From: Flavobacteriales bacterium
Lineage (GTDB): Bacteria; Bacteroidota; Bacteroidia; Flavobacteriales_F; PHOS-HE28
Assembly: GCA_046306055.1 (NCBI GenBank)
Contig: JBKDXR010000016.1
Span: 6,132-70,131 of the forward strand
Direction of reading: 5' to 3'
DNA length: 64,000 nt
The position numbers were made by a program, and so were the translations under genes. Below are positions 1-64,000 of this stretch, in pieces (within the stretch, counting starts at the first letter, position 1; the number at the start of each line of letters is the position of its first letter). The notes under the pieces are model-generated. The model searched no databases. It saw nothing but the letters and a program-made list of their open reading frames with translations, and was not told the DNA's origin.

Positions 1-1188
1 CGAATTGGCCGTGCTGGTAATGATCACATGCTGCCCGGGACCCAGGGCATACGAGGGCAGTGTGGCCGTACTGGTACCATCGGTGAATTTCCATCCGGCC
101 AGATCGAAGGTCTTGCTGGTGGTGGTGTTAAAGAGCTCAACGAACTCGGCATCCGGCAGGCCTACTGCGGGCGAAGGGTCGGCCATGATCTCGTTGATGA
201 CCACGTCGCGGAACACCGCCACCTCAGGCACCACCCATGAAAAGTCCGTTGAGGCATTGCCCGCGGCGTTGCCGCTGAGGTCCAGTGCCCCGCTCGACAG
301 CAGACCGTACGTGATGTTTCCGGTCAGCGCGATGGCCGGGGTCACATGCACCAGGGTGGGGTCGGCCCCGTCAAAGGCGGCACCGCTCACGCCGATGAAG
401 GGAATGATATCGTAGTTGCCGATCGCCGCAACGTTCACTGGTTCGCTATACACCACATCCACGTTGGTGGCACTGGTGGCCGTTACGCTCACGATCGCAG
501 GTGGTGTCAGGTCCACGGGTATGCTTCCCACCACAAAGTCATCGAAGTAGTGGTTGTTGATCGGTCCTGCGGCACTGCTTTGCTCGATTCGGATACCGAA
601 ATGGGCGCTGGTTGCCACGCCCGCGTCGACCACGGGACCCACACCAGCAAAGGTCCCGGTGTTGCCATCATCGAAAAGCAGGGTCCACGCCAGTTCGGCG
701 GTGCGTTCCACACGGATCCGGAACGGGTTGCTTGAACCGCTGTTCACGATACCGTCCGTGGTCACCAGCACCGAGGTGTTCACACCGGCCACGCGCTTGA
801 ACAGTTCCACACGGTCCGCCGTGCCACCCACACGCACGAACCAGCCGTTCTGTGCAAGCGACAGGTCCCCGTTGTCGGCCATCAGGTACACGTCCACATA
901 GTTGGCACCGCTGGTGGAGAACCGCAGGTCCATGAACCACTCCCACCGCGCATCGCTGGCCAGTGTGCTCGGTGTGCTCAAGTAATAATTGGCGGCACCC
1001 GGACTATTACTGCGCAATATGAGGTTACCGCCTTGGTCCACCACGGTGAACAGGGACGTACTGCCGCTCCACGCAGGCGCACTGGTGAACTCGCCATCCT
1101 CCAGGTCATCGGTGAACTGGGCCACAGCGCACACCGGCAACAGCACGGCGAGCAGGAGGTACAAGCGGATGAACAGGAAGCGTTTCAT
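1..1188 (-). CDS. secreted lamin-tail-domain (LTD) protein, N-terminal 396 codons; C-terminus lies beyond the window start
   Basis: ATG at 1188-1186 on the minus strand; Sec-type signal MKRFLFIRLYLLLAVLLPVCAVAQ; LTD-like motif VVINEIMADPSP..EFVELFNTT translated from the first 200 nt; frame stays open to position 1. Confidence 0.7.
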   Translation of the reverse strand, partial: MKRFLFIRLYLLLAVLLPVCAVAQFTDDLEDGEFTSAPAWSGSTSLFTVVDQGGNLILRSNSPGAANYYLSTPSTLASDARWEWFMDLRFSTSGANYVDVYLMADNGDLSLAQNGWFVRVGGTADRVELFKRVAGVNTSVLVTTDGIVNSGSSNPFRIRVERTAELAWTLLFDDGNTGTFAGVGPVVDAGVATSAHFGIRIEQSSAAGPINNHYFDDFVVGSIPVDLTPPAIVSVTATSATNVDVVYSEPVNVAAIGNYDIIPFIGVSGAAFDGADPTLVHVTPAIALTGNITYGLLSSGALDLSGNAAGNASTDFSWVVPEVAVFRDVVINEIMADPSPAVGLPDAEFVELFNTTTSKTFDLAGWKFTDGTSTATLPSYALGPGQHVIITSTANS

Positions 1189-1249
1189 GCCCGGCTCAAG
1201 GGCCTGAAAGGTAGTACTTTCGGCTCCCGTTGAACGATCACCATAGAGC

Positions 1250-2245
1250 ATGAAAGTCGCTGTTGTCGGGGCCACCGGACTGGTGGGCGGGGTCATGTTG
1301 AAGGTCCTGGAGGAGCGCGGTCTCCCCATATCGGAACTACTGCCTGTGGCCACCGCGAAGAGCGTGGGCAGTACCATTTCGTTCAAGGGCAAGGACATCG
1401 TGATCATCGGCATGGAAGAGGCCATTGCTCGGCGACCGGACGTTGCGCTCTTTTCCGCCGGCGGGAGCACTTCGCTGGAGTGGGCACCACGCTTCGCTGA
1501 AGTGGGCTGCACAGTGATCGATAATAGCAGCGCGTGGCGCATGGAGCCCGACAAGCCACTGGTGGTGCCCGAAGTGAACGGCCACCTGCTCACGGCCAAC
1601 GACCGGATCATCGCGAACCCCAATTGCAGCACCATCCAATTGGTGATGGCCCTGGCCCCTCTGCATGCCGTGTTCGGTGTGGAACGTGTGGTGGTGAGCA
1701 CCTACCAGGCCGTAACGGGCACCGGTATGAAGGCCGTGCAGCAGCTGGAGAACGAGCGCATGGGCATCAAGGGCGACATGGCCTATCCCTTCCCCATCGA
1801 CCGCAACGTGATCCCACGCTGCGATGTGTTCACGGACAATGGCTACACCAAGGAAGAGATGAAGCTGGTGAACGAGACCCGGAAGATCCTCGACCCGGCG
1901 ATCCGTGTAACGGCCACTGCGGTACGCGTTCCTGTCACGGGCGGCCACAGCGAATCGGTCAACATTGAGTTCGCGCGTGAGTTCGAGCTGGAGGCCGCAC
2001 GCGACCTGCTTCGCGCAGCACCGGGCGTCCTGCTATTGGACGATCCAGCGCACGACAGCTACCCCATGCCCATCATCGCCGAAGGCCGCGACGAGGTCTT
2101 CGTGGGTCGCCTGCGCCGAGATGAGACGCAGCCACGAACGCTCAACCTGTGGATCGTGGCCGACAACCTGCGCAAAGGGGCCGCCACCAATGCCGTACAG
2201 ATCGCCGAACTGTTGATGCGCGCCGGACACCTCGGCGGCCAGTAG
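1250..2245 (+). CDS. asd: aspartate-semialdehyde dehydrogenase
   Basis: 331 aa; MKVAVVGATGLVGG Rossmann motif, NPNCSTIQ active-site region, full-length match to the Asd family. Confidence 0.93.
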   Translation: MKVAVVGATGLVGGVMLKVLEERGLPISELLPVATAKSVGSTISFKGKDIVIIGMEEAIARRPDVALFSAGGSTSLEWAPRFAEVGCTVIDNSSAWRMEPDKPLVVPEVNGHLLTANDRIIANPNCSTIQLVMALAPLHAVFGVERVVVSTYQAVTGTGMKAVQQLENERMGIKGDMAYPFPIDRNVIPRCDVFTDNGYTKEEMKLVNETRKILDPAIRVTATAVRVPVTGGHSESVNIEFAREFELEAARDLLRAAPGVLLLDDPAHDSYPMPIIAEGRDEVFVGRLRRDETQPRTLNLWIVADNLRKGAATNAVQIAELLMRAGHLGGQ

Positions 2246-2314
2246 GTCAACACGTCCACAATACACCGGCGGCCGCTTCGTTCATAGGCCACCATCACCA
2301 TATGCGTAACGACC

Positions 2315-3205
2315 ATGAGAACAGCCCCCCTCCTCGTCGGCACCCTGTTGTTCAACGCATTAATGGCCCAGGACACCGATAGGCCACCCACAGCGCTCGG
2401 GCATGCTTATGTGGCCGGTGGTGCCTTTTTCGCTGGTGAGAGCAACTTGTTCCCGCAGGACATCACCCGCATCACCGCGGGTTCAACCCTGTTCAGGGGC
2501 GACCTGAGCGGTTACACCAATTACGACTACTACAGCTACCCCTTCGAAATGGGGGCCGGGTTGTTCACCGGAGGCCTCAGCATACACCCGTTGCGTCGCG
2601 CCAATGCACCCGGACCGGAACTGCGCCTGGGCTTTCTGTACGGCGGACGTACCGGCAGTAGCGGCTACTACAGCCGTGTGGAGACCAGCCCATACGACAC
2701 GCTGACCTCCAGCCAGACCGGCGACATGTATTACGTGGATTCCGTGTGGGGAAGCAGCTACTACATCGCACAGACCTATGAACGCCTGGGGCTTGATGCT
2801 GCGCTCGTGTGGCATACACAAGGCCGCTGGAGCATACACGCCGGTGCCGGGCTCATGGCCGGCGTGCTCGCCAATATGCGCACCACCATCCAATACGACG
2901 AGTTCAGTAGCGTGACAGCTGCAAACACCAATTCGTCATCCGGCAGTACTTATGCCTACGGCTACTACGGGATGGGTGACTACTCTTCCTCCACCGAGAC
3001 CCTGCAACGCGGCACCGGGTGGTGGACCAGCCTGTACATCCCCTTGGGCCTGGACTTCCGCTTCGGCCGCACAGGCGACTTCTGGACCCGTGTGCATGCC
3101 TTCATGGAATTGCGGCCACAGCTGGTGGTCCAACACACTGCCGATCTGGGCACCCGTACCAGTTTCGGCACACAGAGCTTGTTCGGGTTTCGGTTCAGGC
3201 TTTAA
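2315..3205 (+). CDS. secreted protein, probable outer-membrane beta-barrel
   Basis: signal peptide MRTAPLLVGTLLFNALMAQ; Gly/Tyr/Ser-rich with alternating hydrophobic pattern; C-terminal ...FGFRFRL ending in an aromatic/hydrophobic residue typical of OMPs. Confidence 0.55.
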   Translation: MRTAPLLVGTLLFNALMAQDTDRPPTALGHAYVAGGAFFAGESNLFPQDITRITAGSTLFRGDLSGYTNYDYYSYPFEMGAGLFTGGLSIHPLRRANAPGPELRLGFLYGGRTGSSGYYSRVETSPYDTLTSSQTGDMYYVDSVWGSSYYIAQTYERLGLDAALVWHTQGRWSIHAGAGLMAGVLANMRTTIQYDEFSSVTAANTNSSSGSTYAYGYYGMGDYSSSTETLQRGTGWWTSLYIPLGLDFRFGRTGDFWTRVHAFMELRPQLVVQHTADLGTRTSFGTQSLFGFRFRL

Positions 3206-3228
3206 GCCTGTCGTGATCAGATCAGCTG

Positions 3229-3888
3229 CTATGGCGTTTCCGCAGCCGGGGGAACAGCCCCTTCGGTCACTGGCGATACAGCTTGCTCCCCGGGCGTTGC
3301 CGGATGGGGCCGCTGCACCAGGATGAAGAGCGCCACACCGACCGTGATGGCCGCATCCGCAATGTTGAAGACCGGCCGGAAGAAGACCATATGCTCTCCA
3401 CCCCAGAACGGCATCCATTCGGGAAGGCGGCCTTCCCACAGCGGGAAATAGAACATGTCCACCACGGCACCATGCAACAGCGGCGCATAACCGCCACCGG
3501 GAGGAAGGAAAATGGCGCGACGGAACGGCGTGCTCTCACTGAACAACACACCGTAGAAGGTGCTGTCAATGATGTTGCCCAGCGCTCCGGCGAAGATCAG
3601 CGCCACGCTGAACACCAGCATGCGGCTGGCGCCTGTCCGTGTCATTTTCACCAAGGCATAGCCGATGCCGGCCACGGCCACAATACGCAGCAGGGTCAAC
3701 AGCAATTTGCCCCATTCGCCACCGAACTCCAGACCGAAGGCCATGCCCCGGTTCTCGATGAAGTGCAGGAACGCATGGTTCCCGAAAAGGGGGATCGCCG
3801 TGTCGTAAAGGAACGTGAGCTTCACCCACACCTTCAGCGCCTGATCGGCGAGCAACACCGATAGGATGACGGCCAGTGCGCGCTTCAA
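3229..3888 (-). CDS. lspA: lipoprotein signal peptidase II
   Basis: 219 aa polytopic protein with conserved FNIADAAI motif; sits downstream of ileS and the dksA-like gene, the conserved Bacteroidota arrangement. Confidence 0.85.
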   Translation of the reverse strand: MKRALAVILSVLLADQALKVWVKLTFLYDTAIPLFGNHAFLHFIENRGMAFGLEFGGEWGKLLLTLLRIVAVAGIGYALVKMTRTGASRMLVFSVALIFAGALGNIIDSTFYGVLFSESTPFRRAIFLPPGGGYAPLLHGAVVDMFYFPLWEGRLPEWMPFWGGEHMVFFRPVFNIADAAITVGVALFILVQRPHPATPGEQAVSPVTEGAVPPAAETP

Positions 3889-3919
3889 GTTCGTCGGTTG
3901 ACGGTCCGAAAGGAAGGGC

Positions 3920-4954
3920 TCAGTTGCCCATCTGCTGCTTGGCCTCGATGCTCAACGTGGCATGGGGGACCAGGCGCAAACGCTCCTTGCTGATCAGGCG
4001 ACCGGTAACGCGGCAGATGCCGTAGGTCTTGTTGCGGATCCGCAGCAGTGCGTCCTCCAGGTGCTTGATGAACTTCTCCTGACGGGCGGCCAGCTGCGCG
4101 GTCTCTTCACGGCTCAGCGTCTCGCTGCCGTCCTCGATCATCTTGAACGAGGGACTGGTGTCGTCGGTGCCGTTATTGTCCGTGTTCGCCAGGGTCTGTT
4201 TCAGCAGGTCGTAGTCCTTGCGGGCCTCTTCCAGCTTCTTCATGATCAGCTCCTTGAACTCGGACAGCTCATCATCGGAGTAGCGGGTCTTGTCGGCGCT
4301 CTCCAGGGTCGAAACCTGCTTCTTCACCACGGGCGGGGCCACAGGGCGGTTGGGGGCCACCACCTGGGTGACCAGCGGCTGTTTGGACGAGAGGGCGGGG
4401 GTCTCCTTGGTCTCCTTCTTCACGGGGGCTTGCTTCACGGGTTTCGGGGCGGGGGCCGGTTTCTCGGCCTTGGGCGCGGGGGGCACTACTTTGGGAGCTG
4501 GTTTGACCTCCACCTTCTTCGCAGGTGCAGGCTTCGCCGGGGCGACCACTTTCTTGGCCACGGGCTTGGCTGGCGCCTTGGGGGCGACCTTCTTGGCCAC
4601 GGGCTTTTGCACCTTCTTCGGGGCGGCTTTTTTCACCACCACGGGCTTGGCCTGTTTGGCGGTCTTTTTAGCCACGGGCTTGGCAGCGACCTTCTTGGGG
4701 GCCGGCTTCACCACCTTTTTGGCCACCACCTTCTTCGCGGGGGCCTTCTTCACTGGTTTCGCAGGCTTTGCGGCCTTTTTAGCGGCGGGTTTCGCCGCGA
4801 CCTTCGCCTTGGCCACCACCTTCTTGACAGCAGGTTTCGCCTTGGCCGGCTTGACCGGCTTTTTGGCAGCGGCCTTCACCACTTTCTTGGGTGCAGGTTT
4901 CGCAACCTTTTTAGCGGGCTTGGCAGCCTTCTTGGGAGCGGGTTTCTTGGCCAT
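3920..4954 (-). CDS. TraR/DksA-family regulator with ~230-aa N-terminal Lys/Ala/Pro-rich histone-H1-like extension
   Basis: C-terminal 125 aa (YSDDELSEFKELI...NKTYGICRVTGRLISKERLRLVPHATLSIEAK) match the short Bacteroidota DksA/TraR proteins found between ileS and lspA; N-terminal ~230 aa are AKKPA/KKVA/KPAPKK repeats. Start set at MAKKPAPKK (ATG 4954-4952); an upstream in-frame ATG at 4984 is also possible. Confidence 0.8.
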   Translation of the reverse strand: MAKKPAPKKAAKPAKKVAKPAPKKVVKAAAKKPVKPAKAKPAVKKVVAKAKVAAKPAAKKAAKPAKPVKKAPAKKVVAKKVVKPAPKKVAAKPVAKKTAKQAKPVVVKKAAPKKVQKPVAKKVAPKAPAKPVAKKVVAPAKPAPAKKVEVKPAPKVVPPAPKAEKPAPAPKPVKQAPVKKETKETPALSSKQPLVTQVVAPNRPVAPPVVKKQVSTLESADKTRYSDDELSEFKELIMKKLEEARKDYDLLKQTLANTDNNGTDDTSPSFKMIEDGSETLSREETAQLAARQEKFIKHLEDALLRIRNKTYGICRVTGRLISKERLRLVPHATLSIEAKQQMGN

Positions 4955-5003
4955 GGCGAACCGGGTATTTTTCAGGATCCGCAAATATAGGCGGAATGCC
5001 CCG

Positions 5004-8000
5004 TCAATTCACGCTCCTGAGCAAGCTGAGCACGGCGGTCGAGGTTCCGTCGAGGTCCACCTCGTGCAACCCCGGGCCTTCGGCCGGGAGCGCCTTTACA
5101 AGCACTTGGTCCTCAGGGGTTATGGCCAGCGTTTCAGCCAAAATGTAGGAAGCGTGGTTCCGGACGGCATGCACCAACCGGGCATCCCCGCTGTCCAGCA
5201 CATGCAGTTGAACCCGGTCGGTCACCTCGAAGCCGCTCTCCTTCCTCAGGGTCTGGATCCGGCTCACCAATTCGCGGGCGATGCCCTCCTGTACCAGCTC
5301 ATCGTTGAGCGTAATGTCCAAGGCAACGGTCACGGGTCCATCGCTGGCCACACTGAGGCCAGGAACGGTCTCGGCGCTGATCTCCACATCATCGCGTAGC
5401 AGCTCCACCTCCTGGCCTTCCACGGTGAGCTTCATGCTCCCCTTCGCCTCCAGCGCAGCGATCTGTGCCTGATCAAAAGCGGTCACTGCCGCGGCCACCG
5501 TCTTCATCAGCTTGCCCATGCGCGCACCCAGCTTGGGGAAGATGGGCTTGATCTTCTTGGTGAGCTTGCTTTCGCTGGCATCGAGGATCACCAGCTCCTT
5601 GACGTTCACCTCGCTCAGCACCAGGTCGCGGATGGCCTCCAAGCGCGTGCGCATCGCAGCGTCTGTCACGGGCACCAGCATCTTCTGCAAGGGTTGGCGT
5701 ACGCGGTGGCCTTCCTTCTTGCGGATGCTGAGCACCAACGATGTCAACTTCTGAGCCAGCGCGGTGCGCTGCTCAAGCTCCATGTCGATGGCACGCTCGT
5801 CGTGCTTCGGCCAATCGCTGAGGTGTACCCCCTCGACTCCGCTCGGGGTGCCAGCATGCAGGTCGCGGTACAGGCGGTCGCTGAAAAAGGGCGCGATGGG
5901 CGCGCTGAGCATCGCGATCACTTCGAGGCAACGGTGCAGCGTTCGGAACGCGGCGTTCTTATCGGCGCCCAGGTCGCCCTTCCAGAAGCGGCGGCGGTTC
6001 AGGCGCACATACCAGTTGCTGAGGTCCTCCACCACGAAGTCCTGGATGGCGCGCGCAGCGATGGTGGGCTCGTAGTCGGCGAAGCTCGCATCGGCCAGTT
6101 TCAGCACGCTGTTGAGGCGTGAGAGGATCCAGCGGTCGCTCTCGGTGAGCGTCGCATCGCCCGTGCCATCGAATCCATCGATGTTGGCGTAGAGCGCAAA
6201 GAAGTTGTAGGTGTTGAAGAGCGCCCGGAAGAATTTGCGCTGCACCTCGGTGATGCCCTCCGCGTCGAACTTCAGGTTGTCCCAGGGCGAGGCGTTGCTG
6301 ATCATGTACCAGCGTACGGCATCGGCGCCGTATTGGTCCAGCGTCTTGAAGGGGTCCACCGCGTTGCCCAAGCGCTTGCTCATCTTCTGGCCCACCTTGT
6401 CGAGCACCAGGCCGTTGCTCACCACGGTCTTGTAGGCGACACTATCCTGCGTGAGCGTGGCGATGGCGTGCAGGGTGTAGAACCAGCCGCGCGTTTGATC
6501 GACACCTTCGGCGATGAAGGCGGCTGGGAACTTCTCCTTGAAGGTCGATCCGTTCTCGAAGGGGTAGTGCCACTGCGCGTACGGCATGGCGCCGCTGTCG
6601 AACCACACGTCGATGAGGTCCGTTTCGCGGTGCATGGGCTTGCCGCCGGGGCTCACCAGCACGATGTGGTCCACGTACGGACGATGGATGTCGATGCGGT
6701 CGTAGTTGGCATCGCTCATGTCGCCGGGCACGAAGGCGGCGTAAGGGTCGGCCGCCATCACGCCGGCCTTCACGGAGCGGGCGATCTCCTCCTTCAATTG
6801 CTGCAACGAACCGATGCACAATTCCTCATCACGGTCGGCCGTGCGCCAGATGGGCAGCGGAATGCCCCAGTAGCGTGATCGCGAGAGGTTCCAATCCTGC
6901 AGGTTCTCCAACCAATTGCCGAAGCGGCCGGTGCCGGTGCTCTCGGGCTTCCAGGTGATGGTCTTGTTGAGCGCGATGAGCCGGTCCTTTTTCGCGGTCA
7001 CCCGCACGAACCAGCTGTCGAGCGGATAGTACAGCACGGGTTTGTCGGTGCGCCAACAGTGCGGGTAGTTGTGCTCGTACTTCTCCACCTTGAAGGCGCG
7101 GCCCTCGGTCTTCAGCTTGATGGCGATGCGCTCGTCCACGCTGAGGTACTTGTCGCGGCCCTGCTTCTTCGCCTCGGCCGCCTGCTCCTCCGCGCTGAGG
7201 TATTCGGCCTTCACGTACTCGCCAGCGAAGTCGGTCACTTCGGGCTTGAAGCGGCCGCGCAGGTCCACCAGGGTGAGCGAACCGATGTTGTGTTGGCGCG
7301 CCACGCGCTGGTCATCCGCACCGAAGCTGGGTGCCGTGTGTACCACACCCGTACCGTCCTCGGTGGTGACGAAATCGCCGCCGATCACCTTGAAGGCATC
7401 GCCGCCTTCGGGAGTGGCGTAGGGGAGGAGCTGTTCGTAACGGACGCCTTCCAGCTGGTGGCCGTAGAATTCGATGTCAATGCTCCAGGGAATGTGCTTC
7501 CCGTCCTTCTTGTACTCATCGAACGAGGTATCCTTGTGCTCCTCTTTGAAGTAGGCGTTCAGCCTGGACTTCGCCAATACCACGGTCTGCGGCGCGTGCG
7601 TGTAGGGGTTGAAGGTCTTCACGCGCACATAATCCAGCTTGGGCCCCACGGTGAGCGCGCAGTTGCTGGGCAGGGTCCACGGCGTGGTCGTCCAGGCCAG
7701 GATGAAGACATCACCGAAGGCGTCCGTGAAGAGCCACTCGCTCACGGCATCGCGCTTCACCTTGAACTGCGCCACCACGCTGGTGTCCTTCACCGGCTTG
7801 TAGGTGCCGGGTTGGTTCAGTTCGTGGCTGCTGAGCCCCGTGCCCGCCGCAGGGCTGTAGGGCTGGATGGTGTAGCCCTTGTACAGCAGGTCCTGGTCGT
7901 AGAGCTGCTTCAGCAGGTGCCACACGCTCTCGATGTACTTCGTGTGATACGTGACGTAGGGATGATCCAGGTCCAGCCAGAAGCCGATGCGCTTGGTGAG

Positions 8001-8405
8001 GTCGTTCCACACATCGGTGTAGCGCATCACGGCCTTCCTGCACGCGGCGTTGTACTGTTCGATGCTGATGGTCTTGCCGATGTCCTCCTTGGTGATGCCG
8101 AGCTCCTTCTCCACACCGAGCTCGATGGGCAGACCGTGGGTGTCCCAGCCGGCCTTGCGGTCCACGCGGTGGCCCTTCTGCGTCTGGTAACGGCAGAAGA
8201 TGTCCTTGATGGTGCGCGCCATCACGTGGTGGATGCCCGGCAGGCCGTTGGCGCTGGGCGGCCCTTCGTAGAACACGAAGGGCGGTGCGTCCTTGCGCAG
8301 CTCCAGGCTGCGGCCGAAGGTGTCCTCGGCCTCCCATTGCTTTAACACCTCTTCGGCGACCTTGGGCAGGTCGAGCTCATCATACTGCGGGAAACGCTTG
8401 TCCAT
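5004..8405 (-). CDS. ileS: isoleucyl-tRNA synthetase (type 2, ~1130 aa)
   Basis: 1133 aa; HIGH-class motif PSANGLPGIHHV, KMSKRLGN (KMSKS) motif, full-length class I aaRS architecture. Confidence 0.97.
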   Translation of the reverse strand: MDKRFPQYDELDLPKVAEEVLKQWEAEDTFGRSLELRKDAPPFVFYEGPPSANGLPGIHHVMARTIKDIFCRYQTQKGHRVDRKAGWDTHGLPIELGVEKELGITKEDIGKTISIEQYNAACRKAVMRYTDVWNDLTKRIGFWLDLDHPYVTYHTKYIESVWHLLKQLYDQDLLYKGYTIQPYSPAAGTGLSSHELNQPGTYKPVKDTSVVAQFKVKRDAVSEWLFTDAFGDVFILAWTTTPWTLPSNCALTVGPKLDYVRVKTFNPYTHAPQTVVLAKSRLNAYFKEEHKDTSFDEYKKDGKHIPWSIDIEFYGHQLEGVRYEQLLPYATPEGGDAFKVIGGDFVTTEDGTGVVHTAPSFGADDQRVARQHNIGSLTLVDLRGRFKPEVTDFAGEYVKAEYLSAEEQAAEAKKQGRDKYLSVDERIAIKLKTEGRAFKVEKYEHNYPHCWRTDKPVLYYPLDSWFVRVTAKKDRLIALNKTITWKPESTGTGRFGNWLENLQDWNLSRSRYWGIPLPIWRTADRDEELCIGSLQQLKEEIARSVKAGVMAADPYAAFVPGDMSDANYDRIDIHRPYVDHIVLVSPGGKPMHRETDLIDVWFDSGAMPYAQWHYPFENGSTFKEKFPAAFIAEGVDQTRGWFYTLHAIATLTQDSVAYKTVVSNGLVLDKVGQKMSKRLGNAVDPFKTLDQYGADAVRWYMISNASPWDNLKFDAEGITEVQRKFFRALFNTYNFFALYANIDGFDGTGDATLTESDRWILSRLNSVLKLADASFADYEPTIAARAIQDFVVEDLSNWYVRLNRRRFWKGDLGADKNAAFRTLHRCLEVIAMLSAPIAPFFSDRLYRDLHAGTPSGVEGVHLSDWPKHDERAIDMELEQRTALAQKLTSLVLSIRKKEGHRVRQPLQKMLVPVTDAAMRTRLEAIRDLVLSEVNVKELVILDASESKLTKKIKPIFPKLGARMGKLMKTVAAAVTAFDQAQIAALEAKGSMKLTVEGQEVELLRDDVEISAETVPGLSVASDGPVTVALDITLNDELVQEGIARELVSRIQTLRKESGFEVTDRVQLHVLDSGDARLVHAVRNHASYILAETLAITPEDQVLVKALPAEGPGLHEVDLDGTSTAVLSLLRSVN

Positions 8406-8476
8406 CGCGGCTTTCTAAGGGGCCGTGCCTTCCGGCAGGCGGGCCGCAAAGATAGCGGGACGGACCCGGACCGGCC

Positions 8477-9055
8477 TTAGTGCATACAGCCTTGATAGAG
8501 CCTTGCGCGAACCCGGTAGGCCCGTGGCATGAGCATACGCACACGCCGCAACGCCGAGTCGGCCTGCTGATCACCGGACCATAGGCCAGTGATCAACGCC
8601 ATGGTCCCGGGCACTGCCGTCGTATCATACTGATCGAGGTACTCGATACTGAGCGTATTGCCCTCAAAGCGCCGTGGAAAGTACTGACCGGCATACAGTT
8701 CATCCTCGTCATCAATGGGCAAGAGGATGGAGTCGCGGACCGGGTCGTAATATCTTCCCATGGTGTCGATATCAGCCTGTATCAGGGAAGCGAGCCTTTG
8801 CATGTGCCGATCAAGTACGGCATAACTGTGACCCGTATCCGCAATGACCACGAACAGATCCACTACGGCATCGTCCGGTTCCCATGCTGCGACCGTACCC
8901 TCGATCGCATCTGCACCCAACGTGTCCTGCTCGTTGCTGACCATCGGTTCGGACCCCGGGGAGGTGACCGTGGTATGACACCCACTGAAGAGCGCAAGAA
9001 GCCCGCTCAATAACAGGACCGGGATCGATAGCCTCTTCTCACGACCCCTCATCAC
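8477..9055 (-). CDS. hypothetical lipoprotein
   Basis: signal peptide plus lipobox LLALFSGC; overlaps the next gene by 4 nt (operon); no recognisable domain. Confidence 0.5.
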   Translation of the reverse strand: MMRGREKRLSIPVLLLSGLLALFSGCHTTVTSPGSEPMVSNEQDTLGADAIEGTVAAWEPDDAVVDLFVVIADTGHSYAVLDRHMQRLASLIQADIDTMGRYYDPVRDSILLPIDDEDELYAGQYFPRRFEGNTLSIEYLDQYDTTAVPGTMALITGLWSGDQQADSALRRVRMLMPRAYRVRARLYQGCMH

Positions 9056-9828
9056 CCCTTGAACCGCACCATCACCGTGTTGCCCTTCTCCTCGCGGCGG
9101 GTCTCCAGAATGTCCTTCAGGGCGTTCACGAGCGAGGAGAGGGAGGCGTGGCCGTAACTGCGCGGATCGAAACCGGGGTCCAATCGGCGCAGGGCCTGAC
9201 CGATGAGGCTGAGCGAGGCCTCTTCCTCTTCGCCTTTGGCGATGTTGAAGGCCTTGCGCAGCTTGCGGATCAGGTCGCCGTTCTGGGAGAGCTTCACCGG
9301 CTGGGCTTTCGCCGTGGAGGCGGTGCGCCTGGTACCTGATCGGGCACCGGTACCAGAGGATGTGGCTGCTGCGCCCACGGGTTCCTGCACATCCAGGTTC
9401 TCCACATAAATGAAGCGCTCGCAGGCCTTCACGAAGGCGTCCGGGGTCTTCTTCTCACCGACGCCCATCACGAAGAGGCCGCTCTCGCGAAGCCGGGTGG
9501 CCAATCGCGTATAATCGCTGTCGCTGCTCACGATGCAGAAGGCGTCGACCAGTTCGCCGTGAAGGATGTCCATGGCATCGATGATCAGCGCGCTGTCCGT
9601 GCTGTTCTTTCCCTTGGTGTAGGCGAACTGCTGCACGGGCTGGATGGCGTTGCTGTTCAGCAGGTCCTTCCATCCGCTCATGCCCATGGTGGTCCAATCG
9701 CCGTAAATGCGACGGATGGTGATGGTGCCGGTCTTGCTTACCTCCTCCAGAATGGCAGCCAGGCGCTTGGGCGCTGCGTTATCGCCATCGATCAGTAGCG
9801 CGATCGTAGTGTCGTTGATCTTCTTCAT
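9052..9828 (-). CDS. NYN-domain (LabA-like) protein with C-terminal OST-HTH/LOTUS domain
   Basis: N-terminal TIALLIDGDN...CIVSSDSDYTRLATRLRESG matches the NYN/PIN-like nuclease fold; C-terminal ~70 aa (LIRKLRKAF...LSLIGQALRRL...LKDILE) is OST-HTH-like. Confidence 0.7.
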   Translation of the reverse strand: MKKINDTTIALLIDGDNAAPKRLAAILEEVSKTGTITIRRIYGDWTTMGMSGWKDLLNSNAIQPVQQFAYTKGKNSTDSALIIDAMDILHGELVDAFCIVSSDSDYTRLATRLRESGLFVMGVGEKKTPDAFVKACERFIYVENLDVQEPVGAAATSSGTGARSGTRRTASTAKAQPVKLSQNGDLIRKLRKAFNIAKGEEEEASLSLIGQALRRLDPGFDPRSYGHASLSSLVNALKDILETRREEKGNTVMVRFKG

Positions 9829-9855
9829 GCCGGGAACAAGGTAGCGCGTGATGCT

Positions 9856-11124
9856 CTACATCGTGCCCTTCATCATCTTGTTCCAGTACAACCAGGGCAG
9901 CATGTACTTCTTCAAGATCCACATGCTCCACAGGGGTTTGCTGGTGTCGAACATACGGCTGAGCAAGGGGTCGCTGTCGCGCACGTTGTCGTACTTGAAC
10001 TCGGCGAGCAGCATCTTGCCATAGCCGGTCACCAGCGGACAGCTGCTGTAGCCACTGTATTGCTCCTTGCTCAATTCGCCATCCTTGATGCGTTGCAGGA
10101 TGTTGGCCACCACCACAGGGGCCTGTTTCCGGATGGCCGCTCCGGTCTTGGCCGTGGGGAGTGCAGCGGCATCGCCCAACCCGAAGATGTTGGCGTAGCG
10201 CTTGTGCTGCAGGGTGTGGATGTCAACCTCCAGCCAACCCTTGTTGGGGCCATCGGCGTAGGCCAGCGGGGAGTTGCGCACGAAATCGGGTGCGCTCTGC
10301 GGTGGTGCCAGGTGCACCATGTCGTAGGGCATCACAATCGTGCTCTCGCCCTCGATCTTCTCTTGCAGGCCTTGCTCCTCGTTGATCACACAGTTGTTGT
10401 CCCCGGGCTTGCTCCACGCGAAGTGGATCTCCTTCCTCACCGGGTCGATGGACACGGGTTTGTAGAAGGTCTTCAGGATGATGCTCTTCTTGCGGATCAC
10501 GTCCTCCAAGGCGAAGCGGAAGGGCTCCACGCCGAAGATCACCGAGCCGGGTGTGGCGAACACGAGCTTCGTCCTGTCGCGCACCCCGGTCTTCCGGAAG
10601 AACTCATCTGCGAGGTATGCCGCCTTCTGGGGAGCGCCACCGCACTTGATGGGAGTGGCGGGCTGTGTGAACACCGCGTTGCCACCCTTGAAGTTCTGCA
10701 TGACCCGCTTGGTCTTCTCCGGATCGAGGTAGTTGCTGCACACGAGATCGGTCTTCAGTGCTTCGCGAAGACCGGGCATGTCGTCGATGTTCATCTGGAC
10801 ACCGGGGCACACGATCAGGTGGTCGTAGGTATAGGCATTGCCCCCCTTCGTGCGCACCGTGTTGTTCTCCGGTTCGAAGGTGGTGGCCGATTCCTTGATA
10901 TGGTCGACACCGGGGGGGATCACGCTGGATTCATCCCGGCGGGTGTCCTTCATGTTGTACGTGTCCGCTGCAACAAGCGTCCAAGCCGGCTGGTACCAAT
11001 GGTCCTTGGTGGGATCGACGATGGCGATACTGAGGTCCTTCTTTTTGCGCATCAGCTGCGCAGCGGTCATGATACCAGCGGTGCCACCACCGATGATGAG
11101 GACATTATAGTGCTTCTGGGACAT
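9856..11124 (-). CDS. sqr: sulfide:quinone oxidoreductase (type II, SQOR-like FAD-dependent pyridine nucleotide-disulfide oxidoreductase)
   Basis: NVLIIGGGTAG FAD-binding motif; IKCGGAPQK cysteine motif and C-terminal ...YSSCPLVTGYGKMLLAEFKY...LYWNKMMKG closely resemble the SQOR family. Start set at MSQKHYNV (ATG 11124-11122); an upstream in-frame ATG at 11187 exists. Confidence 0.8.
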   Translation of the reverse strand: MSQKHYNVLIIGGGTAGIMTAAQLMRKKKDLSIAIVDPTKDHWYQPAWTLVAADTYNMKDTRRDESSVIPPGVDHIKESATTFEPENNTVRTKGGNAYTYDHLIVCPGVQMNIDDMPGLREALKTDLVCSNYLDPEKTKRVMQNFKGGNAVFTQPATPIKCGGAPQKAAYLADEFFRKTGVRDRTKLVFATPGSVIFGVEPFRFALEDVIRKKSIILKTFYKPVSIDPVRKEIHFAWSKPGDNNCVINEEQGLQEKIEGESTIVMPYDMVHLAPPQSAPDFVRNSPLAYADGPNKGWLEVDIHTLQHKRYANIFGLGDAAALPTAKTGAAIRKQAPVVVANILQRIKDGELSKEQYSGYSSCPLVTGYGKMLLAEFKYDNVRDSDPLLSRMFDTSKPLWSMWILKKYMLPWLYWNKMMKGTM

Positions 11125-11557
11125 GTTGAGTAGGTTGACATCCCAAAGCTCATGGTTCCTCCTTCCGTTTCCCGTGACGATCGTCACATAAGAAGTTCGC
11201 CAACCTCAAGAGGGTCGAGTCGCTATTGCCTGCGCATCTGTCAGATCCACCAAGCCGCTGCGGTCAAGCTCGTCGCGCGGTGACATTTCCCGGACCTTGT
11301 ATTCCCTGAAAGCCTTGCGCCCTTGATGCCAACGATGACGATAGCGGGATGCATGATGGGGCCGGGTGATCCCGGCCGGTGATCCGGGCTGGTCGCAGAT
11401 CTCTGTGTCATATTCGGAAAGCCGCCTACATTCGGCGTATTCCAGCGTTTTCCGCCCGCCTGCCGTCGCCGGATCAGGGCTGTCCTCCTTCACTATTGTG
11501 ACCCATTGAATCCCGCCTGATCGCGAACACCGCCTTCTCTCCGAACGCTATCATCCC

Positions 11558-14500
11558 GTGTCCCGATCCGTCGCTGCCCTGTGTCTCCTACTGGTACTTT
11601 CCGTTCGCGCCCAGGTCTGCGATCCTGCGGGCAATCTCTTCCTGCTGTCCAACTACGATGGTGGCATCGTCACCATCAACGTGGACCAGGACATTCCGAA
11701 CCTGGTGATCGGCATCAGCACCTACGAGCCGGTGCAGGTCACCATCACCGGACCCTTCGCCACCAACGTGGTCCAGGTGCTCTACGCGGGCATGAACTCC
11801 TCGCAGAACAACAACAACTGCGGACAGGGCAACTTCACCACAAGCATTGCAGGCGTACCACAAGGGCTCGTCACGATCAACCCGCCCATGCAACCGCCAC
11901 AGGTGGGGTATACCCCGGCGCATGGCAACGGCACGGGCAGCTGGGGCGGGGTGGTCATCGGCGCTAACGGACAATGTGACACACTCTTCAATACCGGCGG
12001 GGTGAACACCCCGGATGAGCTGGTCTTCCACTTCGAGGACCAGACCGGCGCCACCCTCTATGCCCACCAGACCCAATACGCCTGCTGGCAGAATGAGGTG
12101 GTGAGCCTCTCCGACGGCGGCAACTGCTGCATCGATGTCTCGCCGCCCCAGACCAACGGTTGCGATCCGAACGGCAATGTGATGATCTATTCCAACTACG
12201 AAGGGGGAGCGATCACCATCAACGTGGACCAGAACATCCCCGACCTGCGCATCGGCATCTGCACCTATGAGGCGGTACAAGTGAACATCATCGGGCCGTT
12301 CGCAGCGAATGTCACCGAGGTGATCTACGCCGGTTTCGATGGCGGCAACGGACCTTGCGGCAACAACCCGCCCACCACTACCATCAACGGCGTATCGCCA
12401 AGTATCGTCACACAGTACAGCCAGACGCTGGGCAACATCGCCATCGCGAACTTCCTTGGCGAACCGTTGGCGCCAGGCTTCCCACCCTTGGTGAACTGCA
12501 TCACCGGGGCCGAGGGCGAATGCAGCACCTCCAGCAGCGGTGGGGGAAATTCCGCGCCCCAGATCGCGCAGTTCTTCCTGGCCGAGTTCGGTCCGGGTGT
12601 CGCGCTTTTCGGCCACCAGGTGCAGTACGAATGCTTCACCGGCACGTTCAACGTTTCCGATGGTGGCAATTGCTGCCTGCTGGAAACGGGCACACCGCCC
12701 AATCCGATCTATATCGGCGAAGCCACCTACGACTTCATCCCTTGGACGGACACGCTGCTCTGTGGCGGACCCATCACCATCGACCTTTCGTTCTACCCGG
12801 TGCTTTTCCAGCCGCCCACCTATCCAGGCTATTTATGGAGCGATGGAACCACAGGACCCGTTATCACCATCACCGAGCCGGGCACCTACTCCTTCATCGT
12901 GGGCGACTACTGCCACTATGACCAGAACAACTGGCTCACCGACACCGTGGTGGTGCTTCCCTGCTGTTCCATCGGCGGGGTGGATGTGGCCAGCACCGCC
13001 ATCACCTGCAATGGCGCGAACGATGGAACCATCACGGTAACACCCCTCGCGGCCGGGCCCTTCACCTACACCTGGAACACGGCGCCTCCGCAATCCAACC
13101 CTACCATTACAGGCCTTGTCGCGGGCAGCTATGCGGTTACGATCAACGATGGGCTGGGCTGCGACACCACGCTCACCTTCACGCTGGCCGACCCGACACC
13201 CGTGTCCGTGCAGCTAGTCGGCAACACGGAAGTGTGCATTGGTGCATCGACTACGTTGACCGCCAACGCGCAAGGAGGCACAGGGAGCATCAGTCTCGAT
13301 TGGGGTCCGCTCGGTGCCGGCAATTCCGTTACACTTACACCCACGGATACTGTGCTGGTGAGCGTTACGGCCACTGATGCCAACGGTTGCACCGCCACCG
13401 CAGTGCTGCAGGTGAATGCCAGCATCTGCTGCCCCACTTACACCTTCGCGGCCAACGTGGCTCCGCCTTCTTGCGCCGGAGCGGCCGACGGCACGATCGT
13501 ATTGCAGACCGGCCCCGCAGGGCCTTTCGACCTTGAATGGAACACCTTTCCACCGCAGAACACCGCGACGGCAAGCGGACTCGCGGCAGGCAGCTACAGC
13601 GTGCTCATCACCGATCAGCTGGGCTGCGACACCACGCTCTCCTTCACCCTGGCCGAACCGGCACCCGTGACCGTGCAGGTGACCGGTGGAACGCCGGTGT
13701 GTGCCAATGTCACTGCCTTGGCCACCGCGCTCGCCAGTGGCGGAACGGGCGCACAGGTCATCACCTGGAATACCGGGGCTAACGGTGCGGCCATCACCTA
13801 TGCGTTCGCCAACAGCGGCCCGTTGGTTGCTACCGCCACCGATGCCAACGGCTGCAGCGCAAGCGACACGCTCGTGGTGGTCGTGGAAGAAGCCCCGACC
13901 GCGGGCTTTATCGCAAGTGCCGACACCGTATGCGTAGGTGCGTCGATCGTCTTCACCGCCAATGCTCCCGGAGCCAGCTCGTTGACCTGGACCTTGGGCT
14001 CAGCCGGAACATCGAGCGCTTCTTCGCCGACTGCCCTCTTTTCTGAGCCAGGCACTGAAGTGATCACGTTGGAGGCCTTCGGGCCCAATGGCTGCGCCTC
14101 CACGCCGGTCAGCGACAGCGTGCGTGTAGCCCCCCTGCCAGACCTTCAGTTGCTCGCCGAACCACTGCCCTGCGAACGCGCCATTGCCGTGGAACTGCTC
14201 GCCACCGCAGCGGACCAATGTGTGTTATGGCTCAACGATGTGCTGGTGGATAGTTCCTGCGCACGCACCCTCGAACTTCCCGTGGCGCAGGAGGGCACCT
14301 ACCGTATTCGGCTCACCGCAAGCAACACCTCCGGTTGCGCGGACAGCATCACGGTGGACGTCACCTTCAGCGAAGCGTTGGGACTGTTCGTCCCCAACGT
14401 GTTCACGCCCGACGGCGACGGCATCAATGACACCTTCACCACACTGGCACCCTCAGGAGCAGCAGAAAGCACGTTGCGCATCTTCAACCGCTGGGGCCAG

Positions 14501-14659
14501 GAGATCTTCGTCACTTCCGACATGAGCGTTGGCTGGAACGGTACTTCAGCTGGCGAGCCCGTGCCCGATGGGGTGTACATCTACCAACTCCTTGCCCCCG
14601 ACCCCTGCGAAACCACTGGACTACGCACGTTGCGCGGCCATGTCATAGTGCTTCGCTGA
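11558..14659 (+). CDS. large secreted T9SS substrate with SprB repeats and gliding-motility-associated (type B) C-terminal domain
   Basis: 1033 aa; signal peptide; two tandem ~190-aa N-terminal domains; several SprB-type repeats (CNGANDGTITV..., CAGAADGTIVL...); C-terminal FVPNVFTPDGDGINDTF...RIFNRWGQEIF... domain. Confidence 0.85.
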   Translation: MSRSVAALCLLLVLSVRAQVCDPAGNLFLLSNYDGGIVTINVDQDIPNLVIGISTYEPVQVTITGPFATNVVQVLYAGMNSSQNNNNCGQGNFTTSIAGVPQGLVTINPPMQPPQVGYTPAHGNGTGSWGGVVIGANGQCDTLFNTGGVNTPDELVFHFEDQTGATLYAHQTQYACWQNEVVSLSDGGNCCIDVSPPQTNGCDPNGNVMIYSNYEGGAITINVDQNIPDLRIGICTYEAVQVNIIGPFAANVTEVIYAGFDGGNGPCGNNPPTTTINGVSPSIVTQYSQTLGNIAIANFLGEPLAPGFPPLVNCITGAEGECSTSSSGGGNSAPQIAQFFLAEFGPGVALFGHQVQYECFTGTFNVSDGGNCCLLETGTPPNPIYIGEATYDFIPWTDTLLCGGPITIDLSFYPVLFQPPTYPGYLWSDGTTGPVITITEPGTYSFIVGDYCHYDQNNWLTDTVVVLPCCSIGGVDVASTAITCNGANDGTITVTPLAAGPFTYTWNTAPPQSNPTITGLVAGSYAVTINDGLGCDTTLTFTLADPTPVSVQLVGNTEVCIGASTTLTANAQGGTGSISLDWGPLGAGNSVTLTPTDTVLVSVTATDANGCTATAVLQVNASICCPTYTFAANVAPPSCAGAADGTIVLQTGPAGPFDLEWNTFPPQNTATASGLAAGSYSVLITDQLGCDTTLSFTLAEPAPVTVQVTGGTPVCANVTALATALASGGTGAQVITWNTGANGAAITYAFANSGPLVATATDANGCSASDTLVVVVEEAPTAGFIASADTVCVGASIVFTANAPGASSLTWTLGSAGTSSASSPTALFSEPGTEVITLEAFGPNGCASTPVSDSVRVAPLPDLQLLAEPLPCERAIAVELLATAADQCVLWLNDVLVDSSCARTLELPVAQEGTYRIRLTASNTSGCADSITVDVTFSEALGLFVPNVFTPDGDGINDTFTTLAPSGAAESTLRIFNRWGQEIFVTSDMSVGWNGTSAGEPVPDGVYIYQLLAPDPCETTGLRTLRGHVIVLR

Positions 14660-14744
14660 GCAGCGCGATCGACCTGCCAAGGCAACAGGTGAGCGTGTCG
14701 GATGCGCTTGATGACCGGGAACACTCGCCCCTTCAGGGCATATC

Positions 14745-16406
14745 TCACCGCGCGTGGCTCGTCCACGCAGCTCGCAAACGACCCGCACGTGCAAGCAACA
14801 GCTGGTGCTTGGTCTCCTCCGCTTCGGCCTTGGACCGAATGAGTGCGACAAGGCCCCGTTTCTCCGCAAGAGACCATTGTTCCAGGCCATCCACCAGGTC
14901 CAGCGGTAGCGCCCACAGGTACAAGGTCACACGTTGCTCCGCCGACCACTGCGCCAGATCGCCCAATGGCAACGTGTTCCCCAGTCGTTCCAGCGCAAAG
15001 CGCATCGCCCGTTCGCGATCGCCTTGGTACCGCTGCACCACATGCTGCTGCACCGCCATGGTGAGCGATGCGGTGTCGGTCAGGGGCGTTCCGTTGTCAT
15101 CGACGATCAATTCCAATCCGTGTTCCACGAGCTCCTTCAGCAGCTTCAATGGCACTTGGTGGTCCTTGCGCGACGACAGTTTGCTGAACTCCCGTTCGGC
15201 CGCGCGTTGCAGGGCCTTCGTCACGGGCCGGAAACCCAACCGGTAGTAGAACCAGTAGGCGCCGCTCTTCAGGCCATCGGGGTTGTTGTGGCCCAATTGA
15301 TAGTTCTCCGCCTCGAAGCGGCCCACACCGCAGCGCTGGCGATATAGGCGGAGCAGTTGCGCGAAGAACCATGCGCTCTCGCCACCGCGAAGGGCCGGGA
15401 ACACGTTGATGCCCACCTTGCTGCGGCCAGGAAAGATCCAAGCGCCGCCGTAGGCCAACGGCACCCCATTGCGGAAGGCCATGAAGCCCACGTAGCTATC
15501 GAAGGGCAGGCGGTGCGCCACGTCCATGTGGAAGAACGCGATACGCAGCCCACGGCCCATGTCGAACAGCTCCACCGAACCGGCGAAAGTAACGGGATCG
15601 GTCTCGCGGTGCAATGTGGCGAGCACGGTGCGTGCAGTGTCGATCAGGGCCTGCTGCTGTCGCGCATTCAGCCGCACAGCAGCGGCCACCGGCTCGTTCA
15701 CCACGGCCATCAGGTCAACGTCGCGCGTCAGGCCCTGAGGAAGGCAGTAGGGCGCTTGGGTCGGCGCACGGGCCAGGGACATGCCGCAGCCCTTGGCGTC
15801 TTCCACCTTTACGTACACCTGCATACGCGCCCAGAGATGTTCGCGAGTGCTTGCAGCGCAGCGCAGCGCGGACAACGCGTCCACCAAGCGCTGAAGCTGA
15901 AGTACGCGTGAAGGTCCATAGGCGTAGGTGAGCAGTTCCTGCACGTCCGCATACGACTGATCGACCGTTTCCCATTCCGCAGGCGAAAGCAAGAGCCTCA
16001 ACAGTTCCCGGAACTCGTCCAGCGGGGCCTCCACGGAGAAGATCTCCACACGCTCGCCCCAGTGCTCCAGCATCCACCGTGTGAGGTGTAGCGTGAACGT
16101 GCTCTGCAACGGTGCATGTTCCAGTCCGCTGTTGATCAGCCCATAGCGCGTGCGCTCACTGCCATCGACCAGGGCTTTGCCAAGTGCGACGACACGCTCC
16201 AGTTCCCCTGTGGCCAGTGCATGCTCCTCCAGATCGGCCGGATGGGCCAACAAGAACAACAGCAGGTCATGCCACTCGCGCAGTGCCTTGGGTGAGCGGA
16301 TGGGGCGACCGAGGACCGCCCGCAACAAAGCAGTTCGCTCCTCCCCTTGTGTACGCGCAAGTGTGCGGCGCAAGGCCAGGACCTCTTCTGTGCGCAGTTC
16401 GTGCAT
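14745..16406 (-). CDS. hypothetical protein (553 aa) with possible GNAT-like C-terminal region
   Basis: long ORF with consistent codon usage; C-terminal segment ...INVFPALRGGESAWFFAQLLRLY...YWFYYRLGFRP resembles acetyltransferase motifs A/B; no confident family assignment. Confidence 0.5.
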   Translation of the reverse strand: MHELRTEEVLALRRTLARTQGEERTALLRAVLGRPIRSPKALREWHDLLLFLLAHPADLEEHALATGELERVVALGKALVDGSERTRYGLINSGLEHAPLQSTFTLHLTRWMLEHWGERVEIFSVEAPLDEFRELLRLLLSPAEWETVDQSYADVQELLTYAYGPSRVLQLQRLVDALSALRCAASTREHLWARMQVYVKVEDAKGCGMSLARAPTQAPYCLPQGLTRDVDLMAVVNEPVAAAVRLNARQQQALIDTARTVLATLHRETDPVTFAGSVELFDMGRGLRIAFFHMDVAHRLPFDSYVGFMAFRNGVPLAYGGAWIFPGRSKVGINVFPALRGGESAWFFAQLLRLYRQRCGVGRFEAENYQLGHNNPDGLKSGAYWFYYRLGFRPVTKALQRAAEREFSKLSSRKDHQVPLKLLKELVEHGLELIVDDNGTPLTDTASLTMAVQQHVVQRYQGDRERAMRFALERLGNTLPLGDLAQWSAEQRVTLYLWALPLDLVDGLEQWSLAEKRGLVALIRSKAEAEETKHQLLLARAGRLRAAWTSHAR

Positions 16407-16497
16407 GCCGAAAGTTGCAGAGCCTTGTCACGAAATGATCGACACAAGGAAAGCCCTCATTATTCGCGACCGGCAATTCCCATGATACTTGGACCGA

Positions 16498-17337
16498 TCA
16501 AGCCTTCGCTTCGGTGATCACCCGCATGCTCGGCTGCGGACCGGCCACCCCAGCGGCCTGCAGGGCCCAGAGCCCCTGCTCATAGACCTCGAAATAGACG
16601 GTCCAGTAATCCTCCGGCGCGGCGTACGGGCGCACGGCCAGTTGAACGCCCTCCAGGTTGAGCTGCACGATGTTCACGCTCGGAACGGGATCCTTCAGCA
16701 CCTTCGGATGTGCGCTCATCACACCTACGAGCACCTCGCGTGCTTTGGGCAAGGAGGCGGCATAGTTGAGGCCGAACGTGAGGTCCACGCGGATCAGGCC
16801 CTCCTTGGTGTAGTTCACGATATTGCCGTTGGCGATGGGGCCGTTCGGCAGGATCGCCGTCTTGTTGTCGGGGGTGATCAGCACCGTGGTGAAGATCTGG
16901 ATCTCCTTGACGTTGCCCAGCACGCCCTGCGTCTCGATGAGGTCGCCCACCTTGTAAGGTTTGAAGAGCAGGATGAGCGTGCCGCCGGCGAAGTTGGCCA
17001 ACGTGCCCTGCAGAGCGAGGCCGATGGCCAGACCCGCAGCGCCGATGATGGCGATGAAGCTCGTGGTCTGCACACCGAGCATGCCGATGAAGGTGATCAG
17101 CAGAAGCACCCGCAACGACACCGTGACCAGGCTGTGCAGGAAGCGCTGCAGGGTGGGTTCCACGCCCCGCGCCAAGAGCACCTTGCCGAGCAGACGTGCC
17201 AAGCCCTTGATCAGCAGCGAACCGATCCACAGGACCAGCAGGGCGACGACCAGCTTCGGGGCAAAGTCGATCAATTGTTCCTTGAATCGCAGGGCCCAGC
17301 TTTCGGCCTGAGTTAATTGGGTTTCGACTTCGTTCAT
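16498..17337 (-). CDS. mscS: small-conductance mechanosensitive channel
   Basis: 279 aa; three N-terminal TM helices followed by the conserved MscS beta domain (GDLIETQGVLGNVKEIQIFTTVLITPDNKTAILPNG). Confidence 0.9.
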   Translation of the reverse strand: MNEVETQLTQAESWALRFKEQLIDFAPKLVVALLVLWIGSLLIKGLARLLGKVLLARGVEPTLQRFLHSLVTVSLRVLLLITFIGMLGVQTTSFIAIIGAAGLAIGLALQGTLANFAGGTLILLFKPYKVGDLIETQGVLGNVKEIQIFTTVLITPDNKTAILPNGPIANGNIVNYTKEGLIRVDLTFGLNYAASLPKAREVLVGVMSAHPKVLKDPVPSVNIVQLNLEGVQLAVRPYAAPEDYWTVYFEVYEQGLWALQAAGVAGPQPSMRVITEAKA

Positions 17338-17410
17338 GGTCAGGGATAGGGTTGATGTCCGACGAAAGTAATTGCCGGAGCGATCAACTCCTTCGCCACG
17401 GACCGACCTG

Positions 17411-17440
17411 AAAAAGCAAAAGACCCGCCCCTTGCGGGGC
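17411..17440 (-). terminator. putative rho-independent terminator downstream of yceI
   Basis: GC hairpin gcccc-ttgc-ggggc (17427-17440) followed on the minus strand by cttttgcttttt (17411-17422). Confidence 0.4.
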
Positions 17441-17474
17441 AGGCCTTGTTGTTCGGTGGGGGGGCACCCTGCGC

Positions 17475-18020
17475 TTACCCTTGCTTGGCCAGTTGCACTT
17501 CGGCCAGGATGCGCACCTCGTCACTTACGAGCACTCCGCCCGCTTCCAAGGCAGCGTTCCAGGTGAGGCCGAACTCCTTGCGGTCGATCTTGCCGCTCAG
17601 GTTCAGGCCGGCCTTGGTGTTGCCCCAAGGGTCCTTCGCCTGTCCGCTCCATTCCACATCCAGGGTCACCGGCTTGGTCACGTCCTTGATGGTGAGGTCG
17701 CCCGTCACCTTCCAGTCGTTGCCACTGCCCTCGATACGCGTGCTCTTAAAGCGGAGCTTCGGGAACTTCTCGCTGTCGAAGAAGTCGCCGCTGCGCAGGT
17801 GTCCATCGCGCTTCTCGTCGTTGGTGAAGATGCTGGCCGTGTTGGCCCAGAAGCTCACCTGGGCGTTGTTCAGGTCATCGCCTTCCAGTTCCACCTCCGC
17901 GCTGAAATCCTTGAAGGTACCGGTCACAGTGGTGATCATCAGGTGCTTCACCTTGAACTGGATCTCGCTGTGGCTGGGGTCAATGGCCCACTTGGTGGTT
18001 GTTGCGGTTGCTGTTCCCAT
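17475..18020 (-). CDS. yceI: YceI-family polyisoprenoid-binding protein
   Basis: 181 aa; WAIDPSHSEIQFKVKHLMITTVTGTFKDF signature of the YceI-like family. Confidence 0.88.
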   Translation of the reverse strand: MGTATATTTKWAIDPSHSEIQFKVKHLMITTVTGTFKDFSAEVELEGDDLNNAQVSFWANTASIFTNDEKRDGHLRSGDFFDSEKFPKLRFKSTRIEGSGNDWKVTGDLTIKDVTKPVTLDVEWSGQAKDPWGNTKAGLNLSGKIDRKEFGLTWNAALEAGGVLVSDEVRILAEVQLAKQG

Positions 18021-18129
18021 GTTGGTTGAGTTTAAGTGTGCGAGAGGGAAAGGGTGAGAGAGTGCCAGGGTTCCAGAGCGTCAGGGGGGCATTCGCCTTA
18101 GCACGCTCTCACCCTTGCACCCTTCCCCT

Positions 18130-19008
18130 TCATGACAATTCCATCGGCACATCCTGCAGCAGGATCTCCGCGCCTTGGGGGCCGGCCTCTACAGTGAGGC
18201 TGTCGGTGTCCCACACGCCCAAGGCATCGCGCTTGCCGAGCTGCTGGCCGTTGATGGTGGCGCTGCCCTCCATAACGAAGGCATACACGCCGTTGCCTTT
18301 GCGCTTCACGTTGTAGGTGGTCTTCTTGCCCGCATCCCAGTTGCCGATATGGAACCAGGCATCCTGGTGGATCCACACGCCAGCGTCATCGGGCTTCGGT
18401 GAGAGCACCTGCTGCCAGTTGTTGATGCGGTCCTTAGGGTCCAGCGTCATCTGCTGGTAGCGGGGCGTCACCTGGCGCTTCTTGGGGAAGAGCCAGATCT
18501 GCAGCGTGTTGGCATCCTTGTCGTTGTAAGGATTGAACTCGCTGTGCAGGATGCCCGTGCCTGCGCTCATCACCTGCACATCGCCGGCGTTGATGATGCT
18601 GGTGTTGCCCATGCTGTCCTTGTGCTGCAGCGCGCCCTTCAGGGGGATCGTGATGATCTCCATGTTGTCGTGCGGGTGCGTGCCGAAGCCCTTGCCTGCG
18701 GCGATGATGTCGTCGTTCATCACGCGCAGCACACCGAAGTGCATGCGGGTGGGATCGTACCAGTTGGCGAAGCTGAAGCTGAAGTTGGCCTTCAGCCAGC
18801 CGTGATCGGCGGTGCCACGCTCACTGGCGCGGTGCAGTACCATGTTTTCCATGCGTTCGGGAGGTGTTGGCGGGAGGTGGTCGAAGCCTACGGGGTCCAG
18901 GGGCTTCAGTTCGTCGATGTCGTTCCGGAGCACACTGGCAGCAGCTGCGCCACTTACCAGGACGCTGGTTCCCAGAAGGCTTTTGCGGAGGAAGTCTTTT
19001 CTGTCCAT
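18130..19008 (-). CDS. pirin-family (cupin) protein with N-terminal signal-like extension
   Basis: HGFETH-like pirin motifs (GFGTHPHDNMEIITIPLKG, HSEFN); start taken at MDRKDFLRKSLLGTSVLVSGAAAASVL (ATG 19008-19006), a Tat/Sec-like leader; the longer ORF in the supplied track is GC-driven. Confidence 0.8.
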   Translation of the reverse strand: MDRKDFLRKSLLGTSVLVSGAAAASVLRNDIDELKPLDPVGFDHLPPTPPERMENMVLHRASERGTADHGWLKANFSFSFANWYDPTRMHFGVLRVMNDDIIAAGKGFGTHPHDNMEIITIPLKGALQHKDSMGNTSIINAGDVQVMSAGTGILHSEFNPYNDKDANTLQIWLFPKKRQVTPRYQQMTLDPKDRINNWQQVLSPKPDDAGVWIHQDAWFHIGNWDAGKKTTYNVKRKGNGVYAFVMEGSATINGQQLGKRDALGVWDTDSLTVEAGPQGAEILLQDVPMELS

Positions 19009-19147
19009 GGGTCTGTTGTGTGAGCTTCGGGTACAAATATATACCATGGAAAATAAATCCACGGAAACAGGATAGACATTCCTTGAAGGCCACGCCGTGC
19101 TGAGGGCCGTCAGTTCGCACCGTGCGCCCTTTCCCACCTTTGCCACC

Positions 19148-20434
19148 ATGAAGAACGTGGCTTGGATATCAGCAGAGGAGGCGGTGCGCTTGGTGAATTC
19201 CAGGGATCGGGTCTTCATCCATGGTAGTGCCGCCACTCCGGTACGACTCGTGCGCGCCCTGCTGGACCGCCACACGGAACTGCACGATGTGGAGCTGGTG
19301 AGCATAAGCACCTTCGGCGAACTCGGCTTCGAACGGCCCGAGGTGCAGCGCGCCTTCTTCCTCAACGCCCTCTTCGTGTCGGCAAACATGCGCTCCACCG
19401 TTGATGGTCCACGGGGCGATTACATCCCGGTGTTCCTGAGCGAGATCCCCCGCCTCTTCGAGCAGGGCGTCCTTCCGGTGGATGTGGCCCTGGTGCATGT
19501 CTCCCCGCCGGACCGCCATGGTTTTTGTTCGTTGGGCGTATCCGTTGATGTGGCCCGCTCGGCGGTGCGCAACGCCCGGACAGTGATCGCCCAGGTGAAC
19601 CCCAACATGCCGCGTACACTGGGCGACGGGCAGGTGCACGTCTCCCGCCTTGCGGCCATGGTACAGGTGGATGATGCCCTGCCCGAGGTGGACTATGCGG
19701 GCGCCATCGGACCCACCGAGGAGCGCATTGCCCGCTACATCAGCGAGATGGTGGATGATGGCGCCACCCTGCAGATGGGCATCGGTGCGATCCCGGATGC
19801 CATCCTGCGCGGGCTGGGCGGTCACAAGGACCTCGGGGTGCATACCGAGATGTGCTCCAACGGCATCATCGACCTTGTGGAGCGCGGCGTCATCACCAAC
19901 AAGTTCAAGAAGAAACAGCGGGGCAAGATCGCGACGGCCTTCGCCTTCGGCACCCGGCGTCTCTACGACCTGGTGGATGACAACCCCTTCTTCGCATTCC
20001 TCGATGCCCAGTACGTGAACGATACGAAGGTGATCCGCGAGAACCCCAAGGTGGTGGCCGTGAACAGCGCCATCGAGGTGGACCTTACCGGCCAGGTGTG
20101 CGCCGACAGCATCGGCACCTACCAGTTCAGCGGCGTGGGCGGGCAGATGGACTTCATACGTGGTGCCGCCCTGAGCGAAGGGGGCAAGCCGATCATCGCC
20201 CTGTGCTCCACCACCAACAAGGGCCAGAGCAAGATCGTGCCCTTCCTCAAGGAGGGAGCCGGCGTGGTGACCACCCGAGCCCACGTGCACTACGTGGTGA
20301 CCGAGCATGGCGTGGCCTATCTCTACGGCAAGAATCTGCAACAGCGGGCCAGGGCCCTGATCGGCATCGCAGCACCGGAGCACCAAGAGGAACTGGAAAG
20401 GGCGTACAGGGAGCGGTTCGAGCGCAGCACCTGA
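19148..20434 (+). CDS. acetyl-CoA hydrolase/transferase family protein (4-hydroxybutyrate/succinyl-CoA:acetate CoA-transferase-like)
   Basis: 429 aa from MKNVAWISAEEAV; conserved family blocks GIGAIPDAIL, EMCSNGIIDLVERGVITN, GQVCADSIGTYQFSGVGGQMDFIRGA. Confidence 0.85.
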   Translation: MKNVAWISAEEAVRLVNSRDRVFIHGSAATPVRLVRALLDRHTELHDVELVSISTFGELGFERPEVQRAFFLNALFVSANMRSTVDGPRGDYIPVFLSEIPRLFEQGVLPVDVALVHVSPPDRHGFCSLGVSVDVARSAVRNARTVIAQVNPNMPRTLGDGQVHVSRLAAMVQVDDALPEVDYAGAIGPTEERIARYISEMVDDGATLQMGIGAIPDAILRGLGGHKDLGVHTEMCSNGIIDLVERGVITNKFKKKQRGKIATAFAFGTRRLYDLVDDNPFFAFLDAQYVNDTKVIRENPKVVAVNSAIEVDLTGQVCADSIGTYQFSGVGGQMDFIRGAALSEGGKPIIALCSTTNKGQSKIVPFLKEGAGVVTTRAHVHYVVTEHGVAYLYGKNLQQRARALIGIAAPEHQEELERAYRERFERST

Positions 20435-20448
20435 GCGACAGCACCCCC

Positions 20449-22884
20449 CTACCGCAGCAGCGTCAGCGATCCCGTGAAGCGGTAGCTCCGGCCATCGCCC
20501 CCCTGCGCCTCCAGCACAAAATAGTAAGTGCCGCTGGGTGTCAGCTCGCCGGCATCGGTGCGCCCGTCCCAGGACTGGTCTGGTGCACGCAACTGGGCCA
20601 CCTGTTGCCCCCATCGGTTGAAGATCTGCGCATCGAGGCTGGAAAGGCCCACCGACCTCACGCCCCAGGTGTCGTTCTGGCCATCACCATTGGGGCTGAA
20701 CACGTTGGGCACGAAGATGTCGCTCACCACCACGGGGCTGTTCACCACCACCAGCAGGGTATCGCTATCGCTGCAGCCGTTGGCCGTTGCGGTCATCACC
20801 ACGGTGTAGATGCCGGGGTCGGTATAGACATGATCCGTGGTCGCACCGGTAAAGGCGGTGCCATCGCCCAGGTCCCATTGGAACGCGGCATCCGGAGGCG
20901 TCGACGTGTTGGTGAACAGCACCTCCAGGGGCGGATCGCCCACAAGTGGATCGCCACCGATGTCGGCCACCACGGTGGTCTCCACAACGGTGATCGAGGC
21001 ATTGTCCGTACCACAACCGCTCACTTCCACGGTGTAGGTGCCTCCGGCCGTGACCGTGATGCTTGGCGTGGTGGCCCCGGTGCTCCACAGGTATGCGGTG
21101 CCGCCGCTGGCGGTGAGCACAACGGGGGCGCCGGTGCATAGCGCATCAGGTCCGCTGATCTCCGCCTGGGTGGGCACCGGCTGGATGGTGGTGCTGGCCG
21201 AGGCCGTGCAGCCGTTGGCATCCGTTATGGTGACCTGGTAGCTGCCTTCCGCAAGGCCGGTGGCGGTGAGGGCCGTGCCCCCCGCAGGCGACCACAACTG
21301 CGTGTAGGGCGCGGTACCCCCGGAGGCCTGCACGGTGGCCGTGCCATCGGCGCCGCCGCAGGTGGTGGGCGTGGTGCCAGTGATGGTGGCCGACAGGGGT
21401 GGAGGCTGCGTGATCAGTACCTGGAAGCTGCCCGTGCAACCCTCGGCATCGGTGGCTGTCACCGTGTAATTGCCCGCGACCAGACCGCTCTGCTGCGGTC
21501 CTTGCAGGGCGCCGGGCGACCAGGTGAACGTGTAGGGCCCGGCGCCACCGGTGGCCTGTACCGTGGCGCTGCCGGTGCTGGCTCCATGACAGGCCACGTT
21601 GGTGCTTTGCACCAAGGTCACGATGATGTCCGGGCAGTTCGGGCAAGGCGCCAGGCCGGCGGGAGAGGCGATCTCCAGGGTGCTGCCCGCAGCATCCACC
21701 ACCCGCACCGGCAAAGTCGCGGGCGGGAGGATGCTGGCGCCGGTGGCGAAGGTGGTCCAGGTGGTGACGTTCACCGCGCAGCCCGGAGGGAGGAAGCAGG
21801 CGAAGAGGCAGGCGCTGCAATCCTGCGTGGTGGTCTGCTGCTGCCAGGTGTACGGCGCCAGCCCGTTGCTCACGTTCCAGCTGCCGTCGGCACCGATGCA
21901 CACCTCCATGGGTGCGCAGTTGCTCACGGCGATGACCACCGTGTCGCTGCCGCAGGGCAGGGTGTGCACCACGCTGTGCAGGCCGGGGCCCGCGAGTGCC
22001 GGGTCGAAGGCGCCGGCGTTGGGGGCACTGATGCCGGGGCCGCTCCAGGTGCCGCCGGGCGTGGCGGGCTGCAGCAGCACCGGCGCATCGGTGGTGCACA
22101 GCGGGGCCACGGGGGCGAACTCGGCGTTGCAGCAGGGCTGCGGCACCACGCTCACATCATCCACGAAGTAGTACGCGTAGGGGTTGAGGGCGGCCTCGTT
22201 CGCGCAGTTGTACGTGGTGGTGGCGTCAGCCCGGAAATTGCCGATGGTGATGTACTGCTCGCCGCCGGTGGCGGTGTAGTTCCACTGCAGGCGCTGCCAT
22301 TCTTCGGTATCGGTCACCTCCGGTCCGCTGTATTCCAATTGGGGCGTCACCGGCAGCACCGAAGAACCGCCGATGGTGGCGCAGCTCACGTTGAGCGGGA
22401 CAGAGGAGAAGTGTACCCCGATGTTGGGCGAGGAGAACTTCACATTGTCCGCAAGGCTCACATGGAACTCCACACAGTAGGTCTGACCGGCCACCATGGG
22501 CTGGGTGAGGCTGCCGTGGAGGTATTCGCGCCACCCGCTGCCGAAGAGGGTCTGGCAGCCCAGCAGGGCAAAGCCTTCGTATACGATGATGCCTGCATAC
22601 CCATCACCGGTGCGCGCCGGCTGGCTGCCCAGGATGTTGTTGGGCACCCCGACCCCGAATGCGCCAAAAGGGCTGCACGCATTATAGAGATCGGAGGTGG
22701 AGCAGGTGTCGCCCACCAGGTTCAGGAACGGATCGCGCCAGGGGGCGGCCTTGTCCAGTTCGCTCGGGCCCAGTGGGCAGGAGGTCACGGTCTCGAAGCT
22801 GGGGTTCACCACCAGGTTCTGCGCCCCTGCGAACAGGGGGAGGACCAGCGCGACCAGCGGTAGCAGGCGGAAAGGGGTGTTCAT
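20449..22884 (-). CDS. secreted T9SS substrate with SprB repeats, PKD domain and gliding-motility (type B) C-terminal domain
   Basis: start at MNTPFRLLPLVALVLPLFAGAQ (ATG 22884-22882); PKD motif FQWDLGDGTAF...HVYTDPGIYTVVMTATANGCSD; C-terminal IFVPNVFSPNGDGQNDTW...IFNRWGQQV. Confidence 0.85.
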   Translation of the reverse strand: MNTPFRLLPLVALVLPLFAGAQNLVVNPSFETVTSCPLGPSELDKAAPWRDPFLNLVGDTCSTSDLYNACSPFGAFGVGVPNNILGSQPARTGDGYAGIIVYEGFALLGCQTLFGSGWREYLHGSLTQPMVAGQTYCVEFHVSLADNVKFSSPNIGVHFSSVPLNVSCATIGGSSVLPVTPQLEYSGPEVTDTEEWQRLQWNYTATGGEQYITIGNFRADATTTYNCANEAALNPYAYYFVDDVSVVPQPCCNAEFAPVAPLCTTDAPVLLQPATPGGTWSGPGISAPNAGAFDPALAGPGLHSVVHTLPCGSDTVVIAVSNCAPMEVCIGADGSWNVSNGLAPYTWQQQTTTQDCSACLFACFLPPGCAVNVTTWTTFATGASILPPATLPVRVVDAAGSTLEIASPAGLAPCPNCPDIIVTLVQSTNVACHGASTGSATVQATGGAGPYTFTWSPGALQGPQQSGLVAGNYTVTATDAEGCTGSFQVLITQPPPLSATITGTTPTTCGGADGTATVQASGGTAPYTQLWSPAGGTALTATGLAEGSYQVTITDANGCTASASTTIQPVPTQAEISGPDALCTGAPVVLTASGGTAYLWSTGATTPSITVTAGGTYTVEVSGCGTDNASITVVETTVVADIGGDPLVGDPPLEVLFTNTSTPPDAAFQWDLGDGTAFTGATTDHVYTDPGIYTVVMTATANGCSDSDTLLVVVNSPVVVSDIFVPNVFSPNGDGQNDTWGVRSVGLSSLDAQIFNRWGQQVAQLRAPDQSWDGRTDAGELTPSGTYYFVLEAQGGDGRSYRFTGSLTLLR

Positions 22885-23011
22885 CGGTCGGAAAAGCCGT
22901 TCGTAGCCTTCCAAATGTAAACGAAAGGCCGTCGCGACCGCATGCCTTGTGGGCCGCCCCGGAACAGGACGGTGGACGACCTGCCAGCCTGCGGTTCCGT
23001 ATCCTTGATGC

Positions 23012-23308
23012 ATGAAACGCTACACCGCCTCCCGCCTCACGGCCGGGAACCGGCTCTTCCCTGCGCAGTTGGTGATCGACGACATGGGCGTGACCCTGCG
23101 CCAGCCCTCGCTGTTCAGCGGGAAGGAGACCTCCATTCCCTACACACGCATCGCGTCGGTGAACATCAGCTGCCCGGCGGTGGGCTATTCCAGCATCCAC
23201 ATCCACACCACGGGCGAGGGGATGATCAACGTGCACGGCTTCCTGCGCAGGGAGGTGGAAGAGATGAAGCGGACGCTGCTGGCCCGCATCAACGAGACCG
23301 AGCGGTGA
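23012..23308 (+). CDS. small hypothetical protein (98 aa, PH-like?)
   Basis: intact ORF divergent from the T9SS gene; no recognised motif. Confidence 0.4.
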   Translation: MKRYTASRLTAGNRLFPAQLVIDDMGVTLRQPSLFSGKETSIPYTRIASVNISCPAVGYSSIHIHTTGEGMINVHGFLRREVEEMKRTLLARINETER

Positions 23309-23759
23309 GGCTCCCGGCAGGGCGTGCGACCCCGCGTGAGCGGGCGTAGCGGCAGCCGACCGCAGGAGAAGCGATGGTGCCGCCCGAGCGAGGAGGCTGC
23401 GACGCAGGAGCAGACCCCGGAGCCGGTGCGGCACCCGCTGAGCCAAGGACGCTAAAGCGCAGCACGCGACGGCGCCTGCCACCTACGTTCTCCCAACGGT
23501 AAAGGCTCCAGGCGCCGGCACGCCCCTCACTTCGCCCTGTGCGTGATGACCGCACCTATCGCGAAGACCAGATGATCGGTCGATCAGACCATAGGCGCCG
23601 GCCTTATCGTTCTCCGGCCATGTCGCGATCCCGATGCGCCCCTCGTGCAGCACAGGCCGACACTCGGTCCATCTCATTGCCCGATCTTCTGATCCACACG
23701 TCCCCTGAACCTTCCCCCCGTTACATTTGTTCTTCCCCATGTCACCAGACCGAACGTCC

Positions 23760-25706
23760 ATGAGCCAGCCCACGCCCTCCTACCCGCTCCTGGAGCGCAT
23801 CACGCTTCCGGCCGACCTGCGTGCCCTGCCTGAGGAGCAACTGCAGCAGGTCTGCACCGAGCTGCGCGACTTCATCATCGACGTGGTGAGCGTGAAGGGT
23901 GGCCACTTCGGCGCCAGCCTCGGCGTGGTGGAACTGACCGTGGCCCTGCACTACGTGTTCAACACCCCCTACGACCAGCTGGTGTGGGATGTGGGTCACC
24001 AGGCCTACGGGCACAAGATCCTCACCGGCCGCCGCGAGGTGTTCCATACCAACCGCATCTACAAGGGCCTCAGCGGCTTCCCCAAGCGCAGCGAGAGCAC
24101 CTACGACACCTTCGGCGTGGGGCATAGCAGCACCAGCATCGGTGGCGCGCTGGGCATGGCCGTGGCCAGCAGGCTGAAAGGTGAGCAGGACCGCCAGTGC
24201 GTGGCCATCATCGGCGATGGTGCCATGACCGCCGGCCAGGCCTTCGAAGCGCTGAACCATGCGGGCGGCGCCGGCACGGACATGCTGGTGGTGCTCAACG
24301 ACAACTGCATGAGCATCGACCCGAACGTGGGCGCGCTCAAGGAATATCTGACCGACATCGCCACCAGCCACACCTACAACAAGGTGAAGGACGAGGTGTG
24401 GAACCTGCTGGGCAAGGTGAGCAAGTTCGGCCCCAACGCGCAGGCCATCGTGCAGAAGGTGGAGCATGCCGTGAAGGGCGCACTGCTCAAGCAGAGCAAC
24501 CTCTTCGAAAGCCTCAACTTCCGCTACTTCGGCCCGGTGGACGGACACGATGTGGACCACCTGGTGAAGGTGCTGAAGGACCTGCGCGACATCCCCGGTC
24601 CGAAGATCCTGCACACGATCACCAAGAAGGGTAAGGGCTACGGACCTGCTGAAGCAGGCAGCCCCACGGTGTGGCACGCTCCGGGCCTCTTCAACAAGGA
24701 GACCGGCGAGATCATCAAGGTGGTGCCCAAGAGCCCGCAGCCACCGAAGTACCAGGACGTATTCGGCCACAGCATCGTGGAGCTGGCCGAGAAGAACCCG
24801 AAGATCGTAGGGGTGACCCCCGCCATGCCTTCGGGCTGCTCGCTCAACATCATGATGAAGGCCATGCCCGATCGCGCTTTTGACGTGGGCATCGCCGAGC
24901 AGCATGCCGTTACGTTCAGCGCCGGGATGGCCACGCAGGGCCTGGTGCCCTTCTGCAACATTTATAGCTCGTTCATGCAGCGGGCCTACGACCAGGTGGT
25001 GCACGATGTGGCGCTCCAGAACCTCAATGTGGTATTCTGCTTGGACCGCGGCGGTCTGGCCGGTGCCGACGGCCCCACACACCACGGCAACTTCGACTTC
25101 GCCTACTTCCGCTGCATCCCCAACATGGTGGTGAGCGCGCCGATGAACGAAGAGGAATTGCGCGACCTGATGTACACCGCCCAGCTGCCGGACCAAGGCC
25201 CCTTCAGCATCCGCTACCCGCGCGGCGAGGGCGTGATGACCGAGTGGAAGACGCCCTTCAAGGCGATCAAGGTGGGCACGGGCCGCAAGCTGCGCTCCGG
25301 CACCGACATCGCAGTGCTCAGCATCGGTCACATCGGCAACCTGGCCGCCAAGGGCATCGACGCACTGGAGGCAGAAGGCTACAGCGTGGCGCACTACGAC
25401 ATGCGATTCGTGAAGCCCATCGACGAGCTGCTGCTGCACGAAGTGTTCAGCAAGTTCAAGCACGTGGTCACCGTGGAGGACCACGGCCTGCAGGGTGGCA
25501 TGGGCAGCGCAGTGCTGGAGTTCATGGGCGACCACGGATACGCCGCCCACGTGAAGCGCCTGGCGATCCCCGACAAGTTCATCGAACACGGCACACAGGC
25601 GGAACTCTACCGCGAATGCGGCATCGATGCCATCGCGGTGGTGGAGGCGGTGAAGGAACTTCTTGGTGAGAAGGGTGCGAAGAAGGAGGTGAGGGTGAGC
25701 GCGTGA
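23760..25706 (+). CDS. dxs: 1-deoxy-D-xylulose-5-phosphate synthase
   Basis: TPP-binding GDGAxT motif (IIGDGAMTAGQAFEALNHAG) and full-length Dxs architecture; start aligned on MSQPTPSYPLLERI (alternative upstream starts at 23727/23739); last 16 codons lie beyond the 119-bp repeat. Confidence 0.95.
   Translation: MSQPTPSYPLLERITLPADLRALPEEQLQQVCTELRDFIIDVVSVKGGHFGASLGVVELTVALHYVFNTPYDQLVWDVGHQAYGHKILTGRREVFHTNRIYKGLSGFPKRSESTYDTFGVGHSSTSIGGALGMAVASRLKGEQDRQCVAIIGDGAMTAGQAFEALNHAGGAGTDMLVVLNDNCMSIDPNVGALKEYLTDIATSHTYNKVKDEVWNLLGKVSKFGPNAQAIVQKVEHAVKGALLKQSNLFESLNFRYFGPVDGHDVDHLVKVLKDLRDIPGPKILHTITKKGKGYGPAEAGSPTVWHAPGLFNKETGEIIKVVPKSPQPPKYQDVFGHSIVELAEKNPKIVGVTPAMPSGCSLNIMMKAMPDRAFDVGIAEQHAVTFSAGMATQGLVPFCNIYSSFMQRAYDQVVHDVALQNLNVVFCLDRGGLAGADGPTHHGNFDFAYFRCIPNMVVSAPMNEEELRDLMYTAQLPDQGPFSIRYPRGEGVMTEWKTPFKAIKVGTGRKLRSGTDIAVLSIGHIGNLAAKGIDALEAEGYSVAHYDMRFVKPIDELLLHEVFSKFKHVVTVEDHGLQGGMGSAVLEFMGDHGYAAHVKRLAIPDKFIEHGTQAELYRECGIDAIAVVEAVKELLGEKGAKKEVRVSA
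25539..25657. repeat. 119-bp direct repeat, copy 1 (inside dxs 3' end)
   Basis: identical base-for-base to 33002-33120. Confidence 0.95.
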
Positions 25707-25727
25707 GTGGTGCGCTTTCCCCGTTGG

Positions 25728-26684
25728 TCATTCCTTTTTCACGTCCAACAGTTGAGATAGCTTTGCGTACTTAAGGTCTTTTTGGGCGGCCTTCGTGGAA
25801 CCGTACCCCTCTGGACTAACCGCCCACCGATAGAGAGCTTCTCTGTATTCGAATTCCATCTTGGCAAGGGTTGCCCCACGCCTGAAATTGTAGGCTGAAG
25901 CGCTCGGTGCTGACCCTGAGGTTCTGTTGAATCTTTCGAAGCCGCGCTTCGCATAGCCAAATGGATCCTTGTCCTCGTTGATCAAAGCCTGCTGCAGGAG
26001 GACCGCGATCTTCTCGAGATCTCGATAGTTCCCTGCCAATGGCAAGCTGTCGAGCCATGTATTGAAAGCTGAGGCATCGACCGGGATGGACTGCTTGAAG
26101 AGCATGTTCTTCCAGACAGTAGCGAAGGCTGCTGAGGGTTTCACCTCTTGCTCTTGCACCGAAGGCAGATACAATCCGAGCTGATTGATGCGGTCGAAGA
26201 GGTCCGGCAGAAGCATCTTCTCCAACTCCTCAACAGTCCTATTGGAAGCGAAGACGGGTTGAAAGCGCGCGAATTCTTCGCTATCCGACCCTACCCGGCG
26301 GAAGCGATACCATCCGTGCGTGCCCTTGTGATTAACTGTTTGCAGGGCCGTCATGAGCTTCTCCTGCACCCGCTTATTGAGGTTGTGGATCTCATCGAAG
26401 AAGAGCATGCCGGATTTGTTTGCTTCATGGAACAAGCCGGACTTATTGGAGACCGCCCCTGTGAACGCACCTTTTACGTGACCGAATAGCTCACTGAGCG
26501 CCATGGTGTCCCCTTCGACACTTGCACAGTTGAAGTATGTGGGTGGTCCTTTTAGCACCTTTTCACCGACCTCGTTGATCATCTTGGACTTCCCGATACC
26601 ACGGGCTCCGAGCACTAGGACTGAGAATCGGCCGGGGTTCTTGAAGAAGCTCTCCAGTTCGGCTTCTATTTTGTTAATGGGCAT
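25728..26684 (-). CDS. sigma54-interaction-domain AAA+ ATPase (bEBP-like, no receiver domain)
   Basis: Walker A GARGIGKS; GAFTGA loop in HVKGAFTGAVSNKSGLFHEANKSGMLFFDEIHNL; LAGNYRDLEKI matching the bEBP WPGNVRELEN box; possible degenerate C-terminal HTH (GSTKAAQKDLKYAKLSQLL); start at MPINKIEAEL (ATG 26684-26682). Confidence 0.8.
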   Translation of the reverse strand: MPINKIEAELESFFKNPGRFSVLVLGARGIGKSKMINEVGEKVLKGPPTYFNCASVEGDTMALSELFGHVKGAFTGAVSNKSGLFHEANKSGMLFFDEIHNLNKRVQEKLMTALQTVNHKGTHGWYRFRRVGSDSEEFARFQPVFASNRTVEELEKMLLPDLFDRINQLGLYLPSVQEQEVKPSAAFATVWKNMLFKQSIPVDASAFNTWLDSLPLAGNYRDLEKIAVLLQQALINEDKDPFGYAKRGFERFNRTSGSAPSASAYNFRRGATLAKMEFEYREALYRWAVSPEGYGSTKAAQKDLKYAKLSQLLDVKKE

Positions 26685-26703
26685 GATGTAAATATATCGT
26701 AGT

Positions 26704-26718
26704 GATGATAATATCATC
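26704..26718. promoter_or_regulatory. 15-bp palindrome gatgat-aat-atcatc in the divergent intergenic region (candidate UAS/operator)
   Basis: near-perfect dyad ~80-90 bp upstream of the sigma54-like element at 26799 and just upstream of the ATPase start. Confidence 0.35.
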
Positions 26719-26798
26719 TCGATAGATTTTCCGCCAAATGGCATAAGCCGCTCAAATCCAACAGACTATCTATGGCTCACGTGTTGGACGAAAGGTCT

Positions 26799-26812
26799 TG
26801 GCACGGCTTTGC
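26799..26812 (+). promoter_or_regulatory. sigma54-like -24/-12 element (TGGCAC-N4-TTGC; spacing one nt shorter than consensus)
   Basis: tggcacggctttgc about 30 nt upstream of the DUF4258 ATG and beside a bEBP-type ATPase gene; GG-N9-GC rather than the canonical GG-N10-GC. Confidence 0.3.
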
Positions 26813-26843
26813 TAATAGGAGGGTGCAACAAGTTCCCCAGCCC

Positions 26844-27137
26844 ATGCAACCCCACATCATCGTCCCCAGCCTGCACGCCGTGCAACGAGCCTACGAGCGT
26901 GGTATCACCACACCCATGATCCAAGACACCCTTCGGTGGGGGAAGAAACTCCACCGCCAAGGGCTGCGCTTCTTCGTCATGCTTCGCTGCTGCATCCCAC
27001 CCGGCTTGGATGAACGCTATGCGAAGCAATTGGTGAATGTGACCGTGGTGCTCGGCGGTGATGAGACCATCGTCACGGTGTACCGCAACCCGAAGGCTAT
27101 AGCCCACATCAAGCGCAAACCCAAGCGACTCCTATGA
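26844..27137 (+). CDS. DUF4258-family small protein (RelE/toxin-like fold)
   Basis: MQPHIIVPSLHAVQRAYERGIT matches the H-A-x-x-R-M-x-E-R-G-I signature of DUF4258; stop overlaps the next ATG (ATGA); an upstream in-frame ATG at 26772 is possible. Confidence 0.6.
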   Translation: MQPHIIVPSLHAVQRAYERGITTPMIQDTLRWGKKLHRQGLRFFVMLRCCIPPGLDERYAKQLVNVTVVLGGDETIVTVYRNPKAIAHIKRKPKRLL

Positions 27138-28414
27138 GGATCCTCAAGATCATCCATGGCTACCCTCCACTGTATAGCGCAGGGTCGGAGGTCTACAGCC
27201 AGAGCACCTGTGACCAGCTCGCGAAACATCACGAGGTGCTGGTGTTCACCCGCGAGGAGAATCCTTTCGCGCCAGACTTTTCGTTGCGGCGCGTAAAGGG
27301 GGAGAGCGGACCCAAGCGCGTCCTGGTGAACATGCCGCGCGGCAAGGATGGGTATCGCCACAAGGAGTTGGACGAGCGCTTCGCCGAGGTGCTCCGTTCG
27401 TTCGGTCCGGATGTGGCGCACATTAGCCATCTCAATCATCTGTCCACCGGCATCGTGGATGTGCTCAAGGAGGCTGGCATTCCCATCGTGTTCACCCTGC
27501 ACGACTTCTGGCTGATGTGCCCGCGCGGGCAGTTCTTGCAGCGCAATTTCGGAGGAGGTGTGGTGCATGCCCTGTGCGATGGCCAGGAGGACCGCAAGTG
27601 CGCCACATCGTGTTACGCATCCCTGATGTCCGGTGAAGAAGGCCAACATGAGCGTGACGAAGACTATTGGACAGCATGGATCCACCAGCGCATGCGCGCG
27701 TCCAAGCGCCTCTCTGAAAGCGTGGACCGGTTCATCGCCCCATCGCGCTACCTTATGGATCGCTTCATCCGCGACTTCGGACTGCCCGCTGAGAAGGTCA
27801 TGCACCTGGACTATGGCTTTCCGGTCCACTACCTGACGCCATCAGTGAAACGCACACCATCCGACAAGTACCGCTTCGGCTACATCGGCACGCACATCCC
27901 GGCAAAAGGGGTCAACCTGCTTCTTGAAGCATTCGATGGGTTGGGCGATGCGGCCGAGTTACACATTTGGGGCGCCAAGGATGAGCAAAGCACCCGAGCG
28001 TTGCGGAGCATGGCGGACGGCAAAGTCGGAATCCACTTCCATGGTCCGTATGTCAATCACAACCTGGCCAACGAGGTTTTCGCAGTAGTGGACTGCATTG
28101 TGGTGCCGTCCATCTGGATGGAGAACTCACCCTTGGTGATCCACGAGGCCCAGGCCTGTCATATCCCCGTGATCACAGCGAACGCCGGGGGTATGGCCGA
28201 GTATGTAGCGCACCAGGTGAACGGTCTGCTTTTCCAGCATCGCTCGGCGGTCGACCTGCGCCATTGGATGCGCTGGGCGGTGGAGCATCCACATACCATG
28301 AAGCAACTCGGCGAGCGCGGCTATCTCCATGTGGCTGACGGTGCCATTCCGGACATCGAAGAGCACTGCAAGGCACTCGAAAACATGTACACCAACCTCA
28401 TTAGCAGACCATGA
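27134..28414 (+). CDS. glycosyltransferase family 4 (GT-B, group 1)
   Basis: 426 aa; C-terminal E-x7-E motif (ENSPLVIHE) and GT4 Rossmann repeats; 4-nt overlaps at both ends. Confidence 0.8.
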   Translation: MRILKIIHGYPPLYSAGSEVYSQSTCDQLAKHHEVLVFTREENPFAPDFSLRRVKGESGPKRVLVNMPRGKDGYRHKELDERFAEVLRSFGPDVAHISHLNHLSTGIVDVLKEAGIPIVFTLHDFWLMCPRGQFLQRNFGGGVVHALCDGQEDRKCATSCYASLMSGEEGQHERDEDYWTAWIHQRMRASKRLSESVDRFIAPSRYLMDRFIRDFGLPAEKVMHLDYGFPVHYLTPSVKRTPSDKYRFGYIGTHIPAKGVNLLLEAFDGLGDAAELHIWGAKDEQSTRALRSMADGKVGIHFHGPYVNHNLANEVFAVVDCIVVPSIWMENSPLVIHEAQACHIPVITANAGGMAEYVAHQVNGLLFQHRSAVDLRHWMRWAVEHPHTMKQLGERGYLHVADGAIPDIEEHCKALENMYTNLISRP

Positions 28415-29433
28415 GCACATTCTGGCGGATCACCCTGGATACTAATCCAGAGGATTGCAACCTGAGCTGCACCATGTGCGAAGAGCACAGTGAGTTCAGC
28501 GATTTCATGCAACGCTTGTACGAGCGCACAGGCGTCAAGCGACGGCGCATGCCTTTCGACATGGTGCAGAAGGTGATGGAGCAGGCCGCTGCAATGGGTG
28601 TGCGTGAGATCATCCCGTCCACCATGGGCGAACCACTTCTCTACCGGCAGATGGATGAGCTGCTGGAGTTGGCCAAGGAGCTTGGCATGAAGGTGAATCT
28701 GACCACCAATGGCACCTTTCCGAAGCGCTCTGTGGAGGATTGGGCGGAGCGCATCGTGCCGGTCACTTCGGATGTGAAGATCTCGTGGAACGGCGCTACC
28801 AAGGAAACGACGGAAGCTGTGATGAAGGGCCTGAAGTTCGAGCAGGCCATCGCCAATGTGGAGCGCTTCATAGCGGTACGTGATGCACACCATGCAGCTA
28901 CAGGGCACTACTGCCGGGTGACCTTCCAGCTTACCTTCATGCAGAACAATATGCACGAGTTGCCGGATATCATCGCGCTCGCTGCAAGGCTTGGTGTGGA
29001 TCGTGTGAAGGGCCATCATCTCTGGGCACATTTCGAGGAGATCCAGCACCTGAACTTCAAGGCATCCGCCCAGACGATCGATCGTTGGAACGACATCGTG
29101 GATCTGGCCGTGGCCGCTGCCGCGAAACACCCGAGGCACGATGGAACACCTGTCCTGCTGGAGAATATCACTCCCCTGTTGCCACAGAATGGCCATGCGG
29201 TTCCCCACACCCACGAGTGCCCTTTCCTGGGCAAAGAGCTTTGGGTTTCTGCTACGGGCGACATCTCTCCCTGCTGCGCGCCGGACGACCTGCGGCGATC
29301 GCTGGGAGACTTCGGCAATGTGAGCGAACGGAGCCTAGCCGAGGTGGTGGCCGATGAAGCATACCAAGACCTGATGCGGGACTACCGCGACCGGCCGCTT
29401 TGTAGCACCTGCAACATGCGCAAGCCATGCTGA
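28411..29433 (+). CDS. radical SAM enzyme with SPASM/twitch-like C-terminal cysteine cluster
   Basis: CNLSCTMC (CxxxCxxC) radical-SAM motif at residues 16-23; C-terminal CPFLGKELWVSATGDISPCC ... CSTCNMRKPC auxiliary Fe-S cysteine pattern. Confidence 0.8.
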   Translation: MSTFWRITLDTNPEDCNLSCTMCEEHSEFSDFMQRLYERTGVKRRRMPFDMVQKVMEQAAAMGVREIIPSTMGEPLLYRQMDELLELAKELGMKVNLTTNGTFPKRSVEDWAERIVPVTSDVKISWNGATKETTEAVMKGLKFEQAIANVERFIAVRDAHHAATGHYCRVTFQLTFMQNNMHELPDIIALAARLGVDRVKGHHLWAHFEEIQHLNFKASAQTIDRWNDIVDLAVAAAAKHPRHDGTPVLLENITPLLPQNGHAVPHTHECPFLGKELWVSATGDISPCCAPDDLRRSLGDFGNVSERSLAEVVADEAYQDLMRDYRDRPLCSTCNMRKPC

Positions 29434-29951
29434 AAGTGCTGCTATTCGGCAATCTGGGGTCCGGCAAAAGCCATCTGGCCGAGCGGTTCATACAGCGCCA
29501 CCCGATCTACGAACACGTTGCCATTGATGCCTTCCGAAGGACCCACGGCGATGGAACCATGGCCGGGGAGCGCACCGCCAAGGAATGCTTCATCCTCAGC
29601 GTCCTTCCCGGTATGCCACAACTCATCGAAGCCACTGGACTTGGCGAGACCGGAGTGCTCTTGGCGGAACGACTGGATGCCATGGAAGAGCACATGCTCA
29701 TCGTGCTCCTGACCACTCCGCTTGAACGCTGTTTGACCCGACTCGAGCAGAGGATCTGGGACGTGCCTTATCCCGCACCTCCAGAGGAAGCCTTGGAGCT
29801 TGCCCGGAGGACCGATGCGTTCATAAAGGCGGGAGAAGTGGAAATGATCTGGGACAGGGCGGGGAGGACGCAACTGATCAAAGGGGATTGCTCCGATGAG
29901 CGATCCATGAACGAACTGCTGGAACGAATGGAACACCACCTGCTGAAATGA
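29427..29951 (+). CDS. small P-loop NTPase/kinase
   Basis: Walker A GNLGSGKSHL at the N-terminus; 174 aa, size and layout of shikimate/gluconate/nucleoside-kinase-like P-loop kinases. Confidence 0.65.
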   Translation: MLKVLLFGNLGSGKSHLAERFIQRHPIYEHVAIDAFRRTHGDGTMAGERTAKECFILSVLPGMPQLIEATGLGETGVLLAERLDAMEEHMLIVLLTTPLERCLTRLEQRIWDVPYPAPPEEALELARRTDAFIKAGEVEMIWDRAGRTQLIKGDCSDERSMNELLERMEHHLLK

Positions 29952-31360
29952 AACACCACAAGATCATCACCCAAGTCGAACAACGTATCGCCGCATTGGA
30001 CGGTATCGAGGCCGCCGTGCTCTATGGTTCGGTAGCAAGGGGCGAAGCGACCCCGAACTCGGACATCGACCTTGGCATCATCGTCAATGATCGGTTCGAT
30101 CGGGATGCGTTGATCGAGGCCTTTAAGGGCATGGAGCTTCAACCGGACCATGTGATGCCGGTATCGATGCGCAACAAGGTCGTTGCCTATTTCCAGGATA
30201 TGCGCATCAAATTGGAGGTGGCACTTCATCATGACCTGGCATCCTTTGGCCGCGACCTCTCAGGCTCGGTCATTCCGGAGCACCTGCTGCCCAATGCTGT
30301 GCTGCTGGACCGAACAGGCACTCTGGTGCAGCGCATCCTCGACATGAACGGCTCGGGATACAAGCCCTACTCCGTAGAGGAACTCGTGCAGAAGTTCATC
30401 TACGAGTTCGACAATCTGTCCACCTTCCACCGCCGGAGCGACGGTTACCGGGCACTCTACTTTCATCAGATCGCGCTGCATTGCCTGGTGCAACTGATGA
30501 ACATGCGCAGTAACGGCGACCGGTTCCAGTTCCTGCCCCGCAACCTGTTGGTGAACATCAAGGACAAGGAGCAGCTGCGCCGCATTTACGAGCTGAACGG
30601 ATCCATGTATCTGCCGGACATGAACCGCAAGAAGCGCGCGCTGCTGGACATGCTCTATGCCACGCTCGCAGAGTTGGCTTATCCTGAGTTGGATGAAGTA
30701 CGCTTGGTGTTGGAACGCATCTACGACAGGGACCGGCATTGGAACCTGCGTAGTGTAGGTACGCATGGCCCCATGATACGTTGGCCGAATCTGTTGCGAA
30801 GCAGCCTGCCCGCGATCATGCAGCCGGACGTATTGAGTGATCTGCTGGAGCGGAATGCAGTACACACCATCATCGACCTGCGCGCACCTCGTGAACTGGA
30901 AGAGCATCCATACGCAGAGGATGCAATATCCAATGTGCGGTATGTGCATGCGCCGTTCGACCCGTGGGCCCAACCCGATTGGTTCAAGGAGCCGGAATTC
31001 CAGCAGGGCGAGCACCAGGAGATCGCGTACCGCTTCTTTGCATTGGGCTGTCGACAGAGCATCAAGGACATCGTGGACGCGCTCATCGATGTTCCCGAGG
31101 ACATGGGCGCCATCATCCATTGCCATGCGGGGAAGGACCGGACCGGCATTGTCTGCACCTTGCTTCACCTGTTGGTCGGCGCTGAAATGGAAGATGTGAT
31201 GACCGACTACCTCGCCAGCGAATCGGACACCTATGCGCACAACCTGCAAGTGGTGCTCGATGTCATTGAACGCCAAGGGGGCATCCGGGCATACCTCGGC
31301 AACTGTGGTCTGAGCGATGCCCAGATCGATCGACTTCAACAACGCCTGAGCCATGGCTGA
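29948..31360 (+). CDS. fusion protein: minimal nucleotidyltransferase (pol-beta superfamily) N-terminal domain + protein-tyrosine/dual-specificity phosphatase-like C-terminal domain
   Basis: GSVARGEATPNSDIDLGII (GS...DxD NTase motif) at residues 27-45; C-terminal HCHAGKDRTG (CX5R phosphatase P-loop). Confidence 0.75.
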   Translation: MKHHKIITQVEQRIAALDGIEAAVLYGSVARGEATPNSDIDLGIIVNDRFDRDALIEAFKGMELQPDHVMPVSMRNKVVAYFQDMRIKLEVALHHDLASFGRDLSGSVIPEHLLPNAVLLDRTGTLVQRILDMNGSGYKPYSVEELVQKFIYEFDNLSTFHRRSDGYRALYFHQIALHCLVQLMNMRSNGDRFQFLPRNLLVNIKDKEQLRRIYELNGSMYLPDMNRKKRALLDMLYATLAELAYPELDEVRLVLERIYDRDRHWNLRSVGTHGPMIRWPNLLRSSLPAIMQPDVLSDLLERNAVHTIIDLRAPRELEEHPYAEDAISNVRYVHAPFDPWAQPDWFKEPEFQQGEHQEIAYRFFALGCRQSIKDIVDALIDVPEDMGAIIHCHAGKDRTGIVCTLLHLLVGAEMEDVMTDYLASESDTYAHNLQVVLDVIERQGGIRAYLGNCGLSDAQIDRLQQRLSHG

Positions 31361-32306
31361 GCGACCTGAGCAACTCTTCACCGGATACTGGCGCTACCTG
31401 GCCGTCCGGGCCGCCTGCAAACTGGACCTGTTCGAGCATATCGCTGCAGGGGTGCGCACTGTGCCGGGCCTTTGTGCTGCCATTTCCTGCGATCAGCGCT
31501 CCCTGGATAGCCTTGTTGGTGCGCTGGTCCATGAAGAATACCTGTTGCATAGCGAGGAGGGCCTGCGGCTATCTCTGGAAGCCCAGCGGCTTTGTGCTGG
31601 CCATCCTACTAGCGTGAAACATGCCTGCCTGCTGTGGGGTGCAGAGCACATGGATGCCTGGCAACACCTTGACGAAAGCATCCGATCGGGACAGCCGGTT
31701 TTCACGAAGCTGTTCGGCGACACCTTCTTCCGCTACTTGGACGGGCATCCAGAACGGGCCGTGGAGTATCACAGGGCCATGTTCGAATACGCGCGGCAGG
31801 ACTATGCGGGGATCGGTGAGGTCTTGGACCTATCAGCACACCGGTCGGTCATGGATGTTGGAGGTGGCAATGGGGCGCTGGTCGGGTGCTTGAGGGCAGG
31901 TCATCCGGGGGTGTCCTTCCGAATCTTCGACATCCAGGACCACCGCACAGATCATTCGCGGGATATTCTGTTCATCCAAGGCGACTTCTTCAACGCGGTT
32001 CCTGAAGGTTCGGATGCCTTGCTACTCAGCAGGGTGATCCATGATTGGGATGATGCGCAGGCGTTGCAAATACTCCGGAATTGTCACTCCGCACTACCTC
32101 GGGAGGGGGCCCTTTTCCTCATCGAGAACGACCTGTCAATGCTCGCCGACGGTGGACATCTGCTGTCGCTGAACATGCTGGCCACCTGCGGTAGTCGGGA
32201 GCGCAGCGTGCAGGAATATCAACAACTGCTGGAAGGCTCCGGATTCCGGGTCCAAGGTCTTGTCCACCATGGAAATCAGGCGATCATCAAAACTGTACGC
32301 GCATGA
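31353..32306 (+). CDS. class I SAM-dependent O-methyltransferase (small-molecule OMT family 2)
   Basis: VMDVGGGNGALV SAM-binding motif I; N-terminal dimerisation-like region; ~320 aa; no DNA-MTase DPPY/NPPY motif. Confidence 0.8.
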   Translation: MAERPEQLFTGYWRYLAVRAACKLDLFEHIAAGVRTVPGLCAAISCDQRSLDSLVGALVHEEYLLHSEEGLRLSLEAQRLCAGHPTSVKHACLLWGAEHMDAWQHLDESIRSGQPVFTKLFGDTFFRYLDGHPERAVEYHRAMFEYARQDYAGIGEVLDLSAHRSVMDVGGGNGALVGCLRAGHPGVSFRIFDIQDHRTDHSRDILFIQGDFFNAVPEGSDALLLSRVIHDWDDAQALQILRNCHSALPREGALFLIENDLSMLADGGHLLSLNMLATCGSRERSVQEYQQLLEGSGFRVQGLVHHGNQAIIKTVRA

Positions 32307-32998
32307 ACTGGCATGATATCAAACCCTCCTTGGACGGTGCGCACTTCCTTCTCGGGGGACAACCGATCTGGATCGACCGCTTCATGGCCGTTATGTCCTT
32401 CCATGCTCCTGGCGTGGCACCCGTACAGGATGTTTCCGGTTGGTACCACATTGATGCAGAAGGTTGTCCCTTGTACAAAGCGCGCTACCACAAGGCCTAT
32501 GGCTTCTATTGTGACCGTGCAGCGGTCAAGGACAAGACAGGTTGGTTCCACATCGACCTTAACGGCGATGCGTGCTATCCTGAGCGCTACGCGTGGTGCG
32601 GCAATTTCCAAGAGAATTGCTGCGCTGTACGGTCATCGGATGGATACCATCATATCGATCCGTTAGGCCGGGCGCTGTATGCGGAACGCTGGCAATACGC
32701 TGGGGATGCGCGGGATGGGGTCATTTGTGTGCAAAGCGCCGGAGAGGCCTTCCACATCCGCAAGGATGGGAGCAAGCTGTACCCGGCGACCCATCGTTTC
32801 GTGCATGTGTTCCACAAGGGCTTCGCCGTTGCGTTAGACACGTTGGGTTGGTGCCATATCGACCGATCGGGACAACCCATCCATGCGCATCGCTTCCAGT
32901 ACTTGGAGCCGTTCTACAATGGTGTGGCGGTAGCGATCGATGGGGAGGGTCGGAACGTGATGGTCAATGAGGTGGGTGAGGTGACCTTGTTGGGATAG
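32303..32998 (+). CDS. WG-repeat protein (about five ~45-aa repeats with conserved GW-[HY]-I-D)
   Basis: repeats GWYHIDAEG, GWFHIDLNG, GYHHIDPLG, AFHIRKDG, GWCHIDRSG; stop codon lies 3 nt before repeat copy 2. Confidence 0.65.
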   Translation: MNWHDIKPSLDGAHFLLGGQPIWIDRFMAVMSFHAPGVAPVQDVSGWYHIDAEGCPLYKARYHKAYGFYCDRAAVKDKTGWFHIDLNGDACYPERYAWCGNFQENCCAVRSSDGYHHIDPLGRALYAERWQYAGDARDGVICVQSAGEAFHIRKDGSKLYPATHRFVHVFHKGFAVALDTLGWCHIDRSGQPIHAHRFQYLEPFYNGVAVAIDGEGRNVMVNEVGEVTLLG

Positions 32999-33001
32999 GG
33001 C

Positions 33002-33120
33002 TACGCCGCCCACGTGAAGCGCCTGGCGATCCCCGACAAGTTCATCGAACACGGCACACAGGCGGAACTCTACCGCGAATGCGGCATCGATGCCATCGCG
33101 GTGGTGGAGGCGGTGAAGGA
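33002..33120. repeat. 119-bp direct repeat, copy 2
   Basis: identical to 25539-25657. Confidence 0.95.
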
Positions 33121-33177
33121 GATGGTGGGGGCCTCTGCTGTTGGCTTCGGCCGGGCTGCGGGTAAGAGGGGATGATC
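33002..33177 (+). pseudogene. displaced dxs 3'-end fragment (last ~58 codons with an alternative tail ...VKEMVGASAVGFGRAAGKRG*)
   Basis: reads in the dxs frame through the repeat and continues 19 codons to TGA; no start codon or upstream gene body. Confidence 0.8.
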
Positions 33178-33290
33178 CGTCACTGCCCTTCTCATTAGTG
33201 CTTCGTTAACGATGGACGCCTGCTTCAAGGAGCAATAAGCGACTATTTCTGGGCTTGTATTCACCGTATATGCGTATATATGGTGACACG

Positions 33291-34413
33291 GATTCAACTC
33301 ATAAACGCAATCGGATAGACTGACAGGAGAGCTGATGATTTCTTCAGGAGGAGGAGAGGCTTTTACCCCTCGATCCCCGCTGAATGGAGGATGCGGCCTA
33401 CCCTTGTTCTGGGGTCCAATCCGTTGCAAGAATGAGCCACATCACCGATGAGCAAAGGTGCATCATACAACGCATGAAGAAGGCCGGTCATCAGCAGAAG
33501 CGGATCGCCGAGGCCATTGGCAAGTCCGAGTCGGCGGTGAGCCGCGAGATCAGGCGCAACTGCGACCAGCGCAGCGGCGCGTAGAACGCTGACCTGGCTG
33601 CCCGCAAGAGCGCGCAGCGCAAGAAGGACAAGCCCAAGGCGGTGCGCTTCACCGCTGCCATTCGCGCTAAGGTGGAACGGCAACTGGCCCAGAAGCTCAG
33701 CCCGGAGCAGATCGTGGGCGTTGCCGTGCGCGCGGGCCGCGACATGGTCTCCCATGAGCGCATCTATCAGCATATCTGGCAGAACAAGAAGTGCGGCGGC
33801 CACCTGCACGAGCGCCTGAGCACGCGCGGTAAGCCCTACCGCAAGCGAGGCGCGGCCAAGGACAGCAGAGGCATCATCAAAGACCGGGTGGGCATCAATC
33901 AGCGGCCCACAGTGGTTGAGAGGCGCAAGCGGTTCGGCGACCTGGAGATGGACACGATCATAGGTCGCAAGCACAAGGGCGCCATCGTCACGATCAACGA
34001 CCGCGCCAGCGGGATTCTATTGATGCGCAAGGTGCCCCGCAAGGAATCTGGTCTGGTGGCCCAGGCCGCTATCGAAGCGCTGCGCCCTTGGAAACCGCTG
34101 CTGCACAGGGCCACCAGCGACAACGGGAAGAAGTTCGCCGATCATCAGCTCATCGCCCGCAAGCTCCAGTTGGACTTCTTCTTCGCCAAGCCCTACCATA
34201 GCTGTGAGCGCGGCTCCAACGAGAACCTCAACGGCCTCATCCGCCAGTACATCCCCAAGCAGACCGATTTCGACACCCTCACCGATGAGTTCATCCAGTA
34301 CGTCCAAGACCAGATCAACAGCCGACCAAGGAAACACTTCATCTTCGACACCCCGAGCAACGAGTTCAACCGACTAACCCGATGACCCAGCGATTGCGTT
34401 TATGAGTTGAATC
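33291..34413 (+). mobile_element. IS30-family insertion sequence (1123 bp)
   Basis: perfect 23-bp terminal inverted repeats gattcaactcataaacgcaatcg (33291-33313) and cgattgcgtttatgagttgaatc (34391-34413); internal DDE transposase; possible 2-bp CG target duplication. Confidence 0.85.
33432..34385 (+). pseudogene. IS30-family transposase interrupted by an in-frame TAG (33582-33584)
   Basis: HTH part (MSHITDEQRCIIQRMKKAGHQQKRIAEAIGKS...) and DDE catalytic part (MRFTAAIRAK...) are in the same frame, separated only by one TAG codon. Confidence 0.75.
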
Positions 34414-34739
34414 CGCCGGTATCAGCCTGAAGTGACCAGTCGGAAATGGGTAGTGATGCTCCTAAGGCCATTGCGAAAATGGTTGCGGTGATGAGGCAGG
34501 TTCCCCGATCGGGTCAACGCTGGACGCAGGAAAGTGGACCACTGGATCCCATTTGGTTCGTTGCCCTCTGCTGGCTGACCCCGCCATCCCTTACGCCATG
34601 ACTGCAAAACGCCGACACCTCTTTGTATTTCCGCGGAAGTGAGACGATGTGCTGTTGGGACGAGGTACCACCACCGAGTATCCTAGCTTTGCACCGAATA
34701 ATGGATGCGGAGCACTCCGCCTAAGCGGGCACTCGGTTC

Positions 34740-35321
34740 ATGGCTGAACTCATCGATACACTGCGCAACTTCGCACCATGGTCGGAGGCCGAGGCCGGAG
34801 CACTTCAAGGTCATTTCAAGGCAGTTACCGTGAAGAAGGGACAGACCCTCCTGCAGAAGGGCGACTTGTGCGACGGGATCTTCTTTATCCGAAACGGCGG
34901 GCTTCGCACATGGTTCTATGACAACAAGGGGCGCGAGGTAACGCGTTACATCGGACTACCGGGGTATTTCTGCACAACGTTGGACAGCTTCATAGAAGGT
35001 TCCGCTTGCAAAGAGAACGTCGAAGCCTTCGCCGCCAGCGAGCTCCTTTTGTTGCACCGGGACATGCACTTGGAACTTCGGCGGGGCAACCCGAAGTGGG
35101 AACGGGCTTACGTGCAGTTGATGGAATTCGGTTATGTGCTCACCACCTGGAGGCTCATCAGCACCCTGAGCCTGAGTGCCGAGGAGCGTTTCGAGGATCT
35201 GCGCGCCAGAGCCCCGCATCTCCTGCGCGAAGTGCCGGACCGCATCATTGCCAGCTATCTGGGCATGGCACCAGAGTACCTAAGCCGGTTGAAGGCCAAG
35301 GCGCTCCGCGTGAAGTCTTGA
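34740..35321 (+). CDS. Crp/Fnr-family transcriptional regulator
   Basis: cNMP-binding-like N-terminal domain and C-terminal HTH (RIIASYLGMAPEYLSRLK). Confidence 0.8.
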   Translation: MAELIDTLRNFAPWSEAEAGALQGHFKAVTVKKGQTLLQKGDLCDGIFFIRNGGLRTWFYDNKGREVTRYIGLPGYFCTTLDSFIEGSACKENVEAFAASELLLLHRDMHLELRRGNPKWERAYVQLMEFGYVLTTWRLISTLSLSAEERFEDLRARAPHLLREVPDRIIASYLGMAPEYLSRLKAKALRVKS

Positions 35322-35366
35322 CATTTTGCAAGGGCTCGGACAAGGGCAAGCCGCTAGCCTTGCATC

Positions 35367-36089
35367 ATGGCTGCGCTGCTCACCACCATCGCCAGGACCT
35401 TTCTAGCGAAGGGGCGTTTGGTCTCCGTTCAGCCGTTGAACGCGGTAGCAACGCATATCGTGCTTTGCCCCGAGCATAGGGGCCTCTGCAACGTTCGGGC
35501 TGGTTCGCAACTCGGGATCTGGACGCACGAATACGGCACAGGCGTGGGTGATGCTCGGCGCACCTATAGCGTATGGCAGTGCGACAGGCACAGCGGTGAT
35601 CTCCATTTAGCCCTTTGCCACCTCTCCGAAGGTCCTGGTCAACATTGGGCGCGAAATGTCGTTGCTGGAGATGAGGTGCTCTTCTCCAAACCGGAAGTGA
35701 AGTTCGGCTTGGCGGATGCAGCGCTGCCGGCGGTCTATATCGGTGATACGTGCGCACAGTATCATCTCTATGCGCTCCGTCGTGGGTTGCTTGCCAGCGC
35801 ACCCGGTTCCGGCATTGTTCACGCCGATGCGCCTGACCACGTTTTCTCGGACCATGAGGGGTCAACGCCTTTCGCCACGCTGGTGCAACCCGAATGGGTG
35901 GTTGACGCGTTGATCGACCGGATCGAGCACCTCGGCACGACGCGGCACGCCAACACTGTATTGCACATCACCGGTGAAGCAGGTGTCGTCAAGGCCCTGC
36001 ACGATCACCTCTATCGCAACCTCGGCATACCCCAGGCACGGATAACAGCCAAGGCGTTCTGGAAACCAGGCAGGACGCGTATGGAATAA
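35367..36089 (+). CDS. siderophore-interacting protein (ferric-siderophore reductase, FAD-binding 9/SIP family)
   Basis: 240 aa; R-x-Y-S/T motif (RRTYSVW) and SIP C-terminal region; stop overlaps the TonB receptor start (TAATG). Confidence 0.7.
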   Translation: MAALLTTIARTFLAKGRLVSVQPLNAVATHIVLCPEHRGLCNVRAGSQLGIWTHEYGTGVGDARRTYSVWQCDRHSGDLHLALCHLSEGPGQHWARNVVAGDEVLFSKPEVKFGLADAALPAVYIGDTCAQYHLYALRRGLLASAPGSGIVHADAPDHVFSDHEGSTPFATLVQPEWVVDALIDRIEHLGTTRHANTVLHITGEAGVVKALHDHLYRNLGIPQARITAKAFWKPGRTRME

Positions 36090-38464
36090 TGACGAACTCA
36101 ACACTCATTCCGCTACAACAAAAGATGGTACGATCGAAGAGAACTTTCCTGCGCGTGGTCCTGCTCACTGCGGCTTCATTCGGCTACGGTCGTAGCTATG
36201 GACAAAGCGAACGGGTATCGCTGAGTGGCACCATTCGCGACGGAAAGAGCGGTGAAGAATTGCTTGGCGCAGCGATCCGTATCAGCACAGAGCCTTTGCA
36301 GGGTGCGGTGGCGAACGAGTACGGCTTCTATTCACTCACGGTGGCCCCAGGAACCTACAAGGTCATGGTCTCTTTCGTAGGCTACACGTCTTTCGATAGC
36401 ACGGTCGTGCTGCGAGGCGATACACGCCTGGATGTCAGGATGCAGCCTGGCGTAGAGCTGAAGGAGTTCACCGTGGTGAAGGATCGGGTGAAACGCGACC
36501 TGGCCAAACCCGAAATGGGTGTGGAGCGCATGGACATGGGCACCTTGGAGCGCATACCCGTGATCCTTGGAGAACGGGATGTGATCAAAGCATTACAAAC
36601 CCTCCCGGGCGTAAAGAGCGGTGGAGACGGAAGCGCTGGCTTCTTTGTACGTGGAGGTTCGGCTGATCAGAATCTGGTGCAATTGGATGAGGCGCCGGTG
36701 TACAACCCGAGCCATCTGTTGGGCTTCTTCAGCACCTTCAACACCAATGCGATCAAGGATGTGCAACTCTACAAGGGCAGCATTCCGGCCGAGTTCGGTG
36801 GTCGCCTCTCCTCGGTGCTCGATATCAAGATGAAGGAAGGCAACGAGCGTGAGTTCGGTGGCAAAGCGAGCATCGGTCTGATCAGCTCCAACCTGATGCT
36901 GGAAGGCCCATTGAAGAAAGATCGGTCATCCTTTCTGATAGCAGGCCGGCGAACATATGCCGACCTCTTCCTGAAGCTCTCATCTGATACCGCGCTTCGG
37001 CAGAACAAGCTCTACTTCTATGATCTGAACGCCAAGGTGAACTACAAACTCGGCGAGAAGGACCGGCTCTACCTCAGCGGCTACTTCGGGCGCGACTTAC
37101 TGGGCTTCGGCAATACGTTCGGTATCGACTGGGGCAACCTCACCGGCACGTTGCGTTGGAACCACGTGTATGGAAGTAAGTGGTTCAGCAACACCTCCCT
37201 GATCTATTCGGATTACGACTATGGCGTGAAGATCAAGAACGGGGCCTCCGATGTGAGTGTGACCAGTTCCATCCGCGACGTGAACCTCTCCTACGAGTTG
37301 AGCTACTATCAGAAGCCCGGCTCCCGGTTCCGTTTCGGCTTCAATTCGATCCACCACACGATCACACCCGGCCGCGTAAGTCCCGTGAGCGACGGCACTG
37401 TTGTCCCACAAGACCGTAACGGCTGGGAGAACGCGGTCTTCGGGTCGTGGGAGAAGACCGTATCAGACCGGCTGACCATCTACCTCGGTCTTCGGGGGTC
37501 CTCGTGGTCTGTGCTCGGCAAGGGCGATTTCTATACGTTCGATAGCGAAGGGAGGACCTTGGATACCCTTCGCTACGGAGCTGGCACGTTCGTGAAGACC
37601 TACGTGAACGCGGAGCCACGCGCATCGCTCAGCTACCAATTGAGCAAGAACACCTCGTTGAAAGGCGCCTATGTGCGCACCACACAGAACCTCCACCTAT
37701 TAAGCAACAACACGGCGGGCAACCCGACGGACCGCTGGATGCCGAACTCGAACAACGTGAGGCCGGAGATCGGTGATCAGGTCTCCGCCGGAGTATTCCG
37801 CGACATCGCGTATGGCGAGGAGGTTGTGGAGGTGAGCATCGAGAGCTACTACAAATGGATGCAGAACCAGATCGACTACCGAGATGGTGCGAACCTGCTG
37901 GTGAACGAAGCGATAGAAGGCGAACTGCTCTTCGGCAAAGGCCGCGCTTATGGGGTGGAGCTTTTGGTGCGCAAACGAACGGGGCGCTTCTCCGGTTGGC
38001 TCTCCTACACGTGGAGTCGAACGGAACGCTCCATCCAGGCCATCGAGGACGGCAGGTGGTACCCGGCTCGCCAGGATCGTATCCATGATGTTTCCATCGT
38101 GGGCATGTACGACCTGAACGAGCGCTGGAACTTCTCTGCGCTATGGACCTACAACACCGGAGCGCCGATCACCATCCCCTCAGGCAAGTACATCGTGGAT
38201 GAACAGGTGTTCACGGCCTACTCGGAACGCAATGGCGGCAGGATGCCCGCCTATCATAGATTGGACCTGTCCGCTACGCTGAAGAAGCGAAAAGAGGCCA
38301 AGTATGCGGGCAGTTGGGTCTTCTCCGTCTTCAACGCCTACGGCCGTATGAACCCGTACAGCATCCGTTTCGAGGTGGATGAGAAGGACCCCACTCGCAC
38401 CAACGCGGTACAAACGAGTTTGTTCCGTTGGGTCCCCTCGGTCAGCTACAACATCAACTTTTAA
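36089..38464 (+). CDS. TonB-dependent outer-membrane receptor with N-terminal carboxypeptidase-regulatory-like domain
   Basis: 791 aa; signal peptide; CarbopepD_reg-like segment (GTIRDGKSGEELLGAAIRIS...GFYSL); plug and barrel; C-terminal ...SYNINF. Confidence 0.9.
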   Translation: MTNSTLIPLQQKMVRSKRTFLRVVLLTAASFGYGRSYGQSERVSLSGTIRDGKSGEELLGAAIRISTEPLQGAVANEYGFYSLTVAPGTYKVMVSFVGYTSFDSTVVLRGDTRLDVRMQPGVELKEFTVVKDRVKRDLAKPEMGVERMDMGTLERIPVILGERDVIKALQTLPGVKSGGDGSAGFFVRGGSADQNLVQLDEAPVYNPSHLLGFFSTFNTNAIKDVQLYKGSIPAEFGGRLSSVLDIKMKEGNEREFGGKASIGLISSNLMLEGPLKKDRSSFLIAGRRTYADLFLKLSSDTALRQNKLYFYDLNAKVNYKLGEKDRLYLSGYFGRDLLGFGNTFGIDWGNLTGTLRWNHVYGSKWFSNTSLIYSDYDYGVKIKNGASDVSVTSSIRDVNLSYELSYYQKPGSRFRFGFNSIHHTITPGRVSPVSDGTVVPQDRNGWENAVFGSWEKTVSDRLTIYLGLRGSSWSVLGKGDFYTFDSEGRTLDTLRYGAGTFVKTYVNAEPRASLSYQLSKNTSLKGAYVRTTQNLHLLSNNTAGNPTDRWMPNSNNVRPEIGDQVSAGVFRDIAYGEEVVEVSIESYYKWMQNQIDYRDGANLLVNEAIEGELLFGKGRAYGVELLVRKRTGRFSGWLSYTWSRTERSIQAIEDGRWYPARQDRIHDVSIVGMYDLNERWNFSALWTYNTGAPITIPSGKYIVDEQVFTAYSERNGGRMPAYHRLDLSATLKKRKEAKYAGSWVFSVFNAYGRMNPYSIRFEVDEKDPTRTNAVQTSLFRWVPSVSYNINF

Positions 38465-38467
38465 GCG

Positions 38468-39268
38468 ATGCGCAACAGACCTCATCTCCTTCTGGCTTCA
38501 TCAGCAGCCATCATACTGCTCAGCGGATGCGAAAAAGTCATCGACATGAACTACGATACCGTACCTCCCGAACTAGTCATCGAGGCCACTGTGGAGGAGG
38601 GTGCCGGCCCTCATTTGGCCCGCGTATCCTGGACCGTGCGCTACGACTTGGTCAACGAGTTCCCGGTGGTGACCGACGCAGCGATAATGCTCACCGACGT
38701 AACCGAAGGTGTATCGGCCATGATGACCCACATCGGGAACGGGGAGTATGGGTTGAACTCGGACATAACGGGCGTGCCGGGCCATACCTATCGCTTGGAT
38801 GTAAGTGTGGGCGGGAAAACCTACCAAGCCGAGTCGGTCATGCCTCGACCTGTAGTGCTTGATAGTGTGTCAGTGGATATCGTAGCAGCCGGCGGCGAAA
38901 GCGAGGGTACGCTCACACCCCACTTCAAGGATCCCGCAGGGGCGGGTGATCGATACAGGCTGCGAGTAGAAGCCAATGACGAGGTCTGGCCGGTGATCAT
39001 CACTTACGACGATGTCCTCACCGATGGGCAAACCAACTCGATCCCATTCACCAGTGAGGAAGAGCTGTTCAGCGGGGACAGTTTGGAGGTGGAGTTGATC
39101 TGCGTGGACCGGGATGTGTACCGCTACTTCTACGCGTTGGAAGTGAGCCAGGACCAAGGTCCGCTCGGCTCGGTCGCACCTGCCGATCCACCCTCCAACC
39201 TGAGTAATGGCGCATTGGGCTTCTTCTCGGCACAGATGAGGTCTTCCGTGTCCCTGGTGGTGCCCTGA
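38468..39268 (+). CDS. DUF4249-family lipoprotein (TonB-receptor-associated)
   Basis: lipobox LLSGC; 266 aa; conserved position immediately after a TonB-dependent receptor. Confidence 0.6.
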   Translation: MRNRPHLLLASSAAIILLSGCEKVIDMNYDTVPPELVIEATVEEGAGPHLARVSWTVRYDLVNEFPVVTDAAIMLTDVTEGVSAMMTHIGNGEYGLNSDITGVPGHTYRLDVSVGGKTYQAESVMPRPVVLDSVSVDIVAAGGESEGTLTPHFKDPAGAGDRYRLRVEANDEVWPVIITYDDVLTDGQTNSIPFTSEEELFSGDSLEVELICVDRDVYRYFYALEVSQDQGPLGSVAPADPPSNLSNGALGFFSAQMRSSVSLVVP

Positions 39269-39458
39269 ACACGTGTGCCAGGATACAGCCGGCCCTGATC
39301 GATCTGCAGAACGGCCCCAGTAGCGGGACTGAGCTATCGTCCGAGCCCCAACTCACTTCTCGCATCAATAGACTTCTTCCAATGCCAGCCCTCAGCAGCC
39401 CGGCAACCAGCCCAATACGGCCGGTGGTCCGTTGAAGAGCACAGGGCTTACGTACTGA

Positions 39459-39956
39459 CGGACTCCGAACGCGGCCGCCACGAACATCACGGGCTTCTCC
39501 GCGATCCCCAACGGTGGCCGCAACCCGGAAGGGCGGTTCTCCTTCAGTTATGATGCGGCTGCGAGCTACTGGTTATCCACCCTGGCAGGCCCCGGCATGG
39601 GGTTCTTCCTCGAACTGGCCTATCCGCAGGACATGGCGGTCCGGAACGCCTACTTCGCTGATTATGCCGCTTGCATACGCTGTGTCGTCGATGTGAGCAC
39701 GCTGGACATCAGCGACCTTAACGTTCCGGACATGGACATCCACCCGAATCCGACGAACGGGTCCATTGTGGTGCAGGCCGGCTCATCAATGCTCGGTGAG
39801 CGTTACGAGATCGTCGATCTCATGGGCCGCTCGATCCTTCAGGGCACGCTCGTTTCCACCCAGGCGACGATCTCGCTGGAGCAGTTCCCGGCCGGGATGT
39901 ATCTCATGCGCTTCCCGGAGCGGAAAGGACCCGCGATGAAGATCGTGAAGGAGTAG
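39459..39956 (+). pseudogene. remnant of a T9SS substrate: C-terminal Por/type-A sorting domain only
   Basis: open frame begins right after a stop at 39456-39458; C-terminal DIHPNPTNGSIVV...YEIVDLMGRSI...AGMYLMRF...KIVKE is a Por secretion tail; no signal peptide or cargo domain. Confidence 0.6.
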
Positions 39957-40094
39957 GTCCTGCGGGGCCGCCTTCGTTGTTGGTGTGATGGCACACCAGT
40001 TCCAGCAAGGTCTACGGGACATGCATCCGGACCCCATCCGAACGGCCCATGGACCATCACGGCCGTTCGTCACGATGCGGATGCCATCCACGGC

Positions 40095-40967
40095 GTGCGC
40101 GATTACTTTCGGGTCATGGACATTCGCACCGTGCTGCACGACGCCGGGCTGGCGAGCGAGCTCCGCGTGTCCACCGTGATCGGTGCGGAGCTGCCGCTGA
40201 ACTATGCGGCGCTGTCGATCAAGCACGTGATCCAGGGGGAGGAGCGCTACCGGGTGCGGGGCCGCCTGCGCACCGTACGTGCCGGCGAGCACCTGCTGAT
40301 CCAGGGCGGTGGCGCGGGCGAGGTGATCATCGGCCCGCACGAGGCCCGCGGCATCTGCGTGGACATCGGGGCGCCGATGCTGGCCGAGGTGGTGCGGCAC
40401 CATGCGCAGTTCGATGACCACGTGGAGCAGCGCCTGCTGCAGGCCGACTACTTCGATGGCGAGCGCGCGCCCCTGGGCCGGCGCACCACGGCGGTGCTCA
40501 CCGCACTGGCCGTTGGCGCCACCGCGCTGGACGCATCGCTCTTCCACGGCCTTGCCGAGGCGGTGCTGCTGGACCGGCTCGACTGGCACGGCCTTGCCCA
40601 GCGGCTCCGGGCCCGCAAGCAGGGCACGCAGCGCGAGACCGTGCGCAAGCTGCTCCTGGCCAGGGCGGCCTTCGATCGCGACCCGCTGGCCTTCCCCACC
40701 GCCCGGGAGCTGGCCGTGGCGCATGGCTTCTCCGAGTTCCACTTCAGCCGGGCCTTTGCCGCGGTGTTCGCCCTTTCACCCTATGCGTACATGCTGCAGC
40801 AGAGGCTTGATGAGGCGCACCGCCTTCTGGTGCTGGGTGGACGTCCCGTGGCGGAGGTGGCGCTGGACTCCGGCTTCAACGATGCGGCCACCTTCAGCCG
40901 CGCCTTCAAGCGGCAACATGGGCGGCCGCCCTCGTCGTTCATTGATCGGGCAAGGATGGTCAAGTGA
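40095..40967 (+). CDS. AraC-family transcriptional regulator
   Basis: C-terminal HTH_18 region (ELAVAHGFSEFHFSRAFAAVF...ALDSGFNDAATFSRAFKRQHG). Confidence 0.85.
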   Translation: MRDYFRVMDIRTVLHDAGLASELRVSTVIGAELPLNYAALSIKHVIQGEERYRVRGRLRTVRAGEHLLIQGGGAGEVIIGPHEARGICVDIGAPMLAEVVRHHAQFDDHVEQRLLQADYFDGERAPLGRRTTAVLTALAVGATALDASLFHGLAEAVLLDRLDWHGLAQRLRARKQGTQRETVRKLLLARAAFDRDPLAFPTARELAVAHGFSEFHFSRAFAAVFALSPYAYMLQQRLDEAHRLLVLGGRPVAEVALDSGFNDAATFSRAFKRQHGRPPSSFIDRARMVK

Positions 40968-41012
40968 TGAGCACGGCTGCGGCCGGAGCTTTGAGGCAAA
41001 GCCATAGCTGCC

Positions 41013-42395
41013 ATGCCGCGTGCCCTTGTCCTGTTGCTGTCGTTCCACCTCTGCTTTGCGGCCCTTGCGCAGAAGGCCGGCCCCGAGCGCACGGACCCGC
41101 TGCAGCGCAAGGCGTGGTTGGGCATGCGTCCCCTGGCCCTCACGGACAGCCTGCGCCAGGTGTCGGGTTGCAGCGGGTGCGAAGGCGCATACATCGCGGA
41201 GGTGCGCCCGGCATCCACGGCGGCCGTGTTGGAGCTGCGCGCTGGTGACGTGCTCACCGCCATCAATGGACGGCCGATCAGCGGGCCCGGCAGCCTAGTG
41301 CCAGCGGTGGCCGAGGCGCGGGCCGGTGATGCGGTCACCATCGCATACATCCGCAGCGGCAGGATGCGCACGGCCAAGGGCCGTTTCGTGGGGCGCGCAT
41401 ACGAGACCGACCCCCATGCCGAGGTGATCTACGATGCGGTCCCCTATCGCGGTGGGAAATTGCGCGCCATCATCAACAAACCAAGGCAGCAAGGCCGCAT
41501 GAAGGCGCTGCTCTTCATCCCAGGCTACACCTGCACCTCGCAGGACGGTTGGAGCGCGGACCATCCGTACGCCCGCATCGTGCATGCATTCAGCCAGGCG
41601 GGCTACGTGGTGCTGCGGGTGGAGAAGACGGGGCTGGGCGATAGTGAAGGCACGCCCCCCTGCGAGGACTGCGACCTGTACGGCGAGGTGGAGAGCTTCA
41701 CGGCGGGCCTGCGCAAGGTGAAGTCGCTGCCGTACGTGGACAGCACGCAGGTGTTCATCTTCGGCCACAGCATGGGCGGTGTGGTGGGCCCCATGATCGC
41801 CGCCACCGAGCGGGTGAAGGGCCTGATGGTCTACGGCACCACGGCGAAGAGCTGGTACGAATACCAGATCGAGATGAACCGCCTGCAGGGCATGCTGGCG
41901 AAGCCGGACCCGATGGCCTTCGAGGCCGATTGCCGCACACAGGCCGGGTTGGCCTACGAGTATTACATCCGCAAGCGCTCGCTGGCCGACATCGCCACCG
42001 ACCCGCGCAGTGATACGCTGTTGCGCACCTATTGGGAGTGGGATGGCGGCAGCCGCATCTTTTCCCGCAACCAGGAGTACTGGCGCCAGATCCAGGATGT
42101 GGACCTGCTGGGTGCGTGGCGTGATGCGGCCACGCGCGTACTGGTGCTCTTCGGCGGCACCGACTTCCAAGCCTTCAGCCGCGCCGATCATGAGCAGATC
42201 GTCTACACGGTGAACCACCATGCGCCGGGCACGGCCACGCTGCGGGTGTTCCCCGGAACGGACCACTTCATGGCGGTGACGGGCACCATGCAGGAGAGCT
42301 ACGACCTGTTCACGCGCGGCGAGATCCCCAAGCTGTTCGAACTATTCGATCACGAGGTGCCCAAGGCGGCGATGGAATGGGCGGAGGGCCTGTAA
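41013..42395 (+). CDS. secreted PDZ-domain alpha/beta hydrolase (S9/dienelactone-hydrolase-like)
   Basis: signal peptide; PDZ segment (GDVLTAINGRPI); nucleophile elbow GHSMGG. Confidence 0.75.
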   Translation: MPRALVLLLSFHLCFAALAQKAGPERTDPLQRKAWLGMRPLALTDSLRQVSGCSGCEGAYIAEVRPASTAAVLELRAGDVLTAINGRPISGPGSLVPAVAEARAGDAVTIAYIRSGRMRTAKGRFVGRAYETDPHAEVIYDAVPYRGGKLRAIINKPRQQGRMKALLFIPGYTCTSQDGWSADHPYARIVHAFSQAGYVVLRVEKTGLGDSEGTPPCEDCDLYGEVESFTAGLRKVKSLPYVDSTQVFIFGHSMGGVVGPMIAATERVKGLMVYGTTAKSWYEYQIEMNRLQGMLAKPDPMAFEADCRTQAGLAYEYYIRKRSLADIATDPRSDTLLRTYWEWDGGSRIFSRNQEYWRQIQDVDLLGAWRDAATRVLVLFGGTDFQAFSRADHEQIVYTVNHHAPGTATLRVFPGTDHFMAVTGTMQESYDLFTRGEIPKLFELFDHEVPKAAMEWAEGL

Positions 42396-42529
42396 GGATG
42401 CCCTTGGGTGGTCGTCCTGCGAGGCGGGCCTGAGGGGGCGGGCTGTGGGTGGCATGCGGTGCATTTTTCACCCTGCGTGTAACCTTTCGCCCGGTACCTC
42501 GACATACCTCCTTGCAACGCGATCCATCC

Positions 42530-43090
42530 ATGGCATCAACAGAGGACCAACGGGCCGCCTTCATGCGGGCCTACCAAGGCTGCCACGACCGCTTCGCCCG
42601 CTACTGCTCGGCCCTGGCGCATGGGCGGATGGACGCCGAGGACCTGATGCAGGACGTGCTGCTCTCCGCCTTCCATCACTTCGAGCGCATCGAGAAGCCC
42701 GATGAGCTGCTGCACTACCTGCTGCGGGCGGCGAAGAACCGCTCCATCAGCGCCTGGCGCGTGCGGCGAAGGAACGCCGATGTGGAGGAGCGGCAGCTGG
42801 CGCGGCTGGAAGCGGGCGGCGTGAGCGCCGAGGTCCGCGTGGATGTACAGCTGCTGTACGGGGCCCTGGACAAGCTGCCCGCCGACCAGCGCGAGGCGCT
42901 GGTGCTCTTCGAGGTAACCGGCCTGCCCATGGCCGAGATCGCGGTGGTGCAGGGAAGCACCGAGGGCGCCGTGAAGACGCGCGTGAGCCGCGCCCGCAGC
43001 GCCCTGCGCGAACTGCTCGCCGACCGGCCTGCCCTGTCCGCACCCGCCCGCACACGCGCCCTGCTCACCCTCATCACCCTGCTGCCATGA
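42530..43090 (+). CDS. ECF-type RNA polymerase sigma-70 factor
   Basis: region 2 (DLMQDVLLSAFHHF) and region 4 (EALVLFEVTGLPMAEIAVVQGSTEGAVKTRVSRARSAL); start set at MASTEDQRAAFM. Confidence 0.85.
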   Translation: MASTEDQRAAFMRAYQGCHDRFARYCSALAHGRMDAEDLMQDVLLSAFHHFERIEKPDELLHYLLRAAKNRSISAWRVRRRNADVEERQLARLEAGGVSAEVRVDVQLLYGALDKLPADQREALVLFEVTGLPMAEIAVVQGSTEGAVKTRVSRARSALRELLADRPALSAPARTRALLTLITLLP

Positions 43091-44337
43091 GCACCCCTGA
43101 ACCCCGCATGCCGGAACTGGCGGTGCTCCGTGAGCTTCCGCCCGAGGTGAGCCTTGCCCAGGTGGAGCAGTGGGTGGCCCTGTTCCCCGCAGCACCCCCG
43201 CCCAAACCCTGGTACCGCAACATCAACTTCAACACCATCATCATGACCACTGCAACCACACTTCTCCTCGGTGGACTGCTCTACTTCCTGCGCCCCGGCC
43301 CCACCACGCCGCCATCCGTATCACAGGCCATACCGCCCGCAGCGCAGGCCATTGAAAGCGACCCGGCACCTCCTGCTGTCATTGAGCCAGCGGCATCACT
43401 GACGCCTGCCACCGCACCGTCCGCGCAGGTCAGCCCTGTGCTTACTGCGGACCCGGTACCCGATGCGCCGCTCGTTGCGGTGGATCCCGCCCCAGCTGCA
43501 TCAAGGCCGGTGCAGGTGCCTGGACCTTCAGCCGGACCTTCCCCTGCGCCTTCAGCCACGCCCCCCACCGCACCGACGCAATTCACGGCTGCGGCCCCGA
43601 CCTCGGAAACGGAGCGGCGCTTCGACCTGACCGGGTTCGAGAAGGTGACGCTGTTGGGCTCCCTCCACGTGGAATTCTACCAAGGTCCCTTCTCGGTGGT
43701 GGCCATCGGCCCGACCGATGAACTGCCATACGTGGAGGCCACCGTGAAGGGCGGCACCCTCACCATCAGGCAGAAGGACCACCGCGAGGTCCAGGCAGAA
43801 GGCCACCCCAAGCGTCGAACAAGGGTGTGGCTCGGACCGGTGACCATCGCCAAGATCCCGGGAGGGTCCAGCTTTTCCACGCGGGTCGTGGTGCATCTGC
43901 CGAACCTCAGCGGGCTTGTCTTGAGCGGATCGGGTGATGCGCTCCTGGGCCGCTTTACCGGGCCCGGAGCGATGGAGCTCAGCGTGCAGGGCTCCGGCGA
44001 TATCGAGGCCTTGGCGCTGCAGGACCTTTCCGCCTTGCGGCTTGACATGCAGGGTTCCGGCCGGATCATGTGCCGCCATGCGGAGGTGAAAGGGAGGACC
44101 GATCTGGACCTGGCCGGCAGCGGCGATATCGTTGTTGCCGGCAGCACCACGCAGCTGGACGTGTCGCTGACAGGCTCCGGCGATGTGGACGCCGGCAACT
44201 TCGTCGCATCGCATGGGAATGCCTCGCTGGTCGGGTCCGGCAATGCTGCGGTCCACTATACCTCGGCTCAAGTGACCACCACGGTGGTGGGCAGCGGCAA
44301 CCTGAAGCGCGTGCGGCCTTCGCACGGGAAGGAATGA
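43087..44337 (+). CDS. membrane protein with C-terminal DUF4097/GIN-type beta-helical repeat domain (putative anti-sigma/adhesin-like partner of the ECF sigma)
   Basis: overlaps the sigma gene by 4 nt; one TM segment; Pro/Ala-rich linker; repeated ..GSGD.. beta-strand units (LSGSGDALLG, VQGSGDIEAL, LAGSGDIVVAG, LTGSGDVDAG, VVGSGNLK). Confidence 0.65.
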   Translation: MSTPEPRMPELAVLRELPPEVSLAQVEQWVALFPAAPPPKPWYRNINFNTIIMTTATTLLLGGLLYFLRPGPTTPPSVSQAIPPAAQAIESDPAPPAVIEPAASLTPATAPSAQVSPVLTADPVPDAPLVAVDPAPAASRPVQVPGPSAGPSPAPSATPPTAPTQFTAAAPTSETERRFDLTGFEKVTLLGSLHVEFYQGPFSVVAIGPTDELPYVEATVKGGTLTIRQKDHREVQAEGHPKRRTRVWLGPVTIAKIPGGSSFSTRVVVHLPNLSGLVLSGSGDALLGRFTGPGAMELSVQGSGDIEALALQDLSALRLDMQGSGRIMCRHAEVKGRTDLDLAGSGDIVVAGSTTQLDVSLTGSGDVDAGNFVASHGNASLVGSGNAAVHYTSAQVTTTVVGSGNLKRVRPSHGKE

Positions 44338-45974
44338 TGCGTCGGTGGGCCACCCATCCCGATCTGCCCACCGTGCTCGCGGTGTGCTGCGCGCTGTCCC
44401 TGGCCTCGTGCGGGCTCTTCCTTCAGGAAGCCGGCCTGAAGAACTACAGGCTGGACGAGCGCGTGCAGGAGAAGGGCCTGAACGACCATCAAGCTGACTT
44501 CGTGCACCTCGCACGGTTGCTCGAGATCGGTTTCCCGCAGCTGGACAGCGTTTTCCCGAAGCACGAGCGGGAGCGGGAGCAGCGGGACATCCTCGCGGCA
44601 CTCGCCCGGGAGGACGACCCGGTCAGCTTTCTCCTCCGGACGCGCAGGTACCTCTCGCACCTGCACAACCAGCACACCAGCATCAACCTGAAGAACGGCT
44701 TTGGCCGTACGCGCTATCCGTTCGCGGTCTTCATCTCCCGCGATCAATGGTTCCTGCTCAACATCACCAGGCAGCAGGACAGCCTCCACATCGGCAAGCG
44801 GATCGTATCGATGAACGGCATGCCGATCGACATAGTGGATGAGCGGTTGAGAGCGTACACGTTCGCGGAGAACAAGATCAACCAGCAGTATGAGGTGCGC
44901 AGCATGGCCCTGTACAACCAGCCACCCTATCTCAGGGCCGCCGGTGTATTGCGCGAAGGCGACGAGCAGCTCGTGCTGGGCCTTGAGGGCGGGGAGGAGC
45001 TGCGGTTATCACCGGTGGCGAATGCCGGTGAGGCTGCGCTCCGCACGATCACCTTCCCAGATCATCCCCTGACCAAGGTCCAGGCCGACAAGCCCTATCT
45101 CTACAAGGTGGATACCGCGCTGCGGATGGGCTATCTGCAATTCAACCACTGCCACGACAGCATCGATGTGATCGAGGGCATGCAGAGCTATGTGAAGCCC
45201 TGGCTCCAGCCGATGGCCAGGGCCTATCTGCAGGGGCAATTCCGCAAGGAAAAGCCGTCCCCCAGGCTCAACGGATACTATCTGCCGGAACACCCCACCT
45301 TCAAGCGGTTCCTTTGGGAGATGGTGGACAGCTTGAACGCGAACGGGGTGGAGGACCTGGTGATCGACCTGCGGAGCAATCCCGGTGGTAACCTTATTCT
45401 GGGCAAGCAGTTGCTGTATTTCCTCACGGACCGGGAGGGTCTGGAGGGGTTCAAGGAATATGCCTTCACCTCCGACATCTTCAAGCGATACTTCACCGAG
45501 GAATACGAGGCGCTCGAGAAGGACCATGGGGGAAGCGTTCCACAGGGGCAGCTGGTGCGCATGGACCGCGGCGCGGGGCTGTTCGCCGAGGTCACCGACC
45601 CGGCATCGCCGTACCACGTACCACCGCACCGGCCTGTGTTCAAGGGAAGGGTGTACCTGCTGGCCAACTACAGGACCGGAAGCGCCGCCGCCATGCTCAC
45701 CACGCTGTTCCAGGACAATGGGTTCGGCAAGGTGATCGGGACGAGCGTGGGGAACAACCCCACGGGCGCCACCATCTGGACACCGATGGAGCTTCCGCGG
45801 ACAAAGGCCCGGATCTCCATTGCAACCGCCTACCTCGTGCGGCCGAAGGAGGACCGTGGGAAGGAGCAGGTGCCGGACATCTGGGCGGAGTACACGGTGG
45901 ATGATCTGGTCAGGGGGGTGGATCCCTTTCTGGAAGCCGCGAAGGAGGAGATACGGGCAGCACGCCAGCACTGA
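44334..45974 (+). CDS. S41-family (C-terminal processing/tail-specific-type) peptidase lipoprotein
   Basis: lipobox LSLASCG; DLRSNPGGN and YRTGSAAAML catalytic-region motifs. Confidence 0.75.
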   Translation: MMRRWATHPDLPTVLAVCCALSLASCGLFLQEAGLKNYRLDERVQEKGLNDHQADFVHLARLLEIGFPQLDSVFPKHEREREQRDILAALAREDDPVSFLLRTRRYLSHLHNQHTSINLKNGFGRTRYPFAVFISRDQWFLLNITRQQDSLHIGKRIVSMNGMPIDIVDERLRAYTFAENKINQQYEVRSMALYNQPPYLRAAGVLREGDEQLVLGLEGGEELRLSPVANAGEAALRTITFPDHPLTKVQADKPYLYKVDTALRMGYLQFNHCHDSIDVIEGMQSYVKPWLQPMARAYLQGQFRKEKPSPRLNGYYLPEHPTFKRFLWEMVDSLNANGVEDLVIDLRSNPGGNLILGKQLLYFLTDREGLEGFKEYAFTSDIFKRYFTEEYEALEKDHGGSVPQGQLVRMDRGAGLFAEVTDPASPYHVPPHRPVFKGRVYLLANYRTGSAAAMLTTLFQDNGFGKVIGTSVGNNPTGATIWTPMELPRTKARISIATAYLVRPKEDRGKEQVPDIWAEYTVDDLVRGVDPFLEAAKEEIRAARQH

Positions 45975-45980
45975 TGGCCG

Positions 45981-46268
45981 ATGGACCGCAGAAGCCCACT
46001 CATCATGGTTCTTGTCCCGAGGCCTCGGGAGCGAGCCGAAGGAGTCCTCAAGGCAGCCTGGGCGCGAAACCTGCCCTCCGGGAGGCGGCCCGCGCGGCCG
46101 GACGTATCGCTGACAGGCTCTGGCTTTGTGCAAGCAGGAGGGTTCTCCGCGGAGCGAGGCAGCACCGAGGTGATCGGATCCGTCGATGCCAAGGTCAACT
46201 GCACTACTGAGCAAGTGTCCACCAAGGTGGTGGGCAGCGTCAACCTGAACTGCAAGGGCAAGCAATGA
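45981..46268 (+). pseudogene. degenerate duplicate of the 3' end of the GIN-domain gene (43087-44337)
   Basis: DVSLTGSGFVQAGGF...TKVVGSVNLNCKGKQ parallels DVSLTGSGDVDAGNF...TTVVGSGNLKRV; DNA ~70-75% identical over ~160 bp (46107-46262 vs 44163-44320). Confidence 0.65.
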
Positions 46269-46522
46269 ACACGACCGAAGCATATGGCCCTGATCAAGGT
46301 CGGTTGCAAATGGCTCTTGAACCATGGGTCACCGATACCTCATGTGCGACGGCCCATCCATCAACACGGAAAGAACCGGGAAATTCCCGCATCGCCTCCC
46401 CTGTAACTCCCCGGCCGTACATCCGTCATACAACCGGTCATCGCGCCCAACCGACCGCCGGTGTGATCCGGAGAGGGCCGAGCACTTCCTTCCCCATCTT
46501 GCACACTGCAAACCCACCCCGC

Positions 46523-47413
46523 ATGGAACTCCTCATCAACGGCCTCAGCAAGACCTACGGCAACGGCGTGAAGGCCCTGGACAACGTGAGCCTCACCATC
46601 CCCACCGGCATGTTCGGACTGCTGGGGCCCAACGGTGCCGGCAAGAGCACCCTGATGCGCATCCTGGCCACGCTGCAGGAGGCGGACAGCGGCACGGCCA
46701 TGCTGGGCGGCATCGATGTGCTGAACGACAAGCAGGCCGTGCGCCAGGTGCTGGGCTATCTGCCGCAGGAGTTCGGGGTGTACCCGCGGGTGAGCGCCTA
46801 CGAGATGCTGGACCACATCGCGCTGCTGAAAGGCGTGGTGGACAAGGGGCCGCGCAAGGAGCTGGTGGAGGCCCTCCTGCACCGGGTGAACCTGTGGGAG
46901 CACCGCAAGCGCCGTATCAGCGGCTTCAGCGGTGGCATGAAGCAGCGCTTCGGCATCGCACAATCGCTGATCGGCGACCCGAAGCTGATCATCGTGGACG
47001 AGCCCACCGCCGGCCTGGACCCCGGTGAGCGCAACCGCTTCTACAACCTGCTCACCGAGATCGGCGAGAACGTGGTGGTGATCCTCAGCACCCACATCGT
47101 GCAGGACGTGCAGGAGCTGTGCCGCAACATGGCCATCATTAACAAGGGCAGGCTGCTCTATGCCGGAGCGCCGAACGATGCGCTCGCGGCCATGAAAGGC
47201 AAGGTGTGGGAGAAGGCCATTGGCAAGCATGAGCTGGAGCAGTATGCCACCACGCACGACCTGATCAGCAACAAGCTGGTGGCCGGCACACCGATCATCC
47301 ATGTGATGAGCGATGCCAAACCGGCCGATGGCTTCATCAGCGCCGAGCCCAGCCTGGAGGACGTGTTCTTCGGGGCGATCCACCGCAGCAACCGCGAAAC
47401 CGTAGCCGCATGA
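46523..47413 (+). CDS. ABC transporter ATP-binding protein (ABC-2 type)
   Basis: Walker A GPNGAGKST, signature SGGMKQR, Walker B LIIVDEPTAGLD; start at MELLINGLSK. Confidence 0.9.
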   Translation: MELLINGLSKTYGNGVKALDNVSLTIPTGMFGLLGPNGAGKSTLMRILATLQEADSGTAMLGGIDVLNDKQAVRQVLGYLPQEFGVYPRVSAYEMLDHIALLKGVVDKGPRKELVEALLHRVNLWEHRKRRISGFSGGMKQRFGIAQSLIGDPKLIIVDEPTAGLDPGERNRFYNLLTEIGENVVVILSTHIVQDVQELCRNMAIINKGRLLYAGAPNDALAAMKGKVWEKAIGKHELEQYATTHDLISNKLVAGTPIIHVMSDAKPADGFISAEPSLEDVFFGAIHRSNRETVAA

Positions 47414-50400
47414 CCCTCCGCTTCTTCCTCTTCGAGGTGCGCTACTGGCTGCGTCAGCCCATGGCGTACATCTTCATCGCCCTCATCGCCTTCCTCACGG
47501 GGGCGGCCGTGGTGAGCGACAACGTGCAGATCGGCATGGCTGTGGGCAACGTGCTGAAGAACGCGCCCTACCTCCTGTACCTGTGGTACGCCACCTGGAG
47601 CGCCCTGGGCCTGCTGCTCGTCACCGCCTTCGTGAACGCCACGGCCATCCGCGACTTCACGAGCAACACCGCACAGATCGTCTTCAGCACACCGGTCTCG
47701 AAGGCCAGCTACCTCATCGGCAAGTTCCTGGGCAGCACCTTCGTGGCCCTCCTGCCCATGCTGGGTGTGAGCATCGGCTTCGTGGTGGGCAGCATGTGGC
47801 CCGGCATCGACGAGGTGCGCATCGGTCCCAACCAGTTCGCCCACCACCTGCAGGCCGTCCTGCTCTTCGCGATACCCAACGTCCTCTTCTCCGCCAGCAT
47901 CATTTTCGCCGTGAGCGTGCTGCTGCGCAACACCATGGCGGCCTTCATCACCGCCATCGCGCTGCTGGTGGGCTTCAGCATTGCCGGTGCCTTCACAAGC
48001 GACCTGGAGAACGAGTGGATCGGGGTGATGACGGACCCCTTCGGTGGCACCGCCTTCCAGGTGGCCACCAAGTACTGGACCGTGGAGGACAAGAACACAC
48101 TGGTGCTGCCCGCCACGGGCATGATGCTGTGGAACCGCATCCTGTGGATCGCCGTGAGCATCGGCGTGTTCCTCTTCGGCTACTTGCGCTTCTCCTTCAC
48201 GGAACGCGTGCAGAAGGCCAAGGCCTTGGAGGCCGATGCCAACCGAAAGACCACCTTTGCTCAAGTAGCCCTACCCAAGGTGGCCCAGCGTTTCGATGCC
48301 GGAGCGCGCCGCAGCTGGTTCACCTCCCTTTACCTCACGGACGTGAAGGGCATCCTGAAGAGCACCCCGTTCATCCTGATCATGTCGCTCGGGCTGGTGC
48401 AGCTTTTCGTGTCGCTGGGCTTCGTCACCGAGCTGTATGGCAACAAGACGTACCCGGTCACCTACAACGTGGCTGATGTGATCCAGGGCGGCCTGTTCAT
48501 GTACCTGATCATCATTGTCACCTTCTACGCCGGGCAGCTCATCTGGAAGGAACGAGAGCCGCGCATCGATGGCATCACCAACGCTTTGCCCACCTCCACT
48601 GGCGCCGGGCTGCTGGCCAAGTTCGCCGCATTGACCACCGTGATCTTTGTGGTGATGTGCTTCGCCGCACTGGCAGGCATCGTCACCCAACTGCTGAACG
48701 GATACACCCGCATCCAGCCCGATCTGTACCTCAGCTATCTCATCATCCCAGCCACACTGGGCTTCGCATTCTTCACCGCCCTTGCGATGTTGGTGCATGT
48801 GCTGGTGAACAACAAGTACCTCGGCTACTTCATGTTCATCCTGCTGGTCGTGCTGAACACCTTCGGGTGGAGCGCGCTGGACGTGGAGTCCAACCTCGTA
48901 CAGCTGAACGGTTCCTCCGGCCTGACCTACTCGGACATGAGCGGCTTCGGGCCCTTCCTGCCGGGATGGATCTTCTTCCGCGTGTATTGGATGATCTTCG
49001 CAGCCATCCTGCTCTACGCCAGCTGGCTCTTCCTAGTGCGGGGCAACGACACGGCGTGGCGGTGGCGGTGGCACCACGCGAAGCAGCGCTTCGCCAGCAC
49101 GCGCGTACCGGCCATCGGCCTGGTGGTGCTCTTTGCGGCCCTGGCCGGCTGGGGCTATTACAACACCAAGGTGCTCAATGAATACACCACCAGCGAGGAA
49201 CGGGAAAAGCAGCAGGTGGACTATGAGCGCACCTACAAGCGCTACGAGGGCATGCACCAGCCGCATTACACGGCGGTGGATTTCACCATCGACCTGGAAC
49301 CCGAAAAGCGTGCCCTGATGTATACAGCCGACATCACCCTGCGCAACAAGGGTGACCGTGCCATCGATACGTTGTGGTTGAGCCTGCCCGATCGCATGCA
49401 CCGGAACCCATCAGGGTTGCAAGTGGACATCCCAGGTGCCACCGTGTTGCTCGATGACGAGGACATGAAGCAACGCATGTACCGCCTCACCCCGCCCCTC
49501 GCGCCCGGCGCCGACCTGCGCCTCAGTGTGCGCGGCGGCTACGCGGCCAAGGGCTTCGAGAACAACGTGTCCTTCACCGGCATCGTTCAGAACGGCAGCT
49601 TCTTCAACAACATGGACCTCCTGCCCGGCATCGGATACCAGAGCGACTTCGAGCTTACCGACAAGAACGACCGCCGCGAATACGACCTGCCACCCAACCG
49701 TCGGACGCCCTTGCTGAGCGAGGCCCCTGAGGACCGCATGCAGAACTACCTGCTTCGCCACAGCGACTGGGTGGAGGTGGGCACCACCATCAGTACCGCA
49801 CCCGACCAGATCGCCATCGCGCCAGGCAGCCTGGTGAAGGAATGGAGCGAGAACGGCCGGCGCTACTTCCGCTACGTGGTGGACCACCCCTCACTGAACT
49901 TCTACAGCTTCATGAGCGCCCGCTACGAGGTGGCACGCGAGAAGCTCGGCGACCCTTCGACGGGCTCTGGACAGAGCGTGGACATCGAGGTCTACTACCA
50001 CAAGGACCATGGCGTGAACGTGCCGCGCATGCTCAGCAGCCTGAAGAAGACCATCGCTTACGCCGGAAAGAACTTCGCTCCTTACCGACACAAACAGGCG
50101 CGCATCATCGAGTTCCCGCGATACGCCACCTTCGCCCAGGCCTTCCCCGGCACCATGCCGTACAGCGAGGCCATCGGCTTCATCACCGATCTGCGCGAGC
50201 CGGAGGACATCGATCCCGTGTTCTATGTGGTGGCGCACGAGGTGGGCCACCAGTGGTGGGCGCACCAGGTGATCGGTGCCGTGATGCAGGGCGCAACGCT
50301 GCTGAGCGAGAGCATGGCGCAGTACACCGCGCTGATGGTGATGGAGCGGGAGTACGGTAGGCCGCACATGCGGAAGTTCATGAAGTACGAGGCCGACAAG

Positions 50401-51024
50401 TACCAGAACGCGCGTGGCTCTGAAGCGATCGGCGAGTCGCCGCTGCTCACCGTGGAGAACCAGAGCTACATCCACTACAACAAGGGCAGTGTGATGCTTT
50501 ATGGCCTGCGCGAGTTCCTCGGCGAGGATGCGTTGAACCGGGCCTTCAGCCATATGGTGGACAGCTTCGGATACGCCGAACCGCCTTATCCCACCTCGCT
50601 GGACATGTACCGTGCCATGCGCGCCGTAACGCCGGACAGCCTGCTGTACCTGCTCGATGACAACATCACACGCATCACCCTCTACAACAATGGCGTGCAG
50701 GAGGTCACGGCACGCATGGAGGCCGACAGCAGCTGGACCGTGGACGTGCTGATCACCGCCGCCAAGATGTACAGCGATTCCCTGGGCGTGGAGACCGAAG
50801 CACCGATGGACGACTGGATCGATGTGGCCGTGATGCCCAAAATGCGCTTCGGGAAGGACAAGGAGATGAGCGACATCCCCCTGGCGCGCCAACGGCTGAA
50901 GCTGCGCACCGGCGAGAACCGCCTCAGCTTCCGCGTATCGGAGCAGCCCGGCGCCGTGGAGATCGATCCGGACCACCTGTTCTTCGATCGCTTGCCGGCG
51001 GATAACAGGAAGAAAGTCGAATGA
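47410..51024 (+). CDS. fusion of ABC-2 permease (N-terminal polytopic domain) and M1-family aminopeptidase N (C-terminal)
   Basis: 1204 aa; ~12 TM segments in the first ~560 aa; gluzincin motif VVAHEVGHQWW...LLSESMAQY (HEXXH + E). Confidence 0.85.
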   Translation: MTLRFFLFEVRYWLRQPMAYIFIALIAFLTGAAVVSDNVQIGMAVGNVLKNAPYLLYLWYATWSALGLLLVTAFVNATAIRDFTSNTAQIVFSTPVSKASYLIGKFLGSTFVALLPMLGVSIGFVVGSMWPGIDEVRIGPNQFAHHLQAVLLFAIPNVLFSASIIFAVSVLLRNTMAAFITAIALLVGFSIAGAFTSDLENEWIGVMTDPFGGTAFQVATKYWTVEDKNTLVLPATGMMLWNRILWIAVSIGVFLFGYLRFSFTERVQKAKALEADANRKTTFAQVALPKVAQRFDAGARRSWFTSLYLTDVKGILKSTPFILIMSLGLVQLFVSLGFVTELYGNKTYPVTYNVADVIQGGLFMYLIIIVTFYAGQLIWKEREPRIDGITNALPTSTGAGLLAKFAALTTVIFVVMCFAALAGIVTQLLNGYTRIQPDLYLSYLIIPATLGFAFFTALAMLVHVLVNNKYLGYFMFILLVVLNTFGWSALDVESNLVQLNGSSGLTYSDMSGFGPFLPGWIFFRVYWMIFAAILLYASWLFLVRGNDTAWRWRWHHAKQRFASTRVPAIGLVVLFAALAGWGYYNTKVLNEYTTSEEREKQQVDYERTYKRYEGMHQPHYTAVDFTIDLEPEKRALMYTADITLRNKGDRAIDTLWLSLPDRMHRNPSGLQVDIPGATVLLDDEDMKQRMYRLTPPLAPGADLRLSVRGGYAAKGFENNVSFTGIVQNGSFFNNMDLLPGIGYQSDFELTDKNDRREYDLPPNRRTPLLSEAPEDRMQNYLLRHSDWVEVGTTISTAPDQIAIAPGSLVKEWSENGRRYFRYVVDHPSLNFYSFMSARYEVAREKLGDPSTGSGQSVDIEVYYHKDHGVNVPRMLSSLKKTIAYAGKNFAPYRHKQARIIEFPRYATFAQAFPGTMPYSEAIGFITDLREPEDIDPVFYVVAHEVGHQWWAHQVIGAVMQGATLLSESMAQYTALMVMEREYGRPHMRKFMKYEADKYQNARGSEAIGESPLLTVENQSYIHYNKGSVMLYGLREFLGEDALNRAFSHMVDSFGYAEPPYPTSLDMYRAMRAVTPDSLLYLLDDNITRITLYNNGVQEVTARMEADSSWTVDVLITAAKMYSDSLGVETEAPMDDWIDVAVMPKMRFGKDKEMSDIPLARQRLKLRTGENRLSFRVSEQPGAVEIDPDHLFFDRLPADNRKKVE

Positions 51025-51025
51025 T

Positions 51026-51097
51026 CAATGTCCAACTCTCAATTTCCAATGTCCAAGTGTCGCCCGCGGGCGCTTGGACATTGGTCATTGGACATTG
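51026..51097. repeat. structured palindromic element: 2 direct + 2 inverted copies of caatgtccaa around a GC palindrome cgcccgcgggcg
   Basis: caatgtccaa at 51026 and 51048; ttggacattg at 51075 and 51088; 12-bp arms ccaatgtccaag/cttggacattgg flank the core at 51061-51072; lies between convergent genes. Confidence 0.7.
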
Positions 51098-51130
51098 CTC
51101 ATTGGGTATTCGAACGCTATCCCAAGCGAA

Positions 51131-52963
51131 CTACCGTACCAGCTTCACCACCATTCCTTTTTCCGTTCGCAGAAGGTAGCTCGCCGGTGCCAGCCCACTT
51201 GTCGGGATCGTGGAGCGTCCTCCCGCAGCCGACCCTTGCCAGACCAACCGTCCCAATGCATCGCGGAGCTCCAGCGGATCTCCGGGGCTGAGACCCTCCA
51301 CGTACAGCACCTCCCCCATCGGATTCGGCCAGGCACGAAGTCCATTGCTGCGCTCCACGCCGATCACTGTCGTGGTGATCACCTGCACCGTGTCCGTGCT
51401 CCACTGGCATCCGAAGGCATCGGTTACAAGCGCATGGTACGCACCGTTCACTTGCGCCACAACGGATGGACCATCGCTGCTCAACGGGACGTCAGCCAGG
51501 AACCATTGCCAGGCAACGCCCTCCTCGACCCAAAGTGAATCACCGTTCACCTGAACGGCATAGGACGGATCGGGTCGCTCAGCCACGATGATGGTGGCGC
51601 TGCGCACCGCACCGTTCGCATCGAACACCTCGACACTGTAGGAGCCCGCGCAGAGTCCTGAGATCACCGGCGTTGTCGAACCCGTGCTCCAGAGGTAGCT
51701 GAAGGGCGTCTCCCCAGTGGCGAATACCTGCGCGATACCATCGCAGTCTCCCGGACAGATCGGCGCGCTGTACTCGCTCGCATCGAAGGTGGTATCGACA
51801 CCGGCGATCAGCATCGCATCGCCATTGCCGACATCATCGATGGTGGTGCTGCCATACGTGATCACCCCCCAGTAATACCCGCCGAAGTAGACCTGGTTCG
51901 GGGCGGTGGCCTGCCGGTGGATGCACAACGGAATGTCCCGCTGGAAGCCGCTGGGGCGTGAAGCCCACACCACGCCGCCGTCGCCATCCAGCTTCGCGAT
52001 CAGCATGTCCTCACCACCCAGGGCCGTGAACGGCGTGCCAAGGAAGTCGATGGTCTGGTTGAATTGCGCGGCCACCAGCACATTCCCCATTCCATCCGCG
52101 TCCACGTCCCAAGCCAGATCGCGCTGGGTGGAACCGGTGCTCCGCGCCCACTGCAGCGTGCCTTCGCGGTCCAGCTTCATCACCAGGATGTCGTCGTTGC
52201 TGCTCACGGAACTGAGCGTATCGTCCGGCAGGAACAGGTTGCCCCAAAGGCGCGCTGCCACAAAGATGTTGCCCAGCGTATCGGCACTGATGCCCATTCC
52301 TTCGTGGTCACCCGTGCCATAGCTGCGCGCCCACACCCCGTTGCCATCCAGGTCGGTGGCCAGCACGTAGAGGTAGGCTCCGCTGGCTGCAGGTGTCAGA
52401 GCCAATGCATCATAACTCGCCGCCGAAGCACCGATCTGTCCGGTGACGAACAGTCGATCGCCGCTCACACTGATCGCGCGGCAGCACTTACTCTGTCCGT
52501 TCCCTTGGCTGGCACGCGCCCACTGTACGGTGCCGGTGCTGTCGTAGCGCGCGATCACCAACTGGCGGAAGTTGCCCGCGTTGGGGATGCTGATGCCGTC
52601 GAACCCGATGGTGGTTCCGCCGCTGAAGCCCGCGATGAACACCGCTCCATCCGCCGATACAGCCACGCCGCGGGCCTCATCGCTGCTTCCGCTGCTGCCC
52701 GCACGCCGTGCCCACAGACAGGTACCCGCCGTGTCGTAACGCGCCAGGAAGATGTCGTCGACACCCAGGCTGTTCAGCGTGACACCACCACCGAAGTCAG
52801 CGTTCCCGTTATAGCTGCCCGTCACATAGATGCGGTCCTCCGCGTCGATCGCCACACCATAGGCCCACGCATCGTTGAAGCCCACCGTGATCGCGCTGCG
52901 CAGCGGCCTATGTGCAGGTGCGGGGGCATAAGGGTACGAAGAGCGCGATCGCCTGAGGCTCAT
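51131..52963 (-). CDS. SBBP beta-propeller-repeat protein with SprB repeat and T9SS type-A C-terminal sorting domain; lacks an N-terminal signal peptide
   Basis: repeated D-x-x-G-N-I/V-Y-V-T/A-G units; C-terminal LRAWPNPMGEVLYVEG...ASYLLRTEKGMVVKLVR; ATG overlaps the stop of the upstream FISUMP gene (ATGA); an in-frame stop lies directly upstream. Confidence 0.75.
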   Translation of the reverse strand: MSLRRSRSSYPYAPAPAHRPLRSAITVGFNDAWAYGVAIDAEDRIYVTGSYNGNADFGGGVTLNSLGVDDIFLARYDTAGTCLWARRAGSSGSSDEARGVAVSADGAVFIAGFSGGTTIGFDGISIPNAGNFRQLVIARYDSTGTVQWARASQGNGQSKCCRAISVSGDRLFVTGQIGASAASYDALALTPAASGAYLYVLATDLDGNGVWARSYGTGDHEGMGISADTLGNIFVAARLWGNLFLPDDTLSSVSSNDDILVMKLDREGTLQWARSTGSTQRDLAWDVDADGMGNVLVAAQFNQTIDFLGTPFTALGGEDMLIAKLDGDGGVVWASRPSGFQRDIPLCIHRQATAPNQVYFGGYYWGVITYGSTTIDDVGNGDAMLIAGVDTTFDASEYSAPICPGDCDGIAQVFATGETPFSYLWSTGSTTPVISGLCAGSYSVEVFDANGAVRSATIIVAERPDPSYAVQVNGDSLWVEEGVAWQWFLADVPLSSDGPSVVAQVNGAYHALVTDAFGCQWSTDTVQVITTTVIGVERSNGLRAWPNPMGEVLYVEGLSPGDPLELRDALGRLVWQGSAAGGRSTIPTSGLAPASYLLRTEKGMVVKLVR

Positions 52964-53616
52964 CTATCCCTCACACAACGGCACGAGAACCCGTCCTGCG
53001 GTTCGCTGCTGTTCCAATAAAGGTCCGCATTGTAGGTGGCCAGGAATCGGAACACCGCCTTGTCCGGTCCATCCGGGGTGGAGCTCCAGTAGTATCCGTA
53101 TGCCCCTTCAAAGAGGTACTCGCCGTAGTTGGAGCGAGCCCCACCCGGTCGTCCGTTGAAGCCACTGGCATTGGTGGCACCGGTATTGGGCCCTCCCCAG
53201 AAGAGTGTGTCCTTGAGGACTCCACCTGCAAGGCTGTCCCCGCCCAGCGCGAAGGCCAGTGCCTCCCAGTCGGCCGCAGTGGGTACACGCCATCCTTGGG
53301 GACAAAGACCCCTGGGATCGGTGACCGCGTACCAGTTGTAGAGGCGGCCATATCGTGCGAACACGTTGGGATCGCTGCGGTATACGGCCTGTGCACCGGA
53401 CCGGATGTAGCGCCAGTCGCCCTGCTGCGGAAGTTCGGGGATGGTGTCACCGTTCCGGTACAGTTCCGTACGCAGGTTCTCAGCGAACCACCATTGGTCG
53501 CCGATGAGGACCACCGGGTAGGCATGTCCGTGGTAGACCATTGGAGGTTGCCGTACCTGTGCCACGAGGTCAGTCGCTGGGGGCATGGATGCCAGAAGGA
53601 ACATGATGCGCCACAT
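52960..53616 (-). CDS. FISUMP-domain (Fibrobacter succinogenes major paralogous domain) secreted protein
   Basis: signal peptide MWRIMFLLASMPPATDLVAQ; YGRLYNWYA...CPQGWRVPTAADWEAL signature. Confidence 0.7.
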   Translation of the reverse strand: MWRIMFLLASMPPATDLVAQVRQPPMVYHGHAYPVVLIGDQWWFAENLRTELYRNGDTIPELPQQGDWRYIRSGAQAVYRSDPNVFARYGRLYNWYAVTDPRGLCPQGWRVPTAADWEALAFALGGDSLAGGVLKDTLFWGGPNTGATNASGFNGRPGGARSNYGEYLFEGAYGYYWSSTPDGPDKAVFRFLATYNADLYWNSSEPQDGFSCRCVRDR

Positions 53617-53800
53617 GTTCCTTCCCGTAGCGGATCGCGTGCCGATCGTATCCGGCAAGGATGGCCTGATGCACCTTGGACCAAGGAATGGACCAGGGCA
53701 TCGTCTCATGCGAACAAGGACGGACATTGTCCAGCGTCTAAGCCAAACGGCAAACCATCGCGGGAAATGGCCTGGTGCCGGGGTTGCCCCCCTGAGCAGT

Positions 53801-54790
53801 TCAACGCTTCTGCAACCGCGCGTTGCCCAATGTGCCATCGGTACCGATCCAGGTCAGCGTATAGTGGCCGCTGGGCACATCGTTCATCTCCAGCGTCAGT
53901 CGGCGGGTCTGGGGCGAATTGAACTCAACGGGCCATTGCTTGCGCACCTGGCCACTGCCATCCACCAGCTGTAGCACGGTGCGGTCCGCCTTGGTGGCGG
54001 GCAGGTCGATGTAGGTGACGTCATCACAAGGATCAGGGAAGGCGCGCAGGGCGATCGGGCGGAAAACGCTTGCGGGGTCGTCCTGCCAGGAGCCGTCCAA
54101 CCAACGCAGGGTGTGCGCTGGCTCCCATCCGGTGCGCTCAATAACGACCAGCAACGGCATCGGCGTCCGGTCGGAGTACCATGCCAGGCGTACTTCACTG
54201 AGAAGCACCTGGTCGGGGTCGTTGCGCGGGGTTACGCGCAGTTCATGCCTTACGCGCAGCACGTCCTTCACCACCCCGTAGGGCATCACCAGCGTTCCCC
54301 AAGCATCGGCACGGGCGGAGATCGTGGTCACGCGAAGGTCGATCCGGCCCGCACCGGTAACGACCGCGAGCCCCGTGTCGCGCCAAGCTGAATACAGCCC
54401 ACAAGGCAGGTCCAGGATGGCCAGCGGTGGGTCGAAACGCACCAAGGCGTTCTCGGTATAAGTGCCCAACCAGAACAAGGCCGTATCTCCGCGCTGGTAA
54501 TAAGCGGTAGGCTCGCCGGGCACCTGCAAGACCAGTGCTGCGGTCGGGAATGCCCCCGCACCCGGCGCAATATCGGTGGTGGTCCATCGGTAGGCCACAA
54601 GCGAGCCGTTCGGCAGGCCGCTCAGGTCCCATTTGGCGTTCTCGCCGCCCGGTAACGGCATCGTCACCCACGGCACATCGTGATAACCATACACCGTGCC
54701 GGCCGTGGCCACGGCCCGTTCACCGATCACCGGCTGCGCCGAGAGCATCAAAGCGATACCCGTGAACAACAGCACCAAGGCGTACTTCAT
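53801..54790 (-). CDS. secreted hypothetical protein with T9SS type-A C-terminal sorting domain
   Basis: signal peptide MKYALVLLFTGIALMLSAQ; C-terminal ...VLQLVDGSGQVRKQW...GHYTLTWIGTDGTLGNARLQKR. Confidence 0.7.
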   Translation of the reverse strand: MKYALVLLFTGIALMLSAQPVIGERAVATAGTVYGYHDVPWVTMPLPGGENAKWDLSGLPNGSLVAYRWTTTDIAPGAGAFPTAALVLQVPGEPTAYYQRGDTALFWLGTYTENALVRFDPPLAILDLPCGLYSAWRDTGLAVVTGAGRIDLRVTTISARADAWGTLVMPYGVVKDVLRVRHELRVTPRNDPDQVLLSEVRLAWYSDRTPMPLLVVIERTGWEPAHTLRWLDGSWQDDPASVFRPIALRAFPDPCDDVTYIDLPATKADRTVLQLVDGSGQVRKQWPVEFNSPQTRRLTLEMNDVPSGHYTLTWIGTDGTLGNARLQKR

Positions 54791-54871
54791 AACACCAAGC
54801 TACAACGTTCGTTGCACGCACGGTCCAATTGGAAAGAACAGGCACATTCGCCCATGTAACAAGGTCCATGC

Positions 54872-57800
54872 TCAATCGAACCGCCGATCCTCGGACCGAT
54901 AACGCTTGCGGCCCATGAAGCGCACGGCCTTCACACGGTCGTCCATACGCATGCGGTTCACACTGAGGGGCTGTGCACTGTAGTCCCAATTGAAAAAGAA
55001 GCGCCCGTCGAAGAGCGCGCCGCCTTCCTTGGGCACCCATGCCGTGTAGCCCATGCGCCATTCGTCCTTCTTGGCATCCTTTGCCTTCAGCGCAAAGAAG
55101 TACATGTGCGTGACCCCGAGCTTGCCGTCCACCGCACGATGCTCCAGGTACCGCACGCTATCCCCTTCTTCCAGGTAGCGGTTGGCGAACAGGAAGGCCC
55201 GGGCCAGTGCCAACGTATCGCTGGCTGTGCTATCCAACAGTGCGGCAGCACCCACGTGCCTCAAACGCACCTGTGTCCAGTACCGCGTGTTGTCACGCGA
55301 TTGGTACTTGGCGAACACGGACCTGTCCACTGGCCGGCCCGCACGTTGTAAGAGGCAGGCGGCCTCTATCACCAATCGGTCGTTGCTGCACGCCAGCACT
55401 TTGTTGAACCAGCCCTGCACCTCCGGTCGGTTGGCATGGAAGGGCAACAGGATCCGAGCGAACGACAGCACCAGCGGGCTGCCAGGCACCAGCAGGTCGT
55501 TATCGGGCGCGGGCTCCTTGCTCACATTACGCTCCAGCACGCGGTTCTGGTTGCGGCGCGGTACATAAGGGAGCATGGCCCCTTCGGAGGTGTAACTGTC
55601 ATTGGTACCCGTGGTGCGTTTGTTCTGGCTCAGTGCCCGCTTCAGTTCAATGGTGGCCTCAGTAACGAGTATCGGCACCTCGTTCTCGTACACGGCGGGC
55701 TTCACCAACCCTTCGGCCACACAAGCGGCCAGCAGGTTGTACACCGGCATTCGATACTCCGGAAAACGCGCCAGGTCCAGCACGCGGGGGAACAGCGCAG
55801 CGGCCACAGCGAGCGTATCGAACCAAGGCCCGAACACATTGCGCATCTCGTTCTCGTCCTTCACCAACGGGGTCTCCACGTAGATCAACCGGGCGAACAG
55901 GTCCGCCGCCTCCCGGGTGCGCTGACCGGATAGTGCGCGCAGCACGGCGATCTGCAATTGCGCGGTATCGCCCGCCGCCAGATAGGCCCGTTCCAGAAAA
56001 GGCAATACGCGTTCGTTCTTCACCGCACCGCATTCACGCAACATGGCCGCACGTTCCTTCAGCTCCTCCTTGCGCCAGGCCGTGCCTTCAAAATGCTGTA
56101 TCAGCACATCAGCGTCCGCGTCCCGGAAGATGATCACGCTGAGCGAGGCCTTGGCGCGGTCCTTCGCCTTCTTCTCCTCGCTGGAGAGGTCGCCGAGGTA
56201 CAGGGCGGCCTTGCTGTCCAGCACGGGCAACCTGAACACCGTATCGGCGGGCAGGAACGTATCGAACACCATACGCTGCCACATGCTGGGGCCGAGCACG
56301 GTGTCCACGGTGGTCAACAACGTGTGGCGCGCACCCTCCTTCAGCACCATGCGCACCATGATCGCACGGCGTGTGGTACTGTCGGCAAGCATGACATCGC
56401 ACGCCTGCAACCCATGATGCTCGAACACACGTCGGTGCCGCTCCGCCATACCGTTGCGGTCCATCAGATCGCGCACGCGGAGGTCCCAGTAGGTGTTCAT
56501 GTCCTTTACCGAAAAGTACAGGTGGTGCACGAGCAGCTCCACACGCACGGCCTCCGGCGCTTCGCGGGCGATCACCACGTCATTGTATCGTTCGGTGCCG
56601 TAAGGATCGGGCTCGTCCTTCTTCACCGGACGGTACATACTGGTGCGCTTCACTTTCTGGAAGGCCTCCCCGAAGGAAGCGGCCACGTTGTCCGCAGAAA
56701 CGCGATAGGCCACACGCGGGTCGCTGAACTCCGCACCCTCGGCAGAAGAAGGGAGGTCGCGCAGGGTGAAGGAGGTGAAGAACTGCCGGGCCGCCGGCGC
56801 AGGCGCCGTGCTGATGAGCTCGTAGTAGTGTGTGCCGCGCACCAGCCATTGGGCATGCAGTGTATCACCACCGGCCCGCACAAAGCTTGCGGAAAGTGCG
56901 GGCAGGCCGCAGGGCGCTTCGGCATTGAAAGGAAGCGCCGTTGTCTTCAGGACCTCGGCCAGGTTATCCCGGAAGCGGGCCAGCTCGAACGTGTCGCTCT
57001 CCAAATACAACATATCGTTGTATGCCCCGCTCCGCAATTGGTGCAGGCTGCCACTGGCGTCGGTACCGCGCGCCTCCACATGGCGAAAAGGCACAGCGCC
57101 AAAGGAAAGTGCCAGGGTGGGTCGGGAGATCCGCACCGAGGTGCCCGCCGGCATGCGCACACTACAGCCCGGCAGCTCCACCGGACCCGGTACGCCATTG
57201 TTCCCATTGCGTTTCACCAGTCTGAAGGAGGCCATCAACCGGTCCGTATCCTTCACCACCCGTGCGTCATCACGGCACACGGATCGCACCACGATCACTT
57301 CCGAAGGTGCCACAACGATGCGGTAGTTCATACGCTCGCCGCGCACCGACGTGGCCGTGACCACATGCGCCGGGAAGCCCGAGGGGTCCACCACTTCCTT
57401 GCGTGTGATGGTGCGGCCCGGGATGGCCTCGAAGAGCGCACTATCGATACGCGCCATGATGCTCCGGGCATCGCGACCCAACACCTCGGCGCCCGTGGGT
57501 ATGCGGCTGATGGAGACAAAGGTGCCGTTCACCTGATCGGTGCACAGCGTGCCCAACCACGGCTCCAGGCTCTCGGGTACTTCGTGCGCCACGCCGGGCA
57601 GGTCCATGGTCATTAGCGAATCACTGCTCCACCACGCGCGTACCGTGGGGGGCAGGTACATGTCATCGATGCGCTGCTTGCGTGCCGTTGATCGCGAGCT
57701 GGACCTGGACAATACCGGCGAGACCGTGTACCCACGCGCACGGAACAGCTCGATCATCCCATTGGGGCCGGGCAGGTGCATGGCCCCCACGCCCGAGAAC

Positions 57801-58591
57801 ACGGTCTTCGTGGCCATCACCGCGACCATGGCCTCCACCATGTTGTGGTTGCGTTCGTCGATGAAGAAGTGCCTGTACCGGCTGTTGCTCTGCAGGTCGA
57901 AGAGCGTGTCGATGGCCGCCAGATCGTGCTGGCGATAGGCCTCCTCCATGCGCTGCCACATGCTGCGTCCGTCCTTGCGCATGCGTTCGGCCGCAATGCG
58001 CCTGCGCTCTTCCTCGGCAGGGTCCTCGTCATCCTCCTCGCTCATGTTCGCCATCATGCTGAGCGACACCACGTCGTCCATGCGCTCCAGTCCGATGGTC
58101 TGCTTACCCAGCTTGCGCGCGGCCTGGTACAGGAACATGTCCAAGAAGGTGGACTCGGCATAGTCCAGGTCCACTTCCTCATTGCGGAACATCAGGTGGT
58201 CCACCAGATCGGGACGTCGGGTACACGCGGCCAACAGGCTTTCCCGGTCCAAGGCATCCAGCCGGAACAGCTCGCGGTACAGGTCGCCGCTGGAATTGGG
58301 CCGCTCCAACCCTTCGGCCAGGCGGTACAGGTCCGAGGTGAGCATTTCGTTGAGCCACGTGTCCGGGTCCAGTTCGGTGGCCACCACCTGACTGCGGTCC
58401 AATGCCACGAAGAAGGAGTCCGTGAGGTTGAAGGCCACACGCGCGCTCACGTGCATGGTGCCATAGAGATAGGATGGCTGTTTCAGCCCGTTGCCACTGA
58501 TGCGCCACAGCAGCGTGCGCTCGTCCCGTTCCTGAGCGGTGCTCGATAGGGTGAATAGGAAGAACAGGAAAAGGGAGAGGGCCTTTTTCAT
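54872..58591 (-). CDS. TraB/GumN-family N-terminal domain protein with ~900-aa C-terminal extension of unknown function (secreted)
   Basis: signal peptide MKKALSLFLFFLFTLSSTAQ; LLWRISGNGLKQPSYLYGTMHV TraB/GumN signature; 1239 aa. Confidence 0.7.
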   Translation of the reverse strand: MKKALSLFLFFLFTLSSTAQERDERTLLWRISGNGLKQPSYLYGTMHVSARVAFNLTDSFFVALDRSQVVATELDPDTWLNEMLTSDLYRLAEGLERPNSSGDLYRELFRLDALDRESLLAACTRRPDLVDHLMFRNEEVDLDYAESTFLDMFLYQAARKLGKQTIGLERMDDVVSLSMMANMSEEDDEDPAEEERRRIAAERMRKDGRSMWQRMEEAYRQHDLAAIDTLFDLQSNSRYRHFFIDERNHNMVEAMVAVMATKTVFSGVGAMHLPGPNGMIELFRARGYTVSPVLSRSSSRSTARKQRIDDMYLPPTVRAWWSSDSLMTMDLPGVAHEVPESLEPWLGTLCTDQVNGTFVSISRIPTGAEVLGRDARSIMARIDSALFEAIPGRTITRKEVVDPSGFPAHVVTATSVRGERMNYRIVVAPSEVIVVRSVCRDDARVVKDTDRLMASFRLVKRNGNNGVPGPVELPGCSVRMPAGTSVRISRPTLALSFGAVPFRHVEARGTDASGSLHQLRSGAYNDMLYLESDTFELARFRDNLAEVLKTTALPFNAEAPCGLPALSASFVRAGGDTLHAQWLVRGTHYYELISTAPAPAARQFFTSFTLRDLPSSAEGAEFSDPRVAYRVSADNVAASFGEAFQKVKRTSMYRPVKKDEPDPYGTERYNDVVIAREAPEAVRVELLVHHLYFSVKDMNTYWDLRVRDLMDRNGMAERHRRVFEHHGLQACDVMLADSTTRRAIMVRMVLKEGARHTLLTTVDTVLGPSMWQRMVFDTFLPADTVFRLPVLDSKAALYLGDLSSEEKKAKDRAKASLSVIIFRDADADVLIQHFEGTAWRKEELKERAAMLRECGAVKNERVLPFLERAYLAAGDTAQLQIAVLRALSGQRTREAADLFARLIYVETPLVKDENEMRNVFGPWFDTLAVAAALFPRVLDLARFPEYRMPVYNLLAACVAEGLVKPAVYENEVPILVTEATIELKRALSQNKRTTGTNDSYTSEGAMLPYVPRRNQNRVLERNVSKEPAPDNDLLVPGSPLVLSFARILLPFHANRPEVQGWFNKVLACSNDRLVIEAACLLQRAGRPVDRSVFAKYQSRDNTRYWTQVRLRHVGAAALLDSTASDTLALARAFLFANRYLEEGDSVRYLEHRAVDGKLGVTHMYFFALKAKDAKKDEWRMGYTAWVPKEGGALFDGRFFFNWDYSAQPLSVNRMRMDDRVKAVRFMGRKRYRSEDRRFD

Positions 58592-58718
58592 GATGGACAA
58601 TTGCGCCTTGCATGCCCAACGCCAACGATGCGCCAGGTGTTGCAATATCGGCCATTTGCGCGCTCGGCCTTCCAGCGCCCAGAACCGGACGCCCGGTGCC
58701 AACTGCGATCAGCACTTG

Positions 58719-60068
58719 CTACCGACCAATACTTGGCGACCATTCCACATCCCCGGGGCCACGCTCCACAGGCTGTGCACCACGGACCAGCACGACCCCT
58801 GCAGTATCCCTTCCTGCCAGCAGCAAGGCCTCGGCGAAGCCATTGCGGAACACGAACGCACCGTTCACGTGGTCCGGCAGATCGTGTACGAGCAACCTGG
58901 CGTTGGGTGGCGGAGCAGGCAGGTCGGCGATGACCTGCGCGGACAATCGGTAGGCCTCCTGCCACGACCGTTGTCCCTGCCAGAGGAAGTGCACCGAGAC
59001 CATCAGCACCGCCGCGAACACCACATAGCGCACCACCATGTTCCCGAACTGCAACACCGCGAAAGCGACCAACAGCGCCAGGAACACCGAGGGCATGTAG
59101 AGGAACCGGTCGCTCTCCATGGTGCGCGTGCTCACACCGCCCAGCACGGCCAACAGGCAGGTCACTGCGAGGGACCAGAGCAGCGCCTCCACCGGCTCCA
59201 TGCAACCCGGACTGCGGCGCGAACGCCGACCCCATGTGATGGTCACCACCAATGCCATGGCCAGCAGCAGCGCGAACCGCCACAGCTGATCGCCGGGTTC
59301 CGCGGAAGGTGGGAGGAACAAACGACCGGCCACTTTGGGGATGTTCAGCACATAGTTCCACGGGCCATGGCCAAAGAACCCTGCGCCATAGCTGCCTGCG
59401 GCCATATCTGCCTTCCAGGGACGCACTGCAACGTGTAACACCAAGGCGGTGCCCCAGGCCAGGACCCACTTGCCGAACCTCGGCCATGCTACCGGACGGC
59501 GAGCGGCCACCAAAGGGAATAGCAGCACGGGCAGCAACAAGGCGCTCTCGTAGCACAAGGCGCCCAGGAAGAAGGCACCAGCCGAAACCCAGGCACGACG
59601 CCGCTCCGGCCACGCCGAGCCCAACACCACCAAGGCCAGCAGACCGAAGAACGCGGCCAACGCCGATTCGCGGCCCACTACCCAGATCACCGATTCGAGG
59701 TGGAAGGGATACACCAGGAAGAGCAGCGCGGCCATCCATGCCACCACCGGTCCGTGCAATGCGGATAACCACTGGCGCGCCAGCAGCAGCACCAGCCAGG
59801 CGTTCACCCCATGCAGGGCCACGTTAAAGGCATGATAGCCCAGGCCGCCAGGCCCGTGGAGCGCATGTCCCCAGGCGATGCTGAGGTCGGACAGCGGTCG
59901 GAAGAAGCCCGTGCGCCAAGGCTGGCCCAGCACCCCGGTGCGCCACACGGCCACGTGGTCGTCGCTCAGCAACCCGATACCCAGTGTGGGCCAGAACAGC
60001 GCGAAGGCGGCCATCATCAACACCACCGGTTCCCACCAGCGCTTGCGGAAATAGGGTCCAAGGGCCAT
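58719..60068 (-). CDS. polytopic membrane protein, putative GT-C-type (GT39/GT83-like) glycosyltransferase; family uncertain
   Basis: ~9 hydrophobic helices; start set at MALGPYFRKRWW (ATG 60068-60066); the longer upstream ORF is GC-driven. Confidence 0.5.
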   Translation of the reverse strand: MALGPYFRKRWWEPVVLMMAAFALFWPTLGIGLLSDDHVAVWRTGVLGQPWRTGFFRPLSDLSIAWGHALHGPGGLGYHAFNVALHGVNAWLVLLLARQWLSALHGPVVAWMAALLFLVYPFHLESVIWVVGRESALAAFFGLLALVVLGSAWPERRRAWVSAGAFFLGALCYESALLLPVLLFPLVAARRPVAWPRFGKWVLAWGTALVLHVAVRPWKADMAAGSYGAGFFGHGPWNYVLNIPKVAGRLFLPPSAEPGDQLWRFALLLAMALVVTITWGRRSRRSPGCMEPVEALLWSLAVTCLLAVLGGVSTRTMESDRFLYMPSVFLALLVAFAVLQFGNMVVRYVVFAAVLMVSVHFLWQGQRSWQEAYRLSAQVIADLPAPPPNARLLVHDLPDHVNGAFVFRNGFAEALLLAGRDTAGVVLVRGAQPVERGPGDVEWSPSIGR

Positions 60069-60110
60069 CGGTGCCAAAGCTAGCCGCCCGCACGGCGTAA
60101 GTTCGCCCCG

Positions 60111-61586
60111 ATGCCCCGTCGCGCACTGTTCGTGGTCCTTGCCGCCTTCGGGCTCAGCGTCGCAGTGCGCGCGCCCCTGCTGAACAGGCCCCTGAGCGCC
60201 CACCACGAGTTCTGCACGGCCATCACGTTGATCACCCTGCACAACTGGTGGACCGATGGCATGGCCGCGCATGCGGGCGCTCCCACTGGCGTGTTCGTGA
60301 ACGAGGCCCGCACCATGCTGCCGCCCGGGCAGTACGATGCCAATGCGCAGGCCCTGGCGCTCTACTACTTCTCGCACCCTCCCCTGGCCTTCGACCTGCC
60401 TTACGCGCTCTTCGTGCTCACGGGCACACCGCCCAATGCGCTCGGGCTCGAACTGTTCAATGTGTTCTTCCACCTCGTCACCGCGCTGTGCCTCTTTGGT
60501 GCTTTGCACGAATTCGCGAGGAAAGGTTCGCGGGCTCCGCTCTATGCGGCCCTGCTCTACCTCTTCATGCCGGCGCCGCTCTGGTTCCACAGCAACGCGT
60601 ACATGGGCGACCTCTTCGTGCAGAACACCTGGGCCATCCATGTGCTTGCGGCCATGGTCTACTTCCACCGCGGCGACCCCACCGACCGGCTGCGCCTGGC
60701 GCTCTTCGGCCTCACGCTCTTCCTCACCGTGTACACCAGCTGGTTGGGGGTGTTCGCTGGTGCGGCGAGCGGTGCGCTGGCCCTTTGGCTCGTTTGGCGT
60801 GGTCAGGACCGCCGCTGGCTACGTCTTCTTCCGGTCGTCGCTCTGGCCATTATCGCCGCGCTCGGCCTTACCGCGTGGCGCTACACGCAGCTCGTGGACC
60901 TCGATGCCTTGCTGGGCTATTTCGTGTCGCGCTTCGAGGTGCGTGGCACCACGGGTACGGGCGTGGACCTCGGTGAGGCGCTTCGCACACTCCTGTTCGT
61001 GAACTACCGCATCAGCTACCTGCCTGTGATCGTGCTGCTGCTGGGCCTGTTGGTCTGGCGGAAGAAGAGTTCGCGAGATCGTTCACCTGTGTTGGACCAC
61101 GGGACCATGCTGTTCGTGGTGCTCACCGGACTGCCCGTGCTGCTGGACCATGCCGTGCTGCTCCCCTATGCCGAGCACGATTTCGCTGCGTTGAAAGGCG
61201 GACTGCTCCTCTGTGGACTTGGTGGGCTACTACTGGACCGCCTACCCACGCGACCAGCGAACACCCTGCTGGCAGCGACCTGTGTGGCCGGTGTGCTGTA
61301 TTTCTATCGCACCAACCCCCTGCCCGGACACGATGGCGGTCGCTCTGCGGTTGAGCGCGACCTGGGCGAGGCGATGGGGCGCGAGGCTCGGCCGTATGAG
61401 ATCATCTTCTTCGAAGGCCCGGCCCCGGAACCGCAGGTGCTGTGGTACGCCAAACGCCACGTGGTGCAGGTGAACACCAGCGCCGAGGCCATGCACTTCC
61501 TGCGCGAACGCGGGTTGCACAAAGGCATCATCTACCGCCAGACGCCCGAGGGCCTCCAGCACGAACGGGTGGAGGTCCCTTCGTAG
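60111..61586 (+). CDS. polytopic membrane protein, putative GT-C-type glycosyltransferase; family uncertain
   Basis: 491 aa with ~11 hydrophobic helices; divergent from the preceding membrane-protein gene. Confidence 0.5.
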   Translation: MPRRALFVVLAAFGLSVAVRAPLLNRPLSAHHEFCTAITLITLHNWWTDGMAAHAGAPTGVFVNEARTMLPPGQYDANAQALALYYFSHPPLAFDLPYALFVLTGTPPNALGLELFNVFFHLVTALCLFGALHEFARKGSRAPLYAALLYLFMPAPLWFHSNAYMGDLFVQNTWAIHVLAAMVYFHRGDPTDRLRLALFGLTLFLTVYTSWLGVFAGAASGALALWLVWRGQDRRWLRLLPVVALAIIAALGLTAWRYTQLVDLDALLGYFVSRFEVRGTTGTGVDLGEALRTLLFVNYRISYLPVIVLLLGLLVWRKKSSRDRSPVLDHGTMLFVVLTGLPVLLDHAVLLPYAEHDFAALKGGLLLCGLGGLLLDRLPTRPANTLLAATCVAGVLYFYRTNPLPGHDGGRSAVERDLGEAMGREARPYEIIFFEGPAPEPQVLWYAKRHVVQVNTSAEAMHFLRERGLHKGIIYRQTPEGLQHERVEVPS

Positions 61587-61597
61587 GCAATTAGCCG

Positions 61598-61705
61598 TCA
61601 GGAAGAGTCGACCGTGCGGAACCTCTCGTTCCGCATCAGTTGCTGGTGAAAGGGGACGGTGCTGCCCACGCCCTCGATCACATACGCGCTCTTTGCACGC
61701 TCCAT
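61598..61705 (-). pseudogene. degenerate copy of the accC 3' end (last ~35 codons)
   Basis: MERAKSAYVIEGVGSTVPFHQQLMRNERFRTVDSS* parallels MERALSEYVIEGVHTTIPFHLQLMQNEKFRAGDFTTKF...; DNA ~75% identical to 62966-63100. Confidence 0.65.
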
Positions 61706-62021
61706 CGGGTCCCTCCAACAGGTGGTAGATCGTGCTCGAAGGACCGTACTTCGCCATCACCTCATCGAGCCATGCGGGATCCTTCAGAGCGGGGCGGTCA
61801 TGGATGAACGTGGCTGGCAAGCAACGTTAGTGACCTAAGACGCCCTAAGTTGGAGCGTGCCGCGCAGTCCGGGTGGCGCACATCACCAACAGCAGTACGC
61901 ACACGTACAGCGGAGTTGTCCGTGAGTGATCACGGAGGATGCGAACAAGGAATCCAGGACGAAGTGTGACCGATCGGAGCGAGTGCACGACCCAAGTTCC
62001 GGTCAGCACATCAGCGAAGAA

Positions 62022-62927
62022 CTACTTCGGCTTGGTGAAGTAGCCGAAATCCGCTGTGCCGAATCCGTACTTGTTCACACCTGAGCCCGGCATGCCGCCA
62101 CGGTAGAAATAGCAAGCTCCGGTCTTGCAATTCATCACCGCCCGCTCGTTCGTCAGCGCTTCCCCTTTGAGCGGGGTAGCGCAATCATCGGCCATGGCGA
62201 TGCAGACATTGGCATCGACCCCGGTGCGGATCATCTCATAGAGAACCTCCAATGTGACGATCTCCACGTTGCCCTTGTACACCTTGGCGATATCCTCGAG
62301 CGAGGCGTTCACGTGGGCGTTGGCGATGTACAAGGTCGTGTTCTTCAACGCGGTGATGCCGGCCAAATACTCGGCTTTCGAATCCTCAAAGTATTCATCA
62401 TGCGGCTTGTCCATGAAGGCGCCGGCATATTGATGGCCCCATAGGAGGTTGCGCACGGCAATGGCAGCGATGACATCCGGCGGGTGGCACATGAGCGTTT
62501 CGATGTTCAAGCTGTTGCACGGACCGCTTTGGTCGTACATCCCGAACCAGATCGACTTGTTGATCGTGTACGTGGAGCCGGACCCGAGCTCGGTCTCCTT
62601 CACCTGAATGTTGAAGCAATGCGCTCCGGGATTCGACTTGTACAATTGTTCGAGATCCTGCTCACCGGTGACAATACGCAGCTTAACACCATTCGGCAAG
62701 TTGCGCTGCAATTCAGCGGCAAAGGCCTCGTTCAGTTCTGGGCGATCCGTGTGTGCCCAGTAGATGAAGTCCTTGTAGGTGTAGCTATCGCTTGCCTTGT
62801 TCTCGGCGTGGATGCTGACCCGCCCTTTCCAAAGGGCCTTCACATCGCTGTACGTGTTGTAGTAAGGATTCTGGGCCTGAGCGATCGACATCGCGGCAAA
62901 GGCCAATGAAGAGACGATCGCACGCAT
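62022..62927 (-). CDS. secreted hypothetical protein (301 aa) in a lower-GC segment
   Basis: signal peptide MRAIVSSLAFAAMSIAQAQ; visibly lower GC (~55%) than flanks; no recognised motif. Confidence 0.55.
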   Translation of the reverse strand: MRAIVSSLAFAAMSIAQAQNPYYNTYSDVKALWKGRVSIHAENKASDSYTYKDFIYWAHTDRPELNEAFAAELQRNLPNGVKLRIVTGEQDLEQLYKSNPGAHCFNIQVKETELGSGSTYTINKSIWFGMYDQSGPCNSLNIETLMCHPPDVIAAIAVRNLLWGHQYAGAFMDKPHDEYFEDSKAEYLAGITALKNTTLYIANAHVNASLEDIAKVYKGNVEIVTLEVLYEMIRTGVDANVCIAMADDCATPLKGEALTNERAVMNCKTGACYFYRGGMPGSGVNKYGFGTADFGYFTKPK

Positions 62928-62953
62928 GCTTGTGTTGTGCTGTTCGGTGCAGG

Positions 62954-64000
62954 CTACGGCTTCTTGATCTCGAAGTCCTCCAGGAACTTAGTGGTGAAGT
63001 CGCCGGCGCGGAACTTCTCGTTCTGCATCAGCTGCAGGTGGAAGGGGATCGTGGTGTGAACGCCTTCGATCACGTACTCGCTCAGGGCCCGTTCCATCTT
63101 GGTAATGGCCTCCTCCCGCGTCTGTGCGCTCACGATCAGCTTGCCGATCATGCTGTCGTAGTTCGGCGGAATGGTGTAGCCCGCATACACGTGGGTATCC
63201 ACCCGCACGCCATGGCCACCGGGGCTGTGGTAGCTGGTGATCTTGCCCGGCGTGGGACGGAAGTTGTTGAAGGGGTCCTCCGCGTTGATGCGGCACTGGA
63301 TGCTGTGGCGCGTGGGCTCGTAGTTGAGGCCACTGATGGGGATGCCGGCAGCGATCTTGATCTGCTCGCGGATCAGGTCGTAGTCGATCACTTCCTCGGT
63401 GATCGTGTGTTCCACCTGGATCCGCGTGTTCATCTCCATGAAGTAGAAGTTCCGGTCCTTGTCCACCAGGAACTCCACGGTGCCCACGCCCTCGTAGTTC
63501 ACGCTGGCGGCGGCCTTGATCGCGGCCTCGCCCATCTTCTTGCGCAGGGCCTTGGTCATGAAGGGCGAAGGTGTCTCCTCCACGAGCTTCTGGTGTCGGC
63601 GCTGGATGCTGCAGTCGCGCTCGCTCATGTGGCAGAAGGTGCCGTACTGGTCACCCGCGATCTGGATCTCGATGTGGCGCGGCTCCAGGATGTACTTTTC
63701 CATGTACATGCCCGGGTTCCCGAACGCTGCACCGGCCTCCTGGCTGGCCTTCTCGAAAGCTTCCTGGAACTCCTCCTCCTTCCATACCAGGCGCATGCCT
63801 TTGCCACCACCACCGGCAGTGGCCTTCAGGATCACAGGGTACCCGATGCGCTTGGCCTCTTTCTTGGCCAGCGCGATGTCCGTGACAAGGCCTTCGGTGC
63901 CCGGAACAACAGGCACCCCGGCCGCGATCATGGTCGCTTTGGCGGTGGCCTTGTCGCCCATGGCCTCGATCTGCTCCGGTGTGGCGCCGATGAACTTGAT
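62954..64000 (-). CDS. accC: acetyl-CoA carboxylase biotin carboxylase subunit, C-terminal 348 codons (N-terminus beyond the window end)
   Basis: ATP-grasp and biotin-carboxylase C-terminal domain blocks (GGGGKGMRLV, EMNTRIQVEHTITE, GYTIPPNYDSMIGKLIV); frame open to position 64000. Confidence 0.95.
   Translation of the reverse strand: MKFIGATPEQIEAMGDKATAKATMIAAGVPVVPGTEGLVTDIALAKKEAKRIGYPVILKATAGGGGKGMRLVWKEEEFQEAFEKASQEAGAAFGNPGMYMEKYILEPRHIEIQIAGDQYGTFCHMSERDCSIQRRHQKLVEETPSPFMTKALRKKMGEAAIKAAASVNYEGVGTVEFLVDKDRNFYFMEMNTRIQVEHTITEEVIDYDLIREQIKIAAGIPISGLNYEPTRHSIQCRINAEDPFNNFRPTPGKITSYHSPGGHGVRVDTHVYAGYTIPPNYDSMIGKLIVSAQTREEAITKMERALSEYVIEGVHTTIPFHLQLMQNEKFRAGDFTTKFLEDFEIKKP

What the first reader, a model, noticed from the sequence alone, without database searches (positions are those of the whole stretch)
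26844..32998. Seven-gene translationally coupled operon of unknown function
All seven genes are on the plus strand and every junction overlaps by 4-8 nt (ATGA-type). The encoded set is: DUF4258 small protein, GT4 glycosyltransferase, radical-SAM/SPASM enzyme, P-loop kinase, nucleotidyltransferase-phosphatase fusion, family-2 O-methyltransferase and a WG-repeat protein. This combination matches no defence or biosynthetic system known to me. It looks like a tailoring cassette that could glycosylate, phosphorylate or dephosphorylate, nucleotidylate, methylate and radical-modify one substrate (small molecule, glycan, peptide or nucleotide). Together with its own divergently encoded sigma54-type activator and its location on an acquired island, this is my best candidate for an undescribed system in the window.
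Basis: partly seen in the sequence, partly recalled or inferred. Interest (0 to 1): 0.8.

Follow-up and report, generated by a model that had tools for sequence, protein, structure and literature searches.

The report
Mobile inducible glycosyltransferase–radical-SAM tailoring operon
A 7.5-kb mobile cassette carries its own switch and seven coupled enzymes of a widespread, apparently undescribed pathway that probably makes a modified sugar- or nucleoside-like compound and often sits next to anti-phage genes.

Summary
Seven plus-strand genes (26844-32998) overlap by 4, 4, 7, 4, 8 and 4 nt. Six of the seven domain calls pass curated thresholds; DUF4258 does not.

The unit is a discrete 7,463-bp insertion in the 3' end of dxs, flanked by a 122-nt direct repeat. 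It is read divergently from a PspF/RtcR-like sigma-54 activator with a GAFTGA loop and a TGGCAC promoter element.

About 50 related loci show the conserved core: GT4 plus radical-SAM (usually fused) plus the WG beta-propeller. The nucleotidyltransferase-phosphatase, O-methyltransferase, kinase, carbamoyltransferase and sugar epimerase are add-ons. Natural fusions of the WG domain to nearly all of them tie the set to one pathway.

The nucleotidyltransferase half folds like the antibiotic-modifying enzymes LinB and ANT. All proteins are soluble and no transporter is present.

About 16 of roughly 27 contexts lie beside restriction, Wadjet, Pbe, PDC-M27 or integrase genes. One operon contains a genuine viperin plus CMP kinase.

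No match was found in PADLOC, NCBIfam, Rfam or the searchable literature.

Best reading (0.42): inducible cytoplasmic synthesis of a decorated glycoside or nucleoside antimetabolite used in defence. The chemistry and the role are inferred, not shown.

The parts
25536..25657 (+). Left copy of the 122-nt direct repeat, inside the 3' end of dxs. Marks the left border of the inserted cassette.
   Evidence: 25536-25657 matches 32999-33120 at 99% identity, start-to-start spacing 7463.
25728..26684 (-). Divergent PspF/RtcR-like sigma-54 enhancer-binding protein (318 aa: AAA+ plus a C-terminal region). It has no CARF or other sensor domain.
   Evidence: Sigma54_activat 93.5 bits; PADLOC RtcR_PspF1--CARF_AAA_HTH E=2e-53, matching profile positions 182-455 only. 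GAFTGA loop and Walker A present. Orthologues sit divergently in 20 related loci.
26704..26718 (.). Perfect inverted repeat GATGATA-A-TATCATC in the divergent intergenic region. Candidate binding site for the activator (inferred).
   Evidence: Comparable palindromes or repeats lie next to the regulator start in other loci (read by eye).
26799..26813 (+). Sigma-54-like promoter TGGCAC-GGCT-TTGCT. The -24 element is canonical; the -12 element is one base closer than the consensus.
   Evidence: TTGGCAC is also found 40-60 nt upstream of the first operon gene in L001, L003, L008, L095 and L100. Function is inferred.
26844..27137 (+). g1, small basic protein (97 aa) translationally coupled to GT4. 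The DUF4258 resemblance is below threshold. Role unknown.
   Evidence: 17.5 bits, below the cut-off of 25; 45% identical orthologue in L001. A small ORF of about 50-115 aa precedes GT4 in 13 or more loci but is poorly conserved.
27134..28414 (+). g2, family-4 (retaining, GT-B) glycosyltransferase with an EX7E motif and an invariant four-cysteine insertion (C129, C148, C156, C160). Core component.
   Evidence: Fused to the rSAM enzyme in most related loci.
28411..29433 (+). g3, radical-SAM enzyme. CxxxCxxC at C16/C20/C23, plus a C-terminal auxiliary-cluster domain with conserved C270, C288, C289, C331 and C334. Core component.
   Evidence: Belongs to no curated rSAM family: best hit W_rSAM_matur 80 bits against a cut-off of 380; viperin 36.9 against 180.
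29427..29951 (+). g4, P-loop NTPase, putative small-molecule or nucleotide kinase. Accessory.
   Evidence: AAA_33 27.7 bits. Present in only 5 of about 50 loci. A kinase-WG-OMT fusion exists (P0361).
29948..31360 (+). g5, fusion of a LinB/ANT-type two-domain nucleotidyltransferase (residues 1 to about 265) and a PtpB-like cysteine phosphatase (about 265-470). Frequent accessory.
   Evidence: invariant GS...DxD and HCxAGKDRTG; LinB TM 0.71. PTP-only forms and His_Phos_1 replacements occur elsewhere.
31353..32306 (+). g6, class-I O-methyltransferase of the natural-product phenol type. Accessory (about half of loci).
   Evidence: (CalO6 E=1e-39, MmcR, DnrK, NcsB1). Very often fused C-terminally to the WG domain.
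32303..32998 (+). g7, small beta-propeller-like WG-repeat protein with many invariant His/Asp/Asn/Tyr residues. Core component and fusion hub.
   Evidence: pLDDT 96; 1,492 representatives at E<=1e-30.
32999..33120 (+). Right copy of the 122-nt direct repeat, starting at the base after the g7 stop codon. It is followed by the displaced original dxs tail (to about 33176).

Best explanation
The region is a self-contained, horizontally moving cassette with two parts. One is a PspF/RtcR-like sigma-54 activator. The other, read divergently, is one translationally coupled operon of soluble enzymes that together build or tailor a single cytoplasmic small molecule from nucleotide-sugar or nucleotide precursors.

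Proposed steps (all inferred):
1. The activator is switched on by stress or infection. In relatives it carries an RtcR/CARF-like sensor; here it has none, so it is presumably controlled by a partner.
2. The GT4 enzyme joins a sugar from an NDP-sugar to a phosphorylated acceptor.
3. The radical-SAM partner, which has one auxiliary cluster as in BtrN or MoaA, oxidises, rearranges or C-C-couples that sugar.
4. The WG propeller, the hub to which the other enzymes are often fused, binds or processes the intermediate.
5. The kinase, the cysteine phosphatase and the LinB/ANT-like nucleotidyltransferase manage a phosphate or nucleotidyl handle, either for activation or for self-protection.
6. The O-methyltransferase caps a hydroxyl.

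The product is proposed to be a glycosylated nucleoside-like or aminoglycoside-like antimetabolite that blocks phage (or cell) replication or translation. This would be a chemical defence analogous to viperin.

What is shown: gene structure, domains, conservation, fusions, mobility and genomic neighbourhood.

What is inferred: substrates, order of steps, inducer and antiviral role.
For: Core and accessory pattern over about 50 loci:
- GT4 + rSAM + WG are present wherever the contig reaches them. A minimal two-gene form exists in L168.

Rosetta-stone fusions linking the functions:
- WG-OMT, WG-HisPhos, WG-OMT-HisPhos-NTase, NTase-WG, kinase-WG-OMT, PhyH-WG-OMT and WG-OMT-GT4.

Small-molecule signatures:
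- The NTase half resembles LinB, ANT(6) and ANT(4').
- The OMT resembles CalO6, MmcR and DnrK.
- Optional NodU/TobZ-type carbamoyltransferases and NDP-sugar epimerase/dehydratases are present.
- Non-homologous phosphatases replace one another, PTP against His_Phos_1.
- No protein has a transmembrane segment or signal peptide, and there is no transporter.

Defence and mobility context:
- Neighbours include GmrSD/WYL, PDC-M27, HsdR, McrBC, Wadjet JetD, PbeA/C plus a methyltransferase, IetA-like, C5-methylase plus GHKL ATPase, CHAT, KAP/Mrr, and integrases.
- A bona fide pVip (287 bits against a cut-off of 180) plus a CMP kinase lies inside one operon, L004.
- The cassette is bounded by a 122-nt repeat.

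Regulator: GAFTGA loop and TGGCAC element.

Precedents for rSAM + GT + SDR + phosphatase + methyltransferase logic: the tunicamycin operon (PMC6105854) and PolH/PolJ (PMC5365060).
Against: - No product, substrate or phenotype is known.
- Nothing in the operon obviously supplies an aglycone or aromatic moiety for a phenol-type OMT.
- rSAM enzymes with SPASM/twitch domains more often act on peptides or proteins.
- The window copy itself is not in a defence island; it lies between dxs and an IS30/iron-uptake module.
- About 40% of the contexts examined show no recognisable defence neighbour.
- The neighbourhood tally is not a controlled statistic.
- The viperin association rests on one locus.
- The -12 promoter element is one base off consensus, and most distant regulators lack GAFTGA.
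Confidence: 0.42

Rival explanations
1. Macromolecule-modifying effector system. The WG propeller recognises an invader or host macromolecule (a protein, an RNA or DNA end). The GT4-rSAM enzyme, with the phosphatase, NTase, kinase and methyltransferase, modifies it covalently to disable it.
For: - GT4 domains have been predicted as effectors in conflict systems, and g2 and its relatives hit PF20706 GT4-conflict.
- SPASM/twitch rSAM enzymes are mostly protein or peptide modifiers.
- Beta-propellers are typical recognition modules.
- Kinase + phosphatase + NTase + methyltransferase recalls nucleic-acid end-healing under RtcR control.
Against: - The NTase is of the LinB/ANT type with a helical substrate domain, not a CCA/PAP or ligase type.
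- The OMT is of the phenolic natural-product type.
- The accessory carbamoyltransferases and NDP-sugar epimerases are small-molecule or sugar enzymes.
- The WG protein is highly conserved (many invariant polar residues) rather than diversifying as sensors usually are.
Confidence: 0.2
2. Ordinary secondary-metabolite cluster. The chemistry is the same (a glycoside or nucleoside antibiotic), but the compound is used against competing microbes or as a signal, with no role in phage defence. The defence-island location then only reflects residence in mobile or variable regions.
For: - Enzymology parallels tunicamycin, polyoxin and aminoglycoside pathways.
- The window copy is not beside defence genes.
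- The cassette is mobile.
Against: - No exporter or resistance pump is present in any of about 50 loci.
- The minimal form has only two genes.
- A viperin is embedded in one operon.
- Neighbours are repeatedly restriction, Wadjet or Pbe systems.
Confidence: 0.18
3. Inducible detoxification or resistance cassette. The enzymes inactivate an incoming glycoside antibiotic (aminoglycoside- or lincosamide-like) by nucleotidylation, phosphorylation, glycosylation and methylation. An RtcR-like sensor of translation damage switches the cassette on.
For: - The NTase half resembles LinB, ANT(6) and ANT(4') resistance enzymes.
- RtcR regulons respond to ribosome-targeting antibiotics (PMC12606134, abstract listed).
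Against: - The NTase, kinase and OMT are dispensable accessories, while the GT4-rSAM + WG core has no resistance precedent.
- NCBIfam aminoglycoside-NTase models score far below cut-off: 16 bits against 193-350.
- A phosphatase fused to a modifying NTase is hard to rationalise for resistance.
Confidence: 0.07
4. Cell-envelope glycan or lipid decoration (O-antigen, capsule or glycolipid tailoring), possibly altering phage receptors.
For: GT4, NDP-sugar epimerase, carbamoyltransferase and methyltransferase are common in polysaccharide loci. Weak NCBIfam hits go to TuaC, EpsE, PimB-like and similar models.
Against: - No flippase, polymerase, lipid-carrier enzyme, membrane protein or signal peptide is present (and all neighbourhoods).
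- Scores are far below every curated cut-off.
- The rSAM, NTase-PTP and WG core is foreign to such loci.
Confidence: 0.05

Closest known systems
Prokaryotic viperin (pVip) with nucleotide kinase
   Same: - A radical-SAM-centred, small, soluble, cytoplasmic operon.
- Found in defence islands.
- Makes an antimetabolite from a primary nucleotide.
- One related operon (L004) physically contains pVip plus a (d)CMP kinase under the same regulator.
   Different: - g3 is not a viperin: NF038283 scores 36.9 bits against a cut-off of 180.
- g3 has an auxiliary-cluster domain.
- g3 is obligatorily paired or fused with a GT4 and accompanied by a WG propeller.
- The operon carries many extra tailoring enzymes.
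Tunicamycin (tunA-N) operon and the PolH/PolJ or NikJ/NikL steps of high-carbon nucleoside antibiotics
   Same: - A translationally coupled operon.
- An SDR sugar dehydratase/epimerase, radical-SAM enzyme, glycosyltransferase, phosphatase and SAM methyltransferase act on nucleotide-linked sugars.
- An rSAM step is followed by dephosphorylation.
(PMC6105854, PMC5365060)
   Different: - No acyltransferase, deacetylase, pyrophosphatase, ACP or ABC exporter is present.
- The host phylum, regulator and mobility differ.
- No sequence-level orthology could be tested here.
- WG propeller and NTase-PTP are unique to this system.
Aminoglycoside/lincosamide enzymology: BtrN twitch rSAM, GT4 pseudo-oligosaccharide transferases, TobZ carbamoyltransferase, LinB/ANT nucleotidyltransferases
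   Same: - The fold of the g5 N-terminal half matches LinB at TM 0.71, and also ANT(6) and ANT(4').
- The auxiliary-cluster cysteine spacing of g3 aligns to the BtrN C-terminal domain.
- Relatives carry NodU/TobZ-family enzymes.
   Different: - All sequence scores are far below family cut-offs.
- No 2-deoxystreptamine or aminotransferase genes are present.
- The NTase is fused to a phosphatase.
RtcR-RtcBA RNA-repair regulon and PspF
   Same: - The regulator is an RtcR/PspF-type AAA+ enhancer-binding protein.
- Long forms in L001, L095 and L096 keep an RtcR/CARF-like N-terminal domain.
   Different: - The window regulator lacks the CARF domain and scores 108 bits against 650 on the RtcR equivalog model.
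- The cargo is a glycosyltransferase/rSAM pathway, not RtcA/RtcB.
GT4 effectors of 'conflict systems' (Kaur, Burroughs, Iyer and Aravind 2021, PMC8195603)
   Same: - PF20706 GT4-conflict is matched: 29.8 bits here, stronger in L167, L168 and L174.
- The location is in conflict or defence neighbourhoods.
   Different: - The described architectures are fusions to STAND/AP-GTPase/TRADD-N or ternary-system effectors.
- The paper does not mention radical SAM.

Membership tests
GT4 glycosyltransferase (CAZy GT4, GT-B retaining) | Two Rossmann-like domains matching Glyco_transf_4 and Glycos_transf_1 above the gathering score; EX7E motif in the C-terminal domain. | tested here: met
   (72.7 and 84.7 bits). 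The motif E330-x7-E338 is invariant in 19 of 19 relatives.
Radical-SAM superfamily | CxxxCxxC cluster motif and a Radical_SAM Pfam match. | tested here: met
   C16/C20/C23 are invariant. PF04055 scores 59.5 bits.
Full SPASM subfamily (two auxiliary clusters) | Seven-cysteine motif Cx9-15Gx4C...Cx2Cx5Cx3C...C. | tested here: not met
   Only C270, C288, C289, C331 and C334 are conserved, and the Cx5C cysteine is not. The Pfam SPASM model still matches (44.7 bits). This pattern fits a one-cluster twitch-like domain.
Prokaryotic viperin (pVip) | Score above the NF038283 cut-off (180 bits). | tested here: not met
   g3 scores 36.9 bits. The second rSAM of L004 scores 287.5 bits.
Sigma-54 enhancer-binding protein | AAA+ Sigma54_activat domain with a GAFTGA loop, and a -24/-12 promoter at the target. 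| tested here: met
   93.5 bits. GAFTGA is present. TGGCAC is present, but the -12 spacing is one base short, so the promoter criterion is only partly met.
RtcR (equivalog) | N-terminal CARF domain plus AAA+ plus HTH; score of at least 650 bits on NF038308. | tested here: not met
   108.5 bits. Only the AAA+/C-terminal part of the PADLOC profile is matched, positions 182-455.
Antibiotic O-nucleotidyltransferases (Lnu/ANT) | Pol-beta NTase plus a helical substrate domain; membership by curated HMM. | tested here: inconclusive
   Fold match to LinB at TM 0.71, and to ANT(6) and ANT(4'). NCBIfam ANT models score only about 16 bits against cut-offs of 193-350. The architecture is shared; membership is not established.
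Cys-based protein-tyrosine-phosphatase superfamily (Y_phosphatase3) | HCx5R(S/T) P-loop and a Pfam match. | tested here: met
   114.4 bits. HCxAGKDRTG is invariant in 16 sequences. PtpB match by sequence and by fold.
DUF4258 | Pfam PF14076 gathering score of 25 bits. | tested here: not met
   17.5 bits, E=0.005. No PDB sequence match.
Known or candidate anti-phage systems in PADLOC-DB v2.0 | System-specific HMM hits to the component proteins. | tested here: not met
   Only generic hits were found: weak pVip to g3, MNT-like PDC-S09 to the NTase motif, and RtcR_PspF1 to the regulator.
Tunicamycin-type nucleoside antibiotic cluster | TunA SDR, TunB rSAM, TunC acyltransferase, TunD GT, TunE deacetylase and TunH pyrophosphatase are all required (PMC6105854). 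| tested here: not met
   The window has only the rSAM and the GT. An SDR is present in some relatives. No acyltransferase, deacetylase or pyrophosphatase occurs in any locus. Orthology of rSAM and GT to TunB and TunD could not be tested with these tools.
Pnkp/Hen1 RNA repair | Ligase-type adenylyltransferase, calcineurin-type phosphatase and Hen1 2'-O-methyltransferase. | tested here: not met
   The NTase is Pol-beta/LinB-like, the phosphatase is PTP-type and the methyltransferase is PF00891.

The most novel reading that the evidence does not exclude
The GT4-radical-SAM enzyme with its WG propeller is the core of a previously unrecognised, widespread class of inducible antiviral immunity. On infection it manufactures a new kind of glycosylated nucleotide or nucleoside antimetabolite, in some lineages building on viperin's ddh-nucleotide. 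Kinase, phosphatase, nucleotidyltransferase and methyltransferase modules act as activation or self-immunity steps.
Probability: 0.3. Interest if true: 0.9.

Novelty: new variant of a known kind. Interest (0 to 1): 0.74.

Why it matters
- **New chemical defence.** If the cassette makes an antiviral or antimicrobial small molecule, it would add a second enzymatic route, after viperin, by which bacteria defend themselves chemically. It would also yield a new scaffold of nucleoside- or glycoside-type inhibitor.
- **New enzymology.** The GT4-radical-SAM fusion with an invariant Cys4 insertion and the small histidine-rich WG propeller have no characterised precedent.
- **Testable.** The family is large: 1,492 representative clusters of the hub protein at E<=1e-30. 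The cassette is compact (2-8 genes), fully soluble and mobile. It occurs in cultured strains such as Oceanihabitans sediminis S9-10 and Polyangium jinanense.
- **Regulation.** It is a case of RtcR/PspF-type regulators controlling something other than RNA repair.

Tried and rejected
- **Riboswitch or other RNA leader:** no Rfam match at E<=1 in 25000-34500.
- **tRNA-linked island:** no tRNA gene in the window.
- **Phage or prophage origin:** no family member on 2.9 million viral contigs.
- **RiPP with g1 as precursor peptide:** rejected as the main reading. The small ORF is poorly conserved and of two types, there is no protease or exporter, and a form without a comparable small ORF exists (L168).
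- **g3 as a viperin, BlsE, MoaA, anSME or PqqE orthologue:** all scores are far below cut-off.
- **g4 and g1 against solved structures:** no sequence match.
- **Uniform sigma-54 promoter across all loci:** found only in the subclade with GAFTGA-type regulators.
- **Literature:** eight searches for the gene combination found no description. The two Aravind-lab 'conflict system' papers mention GT4 or rSAM effectors but not this operon.

Full report
**1. Observation**

The seven plus-strand ORFs exist as described. The six junctions are ATG-over-TGA overlaps of 4, 4, 7, 4, 8 and 4 nt. Pfam confirms six domain calls above curated cut-offs:
- g2: GT4.
- g3: Radical_SAM plus SPASM.
- g4: AAA_33 P-loop. 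This is marginal (27.7 bits against 27) and matches the N-terminus only.
- g5: Pol-beta NTase plus Y_phosphatase3.
- g6: Methyltransf_2 plus the dimerisation domain.
- g7: WG_beta_rep.

The DUF4258 call for g1 is below threshold (17.5 bits against 25). I keep the start at 26844. The L001 orthologue aligns from that methionine, and a promoter-like element lies inside the alternative 26772 extension. None of the eight proteins has a signal peptide or a convincing membrane segment.

**2. A discrete mobile cassette**

A 122-nt direct repeat (99% identical) lies at 25536-25657, inside the 3' end of dxs, and again at 32999-33120. The second copy starts at the very base after the g7 stop codon. The start-to-start spacing is 7,463 bp.

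The right copy continues into a displaced alternative dxs tail that ends near 33176. The functional dxs now ends in 16 codons supplied by the insert. So regulator plus operon, and nothing else, entered as one unit, by Campbell-type or site-specific integration.

Composition agrees. Operon GC is 0.58 and GC3 is 0.66-0.75, the regulator has GC 0.53, and dxs has GC3 0.885. A split IS30 transposase follows at about 33434-34385. The host is a Bacteroidota member, judged from T9SS CHU_C/SprB proteins, a TonB-dependent receptor and DUF4249.

**3. The switch**

The divergent gene 25728-26684(-) encodes a 318-aa AAA+ protein with Sigma54_activat (93.5 bits). Its best specific similarity is to RtcR/PspF-type regulators, but only to their AAA+/C-terminal part; it has no CARF domain. 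It carries a Walker A motif and an intact GAFTGA loop.

In the 160-bp intergenic region there is a perfect palindrome, GATGATA-A-TATCATC. There is also TTGGCACGGCTTTGCT 45 nt before g1. The same TTGGCAC element precedes the operon in L001, L003, L008, L095 and L100. Those are exactly the loci whose regulators are closest and keep a GAFTGA-like loop. The -12 element is one base nearer than the consensus, so sigma-54 dependence is likely but inferred.

Long forms of the regulator (606-615 aa; L001, L095, L096) have an N-terminal RtcR/CARF-like region. A second, more divergent subgroup (L004, L022, L169, L171) has lost GAFTGA and has no TGGCAC, and probably works differently.

**4. Conservation**

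The NTase-PTP protein has hundreds of full-length relatives, mostly in Bacteroidota. I examined about 50 loci fetched through it and through the WG protein (tabulated).

The pattern is:
- regulator (divergent);
- a small ORF;
- [NDP-sugar epimerase/dehydratase];
- GT4 + rSAM, fused into one protein of about 765 aa in most loci;
- [P-loop kinase, or a 221-aa unknown protein];
- NTase-PTP, or PTP alone in Kordia, Dokdonia and Oceanihabitans;
- [OMT, in about half of loci];
- [NodU/TobZ-type carbamoyltransferase];
- WG protein.

Loci found through the WG protein show that GT4-rSAM + WG can stand alone (L168). They also show that outside Bacteroidota the phosphatase belongs to the unrelated His_Phos_1 superfamily (L167, L173, L174). 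The seven genes of the window are therefore a three-function core plus four accessories. The full seven-gene order recurs only in L001 and L002 (52-72% identity).

**5. One pathway**

A profile of the WG protein finds 1,492 representative clusters at E<=1e-30. Most top hits are proteins of 540-580 aa. Pfam shows these to be WG-OMT fusions. Other fusions are WG-HisPhos, WG-OMT-HisPhos(-Gad2-like NTase), NTase-WG, AAA_33-WG-OMT, PhyH-WG-OMT, WG-OMT-GT4 and WG-TPR. Such fusions are strong evidence that the operon's enzymes cooperate on one substrate, with the WG domain as hub.

The WG model is very confident (pLDDT 96). It is a compact beta-propeller-like repeat with many invariant His, Asp, Asn and Tyr residues, but it has only generic structural relatives.

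**6. What kind of substrate**

- *g5.* The model (pLDDT 85) has an N-terminal NTase plus helical domain. Its closest matches are lincosamide nucleotidyltransferase LinB (TM 0.71), ANT(6)-Ib and ANT(4'). Its C-terminal domain matches M. tuberculosis PtpB. Catalytic GS...DxD and HCxAGKDRTG motifs are invariant.
- *g6.* The OMT is closest to phenolic natural-product methyltransferases: CalO6, MmcR, NcsB1 and DnrK.
- *g3.* It has the canonical cluster plus five conserved downstream cysteines. Their spacing (C-x17-C ... C-x2-C) fits a single auxiliary cluster. In my recollection this matches BtrN, and HMMER aligns this region to the BtrN C-terminal domain. It belongs to no curated rSAM family.
- *g2.* It is a competent GT4 (EX7E) with an invariant Cys4 insertion (C129, C148, C156, C160), which is unusual for the family.
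- *Accessories.* Carbamoyltransferases and NDP-sugar SDR enzymes point to sugar chemistry.
- *Absences.* No locus contains a transporter, a lipid-carrier enzyme, a PKS/NRPS, a protease or a membrane protein.

Together this favours a cytoplasmic small molecule built from nucleotide-sugar or nucleotide precursors. The recurrent pairing of a glycosyltransferase with a phosphatase, drawn from two unrelated superfamilies, suggests glycosylation of a phosphorylated acceptor followed by dephosphorylation. By established knowledge this is the logic of MshA/MshA2, sucrose-phosphate synthase/phosphatase and GpgS/GpgP. The rSAM-then-phosphatase logic of PolH/PolJ is documented in PMC5365060. The tunicamycin operon (SDR, rSAM, GT, phosphatase and an immunity methyltransferase, translationally coupled; PMC6105854) is the nearest overall analogue. 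Its defining acyltransferase, deacetylase, pyrophosphatase and exporter are absent here.

**7. What for**

Neighbourhoods are rich in defence and mobility genes:
- L001: GmrSD and WYL.
- L003: PDC-M27B/C; L170: a PLD plus SNF2-type helicase pair in the same arrangement (PLD about 25% identical to PDC-M27B).
- L011, L013, L171: HsdR.
- L027, L171: McrBC.
- L024, L102: Wadjet JetD.
- L168: PbeA/PbeC plus a methyltransferase.
- L169: IetA-like AAA plus protease and a giant helicase.
- L008: C5-methylase plus GHKL ATPase.
- L020: CHAT-TPR.
- L167: KAP NTPase, Mrr and NOV_C.
- L174: NERD plus UvrD.
- L175: PDDEXK nucleases.
- L169, L171, L175: tyrosine integrases.

That is about 16 of roughly 27 distinct contexts. 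The count is rough and has no control.

In L004 a bona fide prokaryotic viperin (287 bits, cut-off 180) and a (d)CMP kinase sit inside the operon, between the small ORF and GT4-rSAM. No family member was found on viral contigs. One copy (L170) is decaying into pseudogene fragments beside an IS21.

These features fit an accessory defence-type function. The window copy itself, however, is not in a defence island.

**8. Comparison with the known**

PADLOC v2.0 gives no system-level match. NCBIfam has no specific model for g1, g3, g4 or g7, and Rfam finds nothing. Eight full-text searches found no description. The papers on GT4 or rSAM effectors in 'conflict systems' describe other architectures.

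The system therefore works like a nucleoside or aminoglycoside tailoring pathway and sits where viperin-like defences sit, but it is a member of none of the tested families (see the membership table).

**9. Verdict**

The best explanation is an inducible, mobile cassette that makes a decorated glycoside or nucleoside antimetabolite for defence (0.42). Its rivals are:
- a macromolecule-modifying effector (0.20);
- a non-defence secondary metabolite (0.18);
- an antibiotic-detoxifying cassette (0.07);
- envelope glycan tailoring (0.05).

Everything beyond anatomy, conservation, fusions and context is inference. I rate the novelty as a new variant of a known kind, with a 0.3 chance that it is a new class of chemical immunity.

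Noticed in passing
window 25536-25657 and 32999-33176: A 122-nt direct repeat of the dxs 3' end brackets the cassette. After the right copy lies a displaced alternative dxs C-terminal tail (...EMVGASAVGFGRAAGKRG*). The insert supplies the new last 16 codons of the functional dxs.
   Followed up: yes
window 33434-34385: An IS30-family transposase is split into two ORFs (about 50 aa plus 247 aa; NF033563 241 bits) immediately after the right repeat. It may be decayed, and may be connected with mobilisation of the region.
   Followed up: partly
window 33121-39300: A second low-GC stretch (0.58) carries a Crp-like regulator, a siderophore-interacting protein, a TonB-dependent receptor and DUF4249. 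It looks like a separate acquired iron-uptake module.
   Followed up: partly
L004 6039-7699: A (d)CMP kinase and a bona fide prokaryotic viperin are embedded inside a homologous operon in a Bacteroidales MAG (GCA_049315325). This was the only such case among about 50 loci.
   Followed up: yes
window 27518-27613 (g2 residues 129-160); alignment of 19 relatives: The GT4 N-terminal domain has an invariant HD[FY]W..C.RGQ ... C-x7-C-x3-C motif (four cysteines). This suggests a Zn or Fe-S site that is not typical of GT4 enzymes.
   Followed up: partly
L170 8157-9996: A GT4-rSAM gene is broken into five or more fragments next to an IS21, while the NTase-PTP and WG genes remain intact. This is a decaying copy of the system.
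   Followed up: no
L024, L025, L027, L101, L102: In Flavobacteriaceae (Dokdonia, Kordia, Oceanihabitans sediminis S9-10) the NTase half is missing and only a PTP of about 200 aa remains. These are cultured strains and so usable for experiments.
   Followed up: partly
P0241 (1870 aa), P0276 (824 aa): The WG module also occurs as 11 tandem stretches in one giant protein and fused to TPR repeats. These forms lie outside the operon type studied here.
   Followed up: no
L088 1898-2563, L092 178-843: A 221-aa protein with no Pfam match occupies the position of the kinase, between the rSAM and NTase-PTP genes, in two loci.
   Followed up: no
L173 10001-13006: One polypeptide combines WG, OMT, His_Phos_1 and a Gad2-like domain (PF26128). 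My understanding that Gad2 is a nucleotidyltransferase-type domain comes from memory. If so, the phosphatase-NTase pairing recurs with a non-homologous phosphatase.
   Followed up: partly
window 11558-14659 and 20449-23013(-): Two large SprB-repeat/CHU_C (type IX secretion) surface proteins lie in the window. The second sits in the highest-GC stretch (0.67).
   Followed up: no
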